Positions 1 to 64,000 of a stretch of DNA of 64,000 nucleotides are shown here, one piece after another. Each line of letters begins with the position of its first letter. The stretch's first letter is position 1. The stretch comes from PVC group bacterium (lineage in GTDB: Bacteria > Omnitrophota > Gorgyraeia > B26-G9), in assembly GCA_024231215.1 (NCBI GenBank), contig JAAEQR010000195.1, positions 78,755 through 142,754 on the forward strand. Reading direction: 5' to 3'. Below the pieces are notes generated by a model. That model did not search any database. It saw only the letters and a list, made by a program, of their open reading frames with translations, and was not told where the DNA came from. The position numbers and the translations under genes were made by a program.

Positions 1-2
1 TT

Positions 3-200
3 GATGAAGATGATAATAGGGTTGTATATAATTTGGTTTATAATCACTATAAATATACAGACAGCCCAAAGGCTAAATTTGTGCATGATAATTTTGAAGA
101 AGAAGCTAAGAAATTTGTAAAGGTCATGCCTTTAGAATATAAACGGATCTTGGAGCAAAGAAAATTGCAGGAACAACTGGGATTATCGGAGACAGAATAG
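3..200 (+). CDS. gltB: glutamate synthase large subunit, C-terminal fragment (5' end lies outside the window)
   Basis: Frame-3 translation ends ...FVKVMPLEYKRILEQRKLQEQLGLSETE*. This looks like the conserved GltB C-terminal tail, and gltD follows immediately. Confidence 0.55.
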   Translation, partial: DEDDNRVVYNLVYNHYKYTDSPKAKFVHDNFEEEAKKFVKVMPLEYKRILEQRKLQEQLGLSETE

Positions 201-377
201 AATGATTTAGTGGATAGCGTAAAAATTCTCTTCGAGCGGCGGTTTTGAACGTGATTTTGACAAGGATGTTAAAATAGTGAGAACTCGCGGCTGCAAGGCA
301 GGAGGCCGCAGCAGGCTTAGCGAGAAGACGTGTTTTGGCGATATCTGATTGTTTGATATTTTTTATGGAGGATAGTA

Positions 378-1823
378 ATGGGTGACGCAAGAGGTTTTTT
401 AAAAGTAAAACGCAAAAATACAGAATATCGTCCGGTATGTGAACGTGTGCTGGACTTTAAAGAAGTAACTATATTACGCAGCAATAAACATACTCGGGAA
501 CAGGCATCGCGTTGCATGGATTGCGGGACTCCGTTTTGTCAGTGGGCGTGTCCGGTAGCTAACTATATCCCGGAATGGAATGATCTTGTTTACCGAGGGC
601 ATTGGCAAAAAGCGTTTGATTTATTACAGGCGACAAATAATTTGCCGGAAATTACCGGCAGAATTTGTCCGGCTTTATGTGAGTATTCATGTGTGCTGGG
701 AATTAGCGACGATGCAGTTACAATCAGGGAAAATGAACTGGCGATTATCGAACATGCATTTAAAAACGGATACATCAAACCTAATCCTCCGAAAGTTCGT
801 ACTGGTAAAACAGTAGCGGTGATCGGTTCTGGACCAGCAGGTTTAGCTTGTGCTGATCAGCTTAATAAGGCAGGGCATGAAGTTACTGTTTTTGAAAAAG
901 ATGATAAAATCGGTGGGATTCTGCGTTATGGAATTCCTGATTTTAAGTTAGAAAAAAATATGATCGATCGGCGTGTGGATATTTATACAAAAGAAGGTAT
1001 TAATTTTAAAACAGGGATTGATGCAAGTAAAAATATTAAAGTAGAAGCTTTGAAAAAAGAGTTTGATGCGGTTTGTCTGACCGGAGGCTCCCGTGAGCCG
1101 CGGGATTTAAAGATAGAAGGTAGAGAATTAAAAGGTATTTATATGGCTATGGATTTTTTGATCCAGGCTAATCTGCGGGTTGATGGTAAAGAGGTAGCCG
1201 AAGAGGCATCGATCAATGCTAAAGGGAAGAGTGTCGTAGTTATTGGCGGTGGAGATACTGGAGCTGACTGTGTGGGGATTTCCCATCGGCAGGGAGCTAA
1301 TTATATAGTGCAAATTGAAGTCATGCCGCGGCCGGCTGAAAGCAGGACAAAAGATTTCCCCTGGCCGAGGTATCCGATGCTTTTAAAGAGCTCAACTAGC
1401 CATGATGAAGGCGGGGATCGGCAGTGGGCAGTACTTACTAAACGTTTTACCGGAGAAAATGGACAGGTAAAAAAACTTGAATGTGTACAGGTAGCATTTG
1501 TGAAAGATGAAAGTACAGGCCTGATGAGCATGAAGGAAATACCGGATAGTGAATTTGAAATAAATACAGATCTGGTTATCCTTGCTGTAGGATTTTTGCA
1601 TCCGGAGCATAATACAGTATTATCTGATTTAAAAGTAGAATTTGATCAGCGTGGGAATGTAAAGGCTGATGATAATTTCATGACCAACCAAAAAGGCGTT
1701 TTCGCCGCAGGTGATTTGCGTCGCGGACAATCTTTGATTGTCTGGGCAATATCCGAAGGTCGCAAATCAGCGCATCATATAGATACATATCTTATGGGTA
1801 ATAGCGAATTACCGGCCCTTTAA
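378..1823 (+). CDS. gltD: glutamate synthase (NADPH) small subunit
   Basis: 481 aa. N-terminal Cys clusters ([23 protein letters not shown]) match the GltD 4Fe-4S sites. Two Rossmann motifs ([24 protein letters not shown]) are present. RBS GGAGGA precedes the ATG. Confidence 0.85.
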
Positions 1824-1953
1824 AGTTTCCAAAAAATCATATATTTTGACAAAACTTTCCTCTCGGGGTTATAATAATATAACCATCCGATTTTAAAATC
1901 ATAAAGGTTAAAGAGCTTCCTAATAATAAAAATAGATTAAGTAAGGAGTATGT

Positions 1954-2946
1954 ATGCGTTCATTTGGTTCTAATTCGCGACGTGGACAATCGCGGCAAAA
2001 ATCACATCATCATGGAAGATCACGACCGCAGCAACGTTCGCATATGTCGACGCGCAGGGTTGCTTCAGCTGATGAGAAAAAATTCATTGCCGGAACAGCA
2101 GTAGATCCGCATCCGCGTATTATTCTTGAGAAGGGCAGTGATGACTTGTCTGTTCGTGCACTTGATCTTATTTGCCCGATAGGAATGGGACAGCGTGCGC
2201 TTGTGGTGTCATCTCCTGGATTGGGTAAGACGACATTTTTAAAAAATATCTGTCATGCAGTATCAAACGGGTATCCCGAGATGAAGGTATATTGCGTTCT
2301 TGTTGATGAGCGCCCCGAAGAGGTGACGGATTTTACGCGGAGTGTGAATGCTAATGTATATTCTTCGTCCATAGATCATAGTCATGAAAGTCATATTAAG
2401 ATTGTTGATACTGTTATGCTGGAAGCTTTTAAGGAAGCGGTCGCAGGGCATAATGTGATGATATTGCTTGATTCGCTTACACGTCTGGCGCGAGTACATA
2501 ATACACAGCATCGAGGTAGTGGACGTACACTTTCCGGAGGAGTGGATGCTGGTGCACTTGAAGTACCACGTCGTATTTTTGGTGCTGCCCGGAATGTAGA
2601 AGGTTTGGGCTCGATAACGATTATTGCGACGATTTTGGTTGATACAGGCAGCTGCATGGATAATGTTATATTTGAGGAATTTAAAGGCACGGGGAATATG
2701 GAGCTGGTGCTTTCAAAGCAACTAGCAGCTAATCGGGTGTTCCCGGCAATCGATGTGTTAAAGAGTGGGACCAGGCGGGCGGAGCTTTTGTTTGAGCCGG
2801 AAGAATACAGACGCCTTGAATTGTTACGCCGGGGGATGGCTATGGCTAATAGTGTCTCTGCCATGGAAAAGCTGATAGATTTGCTTGGGAAATATCCGAA
2901 TAATAGCGATCTTTTAGAATCATTTAAGGATTTTAAAATTAGTTAA
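1954..2946 (+). CDS. rho: transcription termination factor Rho, ATPase core only, with a short Arg/His/Ser-rich N-terminus replacing the canonical NTD
   Basis: The P-loop SSPGLGKTT, catalytic VDERPEEV, Q-loop-like RGSGRTLSGGVD and Arg-finger region GTRRAELL align to E. coli Rho residues about 150-419. Only about 55 residues precede the ATPase domain. RBS AAGGAG sits 5 nt upstream, and an in-frame TAA lies at 1942-1944. Confidence 0.8.
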   Translation: MRSFGSNSRRGQSRQKSHHHGRSRPQQRSHMSTRRVASADEKKFIAGTAVDPHPRIILEKGSDDLSVRALDLICPIGMGQRALVVSSPGLGKTTFLKNICHAVSNGYPEMKVYCVLVDERPEEVTDFTRSVNANVYSSSIDHSHESHIKIVDTVMLEAFKEAVAGHNVMILLDSLTRLARVHNTQHRGSGRTLSGGVDAGALEVPRRIFGAARNVEGLGSITIIATILVDTGSCMDNVIFEEFKGTGNMELVLSKQLAANRVFPAIDVLKSGTRRAELLFEPEEYRRLELLRRGMAMANSVSAMEKLIDLLGKYPNNSDLLESFKDFKIS

Positions 2947-2955
2947 AGGGACTCT

Positions 2956-3528
2956 ATGAGAAAATATTTAAAAATATTTTACGTGACAATAGGACTAATT
3001 CTAATGCCCTCTGTTTGTTTTGCGGATGGAGGAGGACCAATATTATTGCTGATTAATGGATATGCTTTTAGTGTCGGGCAAATTTGGATTATGTCTGTGG
3101 AATTTGGCTATCTTTTTTTATGGTTAAAATCCTTATCTTTTTCGAAATGGAAAATTTTTAAAATAACATTTATTATGAATCTTCTTTCAACTTTGCTGGG
3201 TGCTATTTTATTTCCGTTATTGCTGGCGATCGTAACATTCCCTGGATTATTATATATGAATACTAAATGGGGCGGATTGCTGATGGCTCTTGGCACCTGG
3301 ATAGCGGGTGATAACTCGCCTAATTCTGAAGTTGCAATCGGTGCCGCAGTAGTTGGGTTTTTTATAACATTTATTTTAACGATATGGATTGAGTATAAAT
3401 ATCTTAAAAGATTATCGCGAAAAAAACAGATAGATTTTGGAAAGAATCTTTTCAAGCATTGTATTTATTTTAACATAATAAGTTATACAGGATTAATAAC
3501 TTTGTTTTTTGTTCTTCAAAGATTATGA
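2956..3528 (+). CDS. hypothetical polytopic membrane protein
   Basis: 190 aa with several hydrophobic segments. No family recognised. Confidence 0.5.
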   Translation: MRKYLKIFYVTIGLILMPSVCFADGGGPILLLINGYAFSVGQIWIMSVEFGYLFLWLKSLSFSKWKIFKITFIMNLLSTLLGAILFPLLLAIVTFPGLLYMNTKWGGLLMALGTWIAGDNSPNSEVAIGAAVVGFFITFILTIWIEYKYLKRLSRKKQIDFGKNLFKHCIYFNIISYTGLITLFFVLQRL

Positions 3529-3571
3529 AATAGTGGTTATAAATAAAATAAAGATATAAGGAGATATTGTA

Positions 3572-4639
3572 GTGAAAACTTTACGCATAATAATTTCCGG
3601 GTTCTATATTTTATTGTTTTTTTTTAGCCTGGTTGTTTTTGCCCAAACGATTGAGAATCGTCCGATACAAGTTGATGCGCATTCTTCAGAATATAATTCT
3701 TTTCTTCATTACTACACTGATCTTATTCGCAAGTTCAAAGTAACAACCGTAGAAGATCAGGACTATGTGTATCTGGATCAGCTTGTTGAAAAAGCGCGTA
3801 GTCTTCGTACCGAAGAACCTTTAACTGTGGAATCCTGCAAAAAAATTTTAAAAGAACTTGAAAGAATTATTGATGAGGAGGAAGCGTTCAATATTGGTAC
3901 TTTAGCATATACTCGGGTTATTCTGCCGATAGGATGGAAGGGCAAGCACTGTTTTTATCGCTCGCTCATGTTTCATTCATTAGGGCAAGAGGCAGGAATA
4001 CCGATTTATGTTTTTGCTACTCCTAAAGGTAAAGCTTCAGAATTATATCATTTTGCGAATCGGGTAGATCTCGACGGTAAACATTCTATAAAGGATCAAC
4101 AGAGTCCGGATAATGAAGGAGATTTTTGTTATGAAGCAACAAGAGATGTTTTTTGTGAAGATGCATACTATTTGAAAAACTATAATTTTACCCCGGAAAT
4201 GATAGAAAAAGAAGTCTATGGCCGAAACTTAGATGATAATGCAACTATTGCTGCTTTTGTGGGACATCTTTATAAATATAAAAAAAAGGATAAAAGAAAG
4301 TTAGTTGAGCACTTATCTTTATTGCAGCCAATAGCAGATGTTCTCATGAAATACGGTGATGTTCCGACAGACTGGATTAGCGCGGGTAGTGCCTTGCGGA
4401 CGTATGCGGAGTATCGAGAGAAAAGTCTGGCTCCGCGTATGAGCGCTACGGAGGATAAATGGCGTCTTAGGGCTGAAATGCTCAAGATTATGGAACGGGC
4501 ATTGGATTGTTATAATAAAGCTTTATCAATGAATGATACGGACTGGATTATAAATAGATCGGTTCATCAATATAAGAAGTTCGTTGAAGATGTTAGGGAA
4601 TCAGTTGAAAAATATTATAGTCATAGTTGGAAGAAATAA
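3572..4639 (+). CDS. exported hypothetical protein with a transglutaminase-like Cys-core motif
   Basis: GTG start with RBS AAGGAGA. An N-terminal signal peptide is present. The segment GWKGKHCFYRSLMFHSLGQEAGIPIYV resembles the G-x-C-x-x-[FY]...GIP core of transglutaminase-like cysteine peptidases. Confidence 0.45.
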   Translation: MKTLRIIISGFYILLFFFSLVVFAQTIENRPIQVDAHSSEYNSFLHYYTDLIRKFKVTTVEDQDYVYLDQLVEKARSLRTEEPLTVESCKKILKELERIIDEEEAFNIGTLAYTRVILPIGWKGKHCFYRSLMFHSLGQEAGIPIYVFATPKGKASELYHFANRVDLDGKHSIKDQQSPDNEGDFCYEATRDVFCEDAYYLKNYNFTPEMIEKEVYGRNLDDNATIAAFVGHLYKYKKKDKRKLVEHLSLLQPIADVLMKYGDVPTDWISAGSALRTYAEYREKSLAPRMSATEDKWRLRAEMLKIMERALDCYNKALSMNDTDWIINRSVHQYKKFVEDVRESVEKYYSHSWKK

Positions 4640-4647
4640 CGCAGGTT

Positions 4648-5610
4648 TTATTTTTTTGCTGCCTTGATTGCATCTATTGCTTCCTGACAGTGCTTTTTAA
4701 ACGTATACCTTTCTTTTTTATCTGGTGGTAAATTATATTTGAGCGCATGCTCTAAATAATCTAAAGCGTCGTTTCCGTAGTGCACCAACAATTCTTTGCA
4801 TTTCTTGGGGAATATCACGAATTTTTTTTCCAAAGCAGGTAAAATATAAGGCGTTGCTTTTGGGCCGTATTCTTTAAGCGCATCAAAAGCTACTTGTTGT
4901 AAAGGGGTCAATGTTCTTACTTCTGTCCTCCAGCCGCGTTCTGTATAAAATGCATAAGCAAAGTTTGGCATGGCTTCGTTTGCATTGAATTTTTTTGCGA
5001 TCATCGCAGACTCTGTTCTTGCTTTGCACATCGGATTATTGATGCCCTGGATGGCGATTTTAGTGGCTGGCTCTGCGGCCTTACCCATTTGCAATAGAGC
5101 TTGCCCGCAGGCTTGGGCAAAATATCTATTTTGATTTTTTAATCCGCTAGTAAGTAAAGAGATTGTTTCATTGTTAGATTGCCCTATTTTCCCTAATGCT
5201 TCTGCCGCTGCGGTTTTAACTTGAATATCCGGGTCATTAAGCTTTTCGGTAAGGGATTCTATTATCTCCGGAGCAGAATAATCAAGTTCTCCTAAAGCCT
5301 GACAGGCTTTTATTCTCTGCTTCGGGTCTTTATCTGTAAGTTGTTTAATTAACCCGGAAGGATTGTTGTTAATAATTGGTTGTTCGGGAACTTTTTTTTC
5401 AGGTAGTGGTTTTTTAACCGCCGGGACTATATTAGTTTTTTTGATTTTTGCAGGCTTAGCAGATGTTTTAGTTAAAGTAATAGGTGGTGGCTGCTGTTTC
5501 TTTTTTGATTTAGAGAGTTTGGGAATGAATAGGACAATCAGGGAAATAAACCCTACCAATATCACGATAACTGTTACTAATTCAAACATGATTTTTCGAG
5601 GCATTTTCAT
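4648..5610 (-). CDS. HEAT-repeat (PBS-lyase-like) protein with an N-terminal TM anchor
   Basis: 320 aa. N-terminal hydrophobic helix followed by a Lys/Pro-rich linker. Repeats of the type DPDIQVKTAAAEALGKIG and KQRIKACQALGEL. RBS AAAGGA precedes the ATG on the minus strand. Confidence 0.65.
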   Translation of the reverse strand: MKMPRKIMFELVTVIVILVGFISLIVLFIPKLSKSKKKQQPPPITLTKTSAKPAKIKKTNIVPAVKKPLPEKKVPEQPIINNNPSGLIKQLTDKDPKQRIKACQALGELDYSAPEIIESLTEKLNDPDIQVKTAAAEALGKIGQSNNETISLLTSGLKNQNRYFAQACGQALLQMGKAAEPATKIAIQGINNPMCKARTESAMIAKKFNANEAMPNFAYAFYTERGWRTEVRTLTPLQQVAFDALKEYGPKATPYILPALEKKFVIFPKKCKELLVHYGNDALDYLEHALKYNLPPDKKERYTFKKHCQEAIDAIKAAKK

Positions 5611-5706
5611 ATGTCATCCTTTATGGTTAATAGTATCGCATTTAGTTTTTTTTGTAAATAATTAATCTTACTATGATATGATGAGAAAGGAGAGGATGAT
5701 TTAAAG

Positions 5707-5925
5707 ATGAGCGAACAACAAACAAATGATCCATTGCACGGCGTGACGCTTGAGAAGATCGTGAATAGTTTGGTCGAGCAGTATGGCTGGGACGTCTTAG
5801 GCGAACGCATTAATATCCGGTGTTTTACTAATGATCCATCCGTAAAATCCAGCCTCAAATTTCTGCGAAGAACTCCCTGGGCAAGGAAAAAAGTCGAGAA
5901 CTTATATCTGGAAATTTCTGAATAA
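5707..5925 (+). CDS. DUF2132-family small protein
   Basis: 72 aa. [57 protein letters not shown] resembles the DUF2132/VF530 signature. Strong RBS AAAGGAGAGGA. Confidence 0.55.
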
Positions 5926-6122
5926 ACTATATATCCTAATTCCCGGGATTCACATCCAGAACAAAAGATTATAGATAAGATTGTTTTTCTTGAGACAGAC
6001 TTGTAGATGTCTAATGGATAATGCTATAATACGTATTATGAAAACAACTCATTTTTTAAACCCAGATTAGTGATATTCGCTGTGAGCTAATGCATGATTT
6101 GGGTTAATAAAGGGGAATCAAT

Positions 6123-6614
6123 ATGAATAAATCGAAAATTAAGACAGTTTTTATTTTAATTTTCTGCGTATGTATATTAGCACAGGCCATGATGTGCTTT
6201 GCTCAAGCTGAGCAGTTTAAAGCTAGTTATCCGGAAAATAGGGTAAGATCATTTGTGCATTATTTTTTCTCTCTTTTTGAGAAAAAGCCAAAAGATGTTG
6301 ATGCGATTGTTGCTCTTTTGGCTAAAGATAATTTAAAGATGGTTTATCCATGGGGGCAGATACATTCAAAACAGGAGGCAAGGAAGTGGATAACCGAAAT
6401 CCCAAAAGAGGTGCAGGACGCGCATCATATAAAAAATGTTAAAATAGAAATTTTAGAAGACGGGCGGTATTTTGTGACATTGGATGTGTTATGGCATAAT
6501 ATAGGACCGGAAGGACATTTCCAAGAGAAACAGCTAATATATGAATTGGAGTTGGTTGATGGGGGCGGGAGGTTTCCCTTAATTGTAAGTCTTCTTTCAA
6601 AAGAAGCGAAATGA
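6123..6614 (+). CDS. exported hypothetical protein
   Basis: 163 aa with a signal peptide. RBS AAAGGGG. No family recognised. Confidence 0.5.
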   Translation: MNKSKIKTVFILIFCVCILAQAMMCFAQAEQFKASYPENRVRSFVHYFFSLFEKKPKDVDAIVALLAKDNLKMVYPWGQIHSKQEARKWITEIPKEVQDAHHIKNVKIEILEDGRYFVTLDVLWHNIGPEGHFQEKQLIYELELVDGGGRFPLIVSLLSKEAK

Positions 6615-6627
6615 CAGGGAACAACCT

Positions 6628-7188
6628 ATGAAATTAAAAAAAAGCACATATGTATTATTGATTTGTCTTGTTATTTGTTTTGGTTTTTTTGTTTGGACTG
6701 TTTTGTATACAGGAACACCAATGAGGAACGGTCTTTATTTGAGATATAAGTTGGTGCAGAACGGGGTGGATATTGAGTCTTATCAAAAATTTTCTTTTTC
6801 CAGAATCAATCTCAGGTATTTTACTGTAGATATCGAATCTAAGGGGTTGATTGAAAGTAAAGGCAAAGACAGGGTTGATTGTTATTTTACAAATGAAGAA
6901 GATTGTTTATTGACCGGGCCGGTTGGCGGATTGCTCTGGATAGATCCTGACGATTTCAAAAAAGATGCTATAATTGCCGGAAGCCAGGTACAAAAGACCG
7001 CGGCCTGGAAAGGGTATAATGTTTGGGTCCTAAAAGATCAGTCTTTGGAAAATTGTTACGGTTATTATGATCAGCGGACAGGATTACAAGTGGGTTTTGA
7101 AAATCAGTGGTCTTCTAAAAAACTTGAAGCTATATTAACGCAGACAAATGCGAAGGTATTGGGTTCTACTTATTTGGAGAAGAAATGA
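6628..7188 (+). CDS. hypothetical membrane-anchored protein
   Basis: 186 aa with an N-terminal TM segment. No family recognised. Confidence 0.5.
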   Translation: MKLKKSTYVLLICLVICFGFFVWTVLYTGTPMRNGLYLRYKLVQNGVDIESYQKFSFSRINLRYFTVDIESKGLIESKGKDRVDCYFTNEEDCLLTGPVGGLLWIDPDDFKKDAIIAGSQVQKTAAWKGYNVWVLKDQSLENCYGYYDQRTGLQVGFENQWSSKKLEAILTQTNAKVLGSTYLEKK

Positions 7189-7883
7189 GCGTAATTGATT
7201 TTTGGAAAAGTTTTGAGCATATAAAATATATATATTTATTTGGTACAATCAGTTTAGTTGTGTTTGCGTGTATTTTCTATGCTTGGCTTAGCAAGAAACA
7301 GACCGAGTGGCAGCGAAATGTTTTAGGACGATTAGGGCTTGTTTTTGTTAATCATCTGCGCGAAGAGATGTTTGAGGAGTTAAAGGGATTCAAGCTTTTT
7401 AATATAGGATATGCTAAAAAAATAACATATGTTTTAACAGGAGAGATGGAGGGCATATCCTGGAAGATTTTTGATTACCAGTATTCAGTAAAATCTGGAC
7501 GGCGCACAGCGACTTATATACAGACTGTTGCTTATACGGAGTTTTCCGGTTTAAGTCTTCCGAAGTTTTTAATAGAGCCGAATTCGTTTCTACATAAAAT
7601 TGGAGATGTGTTTAAAACTAATGATATTAAGCTTGAGGCGTTTCCTGTTTTTTTAAAACGATATACTTTGCGAGGAAAGGACGAGGTGCGTATTAAAAAA
7701 TTGTTTACTCCTCAAATAGTTGATTTCTTTGAAAAACGGAACCGAGCGGTTACGATTGAAGCAGAGGGTAGTAAAATAATAATTTATTATTTAAAAGTCA
7801 AAATTCCTTTGCCAGAGCTAAAAGATATCATTGTAGATGAGGCTGGAATTGTGAAAACTTTTGAAACACATTGTTCTAAATAA
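7185..7883 (+). CDS. hypothetical membrane-anchored protein
   Basis: 232 aa. Its ATGA start overlaps the stop of the upstream ORF. An N-terminal TM segment is present. Confidence 0.5.
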   Translation: MSVIDFWKSFEHIKYIYLFGTISLVVFACIFYAWLSKKQTEWQRNVLGRLGLVFVNHLREEMFEELKGFKLFNIGYAKKITYVLTGEMEGISWKIFDYQYSVKSGRRTATYIQTVAYTEFSGLSLPKFLIEPNSFLHKIGDVFKTNDIKLEAFPVFLKRYTLRGKDEVRIKKLFTPQIVDFFEKRNRAVTIEAEGSKIIIYYLKVKIPLPELKDIIVDEAGIVKTFETHCSK

Positions 7884-7902
7884 TCTATCTGTCACAAACC
7901 AG

Positions 7903-8046
7903 CTACTCTTTTGTATTAATATCTATTTCTTCCACTTCAAAATTAGTGCTTAATGCAAATATATTTTCTAAAGCCTGTTGTACATCTTCGGCTGTGAGTT
8001 TTTCCGTGCAGTTATTATGTCTTATTTTTACAATCAGCTCCTTCAT
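7903..8046 (-). CDS. small hypothetical protein (47 aa)
   Basis: Internal start MKELIVKIRHNN... is preceded by a strong RBS GGAGGGGGAAGCA-ATG. It is the only minus-strand small ORF with a convincing RBS. Confidence 0.35.
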   Translation of the reverse strand: MKELIVKIRHNNCTEKLTAEDVQQALENIFALSTNFEVEEIDINTKE

Positions 8047-8244
8047 TGCTTCCCCCTCCGTGGCAAAGATAGAATATAATATTATAAAGTAATTGCTATT
8101 GAAAAAAATATACAAGAATATTTTATTATATTCAAAAGTGATGTTTTGTCAAGAGTAAGATGTATACTTTTTGTGATTAATTTTTAAGCATTTTTTCCTT
8201 GACATGATTTATTGATTGTGATAGGTTTGGAGATGCAGAACAAA

Positions 8245-8292
8245 GGCGTTCTCTCAGTGATTACAACCGGGAGAATGCCTTTTTTGTTTTTG
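8245..8292 (+). terminator. intrinsic terminator or attenuator hairpin in the leader of the nfnAB-icd-gdhA operon
   Basis: GGCGTTCTC...GAGAATGCC is a 9-bp stem with one G-U pair, followed by TTTTTTGTTTTT. It lies about 45 nt upstream of the nfnA GTG and downstream of a candidate TTGACA promoter at about 8202. Confidence 0.45.
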
Positions 8293-8337
8293 AACTATAA
8301 ATCATTTTCGTAGAGATATTTATTATAGGAGACTGTA

Positions 8338-9171
8338 GTGAAAATATTAGAAAAAGAGCGTATTGCGGAAAACCTAACTAAATTTGTTATTAATGCGGAA
8401 CTTATTGCTGAAAAGGCCCTGCCGGGGCAGTTTATTATTCTTATGGGATGGAAAAAGGGCGAACGCATTCCGTTGACAATTGTCGATGCCGATAAAGAGA
8501 AAAAAACGATCACCATAATTTTTCAGGAAGTGGGATACACTACTAAATTATTAGGGAAGATGAATGCCGGGGATTCTTTGTATTCTCTGGTCGGACCTCT
8601 GGGAGAACCAACCCCGATTAAAAATTATGGCAAAGTTATTATTTTAGGTGGGGGAGTGGGTATTGCCGAGCTTTTGCCGGTTGTGCGTGCTTACAAAGAG
8701 GCAGGATGCGTGATTACCTCGATTCTTGGCGGTCGGACCTCTGATCTAGTAATTTTGCAGGATCAGATAAAAGAGTTTTCAGAAGAGTTATTTATAACTA
8801 CGGATGATGGATCATTAGGGGAAAAGGGGTTAGTAACCGATCCTTTAAAACAGTTGCTTGAGAAAAATTCAGATTATGGTTTAGTGTTTTGTGTCGGGCC
8901 GGTTCCGATGATGAGAGCGGTATCTAATGTGACGCGGCCATTTAAAATAAAGACGTTAGTCTGTCTTAATTCGATTATGATTGATGGCACAGGTATGTGC
9001 GGTGGTTGCCGGGTTACAGTGGGCAATAAAACAAAATTCACTTGCGTTGACGGACCTGATTTTGATGGACATGAAGTTGATTTTGAAGAGCTTATGGTTA
9101 GACAGAAAAGATTTATAACGCATGAAAAGCAGTCTAAATGTAAGCTAAACAAGTATGTAAAAGATGAATAA
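8338..9171 (+). CDS. nfnA: NfnA/SudB-like (PyrK-like) FAD + 2Fe-2S electron-transfer subunit
   Basis: 277 aa. GTG start with RBS AGGAG. PyrK-like FAD/NAD fold with the C-terminal cluster motif C-x8-CGGC-x...-C (CLNSIMIDGTGMCGGCRVTVGNKTKFTC). Confidence 0.7.
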   Translation: MKILEKERIAENLTKFVINAELIAEKALPGQFIILMGWKKGERIPLTIVDADKEKKTITIIFQEVGYTTKLLGKMNAGDSLYSLVGPLGEPTPIKNYGKVIILGGGVGIAELLPVVRAYKEAGCVITSILGGRTSDLVILQDQIKEFSEELFITTDDGSLGEKGLVTDPLKQLLEKNSDYGLVFCVGPVPMMRAVSNVTRPFKIKTLVCLNSIMIDGTGMCGGCRVTVGNKTKFTCVDGPDFDGHEVDFEELMVRQKRFITHEKQSKCKLNKYVKDE

Positions 9172-9211
9172 CTGATAATGACTTTTAACTTTAATACAGG
9201 AAATAAAAAAT

Positions 9212-10609
9212 ATGGCAAAAATGAATCCAAAACAAGTTCCAATGCGGGAACAGCTGCCTAAGGATCGAATTAAAAACTTCAAAGAAGTTCCTTGTGGCTA
9301 TTCAGATGAAGAAGCAGTTATTGAAGCCAAAAGGTGTTTGCAGTGTAAAAACCAGCCGTGTGTATTAGGTTGCCCGGTAGAGATAGATATCCCGGGATTT
9401 GTTAAACTAATCGCCGAAGGAGATTTTCCCAGGGCAATAAAGAAGATGAAGGAGACGAACAGTCTTCCTGCGATATGCGGTAGGGTATGTCCTCAGGAAG
9501 ATCAGTGCCAGAAGGTATGTGTTGTTGGAAAGATGGGAGATCCGGTAGCGATTGGGCGTTTAGAAAGATTTATTGCGGATTGGGAGGCAAAGCAAGCTAA
9601 TATAGAGCTTCCTGAAATAAAAGCGCCTACCGGTAAAAAAGTAGCTTGTGTTGGAGGAGGTCCGGCTGGACTTACAGTTGCCGGAGAGTTGGTAAAGCTC
9701 GGGCACAGCGTGACTATATTTGAGGCATTGCATGAGTTGGGAGGAGTTTTAGTTTATGGGATTCCGGAATTCAGGTTGCCGAATAGTATTGTAGAAAGAG
9801 AAGTGGAATATATCCATTCTCTGGGAGTAGAAATTAAAAAATCTTTTATTGTCGGAAAACTAAAGACTATTGATGAATTTTTAGAAGAATTTGATGCTGT
9901 ATTTGTGGGAACAGGCGCTGGGCTTCCTTGGTTTATGGATCTTCCCGGCGAAAATTATAACGGCATATATTCGGCAAATGAGTATCTTACTCGGTCAAAT
10001 TTGATGAAGGCATATCTTTTTCCGGAATACGATACCCCGATTGAAAGGGGAAAGCAGGTTGCGGTAATCGGTGGGGGTAATGTGGCAATGGATTCAGTAA
10101 GAACCGCATTGCGTCTTGGTGCTGCGAAGGCTATGATTATATATAGAAGGTCGAAAAAAGAGATGCCGGCAAGGTTCGAAGAAATACACCATGCTGAGGA
10201 AGAAGGAGTTATTTTTGAATTTTTAACTTTACCGATTGCTTATCATGCCGATGATCAAGGCGGGGTTAAGGAAATGGAATGTTTAAAGATGGAATTGGGT
10301 GAGCCTGATGCTTCTGGAAGAAGACGTCCGGTACCTGTGGAAGGGTCTAATTTTAGAATTCCAGTGGATGTGGTGGTTGTGGCGATCGGTAACAGCCCGA
10401 ATCCTTTAGTTCCAGCTACTACTTCAGGACTTGAGATCGGAAAAAAAGGCAATATAGTAGTTGATGCGACTACTGGAAAAACCAGTAAAAAAGGAGTCTT
10501 TGCTGGAGGAGATATTGCAACCGGTGCGGCTACGGTGATTTCTGCGATGGGTGCAGGAAAAATCGCTGCTAAAAATATAGATGATTACTTAAAAACAGAA
10601 CAATGGTAA
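9212..10609 (+). CDS. nfnB: NfnB/SudA-like, GltD-family NAD(P)H oxidoreductase subunit
   Basis: 465 aa. Two Cys clusters (CLQCKNQPCVLGCP, CGRVCPQEDQCQKVC). Rossmann motifs VACVGGGPAGL and VAVIGGGNVAMD. It is a paralog of gltD at 378..1823. Confidence 0.75.
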   Translation: MAKMNPKQVPMREQLPKDRIKNFKEVPCGYSDEEAVIEAKRCLQCKNQPCVLGCPVEIDIPGFVKLIAEGDFPRAIKKMKETNSLPAICGRVCPQEDQCQKVCVVGKMGDPVAIGRLERFIADWEAKQANIELPEIKAPTGKKVACVGGGPAGLTVAGELVKLGHSVTIFEALHELGGVLVYGIPEFRLPNSIVEREVEYIHSLGVEIKKSFIVGKLKTIDEFLEEFDAVFVGTGAGLPWFMDLPGENYNGIYSANEYLTRSNLMKAYLFPEYDTPIERGKQVAVIGGGNVAMDSVRTALRLGAAKAMIIYRRSKKEMPARFEEIHHAEEEGVIFEFLTLPIAYHADDQGGVKEMECLKMELGEPDASGRRRPVPVEGSNFRIPVDVVVVAIGNSPNPLVPATTSGLEIGKKGNIVVDATTGKTSKKGVFAGGDIATGAATVISAMGAGKIAAKNIDDYLKTEQW

Positions 10610-10627
10610 AATTACAATTAAATTATT

Positions 10628-11119
10628 ATGCAAAGATTTAGTAAAGACGGACGACTGATATTTCCTATACACGAGAGAGAAAATAAGGAATTAAAACATA
10701 AAGAACATAAAATTCGATATGTTATACAAAAAGCATATTGTCCGAATGGCTGTAACATCATGGATCCAGAACACAAAATCCATGATGTTGCTGGCCTGAG
10801 GATTAAATTTAAAAGACCAGGTGTTGAAGGTGAGTTTGTGATCTCTGCAATAGAGGGAGATTTTGATAAAATTATTCTATCGGGGATATTAAAGGATGGA
10901 GTAAAGGATGACCTTTATTGTCCGCATTGCAATGCTATGTTTAAAATACTTGTTAATTGCGATTGTAAGCCAGATGCAGACATGATCGTAATCGGATTGA
11001 CTCCGAAATTGGATTTTAATAATGCAATAACCTTTTGCAATGTGACTGGATGTAACACTGGAACATTTGTTAAGTCTGGAGATGTTATTAGACATATTAG
11101 ATTAGATAATTCGTTTTAA
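10628..11119 (+). CDS. hypothetical Cys-rich protein (8 Cys in CxxxC/CxxC/CxC pairs)
   Basis: 163 aa containing YCPNGC, YCPHCN, CDCKPD and FCNVTGC. It is wedged between nfnB and icd. The RBS is weak, so the start is uncertain. Confidence 0.45.
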   Translation: MQRFSKDGRLIFPIHERENKELKHKEHKIRYVIQKAYCPNGCNIMDPEHKIHDVAGLRIKFKRPGVEGEFVISAIEGDFDKIILSGILKDGVKDDLYCPHCNAMFKILVNCDCKPDADMIVIGLTPKLDFNNAITFCNVTGCNTGTFVKSGDVIRHIRLDNSF

Positions 11120-11148
11120 GTACACTTTGTAACCTTAGGAGACAGAAG

Positions 11149-12351
11149 ATGTCAGAAGAATTAATTAAACAAGCAAAAGAGAAATTTGCAGTGATCATCG
11201 AAGAACAGTTAATGCGGGTTGAAGAGATGAAAAAAGGTGCGGCATGGACCGACTTTTCAAAGCTGTCCCCGATTATTATCGGCGTGTGTTTTGGTGACGG
11301 GATTGGTGAAATTATTTCAAAACACGCGGAAACAGTTTTATCTCATATACTCAAAGATGAAGTGGCCAACGGTAAAGTTAAGTTTAAAGATATTGCCGGG
11401 CTTACGATCGAAAACCGGGCGGCTCAAAAAAAAGCAATCCCTGATGATGTTCTTGAAGAAATAAAGTCTTGTCATGTTATTCTTAAAGGTCCGACGACAA
11501 CTCCGCAGAAAGGCGATAATTGGCCGAATATTGAAAGCGCGAATGTAGCGATGCGCAGATATCTGGATCTTTTTGCTAATGTCCGGCCGGTACGTATTCC
11601 CCAAGAAGGAATTGACTGGTGTTTCTTTCGTGAAAATACAGAAGGCGCTTATGTGTTAGGTTCAAAAGGTTTTGACGTAACTGAAGATTTAAGTATAGAT
11701 TTTAAGGTTATTACTGAACAGGGTGCGGAACGAATTATTCGCATGGCATTTGAATATGCTAAAAATAATAACATTGATAGGGTTACAGTAGTAACTAAAT
11801 CTAATGTTGTTAAGACTACTGACGGCAGATTTTCACAGGTTGCGTTTCGGATTGCAAACGAGTATCCGGGAATTAAGCTGGATGAATGGTATATTGATAT
11901 TATGACCGCAAAACTTATTGATCCGGCCCGGCGTAAAGATTTTAAAGTAATGGTTCTTCCAAATCTTTACGGTGATATTCTTACGGATGAGGCTGCACAG
12001 ATGCAGGGTGGTGTTGGTACAGCGGGAAGTGCTAATATTGGAAAACATTGGTCGATGTTTGAGGCAATTCATGGTAGTGCTCCGCGGATGGTTAAAGAAG
12101 GCAGAGCTAAATTTGCTGATCCTTGTTCTATGATTCGTGCTAGCGCGATGCTGCTGCGACATATTGGCTATCCTGAACGCGCGGAGAAAGTAGAGATGGC
12201 TTTGGAGGTATGTGGTACGTATGAGAAAAAAATGGTAATTACCGGCAGAGATTCCGGAGTTACCGGAGAAGAGTATACTCAGTATTTATTATCCTGGGTG
12301 GATAATCCGGAGCTTAAGACTCGCTGGGGACAAGGAGTTAACAAAAGTTAA
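11149..12351 (+). CDS. icd: isocitrate dehydrogenase (NADP) of the beta-decarboxylating dehydrogenase family
   Basis: 400 aa with GDGIGEI and NLYGDILTDEAAQMQGGVGTAGSANIG motifs. RBS AGGAGA. Confidence 0.7.
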   Translation: MSEELIKQAKEKFAVIIEEQLMRVEEMKKGAAWTDFSKLSPIIIGVCFGDGIGEIISKHAETVLSHILKDEVANGKVKFKDIAGLTIENRAAQKKAIPDDVLEEIKSCHVILKGPTTTPQKGDNWPNIESANVAMRRYLDLFANVRPVRIPQEGIDWCFFRENTEGAYVLGSKGFDVTEDLSIDFKVITEQGAERIIRMAFEYAKNNNIDRVTVVTKSNVVKTTDGRFSQVAFRIANEYPGIKLDEWYIDIMTAKLIDPARRKDFKVMVLPNLYGDILTDEAAQMQGGVGTAGSANIGKHWSMFEAIHGSAPRMVKEGRAKFADPCSMIRASAMLLRHIGYPERAEKVEMALEVCGTYEKKMVITGRDSGVTGEEYTQYLLSWVDNPELKTRWGQGVNKS

Positions 12352-12429
12352 GGTAAGGGAGGTAAGATGCAAGTTAAAGAAACAAAGAAAAAAAGAAAAC
12401 TTATTGAAAAAGAAGGAGGAGAGAAAATA

Positions 12430-13767
12430 ATGGATGCAAAAGTAAAACAGTTTATGGAAGGTGTTATCAAAAGAAACCCGGGAGAATCGGAGTTTCATCA
12501 GGCAGTGCAGGAAGTTGCTGAATCGGTGATGCCGTTTATCGACGCAAATCCAAAATATAAGAAAGCAAAAATTTTAGAAAGAATAGCAGAACCGGAAAGA
12601 GTAATAATGTTCCGGGTGCCGTGGAAGACTGATAAAGGTGAAGTTGAGGTTAACCGAGGTTTTCGAATTGAGATGAATAGCGCTATTGGTCCTTACAAAG
12701 GTGGATTACGTTTTCATCCAACTGTTTATTTAGGGATTTTGAAATTTCTTGCTTTTGAGCAGGTATTTAAAAACAGCTTAACTACTTTGCCTATGGGCGG
12801 CGGAAAAGGCGGTTCTGATTTTGATCCTAAAGGAAAATCTGATAATGAAGTAATGAGTTTTTGCCAGAGTTTTATGACTGAACTCTCGCGTCATATCGGG
12901 CCTGATACAGATGTTCCTGCAGGAGATATTGGTGTTGGCGGACGTGAAATTGGGTTTATGTTTGGGCAATATAAAAGAATCCGCAATGAGTTTACCGGAA
13001 TTTTAACTGGTAAAGGGCTTAATTGGGGTGGTAGTTTGATTAGACCGGAAGCTACTGGCTATGGTTGTGTTTATTTTGTTGAAGCGATGTTGAATCATCT
13101 TGGCGATTCTTTAAATGGAAAAGTTTGTACTGTATCCGGGGCTGGAAACGTTGCACAATATACAGTAGAGAAGGTAAACCAGTTGGGCGGCAAATGTGTT
13201 ACTTTATCTGATTCCGGTGGATATATTTATGATAAAGATGGGATTGATGCAAATAAGCTGGCATTTGTGATGAAGCTTAAGAATATAAAGCGCGGCAGAA
13301 TTAAAGAATACGCGGATAAATACGGTTGTAAATATGTTGCGAATAAACGTCCTTGGGATGTTAAATGTGATGTGGCTTTTCCTTCGGCTACGCAGAATGA
13401 AATAAATAAGGAAGATGCTAAAGCTTTAGTAAAGAATGGATGTATTGCTATCGGTGAAGGCGCAAACATGCCTACAACTCCTGATGGAGTAGAAGTATTT
13501 CAGAAAGCCAAAATTTGTTACGGTCCGGGTAAAGCAGCTAATGCCGGTGGAGTAGCAACTTCTGGTTTGGAAATGTCTCAGAACAGCTTAAGGTTGTCCT
13601 GGAGTCGTGAAGAAGTAGACAAGCGTTTGCATAATATTATGCTGGACATTCATGCACAGTGTGTAAAATACGGTACAAGTGGAGAGCATGTTGATTATGT
13701 AAAAGGTGCGAATATCGGAGGATTTGTTAAAGTAGCTGATTCAATGCTTGATCAGGGAATAGTGTAA
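12430..13767 (+). CDS. gdhA: NADP-specific glutamate dehydrogenase
   Basis: KGGLRFHP and [16 protein letters not shown] signatures. The start was moved to the internal ATG ([29 protein letters not shown]) preceded by AAGGAGGA; it aligns with the E. coli GdhA N-terminus. Confidence 0.85.
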
Positions 13768-13787
13768 GATATACTAGTTAGAGCAAT

Positions 13788-13830
13788 AAAAAACCGCTTC
13801 TGAGTAAAATTAGAGGCGGTTTTTTTATTT
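13788..13830 (+). terminator. Rho-independent terminator after gdhA
   Basis: AACCGCTTCT-gagtaaaatt-AGAGGCGGTT followed by TTTTTTTATTT. Confidence 0.7.
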
Positions 13831-13911
13831 CCATCGACAAAACTAGAGATAAATAATAAAATATTATGTGTTAACCCGGATTTTATTTTTAACTGGAACT
13901 TATGGAGCGCG

Positions 13912-15300
13912 ATGTTATTTAATTCTCTTGAATTTCTCATTTTTTTTCTTATTATATACGGTTTATACCTTATTCTGTCGCATCGTTGGCAGAACCGAAT
14001 GCTTCTTTTGGCAAGTTATATTTTTTATGGGTTTTGGGATTATCGATTTTTGTCTTTAATTTTTATTTCTACTCTGGTAGATTATTTTTGTGGATTGGGG
14101 ATTGAATCAAGTCAGAATATTACTCGCTGCCGAAGACTCCTTATAATTAGCATAGTTGTAAATCTTTCTTTGCTGGGCGTATTTAAGTATTTCAATTTTT
14201 TTGCTTCCGGACTTAGCTTGCTTTTAAGTAATATTGGCATTGGGGCTGATTTGAGATCTTTAAATATTATTCTTCCTGTAGGAATTTCATTTTATACGTT
14301 TCAAACGATGAGCTATACAATCGATATTTATCGCGGGAAATTGAAACCGACACGGAAATTTTTGGATTTTGCTTTGTTCGTGGCTTTTTTCCCTCAGCTG
14401 GTTGCCGGTCCGATTGAAAGAGCTCGCAGGCTTCTGCCTCAAATCTTGCAGCCTAGAAAATTATCACTTAATTCTTTTTATGAAGGATGTTTTTTGATTT
14501 TCTGGGGTCTTTTTGAAAAGATTTTTATTTCCGGAAACCTGGCCTTGATTGTTGATCCGGTATTTGCTGAGCAATACCAGGGTGACGGAGGCCGAGTATT
14601 GATTGCCTTGTACGCGTTTGCCTTTCAGATTTTTTGTGATTTTGACGGATATTCTAATATCGCGCGTGGGCTGGGAAAATGCATGGGATTTGAGTTGATG
14701 AACAACTTTAATATCCCGTACATTGCAGCTGATCCGAAGGAATTCTGGCAGAGGTGGCATATAAGTTTGTCGAGCTGGTTGCGGGATTATCTTTATATCC
14801 CCTTAGGTGGCAACCGGGGATCCCGGGGCAGGACAAACTGTAATTTGATGCTTACAATGCTGCTTGGTGGATTATGGCATGGTGCAGCCTGGACATTTGT
14901 TGCGTGGGGAGCTTATCACGGGATACTGCTGATTATTTACCGCCGATTGAATATAGTAACAAAAAAGTTTTTAGCAATACGTATTTTTCTATTTTTCCAC
15001 ATTATTACTTTAAGTTGGCTTTTATTCAGAGCTGAATCTTTTGCGCAGGTTAACGAGATGTTTGCGGCTATGTTATTTAATTTGCGATTTGCGCCGGATA
15101 CAATTTTAATTTTTTTGCGTATGCTTATAATTATTTTACCTTTACTATGTGTTCAAGTTGGTCAATATGTTACGAAGGATCGTTTATTTCTTTTCCGGCG
15201 TCATTGGCTGATAAAGACATTTATTTACGCGGTGTTTGTTTATCTTATGGCGGTTTGGGGTATATTTAGTGCTGAGGAGTTTATATATTTTCAGTTTTAA
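13912..15300 (+). CDS. MBOAT-family membrane-bound O-acyltransferase (AlgI/DltB/PatA-like)
   Basis: 462 aa, polytopic. Conserved MBOAT His region (WHGAAWTFVAWGAYHG). RBS ATGGAG. Confidence 0.8.
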   Translation: MLFNSLEFLIFFLIIYGLYLILSHRWQNRMLLLASYIFYGFWDYRFLSLIFISTLVDYFCGLGIESSQNITRCRRLLIISIVVNLSLLGVFKYFNFFASGLSLLLSNIGIGADLRSLNIILPVGISFYTFQTMSYTIDIYRGKLKPTRKFLDFALFVAFFPQLVAGPIERARRLLPQILQPRKLSLNSFYEGCFLIFWGLFEKIFISGNLALIVDPVFAEQYQGDGGRVLIALYAFAFQIFCDFDGYSNIARGLGKCMGFELMNNFNIPYIAADPKEFWQRWHISLSSWLRDYLYIPLGGNRGSRGRTNCNLMLTMLLGGLWHGAAWTFVAWGAYHGILLIIYRRLNIVTKKFLAIRIFLFFHIITLSWLLFRAESFAQVNEMFAAMLFNLRFAPDTILIFLRMLIIILPLLCVQVGQYVTKDRLFLFRRHWLIKTFIYAVFVYLMAVWGIFSAEEFIYFQF

Positions 15301-15302
15301 AA

Positions 15303-16217
15303 TTGGATGGTGTCATGAAGAATAGTGTTGAGGTACGCCGTATATTTAGAATTATACTTTTTTTACTGTTTCTGGAGATAATCTGCCGGATTGGCGGAAT
15401 TATTGTTCTTGAGGGATATGAACAGCGTAATAGATTAGATATGCACAATAAACAACTTTACCGCATTCTTTGTATTGGGGAATCAGTGACATTATCCACG
15501 GTTACTCCGTCTTATCCTGAATTACTTGAGCAAGTGCTGAATAGACTTACGCGAACACAAAAAGTAAAGGTTATAAATAAAGGTATTGCCGGAGCATCTA
15601 CAGAAACAGTTTTTAAATCGTTGGATAAGATGCTGAATAAATATGAACCTGACTTGGTTGTGCTGATGCTGGGAGTAAATGACGCAAAGATGATTGTTAG
15701 CCGCGAACAGCTTTTTGTGGTGCGTTGGGAGCGTTGCTTGAATAAGCTTAAAACATATCGTTTATTTAAGCAACTAATTAAGCAGGCGCTTTTCCGGATG
15801 CAGCATACTAAAGAAGAAAATATTATTGTTGATCAGAATGATGCGGTAATTAGGCAGCCTCCGCGTCCAACATCTTTAGAAGAGCAGGCGTTGTTTTTAT
15901 CTGCAGTCCGAGAGCCTCAGGCAGTAACACTTAATAATTTTCGTAAAATCGCCGGGAAAATTTTTGGATACGGGAGTAGACTGGTTATAATGCAATATCC
16001 GCTGGTTGATATTGAGCTTTTGCAAGAACATTTAAAAGAATATCCTCAGATTATTTTTGTTGAAAATAAAGATAATTTTACCGAAGCTTTGCGATTTGCT
16101 TCTATGGAAGAGTATTTTATCGATCTTTTTGCCGCTGAATTTGGCCATTGCACAGTAGCGGGGAATGAATTGATTGCCGAAGAATTGGCCAAAGCCATAA
16201 AAAACAACTGTTTCTAA
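15303..16217 (+). CDS. SGNH/GDSL-hydrolase-fold protein with an N-terminal TM anchor, partner of the MBOAT (AlgJ/PatB/DltD-like)
   Basis: 304 aa. GESVT block near the N-terminus, a GVNDA block, and a C-terminal D..H pair. It lies immediately downstream of the MBOAT gene. Confidence 0.65.
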   Translation: MDGVMKNSVEVRRIFRIILFLLFLEIICRIGGIIVLEGYEQRNRLDMHNKQLYRILCIGESVTLSTVTPSYPELLEQVLNRLTRTQKVKVINKGIAGASTETVFKSLDKMLNKYEPDLVVLMLGVNDAKMIVSREQLFVVRWERCLNKLKTYRLFKQLIKQALFRMQHTKEENIIVDQNDAVIRQPPRPTSLEEQALFLSAVREPQAVTLNNFRKIAGKIFGYGSRLVIMQYPLVDIELLQEHLKEYPQIIFVENKDNFTEALRFASMEEYFIDLFAAEFGHCTVAGNELIAEELAKAIKNNCF

Positions 16218-16249
16218 CTTATTTATTGCCAACGCATTATATGTTTGTA

Positions 16250-16284
16250 TTGACAAAATCTGTTATTTATGTTAAATTCTTATT
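16250..16284 (+). promoter_or_regulatory. candidate sigma70-type promoter for the car-pur-pyr array
   Basis: TTGACA-17nt-TAAATT. A roughly 190-nt AT-rich leader follows before carA. Confidence 0.3.
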
Positions 16285-16477
16285 AATTCAGGAACAAAGG
16301 TGTTCACCGAAAGGGAGAGCGTCTTTTTTTTATGCCTTTTTGCGTAAAAAATATGATTTAAAAAAAGACTTTTTAAATAATTAATATTGTATTATAATTA
16401 GATAAATTATAATCCCTTCAGATTTCAGGACTTCTTAGAAATCCGCAAGATAGAACATAAACATAAATATAATTTTA

Positions 16478-17584
16478 ATGGATACCCTTGTGTGTAATCA
16501 TAAGCGACAAAGAGCAAAACTTGCGTTAGAAGATGGCAGAATATTTCCCGGATTTTCTTTTGGTGCTACGGGAACTGCTTTGGGAGAAGTTGTCTTTAAT
16601 ACCAGCTTAGCTGGATACCAGGAAATACTCACAGATCCTTCCTACAAAGGTCAGATGGTAACAATGACCTATCCTCTTATTGGTAATTATGGTGTAAATG
16701 AAGAAGATGTTGAATCACATAAACCTTTTGTTGAAGCATTTATTGTAAAAGAATGTAGTCGTATTGCCAGTAATTGGCGTTCTACGATGACCTTAGATGA
16801 ATATCTTAAAAAGAATAATATTATTGGTATCGAAGGGGTAGATACACGTGCGATTACCCGTCATGCAAGATTGCAGGGAGCAATGAAGGCGGTGCTTTCC
16901 ACCGAAGACTTAGATGATAAAAGTTTAGTTGCAAAAGCAAAAGCTTCAACTGGACTGGTGGGAGTGGATTTAGTCAAAGAAGTAACTTCTTCTGAAATCA
17001 AGCATTGGACAAAAGAAGGTAAATATAAAGTTGTTGTTTTAGATTGCGGAGTAAAACTGAATATTTTAAGAGAATTAGCAGGACTTGATTGCCAGGTGAT
17101 TGTTGTTCCGGCATCTACTACAGCAGAAGAGATCCTGGCTTTAAATCCTGACGGGCTTATGCTTTCTAATGGCCCGGGAGATCCAGCTGCTGTAACATAT
17201 GTTGTTGAGACGGTGAAACAATTAATCGGAAAACTGCCGATGTTCGGCATTTGTCTTGGCCATCAGATGTTGGGACAGGCTTTAGGCGGAAAAACATATA
17301 AACTTAAGTTTGGCCATCATGGGGGTAATCAGCCGGTAAAAGATCTTAAAACAGGCAAGATCGATATTAGTGTGCAGAATCATGGATTTTGCGTGGATAT
17401 CGATTCATTAAATAAAGATGATATCGAAATTACACATATTAATCTTAATGATCAGACTTTAGAGGGAATTCGGCATAAAAAACTGCCGATTATCTCAGTG
17501 CAGTTTCATCCGGAAGCTTGTCCTGGTCCGCATGATTCAAAATATTTATTTAAACAATTTATGGAAATGATAGAAAATGCCTAA
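16478..17584 (+). CDS. carA: carbamoyl-phosphate synthase small (glutaminase) subunit
   Basis: 368 aa. [35 protein letters not shown] aligns to the E. coli CarA N-terminus. GATase triad region GICLGHQ. Confidence 0.9.
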
Positions 17585-20500
17585 GAGTACAGACATTAAA
17601 AAAATATTAATTATCGGTTCTGGTCCGATTATCATCGGTCAGGCTTGTGAGTTTGATTATTCCGGAACTCAGGCGTGTAAAGCGCTTAGAGAGGAAGGAT
17701 ATGAAGTAGTCTTGGTGAATTCTAACCCGGCAACGATTATGACCGACCCGGAGACAGCTGATTCTATTTATATCGAACCGATTACTCCGGAAGTAGTGAT
17801 TAAGATTATCGAAAAAGAACGTCCGGATGCTATCCTGCCTACATTGGGAGGTCAGACAGGTTTAAATATAGCAATGAAAGTTGCCGAAAGCGGTGCTTTA
17901 GAAAAATATAATGTAAAGATGATCGGAGCAAACGCTGCAGCAATTAAAAAAGCCGAAGATAGAAAAGATTTTAAAGAAGCAATGCAGAATATAGAATTGG
18001 ATGTGCCCAAAAGTGCACTTGCGTATACCATGGAAGAGGCACTTGGGGCTTTAGATGATATTGGTTTGCCGATAATCATAAGGCCTAGTTTTACCATGGG
18101 TGGTACTGGCGGTGGAATTGCGCATACAAAGGAAGAATTTGAGCGTATTTGTGCTTTAGGTTTAAAAAGCAGTATGATCAACGAAGTGCTTGTAGAAGAA
18201 TCAATTCTCGGCTGGAAAGAATATGAATTAGAAGTAATGCGGGATACAAAAGACAATGTAGTAATTGTCTGCTCAATTGAGAACTTTGATCCCATGGGGA
18301 TTCATACCGGCGATTCGATCACTGTTGCTCCGGCGCAGACTTTGACAGATGTTGAGTATCAGAAAATGAGAAATGCCGCTTTAGCGATTATGCGGGAGAT
18401 TGGAGTTGAGACAGGTGGCTCTAATGTGCAGTTTGCCGTAAATCCAAAAGACGGAAGAATGGTTGTTATTGAAATGAATCCGCGGGTATCGCGCAGTTCA
18501 GCCTTAGCTAGTAAAGCAACCGGATTTCCGATTGCTAAATTCGCGGCAAAGCTTGCTGTAGGATATACGTTAGACGAAATACAAAATGATATTACAAAAG
18601 AAACTCCGGCTTCTTTTGAACCTACAATAGATTATTGTGTAGTGAAAATCCCGCGGTTTACATTCGAAAAGTTTCCGGAAGCAAAAGATGTTCTGGGTAT
18701 CTCCATGAAATCTGTAGGAGAAACCATGGCGATTGGCCGGACTTTTAAAGAAGCTTTGCAAAAAGGCCTGCGTGGTTTGGAAATAGGGCATACGGGATTT
18801 GATAATAAGCAGAAGTTTACTGATATCTCTGAGGAAAAAATGATGCATCGTTTAAAAGAACCAAATGCTTCTCGCATTTTTTATATGAAATACGCTTTGC
18901 AGAGAGGCATGAGTATCGAAGAGCTTTATGAGATAACAAAAGTCGATCCCTGGTTTATTAGTAATCTTAAAGAGATCGTTGAATTAGAAAAAGAGATTGT
19001 AAACCATAGTAGTAAGACTAAGGGTATGGGATTTGATATTGAAATTTTAGAACAGGCTAAGCAGTGGGGATTTAGTGATAAACAAATTGCCGATTTAATT
19101 CAAACTGAGGAATCGGCAGTGCGGCATTTCCGAAAGAAACAAGGGCTTGAAGCTACCTATAAATTGGTTGATACATGTGCCGCGGAATTCGAAGCATATA
19201 CGCCGTATTATTATTCTACTTATGAGACTGAGGATGAGGCTAGGTCTAGTGATAAGAAAAAGATTATGATTTTGGGCGGCGGTCCGAATCGGATTGGCCA
19301 AGGGATTGAATTTGATTATTGTTGCTGTCACGCGGCGTTTGCGCTGAAGGAATTAGGTTATGAAACAATAATGGTTAATTCAAATCCGGAAACAGTTTCT
19401 ACGGATTACGATACTTCAGATAAATTATATTTTGAGCCGCTTACTTTTGAAGATGTAATGAATATCGTTGATAAGGAAAAACCAGATGGAATTATTGTGC
19501 AGTTTGGCGGACAGACCCCGCTGAATCTCGCTAAACGGCTTTTGGATGCAGGGGCTCCGATTATCGGAACATCTGTAGAATCAATTGACCGGGCTGAAGA
19601 TAGGGATAAATTTTCAAAACTGGTTAAAAAATTAAGAATACATCAGCCGGCTAATGGTTCGGCAACAAATAAAGAAGAAGCATTGGAAATCGCTAGTGAA
19701 ATTGGGTATCCGGTTTTAGTGCGTCCATCATATGTGCTTGGCGGACGGTCGATGAAAATAGTCTATAACGATGATGATTTAAATGAGTTTATTAAAGAAG
19801 CAAAAGATACAAGCAAAGATAAACCGATTCTTATTGATAAATTCTTAGAAGACGCAGTAGAAGTTGATGTAGATGCAATATCGGATGGTGAGATGACAGT
19901 TATCGGCGGGATTATGGAACATATTGAAGAAGCCGGGGTGCATTCCGGTGATTCAGCGTGTGTGCTTCCCCCGCATACATTAAGCGATGATATTATTGAT
20001 AAAATCCGAAAGGATACTTTGGCAATGTCAAAAGAGCTAAAGGTAAAAGGGTTGCTTAATATTCAGTTTGCCGTAAAAAAAGATAAAGTATATGTCTTAG
20101 AAGTTAATCCCAGGGCTTCACGTACAGTGCCTTTTGTAAGTAAAGCTACCGGGGTTCCATTAGCTAAAATCGCGGCAAAGGTAATGTCCGGCAAGAAATT
20201 AACAGAGCTTGGATTTACCGATGAAATAAAAGTTGAACATTTTTCCGTAAAAGAATCAGTGCTTCCTTTTTCACGTTTCTCCGGCGTGGATGTTTTGTTA
20301 GGCCCGGAGATGAAATCTACCGGGGAAGTAATGGGAATTGATACTTCGTTTGGGCAGGCGTTTTATAAAGCTCAGATTGCTGCGGGTACTGTTTTGCCGA
20401 GGGAAGGAACAATTTTTATTAGTGTTAAGAATGATGATAAGCGGAATATCGTATTTATAGCTAAGAAACTATATGACATGGGCTATTCGATCATGGCGAC

Positions 20501-20804
20501 TAAAGGTACCGCGAAAGTTTTAAATTCGAATAATATTAAGACGAAAAAAATGAAAAAGATTGGTGAAGGTAATACGGATATTTTAGAAAATATTCGAAAC
20601 GGGAAGATTAATCTTATTATCAATACGCCTTCCGGAGAAAGAGGGCAATCGGATATGAAGCCAATGCGAAGCCTGGCAGTTATGCACGGAGTTCCGTGTA
20701 TAACGACTATTTCGGGAGCTCAGGCTGCGGTAAACGGGATTGAATCGATGCTTGAAGGAGAGATGTCAGTGACTTCGATCCAGGAATATATTAAACAGAT
20801 CTAA
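17577..20804 (+). CDS. carB: carbamoyl-phosphate synthase large subunit, copy 1
   Basis: 1075 aa. Two ATP-grasp halves and a C-terminal MGS-like allosteric domain. Its start overlaps the carA stop. Confidence 0.9.
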
Positions 20805-20851
20805 CCGCTCACAATAGGGTGAGTAGTAACGTATTCGGGGAGGAATACAGT

Positions 20852-23800
20852 ATGCCGAGAAGAGATGATATTAAAAAAGTTTTGATTATAGGTTCCGGGC
20901 CGATTATTATTGGGCAGGCATGTGAATTTGATTATTCAGGTACACAGGCTTGTAAAGCATTGAAAGAGGAAGGTTACGAGGTTGTTCTGGTTAACTCTAA
21001 TCCGGCAACAATTATGACTGATCCGGGTATGGCGGATAAAACATATATAGAACCGTTGACCATAGAAAGTATTGAAAAAATCATTGAAAAAGAACGGCCT
21101 GACGCATTGCTTCCTAATTTAGGCGGGCAGACAGCTTTGAATCTTTCGGCTTCTTTATCTAAAGCTGGTATATTAAAAAAATATAATGTGGAAGTTATCG
21201 GAGTAAAAACAGATGCAATTGAACGCGGTGAAGACAGAATTATTTTTAAAGAAACAATGAACAAGCTTGGTATTGAAATGCCGACTTCAGAGCCGTGTCA
21301 TTCCGTAGAGGAAGCAGAGAAAATTGCTGAAAAAATAGGATATCCGGTAGTATTAAGGCCTGCATATACTATGGGCGGTACAGGCGGTGGTATTGCCTAT
21401 AATATAGAAGAATTACGTACGATTGTAAGTCGTGGTCTTTCGGTTAGCATAGTGCATCAGGTTTTAGTTGAAGAATCTGTTATTGGCTGGGAAGAGCTGG
21501 AACTTGAAGTTGTAAGAGACGCTAAAGGGCAGAAAATCACCGTATGTTTTATTGAAAACATAGATGCGATGGGAGTGCATACCGGAGATAGCTTTTGCGC
21601 AGCACCAATGTTGACGGTTCCGGAAAAATTGCAAAAGCGTATGCAGGAGGCTGCTTATAAAATAGTTGATGCTATCGGGGTTACCGGTGGTACGAACGTA
21701 CAGTTTGCGCATAATTTAAAAGATGACCGATTGGTTGTAATTGAAATTAATCCCAGGACTTCACGTTCATCAGCCTTGGCGTCTAAAGCAACTGGTTTTC
21801 CAATTGCCAGGATTTCTACAAAACTTGCAGCTGGGTTGACAATGGATGAAATCCCTTATTGGAAAGAAGGAACTCTTGAAAAATATGCGCCGAGTGGAGA
21901 ATATGTAGTAATTAAATTTGCTCGTTGGGCGTTTGAGAAATTTCCCGGGTCTCAGGATGTCTTAGGTACACAGATGAGAGCTGTTGGTGAAGTAATGAGT
22001 ATTGGTAAGAATTTTAAAGAAGCATTTTTGAAAGCAATACGTTCTTTGGAAATTAAACGTTATGGTCTTGGCGGAGCAAAAGATTTCAAGGAACTTTCAT
22101 TAGATAGATTAAAAGAGAAATTAGCTAATCCTTCTAGTGAGAGGATATTCCTGGTCTATGAGGCCTTGCGTAAGGGTATGAGCCCGGAAGAGCTTTATAA
22201 ATTAACACATATTGGTATCTGGTTTTTAACTCAGATGCAGGAACTTGTGCAATTTGAGGAAAAGGTGCTTACCTGTAAATGGGAAGATCTGGCGGATGAA
22301 CAATTGATCGAAGCTAAAAAACTAGGGTTTGCGGATAAGTATTTGGCTGGTCTTTTCAATGTTGATGAAAAGAAAATTCGGGATAAGCGGATTGCCTTGG
22401 GGATGCATGGCAGATTTGAAGCAGTACCGGTAAGCGGTGTGGAAAATGCCGCGTATTATTATTCAACATATAACGCGGAAGATACTGTGCCAGTTTCTCT
22501 GAATAAAAAGATTATGATTTTAGGCGGCGGTCCGAATCGAATCGGGCAGGGGATTGAATTTGATTATACTTGTGTTCATGCGGCGTTTACCTTACGTGAT
22601 GAGGGTTATGAATCAATTATGGTCAATTGTAATCCGGAAACAGTTTCTACTGATTATGATACTTCTAATAAACTGTATTTTGAACCATTGACAGTGGAAG
22701 ATGTTTTAACTATTTATGAAAAAGAAAAGCCGGAAGGTGTTATTGTCCAGTTTGGCGGGCAGACTCCGTTAAACATCGCGCAAGAATTAAAAGATAATGG
22801 TGTAAAAATATTAGGTACGACTCCGGAAAGTATTCATTTAGCAGAAGACCGGGAGCGTTTCAGGGAAAAAATGATTGCCTTAGGCGTGCCTCAGCCGGAA
22901 AGTGGAATTGCGCGTTCATTAGAAGAAGCAATTGATATTTCGGAAAAGATTGGCTATCCGCTGATGGTACGTCCTTCTTATGTATTGGGCGGTAGAGGTA
23001 TGGAAGTTATTTATGATCAGGTAATGTTGAAACGCTATGCTATAGAAGCGATCCAGGTAAGCCCGGAACATCCAATGCTTATCGACCGATTTTTAGAAGA
23101 CGCGATTGAAGCAGAAGTGGATGCGCTAAGTGATGGCGAGAATACATTTGTTGCTTCGATTATGGAACATATAGAACTAGCTGGGGTTCATTCCGGAGAT
23201 TCCGCATGTGCGATACCTCCTCATTCGATTCCGGAAAAACATATCAAGACAATAGAGGGATATACCGCGAAGATCGCAAAAGAATTAGAAGTTGTCGGGT
23301 TGATGAATATTCAATATGCGATTTGTGATGATAAGGTGTATATTTTGGAAGCTAACCCGCGAGCTTCACGTACAGTTCCGATTGTTTCCAAAATTATGGG
23401 TATTCAAACAGCGCGGATTGCAACACAGCTGATGTTGGGTAAAAAGCTGAAAGATTTTCCGGAATTAAAAAGTGAAAAGGTTTCTTATGTGGGAGTTAAA
23501 GAAGCGGTTTTTCCTTTTAATATGTTCCCTGAAGTAGACCCTCTCTTAGGCCCGGAGATGAGAGCAACCGGAGAGGTTATGGGTATTGCCGATTCTTTTG
23601 CTAAAGCATTTTATAAAGCCGAAGAAGCTGCCGGAGCCAAGCTGCCGGTAAAAGGGAATATTTTACTTACTGTTGCCGATAGAGATAAGCCAGCGTTGCT
23701 TCCAATTGCTGAACATGTTAAGAAATTGGGATTTAATATCTATGCTACCGAAGGGACAGGAACATATTTAAAAGCACATGGTATTGATACTACTTTCGTG

Positions 23801-24049
23801 AAAAAAGTGCATGAAGGAAGACCTAATGTTTCGGATTCAATTAAGAATAAAGAGATACAGTTGGTAATTAATACTCCGGTAGGAAGAACAAGTAAATATG
23901 ATGACAGCTATATTCGCATGATGGCGATACAGCATAAGGTACCCTATATAACGTCAATGGCAGCAGCGCAGGCGAGTATAGAAGGAATTGAAGCTGTGAA
24001 TAATGCGGATATTGCACCGAAAGCATTACAGGATTATTATAAGGAGTAG
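20852..24049 (+). CDS. carB: carbamoyl-phosphate synthase large subunit, copy 2 (tandem paralog)
   Basis: About 1065 aa. Start chosen at MPRRDDIKK with RBS GGGGAGGAA (the ORF track extends to a GTG at 20819). Near-identical N-terminal 60 aa to copy 1, but a divergent C-terminal allosteric domain. Confidence 0.88.
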   Translation: MPRRDDIKKVLIIGSGPIIIGQACEFDYSGTQACKALKEEGYEVVLVNSNPATIMTDPGMADKTYIEPLTIESIEKIIEKERPDALLPNLGGQTALNLSASLSKAGILKKYNVEVIGVKTDAIERGEDRIIFKETMNKLGIEMPTSEPCHSVEEAEKIAEKIGYPVVLRPAYTMGGTGGGIAYNIEELRTIVSRGLSVSIVHQVLVEESVIGWEELELEVVRDAKGQKITVCFIENIDAMGVHTGDSFCAAPMLTVPEKLQKRMQEAAYKIVDAIGVTGGTNVQFAHNLKDDRLVVIEINPRTSRSSALASKATGFPIARISTKLAAGLTMDEIPYWKEGTLEKYAPSGEYVVIKFARWAFEKFPGSQDVLGTQMRAVGEVMSIGKNFKEAFLKAIRSLEIKRYGLGGAKDFKELSLDRLKEKLANPSSERIFLVYEALRKGMSPEELYKLTHIGIWFLTQMQELVQFEEKVLTCKWEDLADEQLIEAKKLGFADKYLAGLFNVDEKKIRDKRIALGMHGRFEAVPVSGVENAAYYYSTYNAEDTVPVSLNKKIMILGGGPNRIGQGIEFDYTCVHAAFTLRDEGYESIMVNCNPETVSTDYDTSNKLYFEPLTVEDVLTIYEKEKPEGVIVQFGGQTPLNIAQELKDNGVKILGTTPESIHLAEDRERFREKMIALGVPQPESGIARSLEEAIDISEKIGYPLMVRPSYVLGGRGMEVIYDQVMLKRYAIEAIQVSPEHPMLIDRFLEDAIEAEVDALSDGENTFVASIMEHIELAGVHSGDSACAIPPHSIPEKHIKTIEGYTAKIAKELEVVGLMNIQYAICDDKVYILEANPRASRTVPIVSKIMGIQTARIATQLMLGKKLKDFPELKSEKVSYVGVKEAVFPFNMFPEVDPLLGPEMRATGEVMGIADSFAKAFYKAEEAAGAKLPVKGNILLTVADRDKPALLPIAEHVKKLGFNIYATEGTGTYLKAHGIDTTFVKKVHEGRPNVSDSIKNKEIQLVINTPVGRTSKYDDSYIRMMAIQHKVPYITSMAAAQASIEGIEAVNNADIAPKALQDYYKE

Positions 24050-24051
24050 AA

Positions 24052-25428
24052 ATGTGTGGGATTTTTGGAATCAGTGGACATAAAGAAGCGGGGAGATTAA
24101 CACACCTGGGGTTATTCGCATTGCAGCATCGAGGCGAGGAAAGTGCCGGGATTGTAACTTGTGATGGGAAAAAAGTGCGTTCTCGCCGAGCCATGGGCTT
24201 GGTTGGGGATGTGTTTGATGAGCCGGCAATAAAATCACTGAGGGGCAATGTTGCCATAGGACATGTTCGCTATTCTACTACCGGATCAAGCAACATGAAA
24301 AATATTCAGCCGTTTTTGGTAAGCCATAAGAAGGGAAATATTGCGGTTGCGCATAACGGAAACCTGACCAATACATATGAACTGAGAGAAAAGCTGGAAG
24401 AAAAAGGTTCTATTTTCCAGAGCTCAATGGATTCGGAAGTAATTGTGCATCTTTTAGCGCAGTCTAGCAATAAAGATTATAGGCAGCGGGTTGTGGAAAC
24501 ATTATCGCAGCTTGACGGTGCTTATTCTCTGAGCATATTAATTAATAATGTATTGATCGGAGTGCGGGATCCACACGGATTTAGGCCGTTATGTATTGGA
24601 AAACTGGATGGTGCTTATGTCTTGGCGAGTGAGACATGTGCGCTTGATTTAATTCACGCTAAATATGTAAGAGATGTAGCTCCGGGAGAAGTTGTGTTTA
24701 TCACAAAACAAGGGATTGAATCAATAACACCCTTTCCCAAAAAACCACATGCATTTTGTATATTCGAATACATATATTTTGCTAGGCCGGATAGTAATAT
24801 CTTTGGTAAAAACGTATATTTAACCAGAAAACGTTTAGGCAAGAGTATGGCTCGAGAAGCTTCGGCTAAATGTGATTCAATAATGCCGATACCTGATTCG
24901 GGTAATTATGCAGCACTAGGATTTGCCGAAGAAGCGGGTATACCTTTTGAAGTGGGGATGATCAGGAACCATTACATCGGAAGGACGTTTATTCAGCCCA
25001 CACAGGGCATCCGGGATTTTAGGGTAAGAGTGAAGCTTAATCCGATAAAAGATGTGCTTAAAGGGAAAAAACTGGTTGTTGTAGAAGATTCTATTGTCCG
25101 CGGGACAACAAGTAAATCGCGGGTAAAGACAATACGTGACGCAGGAGTAAAAAAAATACATATGCGTATTAGCTGTCCGCCTATAAAATTCCCGTGTTTC
25201 TATGGAATTGATTTTCCTTCACGTAAGGAACTTATTGCTTCCGGGAAATCTGTAAAACAGATACAGAAATTTTTAAAACTGGATAGCCTGGAATATTTAA
25301 GCCTTAAAGGGATGTTAGATGCAATGCTTTTGCCTAAATGTGAGTTTTGCACGGCATGTTTTAGCGGTAAGTATCCGACAAAGTTGCCAAAGAGATTTTC
25401 TAAAAAGATGCTGGAAAAAAGAAAATAG
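24052..25428 (+). CDS. purF: amidophosphoribosyltransferase
   Basis: MCGIFGI N-terminal nucleophile, PRTase domain, and C-terminal Cys residues for a 4Fe-4S cluster. Confidence 0.9.
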   Translation: MCGIFGISGHKEAGRLTHLGLFALQHRGEESAGIVTCDGKKVRSRRAMGLVGDVFDEPAIKSLRGNVAIGHVRYSTTGSSNMKNIQPFLVSHKKGNIAVAHNGNLTNTYELREKLEEKGSIFQSSMDSEVIVHLLAQSSNKDYRQRVVETLSQLDGAYSLSILINNVLIGVRDPHGFRPLCIGKLDGAYVLASETCALDLIHAKYVRDVAPGEVVFITKQGIESITPFPKKPHAFCIFEYIYFARPDSNIFGKNVYLTRKRLGKSMAREASAKCDSIMPIPDSGNYAALGFAEEAGIPFEVGMIRNHYIGRTFIQPTQGIRDFRVRVKLNPIKDVLKGKKLVVVEDSIVRGTTSKSRVKTIRDAGVKKIHMRISCPPIKFPCFYGIDFPSRKELIASGKSVKQIQKFLKLDSLEYLSLKGMLDAMLLPKCEFCTACFSGKYPTKLPKRFSKKMLEKRK

Positions 25429-25437
25429 GGAGAATAT

Positions 25438-26955
25438 ATGTGTGCGCAAATAGGTTTTGATAACGAAAAGTATTTAAAAGAACAAAGCGCGGCAATCTTA
25501 GAACGGGTAAAGAAATCTGAACATAAGCTGTATCTTGAATTTGGAGGAAAGCTGCTTTTTGATTATCATGCATCGAGAGTGCTCCCGGGATTTGATCCCA
25601 ACGTAAAAATGAGGCTACTGCAAAAGCTTAAAGACAAAGCCGATATCATACTGTGCATCTATGCCGGTGATATTGAAAGAAGGAAAGTGCGGGCGGATTT
25701 CGGAATTACCTATGATGCAGATGTGCTTAAAGTTATTGATGATTTATCTCATTGGGGGATAACCAGAGTTCAGGTTGTGATCACGCGTTTTGACGGACAG
25801 CGTTCCGCGACTATATTTAAAAACAAATTAGAACGAAGAGGGGTAAAGGTATATACACATAGTTTTACTAAAGGATATCCTACGGATATAGATATGATTG
25901 TAAGCGATGAGGGGTATGGGGCTAATCCTTATATTAAGACAGACAATCAATTGGTTGTAGTGACGGCTCCCGGACCTGGAAGCGGAAAACTAGCGACTTG
26001 TCTTTCTCAGTTATATCATGATTACCGGAAAGGAAGAAAAAGCCGGTATTCAAAATTTGAAACTTTTCCGATATGGAATATCCCTTTAAAACATCCGGTA
26101 AATGTAGCTTATGAAGCGGCAACAGCAGATCTTAGGGATTTTAATATGATTGATCCTTTTCATATGGAGACTTATGGAGAAAAGACTATAAATTATAACC
26201 GGGATGTTGAAGTGTTTCCGGTATTAAAAAGGATTCTGGAAAAGATTATGAACGCAGAATCTCCTTATCAGTCACCTACGGATATGGGAGTTAATCGGGC
26301 AGGTTTTGGAATTATTGATGATACAGTAGTTCAGGAAGCAGCAAGGCAGGAGATTATACGGCGATATTTCCGGTATGCTTGTGAGTATATAATGGGATTT
26401 GTGGACAAAGAAACAGTGCAGAGAGTGGAATTACTTCTGGAAGAATTAGGAATAAAAATTGAGAATAGAAAAGTTGTCTTACCGGCACGAAAGGCAGCCG
26501 AGCAGGCGCAGAAGAAAAAGAAAGGTAATGAAGGTATTTACTGTGGAGCAGCATTAGAACTGCCTGATGGGACAATTATTACCGGGAAAAATTCACCGTT
26601 AATGCATGCCGCATCAAGTGTTATTATAAATGCAGTAAAAAAGCTTGCGGGTATTCCAGATAAAATTCATTTATTATCTCCAAACATTTTAGAATCTATA
26701 AGGCAGCTTAACAGTAATATTCTTAATGCTAAAATCGTAAGCTTGGATTTAGAAGAAATGCTTATTGCGTTGAGTATTAGTGCGGCGACCAATCCTACAT
26801 CTCAGCTGGCGATTGAAAAGTTGAAAGAATTGCGGAATTGTGAGGTGCACATGACGCATATTCCTACTCCGGGAGATGAGGCTGGTTTGCGGCGGTTAGG
26901 GGTGAATATGACCAGCGATCCTGATTTTTCTACTAAGGGGTTATTTGTGTCGTAA
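25438..26955 (+). CDS. UPF0371/DUF1846-family protein of unknown function
   Basis: 505 aa. [23 protein letters not shown] and [21 protein letters not shown] resemble the UPF0371 family signature. RBS GGGAGA. Confidence 0.65.
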
Positions 26956-26997
26956 GACGTAGATGAGTTGGAGTCGGTTTCCAAGTTAGCAGCTTAG

Positions 26998-28656
<1,659 letters not shown>

Positions 28657-28657
28657 G

Positions 28658-29377
28658 TTGAAAGGGGTTTTGAAGTTGAATATTAAATCACATGAAGCAT
28701 ACATAGATACATTAAGTAAAATAAGTAAGGCGATAACAAGCGATCTTTATTTAGAAGACGTTTTAAAACTTGTGGTTACCTTGACCGCGAATGTTATGAA
28801 CGCAAAAATTTGCGCTTTGTGGCTTTTGGATGAAAAGACTCAGGAATTAAAAATTAAAGCAACACAAGCGATGAGCAGTGAATATTTAAAAGAGCGTACA
28901 TTAAAAGTTGGCGAGGGAATTGTCGGGTTAGTCGCGAAAAGCAAGAAGCCGATTGCGATACTGGATATTTTGAAAGATAAAAGGTATAAAGAGAAGAAAT
29001 TAGCTAAGAAAGAAAAACTTGTTTCTATGCTTAGTATTCCGATGCTTGTAAAGAGTCGTGTGATTGGAGTTGTTAATTGTTATACAACCGCGAAGTATAA
29101 ATTTACTAAAAGCGACATCAATCTTTTAAGTACTGTTTCCAATCAGGCTGCTGTAGCTATAGAAAATACAGAGTTAATTGTTAAGACAAAAGTTGTGCAG
29201 GAAGAATTAGACGCGCGAAAAAAAGTGGAAAAAGCAAAAGGGCTCTTAATGAAGGAACAGAATATTACTGAGCAGCAAGCGTACAATATCCTCCGCAAGT
29301 CAAGTATGAATAAACGCATTTCCATGAAAGATATTGCCGAGGCAATAATCCTATCTTCTGAAATCAAGAAAAAATAA
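28658..29377 (+). CDS. GAF-domain + ANTAR-domain RNA-binding regulator
   Basis: 239 aa. N-terminal GAF-like region and C-terminal ANTAR helix set (EQQAYNILRKSSMNKRISMKDIAEAII). Start codon uncertain; TTG or ATG at 28658-28692. Confidence 0.65.
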   Translation: MKGVLKLNIKSHEAYIDTLSKISKAITSDLYLEDVLKLVVTLTANVMNAKICALWLLDEKTQELKIKATQAMSSEYLKERTLKVGEGIVGLVAKSKKPIAILDILKDKRYKEKKLAKKEKLVSMLSIPMLVKSRVIGVVNCYTTAKYKFTKSDINLLSTVSNQAAVAIENTELIVKTKVVQEELDARKKVEKAKGLLMKEQNITEQQAYNILRKSSMNKRISMKDIAEAIILSSEIKKK

Positions 29378-29537
29378 TCATCGAAAAATACTGAAATATT
29401 TTATTGTTGCTTTTTTTGTAAAATTTTTTTTTGCAAAAAAGTAATTTTTTCCTTGTAATCAATTCCCGTTTTAGTATATAGTATACATATAAGAAAAAAA
29501 TGGGGGTTAATCAGTAAAACTGATTTAATATATAAAA

Positions 29538-29750
29538 ATGAAAGGGGGTGACACCGTGGCCGTAAAAAAGAAAAAAGCAGCAAAGAAAAAAGTGGCAAAG
29601 AAAAAAGTTGTAAAGAAAAAAGTAGCTAAGAAAAAAGTGGCAAAGAAAAAAGTTGTAAAGAAAAAAGTGGCAAAGAAAAAAGTAGCAAAGAAAAAAGTGG
29701 CAAAGAAAAAAGTGGCAAAGAAAAAAGTGGCAAAGAAAAAGAAAAAATAG
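29538..29750 (+). CDS. lysine-rich tandem-repeat protein, histone-H1/AlgP-tail-like
   Basis: 64-70 aa consisting almost solely of (V/A)(A/V)KKK pentads. RBS AAAGGGGG; the start is ATG 29538 or GTG 29556. Confidence 0.5.
   Translation: MKGGDTVAVKKKKAAKKKVAKKKVVKKKVAKKKVAKKKVVKKKVAKKKVAKKKVAKKKVAKKKVAKKKKK
29577..29741 (+). repeat. 11 tandem copies of a 15-bp unit (GTGGCAAAGAAAAAA and variants), in-frame coding repeat
   Basis: Direct reading of the sequence. Units differ only at the first or second codon. Confidence 0.9.
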
Positions 29751-30054
29751 TTGTTGGAACAACGTTGAATTTAAATCTTAGATTTTAAGTAGGTCCCAAA
29801 TTTGATTAGCAAAACAAGGATGTTGCTGAATCCCAAAGGTGGGGAAGCTAACAAAAAGTTTTAGGTGTTTGAAGTAAAAAAGATTTTCCCGCCTTTGGGA
29901 GGGGATCAAAAAACAGCATTTAGAATTTCTACACTAATATCCTTCCCATGTTTCCTATTTTTTATATTGTTGATGAAAATTAAATATTTTTTAAGTTGGA
30001 ACTGTTTGTGGTGCAACATGTTACGAAATTTAATATTTTAGAGCAGTTATTGAT

Positions 30055-30090
30055 ATCTTCTCCCCTCATTGTGTTGGGAGATTTTTTTAT
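30055..30090 (+). terminator. candidate intrinsic terminator ending a roughly 340-nt non-coding stretch
   Basis: TCTCCC-loop-GGGAGA followed by TTTTTTT. Confidence 0.45.
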
Positions 30091-30168
30091 TTGTAGCCGG
30101 AGGCATAACTAATAATTGACTTTTTAATGTAAGTGTTGTATTTTAAAAGTTATAAGGGGGGTGATGGA

Positions 30169-30483
30169 ATGAATGGAAAGATAGTGTTACTGATTTTAGG
30201 AGTGTTTGCCGTAATGCTGGTTTCTTGCGTAGTATCTTTTGCTGCGGTTTCTGATGCAAATAATGTGAAAGAAGTGTATGAAGGGGCAACGGTTGAATGC
30301 GCTACTTGTCATGTTCCTGGTAATTTTAAAGAATTAAATAGTTATGGAGAGGAATATAACGATGCCGGCAGGAATACTACTGCCGTGGAAATATCCGGGG
30401 ATACCGATAGTGATGGTGATGATGTTAGCAACGCAGATGAAATAATGGCAGGGACTAATCCTGGAGATGCAGAGAGTAAATAA
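30169..30483 (+). CDS. small exported protein with a CxxCH motif and a TSP3-like Asp-rich tail
   Basis: Start MNGKIVLLILGVFAVMLVSCVVSFA with RBS AAGGGGGG. ECATCH motif. C-terminal GDTDSDGDDVSNADE. Confidence 0.45.
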   Translation: MNGKIVLLILGVFAVMLVSCVVSFAAVSDANNVKEVYEGATVECATCHVPGNFKELNSYGEEYNDAGRNTTAVEISGDTDSDGDDVSNADEIMAGTNPGDAESK

Positions 30484-30502
30484 TATAGATGAATTAGATT
30501 GA

Positions 30503-30538
30503 CGGCTGGGATGGTTAAACATCCTAGCCGTTTTTTTG
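30503..30538 (+). terminator. Rho-independent terminator
   Basis: CGGCTGGGATG-gttaaa-CATCCTAGCCG followed by TTTTTTT. Confidence 0.7.
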
Positions 30539-30610
30539 TAGGAAAAGATGCAATATAGTTTAAAAATTTTTAATAAAAAAGAAAGCTTTGCCGGTTGAAA
30601 GATAGTGTTT

Positions 30611-31300
30611 ATGTCTAAAAAAAATTCTATAAGAATTATTTATGAAGATGAATATTTGTTGGTGGTGGATAAATCAGCTGGATTGTTGGTGGTTCCGGCG
30701 GATAATGAAAAAGGAAATGATTTAACAGCTTTATTGAATGCTCAGTATAGTCAAAATGAGAAAAATATGAGAATTTATCCGTGTCATCGTTTGGATAAGG
30801 AAACTTCAGGTTTAATAATATTTGCTAAGAGTAAGAGAGTACAGCAGGCAATAATGGATGAATTTCGGAATCGGGAAGTGCGCAAGCATTATATCGCGTT
30901 TATTCAAGGCAAGTTAAAACAGAGAAGCGGGGTGTTGAAAAGTTATATTCAAGCAGTTTGGCCTTATATGAAAAAAGGTAAGAAGAAATTGGCGATTACG
31001 AATTTTCAGACTCAGACTGTTGGTAAAAATTTCAGTGTGTTAAAACTGCAGCCATTGACGGGGAGAACAAATCAGATCAGGATACAGTTTAGGGATATTG
31101 GCCATCCCTTGGTAGGGGAACGCAGGTTTGCTTTTGCCCGGGATTGGCCTGTTAAATTTCGTCGAACAGCGTTACATGCCGCAGGTCTTGAATTTGCGCA
31201 TCCTATTAATAAATCACGTATTAAGTTGCAGTCTGAATTGCCGGAAGACATGTCAGAGTTTTTAAATAAAAACGGCATTTCATTGCCTGTAAAAAATTAA
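30611..31300 (+). CDS. RluA-family pseudouridine synthase
   Basis: Catalytic HRLDKETSGLIIFAKS motif. No S4 domain. Confidence 0.8.
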   Translation: MSKKNSIRIIYEDEYLLVVDKSAGLLVVPADNEKGNDLTALLNAQYSQNEKNMRIYPCHRLDKETSGLIIFAKSKRVQQAIMDEFRNREVRKHYIAFIQGKLKQRSGVLKSYIQAVWPYMKKGKKKLAITNFQTQTVGKNFSVLKLQPLTGRTNQIRIQFRDIGHPLVGERRFAFARDWPVKFRRTALHAAGLEFAHPINKSRIKLQSELPEDMSEFLNKNGISLPVKN

Positions 31301-31349
31301 TATGTTAAAATAATATATAAATTACATTTTCAAATAAAGGACAGGTGAT

Positions 31350-32177
31350 ATGGAGTATTTTTTATTAGCATTATTTCAAGGAGTGACTGAATTTGTCCCG
31401 GTATCCAGTTCCGGGCATTTAGTTTTTTTTCAGCGGATTTTTGGATTTGAAGAGCCGATGCTGGCCTTTGATATTATTTTGCATCTGGCGACTACATTAG
31501 CGGTTATCGTTTTTTTATACAAAGATCTTTGTGTAATGTTGAAAGAGGTTTTTTTAGCCTTAAAAAGTTGTATTAAAGGAAAGGCACTTCGTGAGGTTTG
31601 GAGGGAATTTACTTATTTAAGAATATGTGTATTCATGGCCGCAGCTTTAATACCGGCGATAATTATTGGAGTGGCTTTGAAAGATATAATTGAAAATTTA
31701 TTTGGCTCAATGAGGTTTGTCGGAATTGCGTTTATTATTACAGGTTGTGTATTGTTTATTACAAAACGGCTTTCCTCTAATAATAGAGAAATGAAAAATA
31801 TGAATATAAAAGATGCGTTAATTATTGGCATAGCCCAGGCTGCGGCAATAATGCCTGGTATTTCGCGTTCCGGGATGACGATTGCCTCGGGCATATTTCG
31901 CGGGCTGGATAAAAATGTAGCCGCACGATTTTCTTTCATGCTTTCTATCCCGACGATATTAGCGGCATCAGTATATCAGTTGAAAGACGGGCTAGGTGAG
32001 TTGGGGGTAAGTATGCCGGTAATGACGGGGTCTTTTTTAATTGCGTTTATTAGCGGATATATTGCTCTTGTGGTTTTATCAAAAATGATTTCTAAAGCAA
32101 AATTTCATTATTTTTCTTATTACTGCTGGACGATGGGAATAATAACTATCATTTTATCTATTGTTAAATATAACTAA
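31350..32177 (+). CDS. uppP: undecaprenyl-diphosphatase
   Basis: BacA/UppP signature FQGVTEFVPVSSSGHL. Polytopic. Confidence 0.88.
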   Translation: MEYFLLALFQGVTEFVPVSSSGHLVFFQRIFGFEEPMLAFDIILHLATTLAVIVFLYKDLCVMLKEVFLALKSCIKGKALREVWREFTYLRICVFMAAALIPAIIIGVALKDIIENLFGSMRFVGIAFIITGCVLFITKRLSSNNREMKNMNIKDALIIGIAQAAAIMPGISRSGMTIASGIFRGLDKNVAARFSFMLSIPTILAASVYQLKDGLGELGVSMPVMTGSFLIAFISGYIALVVLSKMISKAKFHYFSYYCWTMGIITIILSIVKYN

Positions 32178-32196
32178 TTTATGAGATGGGGTGTAT

Positions 32197-33444
32197 ATGA
32201 AGGGTTCAGATTGTTTGGTTTTAATTCTCGGTGGAGGCAGGGGATCACGGCTTTATCCGTTAACATTAGAGAGAAGTAAACCAGCGATTGGTTTTGCCGG
32301 CAAGTATCGTATTATTGATATTCCGATTTCCAATTCAATTAATTCCGGGTTTAACAAAATTTTTATTTTGACTCAGTTTCTTGCGGCAAGCCTGCATGCG
32401 CATATCTTACATACTTATCGCTTTGATAATTTTTCTAAAGGATTTATAGAGATTCTTTCGGCGGAACAAAGTCATAAGAGTTTTGAATGGTTCCAGGGCA
32501 CAGCAGATGCTGTGCGTCGTGTAATTCGGCATATTCGTAATTTGCCGCAGAAATATATTTTGATTCTTTCCGGAGACCATTTGTATAAAATGGATTATAG
32601 ACAGCTTATGAATTCGCATGTCAAGAATAATGCCGAGCTGAGCATAGCTTCTATTTTTGTCGATGAACGAGAAGCAACACGCATGGGGATTATAGATTGC
32701 AATTCTTCAGGACAAATCACCAGCCTCATTGAAAAGCCTAAAAATCCAAAAAGATTAAAAATAAAATCCAGGCTTAAATCCCAGGAAGGGGATCAATATC
32801 TTGCGTCGATGGGTGTATATTTATTTAATAAAGATGTGCTTATTGATATTCTTTCAGGTACAACCGTAGAAGATTTTGGTAAGCATATACTTCCGATGAT
32901 GATAAAGAAGAAAAGAAAAGTATACAACTATAATTTTAAAGGATATTGGCGTGATATTGGGACTGTGGATAGTTATTATGATGCAAGCTTGGACTTAATT
33001 GGTAAAAAGCCGCAATTTGATTTGTTTGATGAAAACTGGCCGCTTTTTTCCCGTCCGCGGTTTTTACCACCAAGCCGTATTGTGGATTCAAATATTATAA
33101 ATGCGTTAATATCTGATGGATGCCGCTTGGATAAGGTGCATATTGAAAATTCACTTATTGGCTTGCGTAGTAAAATAAAAGAAAATACAAGAATAAAAGA
33201 TTCGATTATCATTGGTAACGATTATTATCAGAGATATTTTGGGGATAAACTGGTAAAGCCATATATTGGCAAGGGAGTGCTTATCGAGCGGGCGATTGTG
33301 GATAAAAATGTTTCAATTGGAGATTTCTGCCAGATTACGGATAAAAGCAATAGCCCTGATTGCGATAAAGATATTTATTATGTGCGGGATGGAATTACGA
33401 TAATCAGAAGAGGCGTAACTCTCCCGGCCCATACAATAATATAA
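32197..33444 (+). CDS. glgC: glucose-1-phosphate adenylyltransferase
   Basis: LILGGGRGSRLYPLT nucleotidyltransferase motif. C-terminal left-handed beta-helix region. Start taken at the ATG after RBS GAGATGGGG. Confidence 0.85.
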   Translation: MKGSDCLVLILGGGRGSRLYPLTLERSKPAIGFAGKYRIIDIPISNSINSGFNKIFILTQFLAASLHAHILHTYRFDNFSKGFIEILSAEQSHKSFEWFQGTADAVRRVIRHIRNLPQKYILILSGDHLYKMDYRQLMNSHVKNNAELSIASIFVDEREATRMGIIDCNSSGQITSLIEKPKNPKRLKIKSRLKSQEGDQYLASMGVYLFNKDVLIDILSGTTVEDFGKHILPMMIKKKRKVYNYNFKGYWRDIGTVDSYYDASLDLIGKKPQFDLFDENWPLFSRPRFLPPSRIVDSNIINALISDGCRLDKVHIENSLIGLRSKIKENTRIKDSIIIGNDYYQRYFGDKLVKPYIGKGVLIERAIVDKNVSIGDFCQITDKSNSPDCDKDIYYVRDGITIIRRGVTLPAHTII

Positions 33445-33456
33445 AGGGGGTATCTA

Positions 33457-33681
33457 ATGGCGGTGAAGAAGAATTTAAGGAAAATTAACGCGGGGAAGGT
33501 AAAGATATTTAAAATCGCTAACCGGCGCGGCTATGCAGGTCTTTGCCTGAACAATCTTACCGAAGGCAATACAACTTATCAGGTATATCAGAGAATGGAG
33601 AAGGCGGTAAAAAGAAGAGGATATGAATTGCCTCAGATTACCGCAGATAAATCAAAACGTCTGATTGTCTCGAAAATATAA
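33457..33681 (+). CDS. small basic hypothetical protein
   Basis: 74 aa, Lys/Arg-rich. RBS AAAGGGGG. Confidence 0.4.
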   Translation: MAVKKNLRKINAGKVKIFKIANRRGYAGLCLNNLTEGNTTYQVYQRMEKAVKRRGYELPQITADKSKRLIVSKI

Positions 33682-33899
33682 TAAATCTGGATTGATTCTA
33701 TCTTTTTAAAAGATGAAACGAAGCAATCTTTTTATTTGCAATGGGTTATGTTCTATTAAATTTTTCTTGTCAATTAACGGGTTATCTGGTAAAATAGCTT
33801 AGCATTTAAAGAGATGTCAATCTTAGAAGTCCTGCCTTATTTAACTATCATAAAATTAAGATGTTATGAATATTATAATTACGAGAGGTAAATGATAAT

Positions 33900-34556
33900 A
33901 TGTATAAGCAAACACGCGCTTTGAATAAAATAGATGATAAGATGGCCTTGGCCGAAGAGGGAAGCTTGAGGTACTCCATTCTTGAATGTGTGAAAAGTTT
34001 TAAAAGCTCCTGGATTGAGTTGGGGCAGTATTTGATGACTGTGCACAGAGACAAGACATATAAGGAATGGGATTACATGACTTTTGAAGCTTATTGCACA
34101 AAAGAGATTGGGATTAGGAAGCAGACAGCGATGAAACTTTTGCGATCCTATTATTTCTTAGAACAGGAAGAGCCGGAATATTTAAATAAGGAAAGTTTGA
34201 CGGCAAAAGACCCTCAGAATATTCCTTCTTATGAATCGGTGAATGTTTTGCGTCAGGCAAAAAATAATAAAGAGCTGGGAATTGCAGACTATAGAGAAAT
34301 TAAAAGAAAAGTTTTAGAAGAAGGTAATCCGGAAAGAGAAGTAAAAGATGTTTATCGTCAGATGGTAAGATCGATCCAGGAAGAAGTTGATGATCCAGAG
34401 ACCGCCAGAAAAAAAAGACGTATGATGCATGTGCAGCGTATGCTGGGGTCTTTGAATTCCATAAAAAGAGAAGCGGAAATGAATAAGTTCTTGTCCGGGC
34501 CAGTACTTAAAGAGTTAGAAAAGATTATAGAGAAGATAAAAGTAGAAGTTTCCTAA
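33900..34556 (+). CDS. hypothetical protein
   Basis: 218 aa, charged and helical. Preceded by a TTGTCA-17-TAAAAT promoter at about 33768-33796. Confidence 0.5.
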   Translation: MYKQTRALNKIDDKMALAEEGSLRYSILECVKSFKSSWIELGQYLMTVHRDKTYKEWDYMTFEAYCTKEIGIRKQTAMKLLRSYYFLEQEEPEYLNKESLTAKDPQNIPSYESVNVLRQAKNNKELGIADYREIKRKVLEEGNPEREVKDVYRQMVRSIQEEVDDPETARKKRRMMHVQRMLGSLNSIKREAEMNKFLSGPVLKELEKIIEKIKVEVS

Positions 34557-34571
34557 TAAATATACGGAGGG

Positions 34572-36209
34572 ATGATGGTTGTTAGAGATTTAGTGTTTGG
34601 TTTGATGGGTGGGTTGGGATTATTTATTTACGGCATTCATCTTATGGGTGAAGGGCTTCAAAACGCGGCAGGTGACCGGTTGCGACGCTGCTTAAAAGTG
34701 CTTACAAAAAATACCCTTGTTGGGACCACCGTCGGAGCTTTCATTACGGCGCTCATTCAAAGTTCATCGGCAACGACGGTTATGGTGATCGGTTTTGTAA
34801 ACGCCGGATTAATGGCTTTACGTCAGGCAATTTGTATTATATTAGGTGCACATATCGGAACTACAATTACAGCACAGATTATTGCCTTTAAATTAACAGA
34901 GTATGCATTGCCTGCTATAGCGATTGGAGCATGTTTATATTTGTTTGTAAATAAGCGGTTCTGGCGTTACTTTGGATTGTTTGTACTCGGAATTGGTGTT
35001 TTGTTTTTAGGATTGAATATAATGACCTCCGGAATAAAGCCTTTAGCTGGTGATCCGATGATCAAAGAAATATTTGTTAACTTTAGCAAAAATCCAGTTT
35101 TAGGAGTACTAACAGGGGCAATGTTAACAGCATTGTTTCAAAGTTCAAGTGTAACAACCGGTATGGTGATTGGTTTCGCGTGCATTGGACTCTTTGATTT
35201 AAAAGGAGCAATCCCGTTGGTTTTTGGCTGTAATATCGGCACATGTATTACGGCACTTTTGGCTTCTATCGGAGCGACTATTTCGGCTAAAAGAGCAGCT
35301 TTTGCACATATTTTAATTCAAATTATTGGTACAATTGTTTTTTTACCAACACTCCCTTTTTATTATAAACTAATTGCTTATACATCAAATGATCTTGCTC
35401 GTCAGATAGCAAATGCGCATACCATTTTTAATATACTGACTACTTTACTTTTTCTTCCCTTTGTTGGCATATTTACCCAGTTTGTTATAAAGATGTTTCC
35501 AGGCAAAGATGTTATTATCGATACTCGGCCTAAATTCCTAGAAAAACATCTGTTAAATACTTCGCATGCAGCACTTGATGCTTCTATAAAAGAAATTGTT
35601 CGGATGCTTGAACTTGCACAAAGCATGGTTGTTGATGCAATGAAGGGATTTGTAAAACAGGATCAGCGGGCACTTGAGCTTATTCCTAAAAAAGAAGTAG
35701 CCGTAGATAATCTTCAGGAGGCTATAACTGGTTATCTTATGGAATTAATGCAAAGAGAGATATCTCCTGAAATTGCAAGTAAAATACCATCTCTTTTGCA
35801 TACGGTTAATGATATTGAGAGAGTTGGAGATCACTCGGAAAATCTTATGGAACTTGCGGAGAGAAAGATTACTTCTTCTTTTCCTTTTTCCGAGGCAGCA
35901 ATGAAGGAGCTTCAAGAGATGTTTTCGCTTGTTGACAGAATGTCCGAAGGTGTAAGGACAGCTCTTGACTCCAATAGCATAAATGACGCAAAAGTGGTAT
36001 TGGATTTGGAAAAGCAGGTGGATAAGCTTACTCAGCAGTTGCGGGAAAATCATATAAATCGATTATCTAGCGGGAACTGTAAGGTTCTTTCCGGGATTAT
36101 CTTCCTGGATACGATTAGTAATTTTGAAAAGATTGCGGATCATCTGACTAATGTGGCGCAGGCTGTTATCGGTAAGTTACAATGGCAGAATGAACTTCCT
36201 GGGGCGTAA
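34572..36209 (+). CDS. Na/Pi cotransporter family protein with C-terminal PhoU-like domains
   Basis: 545 aa. Duplicated QSSSATT/QSSSVTT motifs in the membrane part. C-terminal PhoU-like helical repeats. Confidence 0.8.
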   Translation: MMVVRDLVFGLMGGLGLFIYGIHLMGEGLQNAAGDRLRRCLKVLTKNTLVGTTVGAFITALIQSSSATTVMVIGFVNAGLMALRQAICIILGAHIGTTITAQIIAFKLTEYALPAIAIGACLYLFVNKRFWRYFGLFVLGIGVLFLGLNIMTSGIKPLAGDPMIKEIFVNFSKNPVLGVLTGAMLTALFQSSSVTTGMVIGFACIGLFDLKGAIPLVFGCNIGTCITALLASIGATISAKRAAFAHILIQIIGTIVFLPTLPFYYKLIAYTSNDLARQIANAHTIFNILTTLLFLPFVGIFTQFVIKMFPGKDVIIDTRPKFLEKHLLNTSHAALDASIKEIVRMLELAQSMVVDAMKGFVKQDQRALELIPKKEVAVDNLQEAITGYLMELMQREISPEIASKIPSLLHTVNDIERVGDHSENLMELAERKITSSFPFSEAAMKELQEMFSLVDRMSEGVRTALDSNSINDAKVVLDLEKQVDKLTQQLRENHINRLSSGNCKVLSGIIFLDTISNFEKIADHLTNVAQAVIGKLQWQNELPGA

Positions 36210-36313
36210 TTTCCAGGTTGAAAATTACTTTGACATTATTTAGATAATGGGTTATTATCGGGTATAGAGAGAAATAATTCGTATCTTTATTGTTTTTATT
36301 GGGTTAGGATAAT

Positions 36314-37705
36314 ATGAGTGATCAAAATAATAAAACACCACCAAACATAGCTAGGCTTTTTATTCCGGAGATAAAAACACTTCTGGAGGCTAAAAAGTTT
36401 TCCGGGGTGAAAACAATTCTTTCGGAAATCCCGTCTATTGATATCGCGGAACGCTGGCATGAATTTTCCGAAAAGGAAAAACAATTGATTTTTAAGATGC
36501 TGGCGGCGGATCTTGCGGTCGAAGTGTTTGAATTTCTGGAGTTTGAAGAGCAGTCTTTCCTTTTAAATAATCTAGATAATCAAGAAGTATCAAATGTCTT
36601 GAATGAGATGTCTACGGATGACCGCGCCGATCTTTTTAAAGATTTGCCTCCGGAAGTAATTAAGAAATTTTTCCGATTGATGAAAAAGGAAGAGGTTGAA
36701 GATGTTCGTGAATTGATGACTTATGAGGAAGGTACCGCCGGCGCGATCATGAACACTGATTTTGCCGAATTGAAAAGAGAAATGAGCGCACGCGCGGCAA
36801 TATTAAAACTTCAGGACAGTTTGAGTTTTGATCATGACTTAGATATTACTTCCAATTTTGTTACCGATGCCGATGGTAAATTGCTGGGAGTTGTGCAGCT
36901 GCCGGATCTGATGAAATCTCCGCCGGATATGCTTATTAAAAATATCATGGAGAATGTAGAGTTTATAAAAGTTGATGAGTATACTCCGGAAGAAGATGCA
37001 GCCCAGATTTTTAAGCGCTACGATTTAAATATTGCTCCGGTAATTAATAAGAGCAATGAATTAGTCGGGATTATAACTGTTGATGATATCGTTGATGTTA
37101 TGGAGCAGGAGGCAACCGAAGATTTTGAAAAAATTGCTGCGGTTCTTCCGGTAGAAGAGCCTTATATGGAGGCTGATTTTTTTAAGCTTGTATGGAAAAG
37201 GAGTTTTTGGCTGGTTCTTTTGGTTGTATTCGAGTCGATGTCTGCTTGTATTTTGAAAATGAATCATCTCGCGATTAATAATATGCTTGCTTTGACATTT
37301 TTTGTGCCTGTATTGATCGCGATGGGTGGTAATGCCGGCACACAATCAGCGACGATTATTATCCGAAGTTTAGCGGTTGGGGATATAGGAGTTAAAGATT
37401 TTCTTAAAGTTGTTTTCAGGGAATCTCTTCTAGGTGTATGTATGGGGTTGATCCTTGCGGTTGTCGGATCTGTAATCGTGTCGCTGATGGAAAATAACTG
37501 GCATTTGAGTTTAGCGGTAGGTATTTCTATGGGCGTGACGGTGATTTTAGCAGCGACCTTAGGAGCAGGCCTGCCGATAATTTTTCGTAAATTTAAATTG
37601 GATCCAGCGCTTATGAGCGGACCTTTAATTGCTACGATTGTTGATATTGTGGGATTAATTATATATTTTAAGGTCGCGCAGTTAATCCTGCCTATACTGC
37701 CATAA
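36314..37705 (+). CDS. mgtE: magnesium transporter MgtE
   Basis: 463 aa. N-domain, tandem CBS, and a 5-TM MgtE core. TTGACA-17-TATTAT promoter upstream. Confidence 0.85.
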   Translation: MSDQNNKTPPNIARLFIPEIKTLLEAKKFSGVKTILSEIPSIDIAERWHEFSEKEKQLIFKMLAADLAVEVFEFLEFEEQSFLLNNLDNQEVSNVLNEMSTDDRADLFKDLPPEVIKKFFRLMKKEEVEDVRELMTYEEGTAGAIMNTDFAELKREMSARAAILKLQDSLSFDHDLDITSNFVTDADGKLLGVVQLPDLMKSPPDMLIKNIMENVEFIKVDEYTPEEDAAQIFKRYDLNIAPVINKSNELVGIITVDDIVDVMEQEATEDFEKIAAVLPVEEPYMEADFFKLVWKRSFWLVLLVVFESMSACILKMNHLAINNMLALTFFVPVLIAMGGNAGTQSATIIIRSLAVGDIGVKDFLKVVFRESLLGVCMGLILAVVGSVIVSLMENNWHLSLAVGISMGVTVILAATLGAGLPIIFRKFKLDPALMSGPLIATIVDIVGLIIYFKVAQLILPILP

Positions 37706-37709
37706 TCTT

Positions 37710-38423
37710 ATGAAATTATACGGAAAAAACCCAGTTATTGAACGGATTAAAGCAAATTCAAAAAGTATAGAAAAAATATATTTTAATTTAAATAATAACG
37801 TAGAAGATATCTGCGAGTTAGCCCGATCTAAGCATATTCGGTGTGAGTTTTTAAAGGAGAGAGAATTTCTTAAATTGGCGGGGAAGCATCAAACGCAGGG
37901 GGTTATTGCCGAAATCGAAGAGTTTGCTTATGCGAGCCTGGAAGATTTTTTGGATTTACCAGATAATGAGAAATACACTTTAATCGCTTTAAGTAGTATT
38001 ACTGACCCGCAGAATTTAGGTTCTATCTTAAGAACAACGGCTTGTTTTGGCAAAAACGCACTGATTATTCCCCGGCATAAAGCGGTTTCAGTAAATGAAA
38101 CAGTTTTAAAAGTAGCTTGTGGGGGAGAGAATTATGTGCCGGTGATCCAAGTGACGAATCTTGTCCCGGCTTTGGAAAAAGCAAAAAAGGCTGGTTACTG
38201 GGTAGCGGGTGCTGTTGTTGACGGTGGAGAGGATCTTGCTAAGTTTGAATTTACTCCTCCGGTATGTTTAGTGATTGGTTCTGAAGGTGAAGGGATTCGT
38301 AAAGGCGTAGTTGAAAAACTTGATTTTAAGTTGTCATTACCAATGCCTGGAGCAAATCTTTCGTTGAATGCCGGGGTGGCTTGTGCCATCTTTTGTTATG
38401 AAATTGTCCGGCAGCGCAAATAG
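37710..38423 (+). CDS. SpoU/TrmH-family RNA 2'-O-methyltransferase (RlmB-like)
   Basis: 237 aa. N-terminal L30e-like substrate domain and C-terminal SPOUT knot motifs (LVIGSEGEGI, NLSLNAGVAC). Confidence 0.75.
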   Translation: MKLYGKNPVIERIKANSKSIEKIYFNLNNNVEDICELARSKHIRCEFLKEREFLKLAGKHQTQGVIAEIEEFAYASLEDFLDLPDNEKYTLIALSSITDPQNLGSILRTTACFGKNALIIPRHKAVSVNETVLKVACGGENYVPVIQVTNLVPALEKAKKAGYWVAGAVVDGGEDLAKFEFTPPVCLVIGSEGEGIRKGVVEKLDFKLSLPMPGANLSLNAGVACAIFCYEIVRQRK

Positions 38424-38484
38424 GGGTAATATATACTGATGACCAGGTATGTATCGAAAAATAGCAAGAAAAAGCAGATAGCCC

Positions 38485-38862
38485 ATGCAGTTTAAAAACA
38501 GTTTTGTTATTGAGCTTTTGATTGTACTGATGCTTTTACCGGGGGTGGGGTATGCTAATAGTCAGGAAAATGGACAAATCCCCAAACGTACATATATTTC
38601 ACTGCCTTGGGCAACGACAGTCAATCAACCGAAAAAAAAGAAAGAGGGCTATCCGGATAAAAGAAAGATATCTCCTGAGACGGTGCGTTTAACGGTAAAT
38701 GAATATTATGTACCGCATATCTCAGAGCTCTTAAATAAGGGGGTTGATTACTTTGAATGGCTAAATAAGCTTGATGATCCCTACTTGAACAGATATAAGA
38801 TTGATATTAGGGTTGATCCGGCTGATGAGCGTTTTAAGTTGTTTTGGAAGAGGCAGTTCTAG
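38485..38862 (+). CDS. exported hypothetical protein
   Basis: 125 aa with a signal peptide. Confidence 0.45.
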   Translation: MQFKNSFVIELLIVLMLLPGVGYANSQENGQIPKRTYISLPWATTVNQPKKKKEGYPDKRKISPETVRLTVNEYYVPHISELLNKGVDYFEWLNKLDDPYLNRYKIDIRVDPADERFKLFWKRQF

Positions 38863-38972
38863 AGTTACTGTCTTATAATTTCTTGACGATATTTTTAAAT
38901 AATGATATACTTAATCAAGACTTAATTGTATCCCTGAGGGGGGGCATTATTTGTTCATTAAAGGAGGTAAAA

Positions 38973-39350
38973 ATGTTGCGAAGATATTTGATCTGTGGGA
39001 TTGCCTGTTTACTTATGATTGTTTGTTGTTATAATACGGGTATTATTTTTGCGCAACAAGAAGCAGAAAATAAAATCACTAAATCATCGATAACTTCTAT
39101 TCCCCATAAACAAAAGATTTATGGGATAGTTGGGGAAGTGGAATATGTTGATTTCAAGAAAAAGGGTAAGTCTGTTGTTTCTGTCAAGAATAAGAAAGGC
39201 GAAACCGCGGAAGTTTTTTTGAAAGATTTGCAGGATGGAGCGACTGTTTTAGTTACATATCGTAAAGTTAAAGACAGTAAAGGTAATGAGCAAAATACTC
39301 TTATTTCGATGAGTGTTATTAAGGGTATTGACGATAAACAGAAAGAATAG
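38973..39350 (+). CDS. exported hypothetical protein
   Basis: Start at MLRRYLICGIACLL after RBS AAGGAGG. 125 aa. Confidence 0.5.
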   Translation: MLRRYLICGIACLLMIVCCYNTGIIFAQQEAENKITKSSITSIPHKQKIYGIVGEVEYVDFKKKGKSVVSVKNKKGETAEVFLKDLQDGATVLVTYRKVKDSKGNEQNTLISMSVIKGIDDKQKE

Positions 39351-39375
39351 GTATTATACTATTTAATTAATGATT

Positions 39376-39424
39376 TTTAAAAGTGTAGAGATGGATCAGG
39401 TTAAAATATCTCTACACTTTTAAT
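39376..39424. terminator. bidirectional-looking intrinsic terminator
   Basis: AGTGTAGAGAT-loop-ATCTCTACACT, flanked by an A-run and a T-run. Confidence 0.6.
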
Positions 39425-39461
39425 CTATTATGTTCTTTGGAAAAATAGAATGCAGTTTGTC

Positions 39462-39539
39462 CGGGGCGTGGCTCAGCTTGGCTAGAGCGCCTGGTTTGGG
39501 ACCAGGAAGTCACAGGTTCAAATCCTGTCGCCCCGACCA
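39462..39539 (+). tRNA. tRNA-Pro (TGG)
   Basis: Cloverleaf read by eye. Acceptor CGGGGCG/CGCCCCG. Anticodon loop tTTGGGa. Encoded CCA. Confidence 0.85.
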
Positions 39540-39596
39540 TTTAGTTTATAGTCAATATTAATAGAAACATTTTACTAGTGACTATAAACTAATCAT

Positions 39597-39673
<77 letters not shown>

Positions 39674-39749
39674 TCTATGAAGTTACAAGTTACAGATTAT
39701 GAGTGACAAGTTGTAATTTGTCATTTGTAATTCGTAACTATTTTAATAT

Positions 39750-39827
39750 GGTGGGTGTAGCTCAGTTGGTTAGAGCACATGATTGTGGTTCATGATGTCG
39801 TGGGTTCGAATCCCATCATCCACCCCA
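39750..39827 (+). tRNA. tRNA-His (GTG) with G-1
   Basis: Extra 5' G. Anticodon loop tTGTGGt. Discriminator C. Encoded CCA. Confidence 0.85.
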
Positions 39828-39891
39828 AAAAATTTACACAATTCCCTTATTAGATAAAGGGTTTAAACACAAAAGAAAGACAGGAAATTAT

Positions 39892-40971
39892 ATGACAAGC
39901 AAATTAAAACCGCTTATGCTCGGCGGATTAGAAGTTAAAGTGCCAATTTTCCAAGGCGGAATGGGTGTCATGATATCCAGGGCACCTTTGGCTGCAGCTG
40001 TGGCAGATTATGGCGGAGCTGGTACTATTGCTAGTGTTGGTTTAGGATATGGTACAGATGAAAATGAAGCTAATTTTGTAAGGGCATCACGTGAAGGATT
40101 ACAAAAAGAGATTCGTAATGCTAAGGAATTGACAAAGGGCGTTGTTGGCGTTAATATACTGTTTGCGTTGAGCAACTATGAAGATTTGGCCAAAACTGCG
40201 GTTGAAGAAAAAACTGATTTTATTGTTTCCGGAGCTGGGCTTCCCTTGAAACTTCCGGAAGTTGCCGAAGGATCAGATGTAAAACTTATTCCCATTGTTT
40301 CCTCCCCGAGAGCGGCTGATATTATTATTAAAACCTGGAAAAAAAGATATAATCGCTTACCTGATGCGATTGTTGTCGAGGGGCCTTTGGCCGGAGGACA
40401 TTTAGGATTTAAATTTCAAGAATTAGAAGCGGTTAATGAATATAAACTTGAAGATATTTTTCAAGATGTTTTAAAAGTGGTTCAGGGATATATAGAACAG
40501 TATAAGACACCTATTCCGTTAATTGCTGCAGGAGGAATATTTACCGGTAAAGATATTGCGAAGTTTATTTCTATGGGGGCTTCTGGAGTTCAAGTAGCTA
40601 CTCGTTTTGTAGCTACGCATGAATGTACGGTGACCGAAGAGTTTAAGAAGTTATACTTAGCGGCAAAAGAAGAAGATGTCGGGATCATAAAGAGTCCGGT
40701 GGGAATGCCGGGCAGGGTTATTAAAACTAAATTTACCCAGCGCATATTAGAAGGAGAAAGAGATGCGATAAGATGTAATTATCGCTGTCTTAAAACATGC
40801 GATCCTAAAACAGTACCGTATTGCATAGCTAAAGCTTTATTTAATGCGGTAAGTGGTAATTTAGATAGTGCGGTTGTTTTTGCCGGAAGTAATGTTAGTA
40901 AAGTGGACAAGGTGGTGTCAGTAAAAGAACTGATGGATGAGCTTGTCCAGGAAACAGAGATGTCTTTATAA
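39892..40971 (+). CDS. nitronate monooxygenase / FabK-like FMN-dependent TIM-barrel oxidoreductase
   Basis: N-terminal VPIFQGGMGV and AGG..GFKF motifs of the NMO/FabK family. Confidence 0.75.
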   Translation: MTSKLKPLMLGGLEVKVPIFQGGMGVMISRAPLAAAVADYGGAGTIASVGLGYGTDENEANFVRASREGLQKEIRNAKELTKGVVGVNILFALSNYEDLAKTAVEEKTDFIVSGAGLPLKLPEVAEGSDVKLIPIVSSPRAADIIIKTWKKRYNRLPDAIVVEGPLAGGHLGFKFQELEAVNEYKLEDIFQDVLKVVQGYIEQYKTPIPLIAAGGIFTGKDIAKFISMGASGVQVATRFVATHECTVTEEFKKLYLAAKEEDVGIIKSPVGMPGRVIKTKFTQRILEGERDAIRCNYRCLKTCDPKTVPYCIAKALFNAVSGNLDSAVVFAGSNVSKVDKVVSVKELMDELVQETEMSL

Positions 40972-40991
40972 AAAAGACAGGGGTTGATAGG

Positions 40992-41363
40992 ATGGTTGAA
41001 AAAAGAAAGCATACGCGTTTAAATGCGACGATCGATGGGGAATTTCAGGTTAAAGATAGTGGAATTGCCGGGATGATGATGCTTTCTAATGTTAGCTGGG
41101 AAGGATTTAAAGCAACTTTAAATCAACCAGTGTCTCAAGGCAAGACTATTGAGTGTGAGATGCGTTTTCCGCAGAGTATTATGCCATTCTTCATAGCTGG
41201 TAAAGTAATCTGGATTAAAGAAAAAGGCACAGGTTATGATGCAGGCATCCAATTAGAAACAATTGATTCACTTGAACGTCAGAGACTGCTGGATCATGCA
41301 TTTGAAACTTCAACTTTAGAAAAAGTAGCTGTAAATATTCCGCAAGAAGAAATTCAACCCTAG
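40992..41363 (+). CDS. stand-alone PilZ-domain protein (c-di-GMP receptor candidate)
   Basis: RKHTR (RxxxR) and NVSWEG ([D/N]xSxxG) motifs are present. Confidence 0.65.
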   Translation: MVEKRKHTRLNATIDGEFQVKDSGIAGMMMLSNVSWEGFKATLNQPVSQGKTIECEMRFPQSIMPFFIAGKVIWIKEKGTGYDAGIQLETIDSLERQRLLDHAFETSTLEKVAVNIPQEEIQP

Positions 41364-41426
41364 CCCGCCTTTTTACTATATTAATTAAAATTAATATGTC
41401 TGTGTGAATTAAGGAAGTATTGCCGA

Positions 41427-41915
41427 ATGCAAATTATAAAGAAAAGAAGATCAATTCGCCGCTATTCTGATAAGCCTGTTTTAAAAGAAGATATACAAGC
41501 AATTATCGAAGCTGGAATATGGGCGCCATCAGGACTTAATAATCAGCCTTGGCGGTTTAAAATTGTTGCTAATAAAAAACAGAAAGACGGATTAGCGCAA
41601 TTTACTAAATACGGACATATAATTAAAAGCGCACCGATTTCTGTTTGCATTTTTTTGGATAAAAGTGTAATGTATAATCGTGATAAAGATATAATGGCTA
41701 TTGGTGCTTGCATCCAAAATATGCTTTTACAGGCTTATGAATTAAATATTGGAACTTGCTGGCTGGGGGAAATACTTAACCAGCGGGAAGCTGTGGAAAA
41801 ATATCTGGAACTAAACACTGATTATGAGCTTATGGCTGTAATTACATTTGGCTATAGCGATAAGATGGATGGGCAAGGAAGTCGTAAAAAAATAGAAAGT
41901 TTTATTATTAAGTAG
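41427..41915 (+). CDS. nitroreductase-family protein
   Basis: KKRRSIRRY N-terminal motif. 162 aa. Confidence 0.75.
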   Translation: MQIIKKRRSIRRYSDKPVLKEDIQAIIEAGIWAPSGLNNQPWRFKIVANKKQKDGLAQFTKYGHIIKSAPISVCIFLDKSVMYNRDKDIMAIGACIQNMLLQAYELNIGTCWLGEILNQREAVEKYLELNTDYELMAVITFGYSDKMDGQGSRKKIESFIIK

Positions 41916-41934
41916 GGGCGGGGTGCCCCCGCCC
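41916..41934. other. perfect 8-bp all-GC hairpin (GGGCGGGG-tgc-CCCCGCCC) with no U-tract
   Basis: Directly abuts the nitroreductase stop codon. It is a GC island in an AT-rich locus. Confidence 0.6.
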
Positions 41935-41967
41935 GGATAATATTACTATTGATTAGGAAAGTTAAAT

Positions 41968-44844
41968 ATGGGGCGTAAGAATTATAGTACGGTAATTCTG
42001 GCAACAATATTGTTTTTATTTTACGTTGTTCCTATCATATGTGCCCAGCCGGAAACATCTCTAAAAGAATTGTCTGCTGATATTCCCACCGAAGTATACC
42101 AAAAAATAAGAAACTTATATTCAAAAGATGCCAATGTGCGGGCTGAAGCAGCTTATAACCTTGGGCAAATGCAGGATGCGGCTGCGGCTGCAGTTCCATT
42201 ACTGGTGGAAATGTTGGGCGATACTACCGGCGTAAACTGGAAGTCTACACCCCAGGGGATTGTGTCCGGGGTTAATGTGGTTGGGAATGAAGCTACGCAG
42301 GCTTTGATTAAAATCGGAAGTGTTGCGGCTGTGCCGCTAATAGAGGTTATTCATAAAGGCAGAAAGATTGAAAAACGTAATGCAGTCCGAGCTTTAGGGC
42401 GGATCGGGGATCTTCAGACCGTAGAATTGCTTTCGGCGTTATTGAAAGAAGAGAAGGCTTTAGTGCGCAGATATGCGGTTGTAGCTATGGGAGAAGCTAA
42501 AAGCTTTTATGCTGTGCCGGCATTACTTTCTGCGCTAAGGAGCGATGATGATGTTACAGTCCGGCGTTATGCGGCGTTAGCTTTAGGTGGAATAAAAGAC
42601 AGTCGGTCTGGTTTTGGTTTGATCGAGGCGTTAAAAGACGATAGTGCTGTGGTCCGTACACAGGCAGCCTGGGCTTTGGGAGAGTTGAGAAATAAACAGG
42701 CGGCAAAGATGCTGCTTCCATTTTTAAATGATAAAGATCTGAATATGCGTATAGAAACAGTTCACGCTTTAGGTAAAATTGCGGATAAAATTGCGTTGCA
42801 GCCGTTGATGGGATTATTGAAAGACCAAAATAAAGTGATTCAGCAAGCTGCGGCAAAATCTTTAGAAATGATCAAGCATCCTCAGACTGTTGAAGTTTTA
42901 ATCAAGGCACTTAAGAGTGATGATTTAAAAATGCGCAGAGAGGCTGCTTGGATACTAGGTGGTGTAAATGATCAGAGAGCAATAAAACCATTACTGAGTG
43001 TATTTAATGATAAAGATTCTAGGGTAAGAAGCTATGCGGCACGGGCATTGGGCAAGATGAAAGCTAAGCAGGCAATAGATCCATTAATCAAACTTTTAAA
43101 GGATAATGATTCGTTAGTTAGTAATTATGCCTCCTGGGCTTTAAGCAAGATGAACCCAGCTGATACAATGACGCCGTTAAAAGCTTTGTTGAAAGATGCT
43201 CAGCCTTTAGTTCGTAAAATGGCAGCTATGGTTTTGGGGAATATTGGAAGTAAACAGGCGATGGCACCCTTGCTTTTGGCAATGGATGATCAGGCGTGGT
43301 TTGTGCGCTACTATGCAGCTTGGGCTTTGGGTAGAATAAAGGAGCCCGGAGCTGTTCCTAAGCTTATTCGGGCTCTTAAAGATGAAAATTTTACAGTAAG
43401 GCAATATGCGGCTTGGGCTTTGGGTAATATAGGAGATCCAAAAGCTTTGGAAGCTTTAGGTGCGGTGATGGATGATCAGTATTGGACGGTACGTTATAGT
43501 GCAGCCAGAGCATTAGGGGTATTAAAGGATGCGCGTGCTTTAAACGATTTGTTTAAAGTCTTAAAAGATGATCATTGGCTTGTGCGTTATCATTCTGTAA
43601 ATGCGTTGGGGCAAATAGGAGATAAAAAGGCATTGCCTTATTTGAGAGAGGTTTCTAAGGATAAGAATACTTCTGTGCGTTATCAAGTGGCGCGATCTTT
43701 GGGTTGGATTGGAAATCCGCGTGCCTTGAATACGCTTACCGGTCTTTTAAAAGATAGTAAAAGGTTGGTTCGTTATCATGCTGCCGAAGCATTAGGAGAT
43801 ATAGGAGATAAAAAAGCATTAAATTCTTTGTTGCAGGCTTCTAAAGATAGTCATCCTGCGGTGCGATATAAGGCGATATGGGCTTTAGGACAATTCAAAG
43901 ATATGCGTGCGGAAAAAGCGGTCATTAATGCTTTGAAGGATAAGCATTGGGCAGTACGTTATCACGCGGCAAAAGTTTTAAGTGACTCAAACAGTGCGTT
44001 TGCGGCAAAGGGATTGATTATTGCCTTAAAAGATAAAGATGCCTCAGTTAGAGAAACCGCTGCTTTGGCTTTGGTTACGGTTAAAAGCGATGAGACATCC
44101 ACGTTTTTGGCTGATGCCTTAGAAGACAAAGATCCATTGGTGAGAAGATATATTGGGGAGATAATAGATGAAAGAAAGGGGCCGCCGATATCTAAGCCTT
44201 CTGATATTAATGCTGATATACAGATAAGTATAGATAATTCTATGGAGGATGTTATTGAGGAAATTCAGGGGAAAGAATCATTTGGATCATTGATTATTGC
44301 TTTAAAAGATGAAAATTCTTCTGTGCGTAGACACGCTGCATCGGAATTGGCCCAATTAAAGGATAACCGATCAATAAAACCACTGATTGAGGCATTAAAA
44401 GACACTGATCCCGGAGTACGCTATCAGGTTGCCTTGGCTTTAGGAGAGATAAAGTCGCTGGAGTCTGTGCCGGGGCTGATTATTGCTTTGAAAGATAAAG
44501 ATACGTCTGTGCGTTACCAAGCTGCCTTGGCCTTATCCGAACTAAAGGATCCTCGTTCTGCGTTACCCTTAACCAAAGCGCTTAAAGATAACCATTGGTC
44601 TGTACGTTATCAGGCGGCCTTAGCTTTAGGAGAGATTAAAGATATTGCTTCTATTGACGGCCTGATTGATGTTTTATCTGACGACGATACGTTTGTAAGG
44701 GAGAATGCTGCTTCTGCTCTGGAGACTATAGTCGGTATAACCTTTCATCAGGATCAGGCTAAGTGGCGTGCCTGGTGGGAAGAATATAAAGAGAATATGC
44801 CTGAGAAAGAGAAACAAGCTTTAAACCCGTCCTCTGAAAACTAG
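41968..44844 (+). CDS. large exported HEAT-repeat (PBS-lyase-like) protein with more than 25 repeats
   Basis: 958 aa with a signal peptide. Reiterated ...VRxxAAxALGxIGD... units. Confidence 0.8.
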   Translation: MGRKNYSTVILATILFLFYVVPIICAQPETSLKELSADIPTEVYQKIRNLYSKDANVRAEAAYNLGQMQDAAAAAVPLLVEMLGDTTGVNWKSTPQGIVSGVNVVGNEATQALIKIGSVAAVPLIEVIHKGRKIEKRNAVRALGRIGDLQTVELLSALLKEEKALVRRYAVVAMGEAKSFYAVPALLSALRSDDDVTVRRYAALALGGIKDSRSGFGLIEALKDDSAVVRTQAAWALGELRNKQAAKMLLPFLNDKDLNMRIETVHALGKIADKIALQPLMGLLKDQNKVIQQAAAKSLEMIKHPQTVEVLIKALKSDDLKMRREAAWILGGVNDQRAIKPLLSVFNDKDSRVRSYAARALGKMKAKQAIDPLIKLLKDNDSLVSNYASWALSKMNPADTMTPLKALLKDAQPLVRKMAAMVLGNIGSKQAMAPLLLAMDDQAWFVRYYAAWALGRIKEPGAVPKLIRALKDENFTVRQYAAWALGNIGDPKALEALGAVMDDQYWTVRYSAARALGVLKDARALNDLFKVLKDDHWLVRYHSVNALGQIGDKKALPYLREVSKDKNTSVRYQVARSLGWIGNPRALNTLTGLLKDSKRLVRYHAAEALGDIGDKKALNSLLQASKDSHPAVRYKAIWALGQFKDMRAEKAVINALKDKHWAVRYHAAKVLSDSNSAFAAKGLIIALKDKDASVRETAALALVTVKSDETSTFLADALEDKDPLVRRYIGEIIDERKGPPISKPSDINADIQISIDNSMEDVIEEIQGKESFGSLIIALKDENSSVRRHAASELAQLKDNRSIKPLIEALKDTDPGVRYQVALALGEIKSLESVPGLIIALKDKDTSVRYQAALALSELKDPRSALPLTKALKDNHWSVRYQAALALGEIKDIASIDGLIDVLSDDDTFVRENAASALETIVGITFHQDQAKWRAWWEEYKENMPEKEKQALNPSSEN

Positions 44845-44966
44845 TCTGAATATTTCCCTAGATTCGATTTGTTTATTATTGCTTTTTATTGTATAATAAT
44901 AGACTATACCATGTAATATCCGTGGGTTATAGGTGTTGATTGGGAATATCTATCAGAAGGGATTGT

Positions 44967-46574
44967 ATGCCTAAATATTCGTTTGACGCAGTAATTTTCG
45001 ATATGGACGGGGTTATAACCAAAACAGCACTGGTACATGCTCAGGCTTGGAAGCTGGTGTTTGATGAGTATTTGCGTTTGCGGGAAGAACGGGATAATGA
45101 GCCTTTCCGGGAATTTACGCATGAGGTTGATTATCTTAATTATGTAGATGGAAAGCCCAGGCTTGAAGGGATACAGAGTTTTTTAGAATCCCGGGGCATT
45201 AATCTTCCGATAGGAACTCCCGAAGATGCAGCAGATGCTGAGACAGTATACGCTATCGGCAATAAAAAAAATACAAAGTTTAGAGATGTTTTAAATACTG
45301 ATGGAGTAGAAGTTTATCCTTCCACTAAAGCGTTGATCGAAGTTTTGAAAAAAGATGGTATTAAGATTGGAGTTGTTTCTTCTTCTAAAAACTGCGAATT
45401 TGTCTTAGAAGCAGCTGATATGCTTAAATATTTTGATACCAGAGTCGATGGAATGATAGCTGTGGAGCAGAATATTGTGGGTAAGCCCGAAGGCGATATG
45501 TTTATTAAGGCGGCATTAAATTTAGGCACAACTGCGGACAAAAGTGTAGTTGTTGAAGATGCTATATCCGGGGTACAATCAGGACGTAACGGGGGTTTTG
45601 GCCTGGTTATTGGTGTGGCCAGAAGTGATAATGTAGAGGAATTAAATAAAAACGGGGCTGATGTCACGGTTACGGATTTAGAGTATATAAGTGTCGACTG
45701 GATGGAAAAATGGTTTTCCAAAACTTTACCTGCGTTATTTGATGCTTGGGATAATAAAGATAAGATGGTTCAGGGATATGCCGATGTACAAATTGATAAC
45801 ATCGTGATTAACCCGAGTTATTTACGTGATCCGAAAGAGGTTTTATTAGCAGGTAAAAAGCCGGTATTTTTCCTGGATTACGATGGAACTTTGACTCCGA
45901 TTGTAGAACGTCCGGAGCTTGCGGTGATCTCACAAGCGATGAAAGATACTGTGACCCAGCTATCTAAAAAACATACGACTGCAGTTGTCAGTGGTAGGAT
46001 GCGGGAAGATGTAGAGAATTTGGTGGGTATTGAAGGTTTGTTTTATGCCGGTAGTCATGGATTTGATATTTTAGGCGGAGGGGTCTCTATGGTTCAGCCC
46101 GAGGCGCAAGAGACAATACCTTTAGTTACGCAAATAATTGAAAGATTGAAAAAAGAGGTTGGAACAATCGAAGGGGTTATTATTGAAGAGAAGAAATTCA
46201 GCATGGCAGTACATTATCGTTTAGTTGCGGATGAGCATTTAGAGCTGATTGAAGCAGCTGTGCTTGCAGTTGTCGAGGCACATCCTCAGTTACGGTTAAT
46301 GCGCGGTAAAAAAGTATATGAAATACTTCCGGCTATTGATTGGAATAAGGGGAAAGCTGTACGCTGGATTATGAAGGCTATGAATATTTCCTGGGAGGAC
46401 TCAACGGTTGTTTATATCGGAGATGATACTACAGATGAATATGCGTTTCGTGTTGTACGAGGTCGGGGCGTAGGTATTCTGGTTGCAGATGGCCCAAGGC
46501 CTTCGGCGGCTCATTTTCAGTTATCCTCACCGGACCAGACAAGAAAGTTATTTGAAATGCTGATTAAAGAATAA
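44967..46574 (+). CDS. fusion of a beta-phosphoglucomutase-like HAD domain and a trehalose-6-phosphate phosphatase-like (OtsB) domain
   Basis: N-terminal FDAVIFDMDGVITKT motif (beta-PGM class). C-terminal VFFLDYDGTLTPIVERPE ... SGR motif (T6PP class). Start taken at the ATG after RBS GAAGGGA. Confidence 0.75.
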   Translation: MPKYSFDAVIFDMDGVITKTALVHAQAWKLVFDEYLRLREERDNEPFREFTHEVDYLNYVDGKPRLEGIQSFLESRGINLPIGTPEDAADAETVYAIGNKKNTKFRDVLNTDGVEVYPSTKALIEVLKKDGIKIGVVSSSKNCEFVLEAADMLKYFDTRVDGMIAVEQNIVGKPEGDMFIKAALNLGTTADKSVVVEDAISGVQSGRNGGFGLVIGVARSDNVEELNKNGADVTVTDLEYISVDWMEKWFSKTLPALFDAWDNKDKMVQGYADVQIDNIVINPSYLRDPKEVLLAGKKPVFFLDYDGTLTPIVERPELAVISQAMKDTVTQLSKKHTTAVVSGRMREDVENLVGIEGLFYAGSHGFDILGGGVSMVQPEAQETIPLVTQIIERLKKEVGTIEGVIIEEKKFSMAVHYRLVADEHLELIEAAVLAVVEAHPQLRLMRGKKVYEILPAIDWNKGKAVRWIMKAMNISWEDSTVVYIGDDTTDEYAFRVVRGRGVGILVADGPRPSAAHFQLSSPDQTRKLFEMLIKE

Positions 46575-46584
46575 AGGATGTTTT

Positions 46585-49005
46585 ATGAAAAAAGATTTGT
46601 TATGGAAACTTGTTTATAATCGGTTTTATCCGGACGAAGAGGGATTAAGAGAGTCGCTCTGTACGCTTGGAAACGGTTATATGGGCAGCCGGGGAGTGGC
46701 ACCAGAAGTGATTGCTTCTGAAATTCATTATCCGGCTACATACATTGCCGGAATTTATAACCGGACACCGACAGAAATTGCCGGCAGAACAATTTATAAT
46801 GAAGACTTGGTGAATTGTCCGAACTGGACACACCTGGTATTCCGGATTGGAAACGGGAAATGGTTTCGTCCTTTTTCGGCAAAGTTACTTTCGTATCGCC
46901 AGGAACTTGATATGCATAAAGGAATTTTGAGTAGGACTATCCGGTTTCAGACTACGCGTGGACAGAAAACAAAAGTCGAAGAAACAAGGCTTGTGCATAT
47001 GGCTAATCCGCATTTAGCGGCGATCAGGTATATAATTACTCCGGAAAACTATAACGATGTGATTACGGTCAGAACAATGCTGGAAGGATCTGTGCTTAAT
47101 CTAAACGTAGAGCGTTATCGTGAATTAAACACACATCATTTAAAAGCGCATAATGTAGGAAGATTTTCCAAGAACGGTATTTATCTGTCGGCTAAGACCA
47201 GCCAGTCCAATATAGAAATTTGTATGGCGGAAAAAGTAAGGGTTTATATAGCTGATAAAGAGAAGAGACCTGCAGTTGAGGTTTTGCGCAGACATCGAAA
47301 TCAGAATATCGGTCAGGAGATAAGAATTGGTATTAGAAAAGGACAACCTTTGCGTATCGAAAAGATCGTTGGTATTTATACGTCCCGGGATGAAGGATGT
47401 CAGAGTGCGAAGAATGCGGCGATAAAAGTTGCAAAGAGTGCTTCGCAGTTTAAGACTTTATTTGATTCTCATCAAAAAGCATGGGCAAGGCTTTGGGAAA
47501 AATTTGATATAAAGATTGAAGGGCATAAATTTTCACAGAGGGCAATAAGATTGCATATGTTTCATTTGCTTCAGACGGCTTCTGCACATAATGTAAAGAT
47601 AGATGCTGGTTTTCCGGCGCGTGGTTTGCATGGAGAGGCGTATCGCGGACATATATTCTGGGATGAAGTTTTTGCCATGAAATTTTTCTCTTTTAACAGC
47701 TCGGAAGTTGCTGAAGCATTGCTTAGGTATCGCTATCGCCGTTTACAAAAAGCGCGCGATTATGCTAAAGCAAATGGTTATAAAGGTGCGATGTTTCCCT
47801 GGCAAAGCGGATCATCCGGCAGAGAAGAAACACAGGAAGTACATCTTAATCCGATGTCCGGGAAATGGGGTCCGGATTACAGTCGGTTACAAAGGCATGT
47901 ATCATTTTCAATTGTTTATAATGTTTGGCGGCACTGGAGAATTACCGGTGATTTAGATTTTATGGTGCGTTTTGGCGCGGAACTACTTTTATCGATTGCC
48001 CAGTTTGGAGCCAGCCTGGTTCATTTTGACGAAAAGGACGGACGTTATCATACGGAAAAAGTTATGGGGCCTGATGAGTTTCACGAAAAACTGCCGCATA
48101 GCAAACAGCCGGGATTAAAAGATAATGCTTATACCAATGTTATGATTGTGTGGATGTTGTTAAAGGCAGAAGAAGTGCTGGCTATTCTTCCGGATAAAGA
48201 TAAGCAGAAATTGATGAAGAAGTTGAAACTTACTTCTGATGAAACTTCGCGTTGGGAAGATATTACCCGGAAGATGAAAATTATTATGGATGACCGGGGA
48301 ATTATCAGCCAGTTTGACGGATATTTTAAGTTGAAAGAGTTGGACTGGTCTAAATATCGTAAGAAATACAGTGATATTCATCGCTTGGATCGGATATTGA
48401 AAGCTGAAGGCAGAACTCCGGATGCTTACAAAGTATCGAAGCAGGCGGATGTACTGATGATTTTTTATTTATTACGGTTAGGGGAGGTTCAGAGGATATT
48501 TAAACGATTAGGTTATAATTGTGATAAAACACTCTTAAGAAAGAATTACGATTATTATATTAAACGGACTTCGCATGGTTCAACTTTAAGTAAAGTAGTG
48601 CATTGTTTTATTGCGCAATGCCTTGATCGTGAAAAAGAAGTTTGGCGTTGGTTTTTAGAGGTTTTGGAATCGGATATCCAGGATACCCAGGGTGGAACTA
48701 CGCCGGAAGGGATACATACAGGGGTTATGGGCGGTTCCATAGACGCGGTTATTCGCGGCTTTGCCGGTATCCAGATCCTGGATGACCGAATTAAAATTAC
48801 TCCGTGGTTTCCGAAAAATTTGCGAAGAATAAAGTTTAAATTGTGTTATCGTAAACGCTGGATTGATTTTGAAATCACCAAAAAGGAAATAAAGATTCAT
48901 ATTATGGGCAGACGTAAAGTTGTGAATATGCTGCCGATGGAGATAAATTCAAAACTACAGCTTCTTCCTGAGGGCCGGCCGGTTAAGTTTTCTATAAATA
49001 ACTAA
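46585..49005 (+). CDS. GH65-family glycoside phosphorylase (trehalose, kojibiose or Tre6P phosphorylase class)
   Basis: 806 aa. N-terminal LCTLGNGYMGSRG. Catalytic region GLHGEAYRGHIFWDE. Confidence 0.8.
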   Translation: MKKDLLWKLVYNRFYPDEEGLRESLCTLGNGYMGSRGVAPEVIASEIHYPATYIAGIYNRTPTEIAGRTIYNEDLVNCPNWTHLVFRIGNGKWFRPFSAKLLSYRQELDMHKGILSRTIRFQTTRGQKTKVEETRLVHMANPHLAAIRYIITPENYNDVITVRTMLEGSVLNLNVERYRELNTHHLKAHNVGRFSKNGIYLSAKTSQSNIEICMAEKVRVYIADKEKRPAVEVLRRHRNQNIGQEIRIGIRKGQPLRIEKIVGIYTSRDEGCQSAKNAAIKVAKSASQFKTLFDSHQKAWARLWEKFDIKIEGHKFSQRAIRLHMFHLLQTASAHNVKIDAGFPARGLHGEAYRGHIFWDEVFAMKFFSFNSSEVAEALLRYRYRRLQKARDYAKANGYKGAMFPWQSGSSGREETQEVHLNPMSGKWGPDYSRLQRHVSFSIVYNVWRHWRITGDLDFMVRFGAELLLSIAQFGASLVHFDEKDGRYHTEKVMGPDEFHEKLPHSKQPGLKDNAYTNVMIVWMLLKAEEVLAILPDKDKQKLMKKLKLTSDETSRWEDITRKMKIIMDDRGIISQFDGYFKLKELDWSKYRKKYSDIHRLDRILKAEGRTPDAYKVSKQADVLMIFYLLRLGEVQRIFKRLGYNCDKTLLRKNYDYYIKRTSHGSTLSKVVHCFIAQCLDREKEVWRWFLEVLESDIQDTQGGTTPEGIHTGVMGGSIDAVIRGFAGIQILDDRIKITPWFPKNLRRIKFKLCYRKRWIDFEITKKEIKIHIMGRRKVVNMLPMEINSKLQLLPEGRPVKFSINN

Positions 49006-49043
49006 AAAGAAAACGCAACAAAAGATGTTTAGGGGCAAATAGA

Positions 49044-50876
49044 ATGAAAATCGGGGCACATTATATTGGTGACCGTATCTGTAAATTTATAGTTTGGGCG
49101 CCTTTCGCCAATGAAGTCACATTAAAAATTGTCTTGCCGCAAGAATTATTTATTCCTATGAATAAAGATGCATTGGGGTATTGGAGTGTGATTGTAGAAG
49201 AGATTAATCCCGGGACCCAGTATCTTTATAGTCTTGACCAGTCTCAAGAAAAACCCGACCCCGCTTCTTTTTATCAGCCGGATGGAGTGCATGGGCCTTC
49301 CCAAATTATTGATCAAAATAGTTTTTTATGGAAAGATACCGGCTGGAAAGATATCCCTCTAAAAGAAATGATTTTGTATGAATTGCATATAGGTACGTTT
49401 ACTCCGGAGGGGACTTTTAATAGTGCGATTGATAGAGTAGAGCAGTTAGCGCAGTTGGGCATAACAGCTATAGAAATTATGCCTGTAGCGCAATTCCCCG
49501 GGGCTAGGAATTGGGGGTATGACGGGGTATATCCATTTAGTGTTCAGAATTCTTATGGAGGTCCGAAGGGGTTAAAGGAATTTGTGAATGCTTGCCATTT
49601 GAACGGAATAGCTGTAATTCTGGATGTAGTTTATAACCATCTTGGCCCGGAAGGTAATTACTTTTCTGAATTTGGTCCGTATTTTACAAATAAATATCAT
49701 ACTCCTTGGGGCAATGCGCTTAATTTTGATGATGCTTATAGCTATGGGGTGAGAAATTATTTTATTGAAAATGTATTGAGCTGGTTTGATAATTATCATA
49801 TAGACGGGTTACGTCTGGATGCAGTTCACGGAATTTATGATTTAAGTGGAAAACATATTTTAGAAGAATTCGCAGAGGCAGTAGAAGATGCGTCTATGCG
49901 TCAGGGTAGAAAATTATGTTTAATTGCAGAGAGCGAGTTAAATGACACCCGTTTGATAAAATCAAAAGATGTTGGGGGCTATGGAATTGACGCGCAGTGG
50001 TGCGATGATTTTCACCATGCCTTGCATGCTTTACTGACAGAGGAAAAACAGGGCTATTATATTGATTATGGAAAAACAGAACATATCATGACTGCTTTAA
50101 AAGAGGGGTTTGTTTACTCCGGTCAATATTCTGTTTTTCGTAAAAAACATTACGGCAATTCATCGAAAGATATTTCCGGGAATCAGTTTGTGGTATGTGC
50201 GCAGAATCATGATCAGATCGGTAATCGCAGGCAAGGGGAACGCCTGAGCCGGCTGATTTCTTTTGAAGGATTGAAACTAAGCGCGGCAACGGTGATGTTC
50301 TCCCCGTATGTTCCGTTGCTTTTTATGGGGGAGGAATATGCTGAATCTGCGCCGTTTTTATATTTTGTGAGTCATTCCGATGATGATTTGATTGCGTCAG
50401 TGCGTAAAGGCAGAAAAGAAGAGTTCTCTGCTTTTAAGTGGAAAGGAGAGGCTTCTGATCCACAGCAGGAAGAGACTTTTTTAGATTCCAAACTTAACTG
50501 GGGTAAGAGGAATGAAGGAGATGGGAATATCCTTTTGCATTGGTATAAAGAATTGATTGCTTTAAGAACGCGTCTTCCCGCGTTTATTTACGGAGGGAAA
50601 GATACAATGGAAGTCTCTACGGACAAGACGGCTAAAATTGTTTTTGTCCGAAGATGGCATGTCCGGCATGAACTTTCGTTGATTATGAATTTTAGTCAGG
50701 AAGAAGTAAGTTTTAACCCGCAAATTTCCGAAGGTAAATGGAAAAAGCTTATTGACTCATCGGACCTCAAGTGGATGGGTAAGGGTGCGTTATTGCCGGA
50801 TAATATTATGAACAGTCAGAAGGTTAAGATGCCTGCTTGGGGGTTTGCGTTATACGAAAAAGACGTTTTACGATAG
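49044..50876 (+). CDS. treZ: malto-oligosyltrehalose trehalohydrolase
   Basis: 610 aa. N-terminal CBM48-like segment plus a GH13 catalytic core (GYDGV, VILDVVYNHLGPEGN). Confidence 0.8.
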   Translation: MKIGAHYIGDRICKFIVWAPFANEVTLKIVLPQELFIPMNKDALGYWSVIVEEINPGTQYLYSLDQSQEKPDPASFYQPDGVHGPSQIIDQNSFLWKDTGWKDIPLKEMILYELHIGTFTPEGTFNSAIDRVEQLAQLGITAIEIMPVAQFPGARNWGYDGVYPFSVQNSYGGPKGLKEFVNACHLNGIAVILDVVYNHLGPEGNYFSEFGPYFTNKYHTPWGNALNFDDAYSYGVRNYFIENVLSWFDNYHIDGLRLDAVHGIYDLSGKHILEEFAEAVEDASMRQGRKLCLIAESELNDTRLIKSKDVGGYGIDAQWCDDFHHALHALLTEEKQGYYIDYGKTEHIMTALKEGFVYSGQYSVFRKKHYGNSSKDISGNQFVVCAQNHDQIGNRRQGERLSRLISFEGLKLSAATVMFSPYVPLLFMGEEYAESAPFLYFVSHSDDDLIASVRKGRKEEFSAFKWKGEASDPQQEETFLDSKLNWGKRNEGDGNILLHWYKELIALRTRLPAFIYGGKDTMEVSTDKTAKIVFVRRWHVRHELSLIMNFSQEEVSFNPQISEGKWKKLIDSSDLKWMGKGALLPDNIMNSQKVKMPAWGFALYEKDVLR

Positions 50877-50946
50877 CGATACTGTTGCAAAACGCACATC
50901 TGCACATTTTAAAACAGTATCATAATGAATGAGGGGAATTAAAAAT

Positions 50947-53370
50947 ATGAACAAATATATTTGCGTACATGGACATTTCTATCAGCCGCCGCGGGAGAAC
51001 CCGTGGTTAGAGGAGGTTGAACTTCAGGATTCAGCTTATCCTTTTCATGACTGGAATAAGCGTATTACCATTGAATGCTATGCTCCAAACGCGGCATCGC
51101 GTATTCTAGATAATGAAGATAAAATTGTCGATATTGTAAATAACTACGCGCAGATTAGTTTTAATTTCGGTCCAACTTTGCTTTCCTGGATGCAAAGGCA
51201 TATGAATGATACGTATAATATGATTTTAGAAGCAGATAAATTAAGTCTTAAGAATTTCTCCGGGCATGGGTCTGCTTTAGCTCAGGTATATAATCACATG
51301 ATTATGCCGTTGTCTAATTTAAAGGATAAGCAAACGCAGGTGATTTGGGGGATAAAGGATTTTGTAGCTAGATTTAAACGTAAGCCCGAAGGTATGTGGT
51401 TGGCTGAAACAGCTGTGGATACAGAAACTTTAGAAGTTCTGGCTGAACATGATATTAAATTTACGATATTATCTCCGTATCAGGCGCAGAATTTAAGAAA
51501 AATAGGAGATGAAAAATGGATAGATGCAAGTGCGGGAAAAATTGATCCGAAGATGCCGTATCTTTGCAATCTTCCTTCCGGGAAAAAAATTACCCTTTTC
51601 TTCTATGACGGCCCCGTATCTCAAGATATTGCTTTTGGCGGGCTTTTAGATAAGGGGGAAAATCTTGCTAACCGGTTGATCGGAACATTTGGTTCTCAAG
51701 AAGAGCCGCAGTTGGTGCATATTGCTACAGATGGAGAGACTTACGGGCATCATCATTCCTATGGGGAAATGGCTTTATCTTACGGATATAATCATATTAA
51801 AGAAAATAAATCAGCTAATATTACAATTTACGGGGAGTATCTGGAAAAATTTCCACCGACGCATGAAGTACAGATCGCAGAAAACTCATCTTGGAGTTGT
51901 ATACATGGCGTGGAACGCTGGCGTAATGATTGCGGATGTAAGATTGGTTCTGGTCATAACTGGAATCAAGCCTGGCGTGCACCTTTGCGTAAAGCTATGG
52001 ATTGGCTGCGGGATGCGCTTATTGAAGTATATGAGAAAGAAGGGGCGAAGTATTTAAAAGATGTGTGGCAGGCGCGGGATGGGTATATTGAGGTTATCTT
52101 AAATCGCGAAGATAAGAGTGTGAAGGATTTTCTTCAAAAGCACGCTAATGCAGAATTGCCCGAAGAAGATAAAATCCAGGCACTAAAGCTTTTGGAAATG
52201 CAGAGACATGCAATGCTTATGTATACAAGCTGCGGCTGGTTTTTCGATGAGATATCCGGGATAGAGACAGTGCAGATTATGCAGTACGCAGCGCGGGCTA
52301 TACAGATGGCTAAAGAAGCCGGGGGTATTGATTTAGAACCTGGGTATCTTAAGATTTTAAAAAAAGCACACAGCAATATAAAAGAGTCTGAAAACGGAGC
52401 TAAAATATATGAAAAGGCAATTAAGCAGACAGTGCTTGATTTGCACAGAGTTGGTGCGCATTTCGCCGTATCGTCATTGTTTAACGATTATCCCAAGACA
52501 ACCAAGGTGTATTGTTATTCTGTAGAAAACAGAGTTAATGAGCGCGCCGAAGCCGGAAGACAAAAGATTGTTATTGGCCGGGCGCTGGTAAAATCGGATA
52601 TTACTTACGAAGAAGATTTGGTTAGCTTTGCGGCTTTGCATATGGGGGATCATAATCTTTTTGGCGGAGTAAGAGATTATATGGGAGAAGAGCCGTTTGA
52701 TAAAATGCAGGAAGAGATTAAAGGAGCTTTTCAGCGCAGTGATATCTCACAGATAATTCATCTGATAGATCAGCATTTTGGGAGTCACAATTATTCTTTA
52801 TGGCATTTATTTAAAGATGAACAGAGAAAAGTTTTAGATGAGATACTTAATTCCACTCTCGAAGAAATAGAAAACTCATTCAGGCAGATTAACGAACATC
52901 ATTATCCGGTAATGCAGGTTATCAAAGAAATAGATATGCCTTTGCCAAAGATATTATCTACAACATTAGAATTCATGTTTAATGCGGATATCAGAAAGAT
53001 ACTTGATAGTGATGAGATTGATCTTTCCAGGCTGCAAAATTTAGTTGAAGAAGTAAAACGCTGGTCGTTTGTCTTAGATACTACAACTATAAAGTATGTA
53101 GCAAGTAAAAGAATAACTATTTTAATGAAACAATTAGATAAGAATCCCGGCGATTTGAAATTAATTACTACTTTGGGAGCGCTATTTAAATGTTTGAGCG
53201 GACTTAACCTGGACTTAAGTTTATGGCGAGCCCAGAATATATATTTTGATATTCACGCTCAGTTGTATGCGGAATTAGATAAGAAATCCAGAGAGAAAGA
53301 TCGTCATGCCAGAAAATGGATCAGACAGTTTGATCGGCTGGGCAAGTATCTTAGGGTAAGGAGCAGGTAG
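50947..53370 (+). CDS. GH57-family glycoside hydrolase with a long C-terminal extension
   Basis: HGHFYQPPRE and WLAETA catalytic-region motifs. Start taken at MNKYICVHGHF after RBS GAGGGG. Confidence 0.75.
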   Translation: MNKYICVHGHFYQPPRENPWLEEVELQDSAYPFHDWNKRITIECYAPNAASRILDNEDKIVDIVNNYAQISFNFGPTLLSWMQRHMNDTYNMILEADKLSLKNFSGHGSALAQVYNHMIMPLSNLKDKQTQVIWGIKDFVARFKRKPEGMWLAETAVDTETLEVLAEHDIKFTILSPYQAQNLRKIGDEKWIDASAGKIDPKMPYLCNLPSGKKITLFFYDGPVSQDIAFGGLLDKGENLANRLIGTFGSQEEPQLVHIATDGETYGHHHSYGEMALSYGYNHIKENKSANITIYGEYLEKFPPTHEVQIAENSSWSCIHGVERWRNDCGCKIGSGHNWNQAWRAPLRKAMDWLRDALIEVYEKEGAKYLKDVWQARDGYIEVILNREDKSVKDFLQKHANAELPEEDKIQALKLLEMQRHAMLMYTSCGWFFDEISGIETVQIMQYAARAIQMAKEAGGIDLEPGYLKILKKAHSNIKESENGAKIYEKAIKQTVLDLHRVGAHFAVSSLFNDYPKTTKVYCYSVENRVNERAEAGRQKIVIGRALVKSDITYEEDLVSFAALHMGDHNLFGGVRDYMGEEPFDKMQEEIKGAFQRSDISQIIHLIDQHFGSHNYSLWHLFKDEQRKVLDEILNSTLEEIENSFRQINEHHYPVMQVIKEIDMPLPKILSTTLEFMFNADIRKILDSDEIDLSRLQNLVEEVKRWSFVLDTTTIKYVASKRITILMKQLDKNPGDLKLITTLGALFKCLSGLNLDLSLWRAQNIYFDIHAQLYAELDKKSREKDRHARKWIRQFDRLGKYLRVRSR

Positions 53371-53376
53371 GGAAAA

Positions 53377-56127
53377 ATGAAAACGCCACTCGCTACATAT
53401 AGAATTCAATTTAATCCTTCTTTTGGCTTTCAGCAGGCAAAGGAAGTTCTGGATTATTTAAAAGCTTTGGGCATATCTGATATTTATGCGTCTCCCATAT
53501 TTAAGGCACGCAAGGGTAGCGGACATGGATATGATATAGTTGATTCAAATCAGATAAATCCTGAGCTGGGAACAGAGGCTGATTTTGATGCCTTGAGCAA
53601 TTGCGTAACTGAAAAACATATGGGCTGGCTGCAGGATATTGTACCCAATCACATGGCTTTTGATGCGGGAAATAAAATGCTTATGGATGTTCTGGAGATG
53701 GGACGATGTTCTGAGTATTATGAATTCTTTGATATTAACTGGAATCATCCTTATGAAAGTATGCGCGGTAGATTGCTGGCACCGTTTCTGGGCAGATTTT
53801 ACGCGGAGTGTTTAGAAAGCGGCGAAATAGAACTCACCTATAATAAGGAAGGCCTGAGTGTTAATTACTACTCTTTACGTTTTCCTTTAAAAATAGAATC
53901 ATATTCTAGCGTATTAGGTTATCGTATTGATAAACTAGCTAATGGGTCGGACAAAGCGGACGATCTTATTGGTATATTTTCCAGCTTAGGTAAAAAAGCC
54001 GAGAACCGTTATAGTCAACTTGCTCAGGCGAAAAAAGACTTTTGGGAGTTATATATACAAGATACGGGGATTAAAGAATTTATAGATGAAAATGTCCGAA
54101 CATTTAACGGGAGTCCCGGTGATCCTGAGAGTTTTAATTTATTGGATGAGTTACTAGGGCATCAGTGGTTTCGTTTAGCGTTCTGGAAGGTGGCGGCTGA
54201 AGAAATAAACTATCGCAGATTTTTCACGATTAATGAACTTATTTGTTTGAAAATTGATGACCAGGATGTATTAAACCAGACACATGCTTTGATTATTAAA
54301 CTGGTAGAGGAAGGAAAGATTACCGGATTAAGGATAGACCATATCGATGGATTACAAGATCCCCGCCAATATTTAGAGAGATTAAAAGGGGTGGCGAAGG
54401 ATACTTATACGGTTGTAGAAAAGATTCTGATCGATAAAGAGCAGCTGTCTTTGGACTGGCCGGCGCAGGGAACCACGGGATATGATTTTTTAAATCACGC
54501 TAACGGCTTATTTTGCATGAAGAAAAACCAGCGTTCTTTTAACCGGATCTATACAAAATTTACAGGCAGAGGTACATCCTATGAAGGTCTGGCTTGTAAT
54601 AAAAAACGTTTGATTATTAGTAAACATATGGCCGGTAATATCGACAACCTAGCTGTTTTATTGAAACAAATATCCAGCTATAGCCGGCATGGCAGTGATA
54701 TAACATTATATGCTTTAAGACGAGCATTAGTAGAGGTGCTGGCGCATTTTCCTGTGTACCGAACTTATATAAGTCATGATGATTTTACGGATATAGATGC
54801 TGACTATATATTGTCTGCGGTAAAAAAAGCAAAACATATAAGCCCAGGACTTTTTTATGAACTTGATTTTATTGAAAAATTTCTTTTGTTAAAGCCGGAA
54901 CACTATATTCGTGATGAAGAAAGAGAAAAAGTAATCGAGTTTGTGATGCGGTTTCAACAGGTAAGCGGGCCATTGATGGCTAAAGGGGTCGAAGACACTG
55001 TATTTTATGTGTATAATAGATTTTTGTCATTAAATGAAGTGGGTGGAAGTCCTGATAAGTTTGGAATTTTTGTAAAAGATTTTCATAATTTTAATAAAAC
55101 AAGGCAAGCAAATCATCCGTGTTCTTTGAATGCCCTGTCTACGCATGATACTAAACGCGGTGAAGATTTTCGCGCCAGGCTTAACGTGTTTTCTGAAATT
55201 CCCGAGCTTTGGGAGCAGAGTATAAAGCGATGGAACCGGAGTAATAAAAAAATCAAGACAAAACTAAATGCTGTTATTGCTCCGGATAAAAACGATGAGT
55301 ATTTTTTGTATCAGACACTGGCCGGAGCATTTCCTTTTAATGTTGAAGATAGGGATGCGTTTATGGGTCGGCTGAAAGAATACCTGATTAAAGCGGTAAG
55401 AGAAGCAAAGGTCTATACCGCCTGGTTAAAGCCGGATACCGATTATGAAAACGCTTATATAAAGTTTGCCGAAGAGATAATGAACGGTGCGTTTCTAAAT
55501 GAGTTCCTGCCGTTTCAGAAAAAGATTGCGTATTACGGAATATTTAATTCCCTGGTGCAGACACTGATTAAAATGACTGCTCCGGGTGTACCTGATTTCT
55601 ATCAAGGCACAGAGCTTTGGGATTTAAGCCTGGTTGATCCGGACAATCGCAGGCCGGTTGATTTTGTTCAAAGAGAAAAGATGCTTCGAGATATAATGCA
55701 TGGGAAGCAGAATAATCTCAAAGAATTGATCTTGGACCTCTGGAAAAATAAAGAAGACGGCAGAGTAAAGATGTTTTTAATCTATCAGATTTTACAGCAA
55801 AGAAAGGCATTGCCGGAGTTGTTTTTAAAGGGTGATTATGCGGCATTGGATACCGGCGGTAAGTATAAAGATCATGTGGTTGCCTTTGCCAGAACCTATA
55901 AGGATGATACGGCGTTGATTATTGTACCGCGGTTTTTGACAACTTTAGTTGAAGAAGGGGAAAATCCTTTTGGAGAAACTGTCTGGAGTGATACGTATGT
56001 AGCTGTCCCGGATGGGGTGGATAAATGGACAGATGCGATAACTGATCAAGTGATAGAGGGGAAAAGGACATTAGCAGTAAGTGATATTTTTAAGAGTTTC
56101 CCAGGGGCAATGCTAATTAATAAATAA
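53377..56127 (+). CDS. treY: malto-oligosyltrehalose synthase
   Basis: 916 aa, GH13-like. N-terminal TYRIQFNPSFGFQQAKEVLDYLKALGISDIYASPIFKA. Confidence 0.85.
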   Translation: MKTPLATYRIQFNPSFGFQQAKEVLDYLKALGISDIYASPIFKARKGSGHGYDIVDSNQINPELGTEADFDALSNCVTEKHMGWLQDIVPNHMAFDAGNKMLMDVLEMGRCSEYYEFFDINWNHPYESMRGRLLAPFLGRFYAECLESGEIELTYNKEGLSVNYYSLRFPLKIESYSSVLGYRIDKLANGSDKADDLIGIFSSLGKKAENRYSQLAQAKKDFWELYIQDTGIKEFIDENVRTFNGSPGDPESFNLLDELLGHQWFRLAFWKVAAEEINYRRFFTINELICLKIDDQDVLNQTHALIIKLVEEGKITGLRIDHIDGLQDPRQYLERLKGVAKDTYTVVEKILIDKEQLSLDWPAQGTTGYDFLNHANGLFCMKKNQRSFNRIYTKFTGRGTSYEGLACNKKRLIISKHMAGNIDNLAVLLKQISSYSRHGSDITLYALRRALVEVLAHFPVYRTYISHDDFTDIDADYILSAVKKAKHISPGLFYELDFIEKFLLLKPEHYIRDEEREKVIEFVMRFQQVSGPLMAKGVEDTVFYVYNRFLSLNEVGGSPDKFGIFVKDFHNFNKTRQANHPCSLNALSTHDTKRGEDFRARLNVFSEIPELWEQSIKRWNRSNKKIKTKLNAVIAPDKNDEYFLYQTLAGAFPFNVEDRDAFMGRLKEYLIKAVREAKVYTAWLKPDTDYENAYIKFAEEIMNGAFLNEFLPFQKKIAYYGIFNSLVQTLIKMTAPGVPDFYQGTELWDLSLVDPDNRRPVDFVQREKMLRDIMHGKQNNLKELILDLWKNKEDGRVKMFLIYQILQQRKALPELFLKGDYAALDTGGKYKDHVVAFARTYKDDTALIIVPRFLTTLVEEGENPFGETVWSDTYVAVPDGVDKWTDAITDQVIEGKRTLAVSDIFKSFPGAMLINK

Positions 56128-56141
56128 TGGAGAGCTAAGCA

Positions 56142-57632
56142 ATGAAAAAACGAAGTAGCGGAATATTAATGCATATTACATCTTTACCTTCACCGTTTGG
56201 AATTGGTGATATGGGAGATGGTGCTTATAGATTTGTGGATTTTCTGGAGCAGTCAAAACAAAAATCATGGCAGGTACTTCCGTTTAACCCGACAAGCGGG
56301 ATTAACGGACATTCACCGTATAGCAGTATGTCTGCTTTTGGGGCCAATATATTATTGATCAGCCCGGAATTGATGCTAAAAGACGGACTGCTTAGCGAAA
56401 AAGATGTTGATACCTGTCTGGATTCAAACGGTGTAGTTGATTATCCAAAAGTTTTAGAATTCAAAAACAGATTATTTAATATCGCGTTTAAAAAATTTCA
56501 AACTATTGAAGATAAACAGGGGTATACGGATTTTTGCGCGGAAAATGCATATTGGCTGGAAGATTTTGCGATGTTTATTGCTTTTAAAGAGTATTTCCAG
56601 GATAAACTTTGGAGCGAATGGCCGCAGGATATCCGGGACAGAAATCAGCAGGCAGTGATCAATTTAAAAGCGCAGATGAACGGCAAGATTGAAAAAGAGA
56701 AATTTCTGCAGTATTTATTTTTTAAACAGTGGTTTGCGCTAAAAAAATATGCGAACCAAAAAGGCGTAGAGATAATCGGTGATATTCCGATCTATGTTAC
56801 CTATGATAGTGTGGATGTATGGCAGGATCCTTCAGTATTTAAGCTGAACGCGGAAAAAGAACTGAAATACTTAGCAGGGGTGCCGCCGGATTATTTTAGT
56901 AAGACCGGACAATTATGGGGTAATCCTGTCTATGATTGGGATGCGTTGGCTAAAGATAAATACGCCTGGTGGATAAAAAGAATAGAACACAATCTTAAAT
57001 TGTTTGATTGGGTAAGGATTGATCATTTCCGAGGGTTTGTTGATTATTGGCAGGTACCGCTTGGAGAGAAGACAGCGATTGGCGGGGAATGGCAAAAAGC
57101 ACCGGCTTTTGATTTTTTTGAGACTATATTACAGAGATTTCCTGATGCGCCGATTATTGCCGAGGACCTGGGGATTATTACCGATGAAGTCAGGGAAGCA
57201 ATTAAACATTTTGGTTTCCCAGGGATGAAGATATTGATATTTGCGTTTTACGAAGATAAAAAAGACCATCCGTACTTGCCGGATAATTATATAGACAATT
57301 GTGTGGCTTATACCGGAACACATGATAATAATACAGTCAAAGGCTGGTTTGAAAATGAAACACAAGAAGCAGATAAAAAACGTTTGTTTAAATGTCTGGG
57401 CAGGGAAGTGTCCGTAGATGAGCTGCCTTGGGCAATGATTAAATTATTGATGGAATCTAAAGCGAATATGGCTCTTTTTCCGATGCAGGATATTCTGGGT
57501 TTAAAGCAGGAAGACCGCATGAATTTACCCGGGACTTTAGACGGAAACTGGCAATGGCGGCTTAAGCCTGAGCAGTTAACTCCGCAAATCACTGCGCAAT
57601 TAGCGGAAATCACGCTATCTACCAGCAGATAA
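56142..57632 (+). CDS. malQ: 4-alpha-glucanotransferase (GH77)
   Basis: GILMHITSLPSPFGIGDMG N-terminus and a GH77 core. RBS GGAGAG. Confidence 0.85.
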   Translation: MKKRSSGILMHITSLPSPFGIGDMGDGAYRFVDFLEQSKQKSWQVLPFNPTSGINGHSPYSSMSAFGANILLISPELMLKDGLLSEKDVDTCLDSNGVVDYPKVLEFKNRLFNIAFKKFQTIEDKQGYTDFCAENAYWLEDFAMFIAFKEYFQDKLWSEWPQDIRDRNQQAVINLKAQMNGKIEKEKFLQYLFFKQWFALKKYANQKGVEIIGDIPIYVTYDSVDVWQDPSVFKLNAEKELKYLAGVPPDYFSKTGQLWGNPVYDWDALAKDKYAWWIKRIEHNLKLFDWVRIDHFRGFVDYWQVPLGEKTAIGGEWQKAPAFDFFETILQRFPDAPIIAEDLGIITDEVREAIKHFGFPGMKILIFAFYEDKKDHPYLPDNYIDNCVAYTGTHDNNTVKGWFENETQEADKKRLFKCLGREVSVDELPWAMIKLLMESKANMALFPMQDILGLKQEDRMNLPGTLDGNWQWRLKPEQLTPQITAQLAEITLSTSR

Positions 57633-57731
57633 AAACTCTCCTTTAATTTGCGAACACACCTAAAATATGGTATACTTTATCAGATTTTTACCTAATTTTT
57701 AATGATGTATCTTGTTTAACAATAACGATTT

Positions 57732-59708
57732 ATGGGTATAATGGCAATGAAATCAAGAAGATTAAAATTCATAAACAAACTTATGGCAGTTGTTTTGATC
57801 CAGCTGTTTTTAGGGGGGAGCTCTGCCTGGTGTGGGGAGATTAGTACTTTGTCCCCTCAGATTTTCCTGCAAAATAATTCCTTACTAGATGTTTTTACCC
57901 AAAAGACAGAAGCTGCTATTTTTAGCGTGCCGCATGATGCGCAGTTATTGATGGTGCATGTGAATGAGAGGTGTGATCCTGATTATTATTGGACTAGCAC
58001 AAAGACAGCTAATAACCGGCTTATAGAAATGTTTTCTATTCAGCCTTTAATTTTTGCTTTTCCGGATTCTATGTTTGGCGACAGCTTTGATGCAAAAGAT
58101 ATATATGTGAATACTAATAATGCAGAGATTGTGCCTCCGCAGGGAAGTGTGTCTGAAGAAGAATGTTATGAGTTGACAAGAGGCCTCAATTCTAATTCGT
58201 TTATTCTTACCGGCGGCGCCTGGGGAGAATGTCATTATCAGGCATTTAAGGTTTTGTTGCGTAAGGCAATTAGGGAATGTGCTTCAACTCCACAGATAAT
58301 TTTGCCTAAAGATGCTATTTATGTTTTGTATAATGATTACAAGATGAAGGGTGAGTTTTCTACTCGACCTTTGACAGAGTGCGGAGATCGAAGGTTTTCA
58401 TCAGGATTATGGGACTATTATAAAGCTTTAGATGAATTGGCCGGAGAATATGAAATTTGGGATATAAGCGAGCAGAAGAAGGATCTTTTGCAGAAAAAAG
58501 GCGAAGATTCTAAAGTGAAAATTTTTCTGGTTGATTCTGTAAAGACAGTTGAAAAGGCAATTGTTAATAGTGAAAACCTTAGTTTTAATTCGTTAGAGAA
58601 ACAAGAAAGAAGTATAGTAGATCATATATTGGCAGCATTTGGCACAACACATAAAGACCTGCAATGGAAAAAAGATAAAGGATCGTTTAATATTGCAAAT
58701 ATTGTGCTAACGGATGAAAATAAAGATGTTGTGAGTCAAGTTTTTTTTCCTCTTGAGGAGAAAACTATTGCTTCTGGAAATGTCATGATTCTAGCGTATA
58801 ATGATCTGCCTCTATATTTATGGTTTATTAATGACCAGAAGGAGGCAGAGTATATAAATTTGACATTTTATTATTCTTCTTTATCAAGCAATAAGATTTT
58901 GTTGGGAATGGGAAAAGATATTGTTGATATTTTTGAGCGTCAGGAAATTGTTCGTATGCATGGTTTTGATGCGGGGAATCAGTTTGTTTATATTAATATG
59001 GATCCTAGTAGTAATAGTTATAAGGAGGTAACTATTGGTAATTACAATCAATGGCGGGAAGAATATCTTAATTTGATTTGGATTTTTCCTGGAGTGTGGG
59101 GGCCTGATAGTTTTTCAAGTCGGCTTATTGCTGGAGCAACCGCAGAATTAACAAAGCCGGGGATGAAGGTTTTGGTTATTGGTACAGGTGCGGGTGTAGA
59201 GGCATATATTGCGGCAAATAAAGGTGCTTATGTTGATGCAGTGGATATAAGAAAGATGGCTGTGGAGAATACTAAGATTACTTGTAGCAATACGGATTTT
59301 TCACATAGAGTTAATGCGTTTGTAAATGATATGTATAACGGGTTGGGTAAGTATGATTTGATTGTCTGGAATATGCCGCATTATTGGCCTGATTTACGAT
59401 TGGATGGTTATGCAAAATCTACCAATACTACTGATAAGAATGGACAGATATTATCTCGATTTGCACAAGGAGTTACTGAGCATCTTACAATTAATGGTAA
59501 AGTGGCAATAGTTAATAGCGCTGGAGATCAACTTAAAGTAATTATTAAAAGTTTATTGGAGCAGACTTCCGGATTGAAAATAACACAGATGATGGGAGAG
59601 GAAGATACTCCTTCTCGAATATATATTTTAGAACAGGGCGTAATGGCATTTGAGGAAAATGACAAGATAAAGGCATATAGTGCAGAATTGGTAGGAGAAG
59701 CAATATAA
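57732..59708 (+). CDS. exported or membrane-anchored protein with a C-terminal class-I SAM methyltransferase-like domain bearing an NPPY-type motif IV (NMPHYW)
   Basis: N-terminal signal/anchor (KSRRLKFINKLMAVVLIQLFLGG). Cys-containing central region of about 400 aa. C-terminal VLVIGTGAGVE ... VDAVD ... NMPHYW. Start ambiguous among three ATGs at 57732-57747. Confidence 0.5.
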   Translation: MGIMAMKSRRLKFINKLMAVVLIQLFLGGSSAWCGEISTLSPQIFLQNNSLLDVFTQKTEAAIFSVPHDAQLLMVHVNERCDPDYYWTSTKTANNRLIEMFSIQPLIFAFPDSMFGDSFDAKDIYVNTNNAEIVPPQGSVSEEECYELTRGLNSNSFILTGGAWGECHYQAFKVLLRKAIRECASTPQIILPKDAIYVLYNDYKMKGEFSTRPLTECGDRRFSSGLWDYYKALDELAGEYEIWDISEQKKDLLQKKGEDSKVKIFLVDSVKTVEKAIVNSENLSFNSLEKQERSIVDHILAAFGTTHKDLQWKKDKGSFNIANIVLTDENKDVVSQVFFPLEEKTIASGNVMILAYNDLPLYLWFINDQKEAEYINLTFYYSSLSSNKILLGMGKDIVDIFERQEIVRMHGFDAGNQFVYINMDPSSNSYKEVTIGNYNQWREEYLNLIWIFPGVWGPDSFSSRLIAGATAELTKPGMKVLVIGTGAGVEAYIAANKGAYVDAVDIRKMAVENTKITCSNTDFSHRVNAFVNDMYNGLGKYDLIVWNMPHYWPDLRLDGYAKSTNTTDKNGQILSRFAQGVTEHLTINGKVAIVNSAGDQLKVIIKSLLEQTSGLKITQMMGEEDTPSRIYILEQGVMAFEENDKIKAYSAELVGEAI

Positions 59709-59752
59709 AGAGTTTACCCTGCTTGTATTTTCTTATATAATAACATTTGTTT

Positions 59753-60997
59753 ATGGAAAAAGTTATTCTGGTTACAGTCAAACTTACAGATAGATCCGAG
59801 GCGTGGTCATTAGAAGAGCTTAGTGATGAACTGCGGCTTCTTACCAAAACCGTATGCGCGGATATTGTTGCCGAAATTACCTGCAATCGCAAGTCACCAG
59901 ATCCTTCCTTATATATAGGGAAGGGAAAAGTCAAAGAAATTGCCACAATCGTAAAACAGGAAAAGGCCCAGACAGTTATTTTCAATAATGACCTTTCCCC
60001 TACCCAACAGCGAAATTTAGAAGAATTGCTCAAAGTGAAGACTATTGATCGCACTCAGTTGATCCTGGATATCTTTGCGCGTCATGCCAAAAGTCAGGAA
60101 GGAAAGACCCAGGTTGAGTTGGCCCAATTACAATATTTATTACCCCGATTATCCGGAGAGGGAATTGCGTTGTCTCGGTTGGGCGGAGGTATTGGTACTC
60201 GCGGTCCGGGGGAGCAAAAACTGGAGATTGACCGTCGGCGGATCAGGAAACGCGTAGTTCATTTAAAAGAAGATATTAAGGCTATGGGGCTCCGACGTTT
60301 TGCTTTGAGGAAAAAGCGGATTGATAATGCTTTACCCACAGTTGCATTGGTGGGGTATACGAATGCTGGCAAATCTACGTTACTTAATTCTCTTACCGGT
60401 GCAGGTGCTAAAATGAAAAATGAGATGTTTAGTACTCTTGATCCGATCACTCGCAAATTTGTACTTCCTGATAGCGGCCAAAATATTTTATTTTCAGATA
60501 CAGTTGGATTTTTGCATAAATTACCGCATCATTTGATTGACGCGTTTAAAGCTACGTTGGAGACGGTAGCCGAGGCTGATTTACTGCTTATTGTTTTAGA
60601 TGCTGCCAGTGAAAAGATGCAGCAGCATAGCGATGCAATATGGGAAGTCTTATCTGAGCTTAAAGCCCAGGATAAACCGGTTATTTATGTGTTAAATAAG
60701 ATTGATAATCTAGATAATGATACTCTTCTGGAGCAGTTTAAACTTAAAATAGAAAAAAGCATTTCGATTTCAGCTAAACAGAAGATTAATCTGGAGATGC
60801 TTATTAAACAGATTGAGAGTAGCTTATTTGACTTGATTACAGAAGTAAACGTGTTTATCGAGCACTCTAAAATGAAGATACTTAATTATATCCATGAACA
60901 TGGCAAAGTTGATGTTTGTGAATATACAGAAAACGGCGTTCAAATACAGGCAAAACTACCGATTCCGCTAGCCAAGAAAGTCCTCTCCGAAATATAA
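59753..60997 (+). CDS. hflX: GTPase HflX
   Basis: N-terminal HflX domain and G-domain motifs GYTNAGKST, DTVGF and NKID. Confidence 0.85.
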   Translation: MEKVILVTVKLTDRSEAWSLEELSDELRLLTKTVCADIVAEITCNRKSPDPSLYIGKGKVKEIATIVKQEKAQTVIFNNDLSPTQQRNLEELLKVKTIDRTQLILDIFARHAKSQEGKTQVELAQLQYLLPRLSGEGIALSRLGGGIGTRGPGEQKLEIDRRRIRKRVVHLKEDIKAMGLRRFALRKKRIDNALPTVALVGYTNAGKSTLLNSLTGAGAKMKNEMFSTLDPITRKFVLPDSGQNILFSDTVGFLHKLPHHLIDAFKATLETVAEADLLLIVLDAASEKMQQHSDAIWEVLSELKAQDKPVIYVLNKIDNLDNDTLLEQFKLKIEKSISISAKQKINLEMLIKQIESSLFDLITEVNVFIEHSKMKILNYIHEHGKVDVCEYTENGVQIQAKLPIPLAKKVLSEI

Positions 60998-61011
60998 ATT
61001 TTTTGTAAAAC

Positions 61012-61046
61012 CCTCTTGACAGGCATTTATTTATTTGATATATTAG
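61012..61046 (+). promoter_or_regulatory. sigma70-type promoter of the hrcA operon (TTGACA-17-TATATT)
   Basis: Direct reading of the sequence. The -10 abuts the CIRCE element. Confidence 0.6.
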
Positions 61047-61069
61047 CACTCTGAATGCGAGAGTGCTAA
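61043..61069 (+). promoter_or_regulatory. CIRCE operator (HrcA binding site)
   Basis: TTAGCACTC-N9-GAGTGCTAA, a perfect match to the CIRCE consensus. Confidence 0.9.
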
Positions 61070-61099
61070 ATGTAAGTTTGGATTTCAAAAGGCAGAATT

Positions 61100-62152
61100 A
61101 TGACTGTAGATATACAATCAAGAAGAGATAAAATACTTAGGGTTATTATTAATACCTATATAAATTCCGGTAATCCGGTAAGCTCAAGATCGGTATGTTC
61201 TCATTCCCGACTTGGGTTATGTTCTGCGTCGATCCGGAATGTTATGGCGGACTTAGAAGATATGGGAATGATAACTCACATGCATACATCTGCGGGCAGG
61301 GTGCCGACGGATAAAGGATATCGTTTTTATGTAGATGAGCTTTTAGACAATGCCGGACTTACTTCGAATGAACAGCAGAATATAAGCAAGGGTCTTATTG
61401 ATCGCCAGCTGATTTTAGAAGAAATTATTTCTAAGACTTCTAAGGTTCTTTCTGATTTTACAAAATACGCCGGAGTAGTTTCACATCCGGTGATTAAAAG
61501 AAGTTATTTTAAGCGTATTCAGTTTACTCCATTAGGGGAAGGCAAGATCTGCGTGACCTTGATTGCTAATACCGGAGTGGCTAAAAACTCGGTAGTTTCT
61601 TTAGGTTTTAAAATCCAAAAAGACAGTTTAAAGCGTATTGAAAACTTCATGAACAGTCAGTTAGAAAACGTACCTCTTAGTCAGATAAAGTCGAAATTAC
61701 GCCGGATGATGATTGAAGAACGAAATTCGTTCTTTTATATATTAAAGCAGGCAGCAGAACTTATTGATTTGAGCTTGTTGGTAAATGAAGATACCCGGGT
61801 TTATTTTGAAGGCTTAAGTAATATTCTTGATTTTCCGGAATTTGGAGAATCTGAAGTTATGCGGTCGTTAATAAAAGTTTTAGACCAAAAAAAGACATTA
61901 GCTGATTTAGTTCAGGATATTGTGGATGAAGAAGTTTCCAGTAAGAGGGTAAGAGTTTATATCGGCAAGGAAAACCCACATAGCTTTATGGGCGATTGCA
62001 CAATAATTCTTACCAGATATAAAATTGACGATGAAACAGTCGGCGGATTAGGAATTATCGGTCCTAAACGCATGAATTATGGTAAAACGATTGCTACGGT
62101 TGAGTATGTCTCTGATATTTTGAGCGAGATGTTGACTGAGCTTAGTATTTAA
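61100..62152 (+). CDS. hrcA: heat-inducible transcription repressor HrcA
   Basis: 350 aa. N-terminal winged-helix (ILRVIINTYINSGNPVSSRSV). The operon context hrcA-grpE-dnaK supports the call. Confidence 0.85.
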   Translation: MTVDIQSRRDKILRVIINTYINSGNPVSSRSVCSHSRLGLCSASIRNVMADLEDMGMITHMHTSAGRVPTDKGYRFYVDELLDNAGLTSNEQQNISKGLIDRQLILEEIISKTSKVLSDFTKYAGVVSHPVIKRSYFKRIQFTPLGEGKICVTLIANTGVAKNSVVSLGFKIQKDSLKRIENFMNSQLENVPLSQIKSKLRRMMIEERNSFFYILKQAAELIDLSLLVNEDTRVYFEGLSNILDFPEFGESEVMRSLIKVLDQKKTLADLVQDIVDEEVSSKRVRVYIGKENPHSFMGDCTIILTRYKIDDETVGGLGIIGPKRMNYGKTIATVEYVSDILSEMLTELSI

Positions 62153-62168
62153 GAAAGTTGATAAGACT

Positions 62169-62735
62169 ATGAAGAAAAAACCTAAAAATGATGAACAAGA
62201 AGAACAGGCTGAGTTGGAAACAAAAATTCCTGAGGTTCAGGAGGAAGAATCTGTAACTATTCCTAAAGCAGAGTATGAGGTGTTAAAGCATCAGGAACAG
62301 ATCGCAACTGAACGTATTGCTCGTATTCAGGCGGACTTTGATAATGCTCGCAAACGTATGGAACGTGATAAACTGGATTTTTTGCGGTTTTCAGAAGAGA
62401 ATATAATTTCTGAGCTAGTTCCGTTCATTGATGATTTTCAGCGTGCGTTTGCTGCGGCAGATAAGACAAAAGATTTTGATGTTCTGCACAAGGGAGTGGA
62501 AATGATCTTAAATCACCTGCTTGAGCTTTTAAAGAAAAAAGGAGTTAAGCCGATTGAAGCCGAAGGTAAGCTATTTGATCCTGCATATCATGAGGCAATG
62601 ATGCAGGTTGAATCAGAAGAACATCCGGAGAATACAGTTATTGAAGAATTGCAAAAAGGGTATATGTTGAATGATAAGGTTTTGCGTACAGCAAAAGTAA
62701 AGGTTAGTAAACAAACAGAAGAAGAAAAGGAATAA
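62169..62735 (+). CDS. grpE: nucleotide exchange factor GrpE
   Basis: 188 aa. Acidic N-terminus, coiled-coil, and a C-terminal beta domain. Confidence 0.85.
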
Positions 62736-62754
62736 AAACAGGAGGGGAAATATC

Positions 62755-64000
62755 ATGGGAAAAGTAATTGGAATTGATTTAGGAACATCAAACTCAGCGG
62801 CATCTGTTTTAGAAGGAGGCAGACCGGTAATTATTCCTTCTGCGGAAGGAACAACCGTAGGCGGAGGAAAAGCATTTCCTTCTTATGTGGCATTTACAAA
62901 AGACGGACAGAGATTAGTTGGTGAGCCGGCACGTCGTCAGGCAGCGATTAATCCAACCGGTACAATCGTAGCGGCAAAAAGAAAAATGGGTATGGATTAT
63001 AAATTCGAAGCGCATGGACAGTCGTTCACTCCGCAGCAGATATCTGCGTTTATCTTGCAAAAGATCAAACAGGATGCCGAAGCATATTTGGGCGGTACGG
63101 TCGAAGAAGTTGTAGTTACTGTGCCGGCGTATTTTGATGACAATCAGAGAACCGCGACGATTGATGCAGGAGAAATTGCCGGGCTTAAAGTATTGCGTAT
63201 TATCAACGAGCCGACTGCTGCATGTCTTGCTTACGGTATGGATAAATCAGGAGCAGCAGAACAGAAAATAATGGTGTTTGATTTAGGCGGCGGAACATTA
63301 GATGTAACAGTTATGGAAATGGCTGAAGGTGTATTTGAAGTAAAATCAACACATGGAGATACTCAGCTTGGCGGAACCGATATGGATAACGCAGTGCTGA
63401 ATTATATTGCGGATGAGTTTAAAAAAGCAGAAGGACTTGATTTGCGTAATGATAAAATGGCGATGCAGAGATTACGCGAAGCTGCGGAAAAAGCAAAGAT
63501 TGAACTTTCAAGCACATTGACTACAGATCTTAATCTGCCGTTTATTACCGCAGATAGCACCGGTCCAAAACATCTTACGATGAGTCTTAATCGTGCAAAG
63601 TTAGAAGAACTTGTCGCGCCGATTATTGATCGTTGCAGTTCTCCAATGAAAGAGGCGATTAGTGATGCAAAGCTTGCTCCGAATCAGATTGATAAGATCA
63701 TCATGGTTGGCGGACCTACTCGGATGCCGATTGTTCAGAAGTTTGTAGAAGACTTTGTCGGTAAAAAGATTGAGCGTGGAATTGATCCTATGGAATGTGT
63801 GGCGATGGGCGCGGCGATTCAGGCAGGGATTATTAAAGGTGATGTGAAGGATGTTTTATTACTTGATGTTACTCCTCTTTCACTAGGGATTGAAACACTG
63901 GGTAGTGTTTGCACAAAATTAATTGAAAGAAATACAACAATTCCGACGAAAAAAAGCCAAGTGTTTTCAACCGCTGCAGATAACCAGTCAGCAGTAACGA
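62755..64000 (+). CDS. dnaK: molecular chaperone DnaK, N-terminal part (continues past the window end)
   Basis: [22 protein letters not shown] and IINEPTAAC Hsp70 signatures. RBS AGGAGGGG. Confidence 0.9.

Follow-up and report, generated by a model that had tools for sequence, protein, structure and literature searches.

The locus described here raises the question of why an Omnitrophota bacterium would place a SAM-dependent type of methyltransferase behind an export-type signal. Bacteria of this phylum are widespread, uncultured and ultra-small, are regarded as likely predators or parasites of other microorganisms, and have as a hallmark giant proteins in which export signals are joined to enzymes expected to work only in the cytoplasm. 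Within the window, the whole 64,000-nucleotide stretch of DNA that was analyzed, the same combination is found in a protein of 658 amino acids, encoded by an ORF at 57732..59708 (ATG to TAA, stop included); this and all other coordinates given below refer to the forward (+) strand of the window and coincide, for the ORF, exactly with those of an earlier sequence-only reading. The deposited annotation begins at Met6 (57747), and the protein identical from that residue onwards is entered as 'MAG: methyltransferase [PVC group bacterium]' (P0001).

The gene lies between malQ, encoding 4-alpha-glucanotransferase (56142..57632), and the gene for the GTPase HflX (59747..60997), which is followed by hrcA-grpE-dnaK. 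The neighbors had already been named from the sequence, and both names hold, as the two proteins score above the NCBIfam cutoffs (NF011080, 680 bits vs 477, for malQ; TIGR03156, 438 bits vs 217, for hflX) and synteny with a related genome, L020, agrees. The GC content of the gene is 0.365, only slightly under the window mean of 0.388; considering this value and the lack of relatives on viral contigs, a mobile or phage origin was rejected. Consensus matches for a promoter or terminator of its own were no commoner than in shuffled sequences.

The C-terminal domain (59067..59636) is, judging from Pfam, NCBIfam and alignments, a SAM-type class-I methyltransferase, MTS/HemK-like, of the (N/D)PP(Y/F/H) amino-methyltransferase lineage. 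Pfam MTS (PF05175) matches residues 476-614 with E 9.4e-9 and 35.6 bits, above the gathering score of 23, a threshold that is also passed by the related proteins P0009 and P0010. The domain carries motif X (FPGVWGPDSFSS, 59085-59120), motif I (VLVIGTGAGVE, residues 480-490, 59169-59201), motif II (YVDAVDI, 59229-59249, with the acidic VDAVD at residues 501-505), motif III (VNAFVNDMY, 59310-59336) and motif IV (VWNMPHYW, residues 545-552, 59364-59387). Motifs I, II and IV align in register with those of PrmB/PrmC-type proteins, with N547-M548-P549-H550 opposite the NPPY of these enzymes, so that the motifs I and II and the NMPHYW motif IV recognized in the sequence-only reading are borne out by alignment as well as by the Pfam match. 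Motif IV is NMPH in most of the family and NMPQ in a single protein, and residues G484, G486, G488, E490, D502, D505, N547, M548 and P549 are invariant in six proteins that are only 30-37% identical to the query, which points to a functional enzyme. Profile searches of the PDB returned 9l4q (MTS domain), PrmA, aminoglycoside N-methyltransferases and release-factor glutamine methyltransferase; the non-methyltransferase fold that would have spoken against the sequence-only reading did not emerge. Non-SAM chemistry such as aminopropyl or polyamine transfer, which had been considered earlier, finds no footing here, because no spermidine-synthase-type match was obtained at E<=1 and the SAM motifs I-IV are invariant across the family.

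The domain differs from the housekeeping enzymes that it resembles. Its best NCBIfam matches are HemK2/MTQ2-like and all fall under their own cutoffs: NF011529, the best, scores 61.4 vs 162, TIGR00537 (HemK2-related) 44.8 vs 87, TIGR03533 (PrmB) 32.4 vs 230 and TIGR03534 (PrmC) 22.7 vs 199. The PrmA models are missed too (PF06325, 18.9 bits vs 22; NCBIfam, 25 vs 188-327), PDB PrmA aligns only from motif X to motif II, and a Pfam search for PrmC_N (PF17827) gave no match in the query. With the HemK family (PrmC/PrmB and archaeal/eukaryotic Mtq2/HemK2; Pfam MTS, PF05175) the domain shares the Rossmann class-I fold, motif X, the GxGxG of motif I, the acidic residue ending beta-2 and a motif IV in the same register. 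In contrast to that family, it reads N-M-P-H instead of N-P-P-Y, scores far under every equivalog cutoff, lacks PrmC_N, is joined to a private 160-residue domain (B, below) and a signal peptide, and occurs in a few Omnitrophota proteins only. With the methyltransferase by itself as the query, a word-indexed search returned a single weak match. Among solved structures the unit is best matched by PDB 9l4q (E 1.1e-7; 'Methyltransferase small domain-containing protein'), which has N-P-P-H where the query has N-M-P-H, with His likewise replacing Tyr, but is a 214-residue single-domain protein without domain B, leader or tail, and about 95 profile positions align; we found no paper mentioning the structure. 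As all SAM-binding motifs are kept and N-M-P-H is a variant of the NPPY amino-group pocket, the likeliest activity is N-methylation, at an amide or amino nitrogen, of some protein or nucleic acid that domain B would recognize.

Some 400 residues upstream of this domain had been described as having no recognizable fold. The lack of a database match stands, with residues 1-445 giving no significant Pfam match and no NCBIfam match at E<=1 (a stray PBECR5 match to residues 242-322 had E 0.026 and 14.8 bits vs a 25-bit cutoff), but the stretch consists of two separate conserved modules, the second of which is an integral partner of the methyltransferase. Region A (residues 61-284, 57912..58583) is an alpha/beta module that is 36-47% identical to its counterparts in P0002/P0003 and is present in two copies in the giant P0007. 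Its invariant elements are a core, F157-L-GG-x4-C167-H168-x2-AF172 (58200-58247), and I189-x2-P-x-DA-x-Y197 (58296-58322); Cys167-His168 is a candidate active or metal site. Five of the seven cysteines of the query lie between residues 81 and 217. AF2 predicts a structure with a pTM of 0.72, and no significant PDB, Pfam or hhalign match was found for the module. A resemblance of motifs makes a kinship with the isochorismatase-like cysteine hydrolases conceivable; with these, Foldseek gave sub-threshold matches only, hhalign a probability of 0.2% and Pfam nothing, and a LOG/SLOG-like identity was discarded at an hhalign probability of 1.3%.

Region B (residues 287-445, 58590..59066) is an alpha+beta module that always lies N-terminal to the methyltransferase and is co-conserved with it in P0005, P0006, P0008, P0009, P0010, L003 and L006, with W312 and L377-x2-YY381 invariant. 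Its AF2 model has a pTM of 0.69, and searches gave no significant fold match and no Pfam match; GNAT-like and LolA-like folds found no support, the best Foldseek E being 0.15 with TM <=0.27. B is presumed to be the substrate-recognition domain. The B+methyltransferase unit is also embedded in Omnitrophota proteins of 1.4-6.5 kaa, and both this unit and region A are found inside proteins of 3.4-6.5 kaa with the same leader.

That leader (57732..57833), delineated by hydropathy, charge and a leader HMM, is class-specific and not generic. It consists of an n-region KSRRLKFINK (57750-57779) with the positive residues K7, R9, R10, K12 and K16, an 11-residue h-region LMAVVLIQLFL (57780-57812), belonging to the 19-mer with the highest hydropathy in the sequence (KD 1.67), and a c-region GGSSAWC (57813-57833). 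Export and topology were judged by a rule-based reading of hydropathy, charge and cleavage-site residues, according to which the segment has what signal peptidase I substrates have: a positive n-region, an h-region of 7-15 residues and a polar c-region with small residues at -3/-1 (Ala at -3 with Cys at -1, or alternatively Ser at -3 with Ala at -1). Cleavage is predicted after AWC34 (or after SSA32), and the sister leaders terminate in AWA, AFA, ALA or WAG. All members have 2-8 K/R and at most two, usually zero, D/E ahead of the hydrophobic core, a core that is uncharged over 12-17 residues in most cases, a helix breaker (G/P) and small residues at -3 and -1; the stretch after the core is neutral or acidic. 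The charged and hydrophobic N-terminal signal that the sequence-only reading had pointed out therefore shows, in its sequence, all the hallmarks of an exported signal with N-in orientation, and every relative has kept a leader of this type. An HMM of the leader built without the query scores the query at 31.3 bits, and one built without both the query and P0009 at 32.6 bits, whereas the other ORFs in the window, ordinary signal peptides included, reach <=3.6 bits (131 window ORFs); L003, an independent protein of 3495 residues, scores 28-29 bits among 623 ORFs.

Other types of signal were considered for this segment and set aside. The lipobox [LVI][ASTVI][GAS]C of lipoproteins is not matched, since position -1 of S-A-W-C34 is occupied by Trp and the sister leaders do not conserve the Cys. 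For a Tat signal, S-R-R-L-K-F is an imperfect version of S/T-R-R-x-F-L-K, the h-regions are strongly hydrophobic, and RR is missing from most sister leaders (KK, KH, IR and others take its place). A prepilin-type signal was ruled out on sequence.

Two further elements accompany the leader. Downstream of the predicted cleavage site, the leader alignment of 10-15 proteins reveals a post-cleavage motif, TLSPQIFLQNNSLLDVF (57846..57896), with the class consensus (T/A/N/K)L(S/A/T)PxIxL....LQxxF, of which the query ORF is the sole carrier within the window. At the other end, members of the class terminate in hydrophobic-hydrophobic-E-Q-A-(I/V)-COOH, with ...AA-COOH in the giants. The tail of the query, KAYSAELVGEAI-COOH (59670..59705), is a degenerate copy that closes with L-V-G-E-A-I (GEAI) and fits the loose pattern only; a leave-out tail HMM ranks it 1st of 62 window ORFs, at a non-significant 4.1 bits. 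The strict EQA[IV]-COOH ending was found in 9 of 497 complete ORFs, and all 9 are class members; the co-occurrence of leader and tail has a Fisher p of ~1e-10.

Taken together, these elements define a layout: the leader, the post-cleavage motif (T)L(S/A)PxIxL...F, a cargo that differs from member to member and depends on nucleotides or cofactors (LOG, Pol-beta nucleotidyltransferase, HATPase, adenylate-kinase-like, metallophosphoesterase and several methyltransferases) and the EQA(I/V)-COOH tail. The class was defined in this analysis from ~20 proteins in a handful of MAGs, and its members range from 430 residues up to giants; the query belongs to it by its leader and post-cleavage motif and by the cargo modules and chromosomal slot that it has in common with other members. 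An architecture in which giants are concatenated leader-bearing units was rejected, as each protein of 3-6 kaa has, according to the leader HMM, a single N-terminal leader and no further copy. The oddity of a predicted extracytoplasmic methyltransferase, to which the sequence-only reading had drawn attention, is not peculiar to this protein and belongs to the whole leader-bearing modular class of Omnitrophota.

In L020 the gene order is treY-malQ-[five leader/tail genes]-hflX-hrcA-grpE-dnaK, with flanking genes 66-76% identical to those of the window and one of the five, P0009, consisting of leader, B, methyltransferase and tail; the malQ-hflX slot accordingly holds a single gene in the window and a five-gene array in the related genome. 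A second slot, between pfkB and purB, also holds a B+methyltransferase unit, and here the counterpart in L021 of the single 3495-aa gene L003 is split into two ORFs, of which the first bears the leader and the second the tail. No secretion genes adjoin the query, L003 or L021. New here are the two-module split of the 400 residues, the class-specific leader, the leader/tail layout of the class and the five-gene malQ-hflX array in the related genome.

Omnitrophota have been proposed to be predators or parasites (PMC10066038), and in their long proteins signal peptides or TM helices occur together with methyltransferase, GNAT, HATPase and similar modules predicted to be extracellular; the puzzle of cytoplasm-type enzymes outside the cell has already been noted for the giants (bioRxiv 10.1101/2023.11.21.568195; 10.64898/2026.06.07.730766). 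Neither of these two giant-protein papers (bioRxiv 10.1101/2023.11.21.568195; 10.64898/2026.06.07.730766) mentions the leader motif or the C-terminal tail. The query shares with the giants ('archaeovorin'-type) the phylum, the N-terminal signal/TM start and the type of modules predicted outside (methyltransferase, HATPase, LOG, GGDEF), but differs from them in having only 658 residues and a single hydrophobic segment, in lacking SecA-like and C39 domains, and in not adjoining a T2SS/Tad locus.

Similar arrangements are known from secretion and effector biology. Polymorphic toxin and effector systems have constant trafficking ends and exchangeable enzymes as cargo. Legionella RomA, Chlamydia NUE and M. 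tuberculosis Rv1988, among other methyltransferase effectors secreted by bacteria, are examples of SAM-dependent enzymes that become active only after delivery into another cell; these effectors have SET or other folds and travel by T3SS, T4SS or T7SS, not by a Sec leader. The Omnitrophota class resembles polymorphic toxins in its constant termini, shuffled enzyme modules, paralogue arrays in a variable slot and fast divergence; unlike in those systems, both ends are constant, not the N-terminus alone, and no immunity genes or known secretion-system markers were seen. Two-part sorting signals join a Sec leader to a C-terminal signal (T9SS CTD, PEP-CTERM/exosortase, LPXTG/sortase), and the pairing of an N-terminal Sec-type leader with a conserved extreme C-terminus is common to them and to our class; the class tail differs in being ~6-25 residues long without a TM helix or an 80-residue beta-sandwich domain, and the class has no sortase, exosortase or T9SS signature. 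The extreme C-terminal motif of T1SS substrates, which have no N-terminal signal peptides, is an acidic residue with hydrophobics, and the E-Q-A-I of the class tail likewise begins with an acidic residue, after which come small and hydrophobic ones.

The reading that best accommodates these observations, and to which we give about an even chance, is that the protein is an exported, effector-like N-methyltransferase of a tagged class specific to the Omnitrophota lineage, delivered by a predatory or parasitic bacterium; this possibility was missing from the three options of the sequence-only reading and fits the class best. The class-specific Sec-type signal peptide would carry the protein across the inner membrane, and cleavage, probably after AWC34, would expose the conserved N-terminal peptide TLSPxIxL...F. 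The exposed peptide and the short C-terminal tail, degenerate in the query, may together act as a sorting or docking tag for a later step such as secretion, display on the surface or delivery. The tags would enclose interchangeable enzyme modules, here the Cys-His alpha/beta domain A and then B with the HemK/PrmB-like methyltransferase. To our knowledge SAM does not occur outside cytoplasms and there is no periplasmic SAM pool, and for this reason it is most plausible that the enzyme would be active only once in or on another cell, as an effector. More tentatively, and with the balance leaning somewhat against it, we propose that leader, post-cleavage peptide and tail form a two-ended Omnitrophota-specific sorting/docking signal, not described before, that would route cofactor-dependent enzymes (this methyltransferase, LOG, nucleotidyltransferases and kinases among them) onto or into host or prey.

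Some observations sit awkwardly with export. An oxidizing, SAM-free periplasm is an awkward place for a free catalytic Cys and likewise for an enzyme that depends on SAM. The tail of the query is degenerate (GEAI), and, as no secretion genes adjoin the query, L003 or L021, no machinery is linked to the tags.

An unlikely but substantive alternative is that the N-terminus is an uncleaved anchor or assembly tag of a membrane-tethered cytoplasmic enzyme whose modules lie inside, the 'outside' topology being wrong for the entire class. All class cargo requires cytoplasmic cofactors (SAM, ATP, NTPs), secretion genes do not adjoin the query gene, the giant-gene paper deems some extracellular localizations 'highly unlikely', with predictors disagreeing (bioRxiv 10.1101/2023.11.21.568195), and a 2026 survey reads 46% of long proteins as TM-anchored with a cytoplasmic bulk (bioRxiv 10.64898/2026.06.07.730766). 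Against tethering, the class follows the positive-inside rule strongly and uniformly, the core being preceded by 2-8 K/R and followed by neutral or acidic sequence; with its mostly 12-17 uncharged residues, G/P breakers and AXA-type sites, the core itself looks like that of a cleaved signal peptide and does not reach the length of a stable TM helix. Moreover, there is one hydrophobic segment only and thus no second helix to return the chain inside. The predicted outward topology would also suit an enzyme of the periplasm or cell surface whose target is the envelope of the producer itself (a lipid, peptidoglycan, surface protein or glycan), for which SAM would have to reach the periplasm or be pre-bound, or the fold would have to serve for binding. 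Adjoining glycogen and trehalose genes would suit such a role, as would the twin arginines of SRRLKF, loosely Tat-like, since Tat exports folded, cofactor-loaded proteins. We consider it rather improbable: we know of no periplasmic SAM pool, the class does not conserve RR, its h-regions greatly exceed those of Tat signals in hydrophobicity, invariant catalytic motifs argue against a mere binding role, and the neighbors are not conserved partners, given a variable malQ-hflX slot and a B+methyltransferase unit also between pfkB and purB.

The two remaining readings are both very improbable. A housekeeping methyltransferase of translation factors or ribosomal proteins (PrmA, PrmB, PrmC or Mtq2 type) whose hydrophobic N-terminus was called wrongly or arose by chance might be suspected from the nearest recognizable sequence relatives, which are PrmB/PrmC-like and PrmA, and from the adjoining gene for HflX, a ribosome-associated GTPase. 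It is effectively refuted by the wide margins by which the equivalog models are missed (61 bits vs 162, 32 vs 230, 23 vs 199 and 25 vs 188), by NMPH in place of NPPY and by the absence of PrmC_N or a PrmA N-domain; essentially no orthologues were found in ~5.8 billion proteins, which is incompatible with a housekeeping gene, and conservation of the leader across relatives means that it is not an annotation artefact. That the enzyme methylates DNA for a restriction-modification system or a methylation-associated defence system (MADS mad2-like) is suggested by a PADLOC mad2 match (E 4.7e-13, residues 465-623) and by the N6-adenine and N4-cytosine DNA methyltransferases within the NPPY class. The mad2 match, however, is limited to the generic methyltransferase core, the neighbors are malQ and hflX and not defence or restriction genes, Pfam detected no target-recognition domain, the B+methyltransferase unit was not found on viral contigs, and a signal peptide would make no sense on a DNA-modification enzyme.

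Under the effector-like reading, the query is a small, tractable case of why Omnitrophota appear to send cofactor-dependent enzymes outside the cytoplasm, as its 658 residues bring the leader and modules of the giants to a size fit for cloning, reporter fusion, purification and crystallization. If leader and tail are a real sorting code, a new protein-targeting signal would be defined, a simple sequence rule would become available for listing the effector repertoire of the phylum, and the 'extracellular methyltransferase' paradox would become experimentally tractable; if the two-ended signal holds, the small members would offer a tractable key to the function of the giant proteins of Omnitrophota. 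Should the proteins instead prove cytoplasmic, standard topology rules would mislead for Omnitrophota, which would matter equally for the interpretation of the giants.

The open reading frame at 57732-59708 on the + strand was found where the sequence-only reading had placed it, running from ATG to TAA and encoding 658 amino acids; the deposited copy of the protein (P0001, 'MAG: methyltransferase [PVC group bacterium]', on a 507-kb contig) begins at Met6. The host, of Candidatus Omnitrophota / PVC group, has a low GC content (0.39), and five of the seven cysteines of the query lie between residues 81 and 217. The proposed C-terminal methyltransferase was recovered as Pfam MTS (PF05175) at residues 476-614, scoring 35.6 bits against a gathering score of 23, and the top NCBIfam models were archaeal HemK2/MTQ2-like, PrmB, PrmA and PrmC, every one far under its cutoff. 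The catalytic motifs are conserved: alignment with genuine PrmB/PrmC-type proteins set motif X (FPGVWGPDSFSS), motif I (VLVIGTGAGVE), the acidic end of beta-2 (YVDAVD), motif III (NDMY) and motif IV (VWNMPHY) in register, so that N547-M548-P549-H550 stands where N-P-P-Y would. The SAM-binding and motif-IV residues are invariant among relatives of this part of the protein despite 30-37% overall identity to the query, which argues for an active enzyme. Beyond this clade, the closest sequences, at 37-46 bits, belong to generic PrmB/PrmC-like proteins ~300 aa long; among solved structures the closest is 9l4q, an 'MTS domain-containing protein' in which NPPH lines up with NMPH.

A separate family of ~480-520-aa HemK-like proteins at L005 and L010-L019 (archaeal and marine metagenome contigs, one locus labelled Methanobacteriota archaeon) has W-N-M-P-Y as motif IV, sharing with the query Met at the position of the first Pro, and its C-terminal domain, also conserved, finishes in DDLSLLWPDLQLQ; this family is the nearest outgroup with the N-M-P variant. 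A 169-aa antisense ORF (59545-60054, - strand) overlapping the query 3' end and the hflX start is without support and likely spurious.

The preceding ~400 residues had been described as lacking a recognisable fold. This description stands in that residues 1-445 matched no Pfam family significantly and no NCBIfam model at E<=1, the sole Pfam entry being a stray PBECR5 match under its cutoff (E 0.026), and homologues scanned one by one at E<=10 showed no recurrent match; it fails in treating them as one stretch, as local comparison with homologues resolved two separate modules. Such homologues are extremely rare. A word-indexed search of 5.8 billion proteins returned the query itself and two Omnitrophota proteins, and eight proteins came from an exhaustive HMMER scan in which residues 1-445 were run against 1.84 billion cluster representatives; the full query was compared with these eight to delimit the modules. 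Region A (about 61-284) is common to the query, P0002 and P0003 at 36-47% identity, and its core occurs twice in P0007 (3382 aa). Its invariant residues (F157, G161, G162, C167, H168, A171 and F172; I189, P192, D194, A195 and Y197) suggest a candidate Cys-His site for catalysis or a metal. Region B (287-445) is never found by itself; with the methyltransferase it makes up one conserved unit (287 to ~635), which is shuffled among proteins of very different size: P0009 (430 aa: leader, unit and tail), P0010 (1400 aa), P0005, P0006 and P0008 (4.9-6.5 kaa), a 3495-aa Omnitrophota protein (L003) and metagenomic fragments (L006, L007, L009). The unit was not found in the viral contigs searched.

The charged stretch and hydrophobic N-terminus noted from sequence were borne out, with K7-S-R-R-L-K-F-I-N-K16 followed by LMAVVLIQLFL, the most hydrophobic stretch of the query, and GGSSAWC34. 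All relatives, from 430 aa to 6.5 kaa, start in the same way: an n-region with 2-8 K/R and at most two acidic residues, usually none; a short hydrophobic core, often ...ALVxxQxF...; and a c-region that combines a G/P/D/E breaker with an AXA-type site (AWA, SWA, AFA or ALA; AWC in the query). The conserved peptide (T/A/N/K)L(S/A/T)PxIxL....LQxxF follows 4-17 residues past the c-region. The uncharged run, mostly 12-17 residues, has the length usual for Sec signal peptides that are cleaved and is too short to anchor a protein in the membrane. When the leader HMM was trained with the query left out, the query scored 31.3 bits (32.6 bits with the L020 proteins also excluded), against <=3.6 bits for all other window ORFs, including several obvious ordinary signal peptides. 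Applied to 623 ORFs from 19 loci, the HMM picked class members alone, including the independent L003 (29 bits). Each protein has a single copy of the leader, never an internal one. By these profile scores, the query N-terminus is best described as a class-specific leader and not a generic signal peptide.

Elsewhere in the window, a 958-aa protein (41968-44844, +) with long HEAT/PBS-lyase-type repeat arrays, matched by NblB/CpcE-type models below their cutoffs, has an ordinary-looking signal peptide (MGRKNYSTVILATILFLFYVVPIICA/QP) and no match to the leader HMM. On L004, from a MAG labelled 'uncultured Planctomycetia bacterium', and L008, an ENA contig, a giant ORF (>5658 aa) with the methyltransferase part of the unit opens with a related leader that lacks TLSP (KAKRRFKALVSMVTAVAFLSNTLMYDSALA/SQ). 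Either the bin carries a wrong label, or the class is not confined to Omnitrophota and includes other members of the PVC group.

At the other end, complete class members under about 2100 aa, the query excepted, all finish in hydrophobic-hydrophobic-E-Q-A-(I/V)-COOH (LIEQAI, LVEQAI, LFEQAI, IIEQAI, ILEQAI, FVEQAI or YMEQAV), and the giants end in a related helix with ...AA, ...SA or ...KA as last residues. Leader and tail are coupled: of the 497 complete ORFs with 100 aa or more in the window and all loci, nine carried EQA[IV]-COOH, all of them class members (Fisher p for leader and tail occurring together, about 1e-10). P0010 is an apparent exception, having a leader without a tail, and the next ORF has a tail without a leader; together they are collinear with the single 3495-aa gene of L003, in the pfkB-purB slot in both, which indicates one gene split by a stop codon. 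In this slot of Ca. Tantalella remota (L021:8874-15773), the ORFs of 1400 aa (leader) and 890 aa (tail) are separated by TAG + 24 nt, and the counterpart gene is L003:6119-16606; the split may stem from gene fission, pseudogene formation, misassembly or read-through. The query ends in ELVGEAI, which matches a loosened tail pattern only, and with a leave-out tail HMM it ranked first of 62 window ORFs, yet at a non-significant 4.1 bits, so its tail is treated as degenerate or uncertain. From N- to C-terminus, the query thus far described has the leader, then region A, then the unit of region B and methyltransferase, and last a weak tail.

The flanking genes malQ and hflX are those named in the sequence-only reading, in the order treY-malQ-[query]-hflX-hrcA-grpE-dnaK. 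The related Omnitrophota MAG contig L020 reads treY-malQ-[five genes]-hflX-hrcA-grpE-dnaK-dnaJ, with flanking proteins 66-76% identical to those of the window. All five inserted genes (1051, 928, 430, 814 and 661 aa) have the leader, post-cleavage motif and EQA(I/V) tail, and the query's B-methyltransferase unit has its closest relative among them, in P0009. With one or five class genes between conserved flanks, the malQ-hflX junction is a variable slot for the class; a second lies between pfkB and purB (L003, L021), and arrays of class genes also occur on L001, L002 and L022. No adjoining secretion genes were found among the neighbours of the query, L003 and L021, and promoter- or terminator-like sites were not enriched at the query.

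The five-gene array (L020:3974-15817; GCA_043826565.1, contig JBDRPX010000037.1) is preceded by a 50-aa hydrophobic ORF (3605-3757); four of its five leaders begin MKIKKQIN[HY]IIIFLL, and P0009 alone has a Pfam domain. Directly upstream of the slot, the window carries a contiguous glycogen/trehalose block (44940-57632, +) ending in treY (53377-56127) and malQ (56142-57632), and an equivalent block precedes the L020 slot. On the ENA contig L022:1-30149 (ERZ24794671) three giant genes stand in tandem: the first (>4186 aa) has phosphoglucomutase domains, the second encodes P0007 (3382 aa), and the third (>6773 aa), which combines Glu dehydrogenase, DHQ synthase, GT2 and HATPase, opens with the class leader (23.8 bits). 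The first and second are separated by an IS200-type Y1 transposase gene. The window also holds two full-length tandem carbamoyl-phosphate synthase large-subunit genes (17577-20804 and 20819-24049, +; 1075 and 1076 aa; 1745 and 1535 bits against the NF003671 cutoff of 599), preceded by a carA-like ORF (16478-17584).

A SAM enzyme behind an export signal had been called odd; the oddity is not this gene's alone. The listed class cargo consists throughout of nucleotide- or cofactor-dependent enzymes: P0002 has a DOT1-like methyltransferase; L002 (2044 aa) combines domains of LOG/lysine-decarboxylase-like, Pol-beta nucleotidyltransferase and methyltransferase type; P0010 carries HATPase, MTS and metallophosphoesterase; and L003 carries adenylate-kinase/AAA and MTS. 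The oddity is thus a property of the class. In Omnitrophota giant proteins, most detected domains are predicted to be extracellular, some placements being termed 'highly unlikely' (bioRxiv 10.1101/2023.11.21.568195). A survey of 916 long Omnitrophota proteins found TM helices or a signal peptide in 94% and names a methyltransferase/HATPase/GNAT/HAD module (bioRxiv 10.64898/2026.06.07.730766). The conserved leader motif and tail are absent from both papers, and a full-text literature search for EQAI with Omnitrophota found nothing. Omnitrophota have been proposed as predators or parasites (PMC10066038).

We hold it very likely that the query both belongs to the class and carries an intact methyltransferase, and its export is predicted with reasonable confidence. 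The leader would direct Sec export with cleavage after AWC34, and the exposed N-terminal peptide and C-terminal tail may then serve as tags that guide sorting or docking at a later step. The enzyme would N-methylate a macromolecule that domain B recognises, at an amide or amino nitrogen, and, because SAM is cytoplasmic, would do so in or on another cell. For this statement as a whole the chances appear about even, and action in a host or prey cell specifically is doubtful. The main rival, in which the leader is a non-canonical tether and class enzymes remain cytoplasmic, is unlikely: the hydrophobic core is short, the positive-inside bias uniform and the hydrophobic segment single. A periplasmic or self-envelope role is less probable again.

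Two further alternatives concern the enzyme itself, and both are very improbable. The query resembles HemK/PrmB-type amino-methyltransferases in how it works, yet falls outside that family because it has NMPH for NPPY, misses all curated cutoffs and lacks the PrmC_N domain; a housekeeping PrmA/B/C-type role has accordingly little to recommend it. Defence or restriction-modification is given an equally slight chance. The core (residues 465-623) matches PADLOC mad2 of the methylation-associated defence system (E 4.7e-13), probably through generic methyltransferase similarity, and no other system genes lie nearby.

The query belongs among the described signal-bearing multi-enzyme proteins of Omnitrophota. 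New to that group are a small member with a single anchor, two domains not yet modelled, a defined leader/tail code and the chromosomal hotspots. Taken alone, the gene is a divergent methyltransferase fusion; its value lies in exposing a compact, testable sequence code, which may explain how, or whether, Omnitrophota export cytoplasm-type enzymes.
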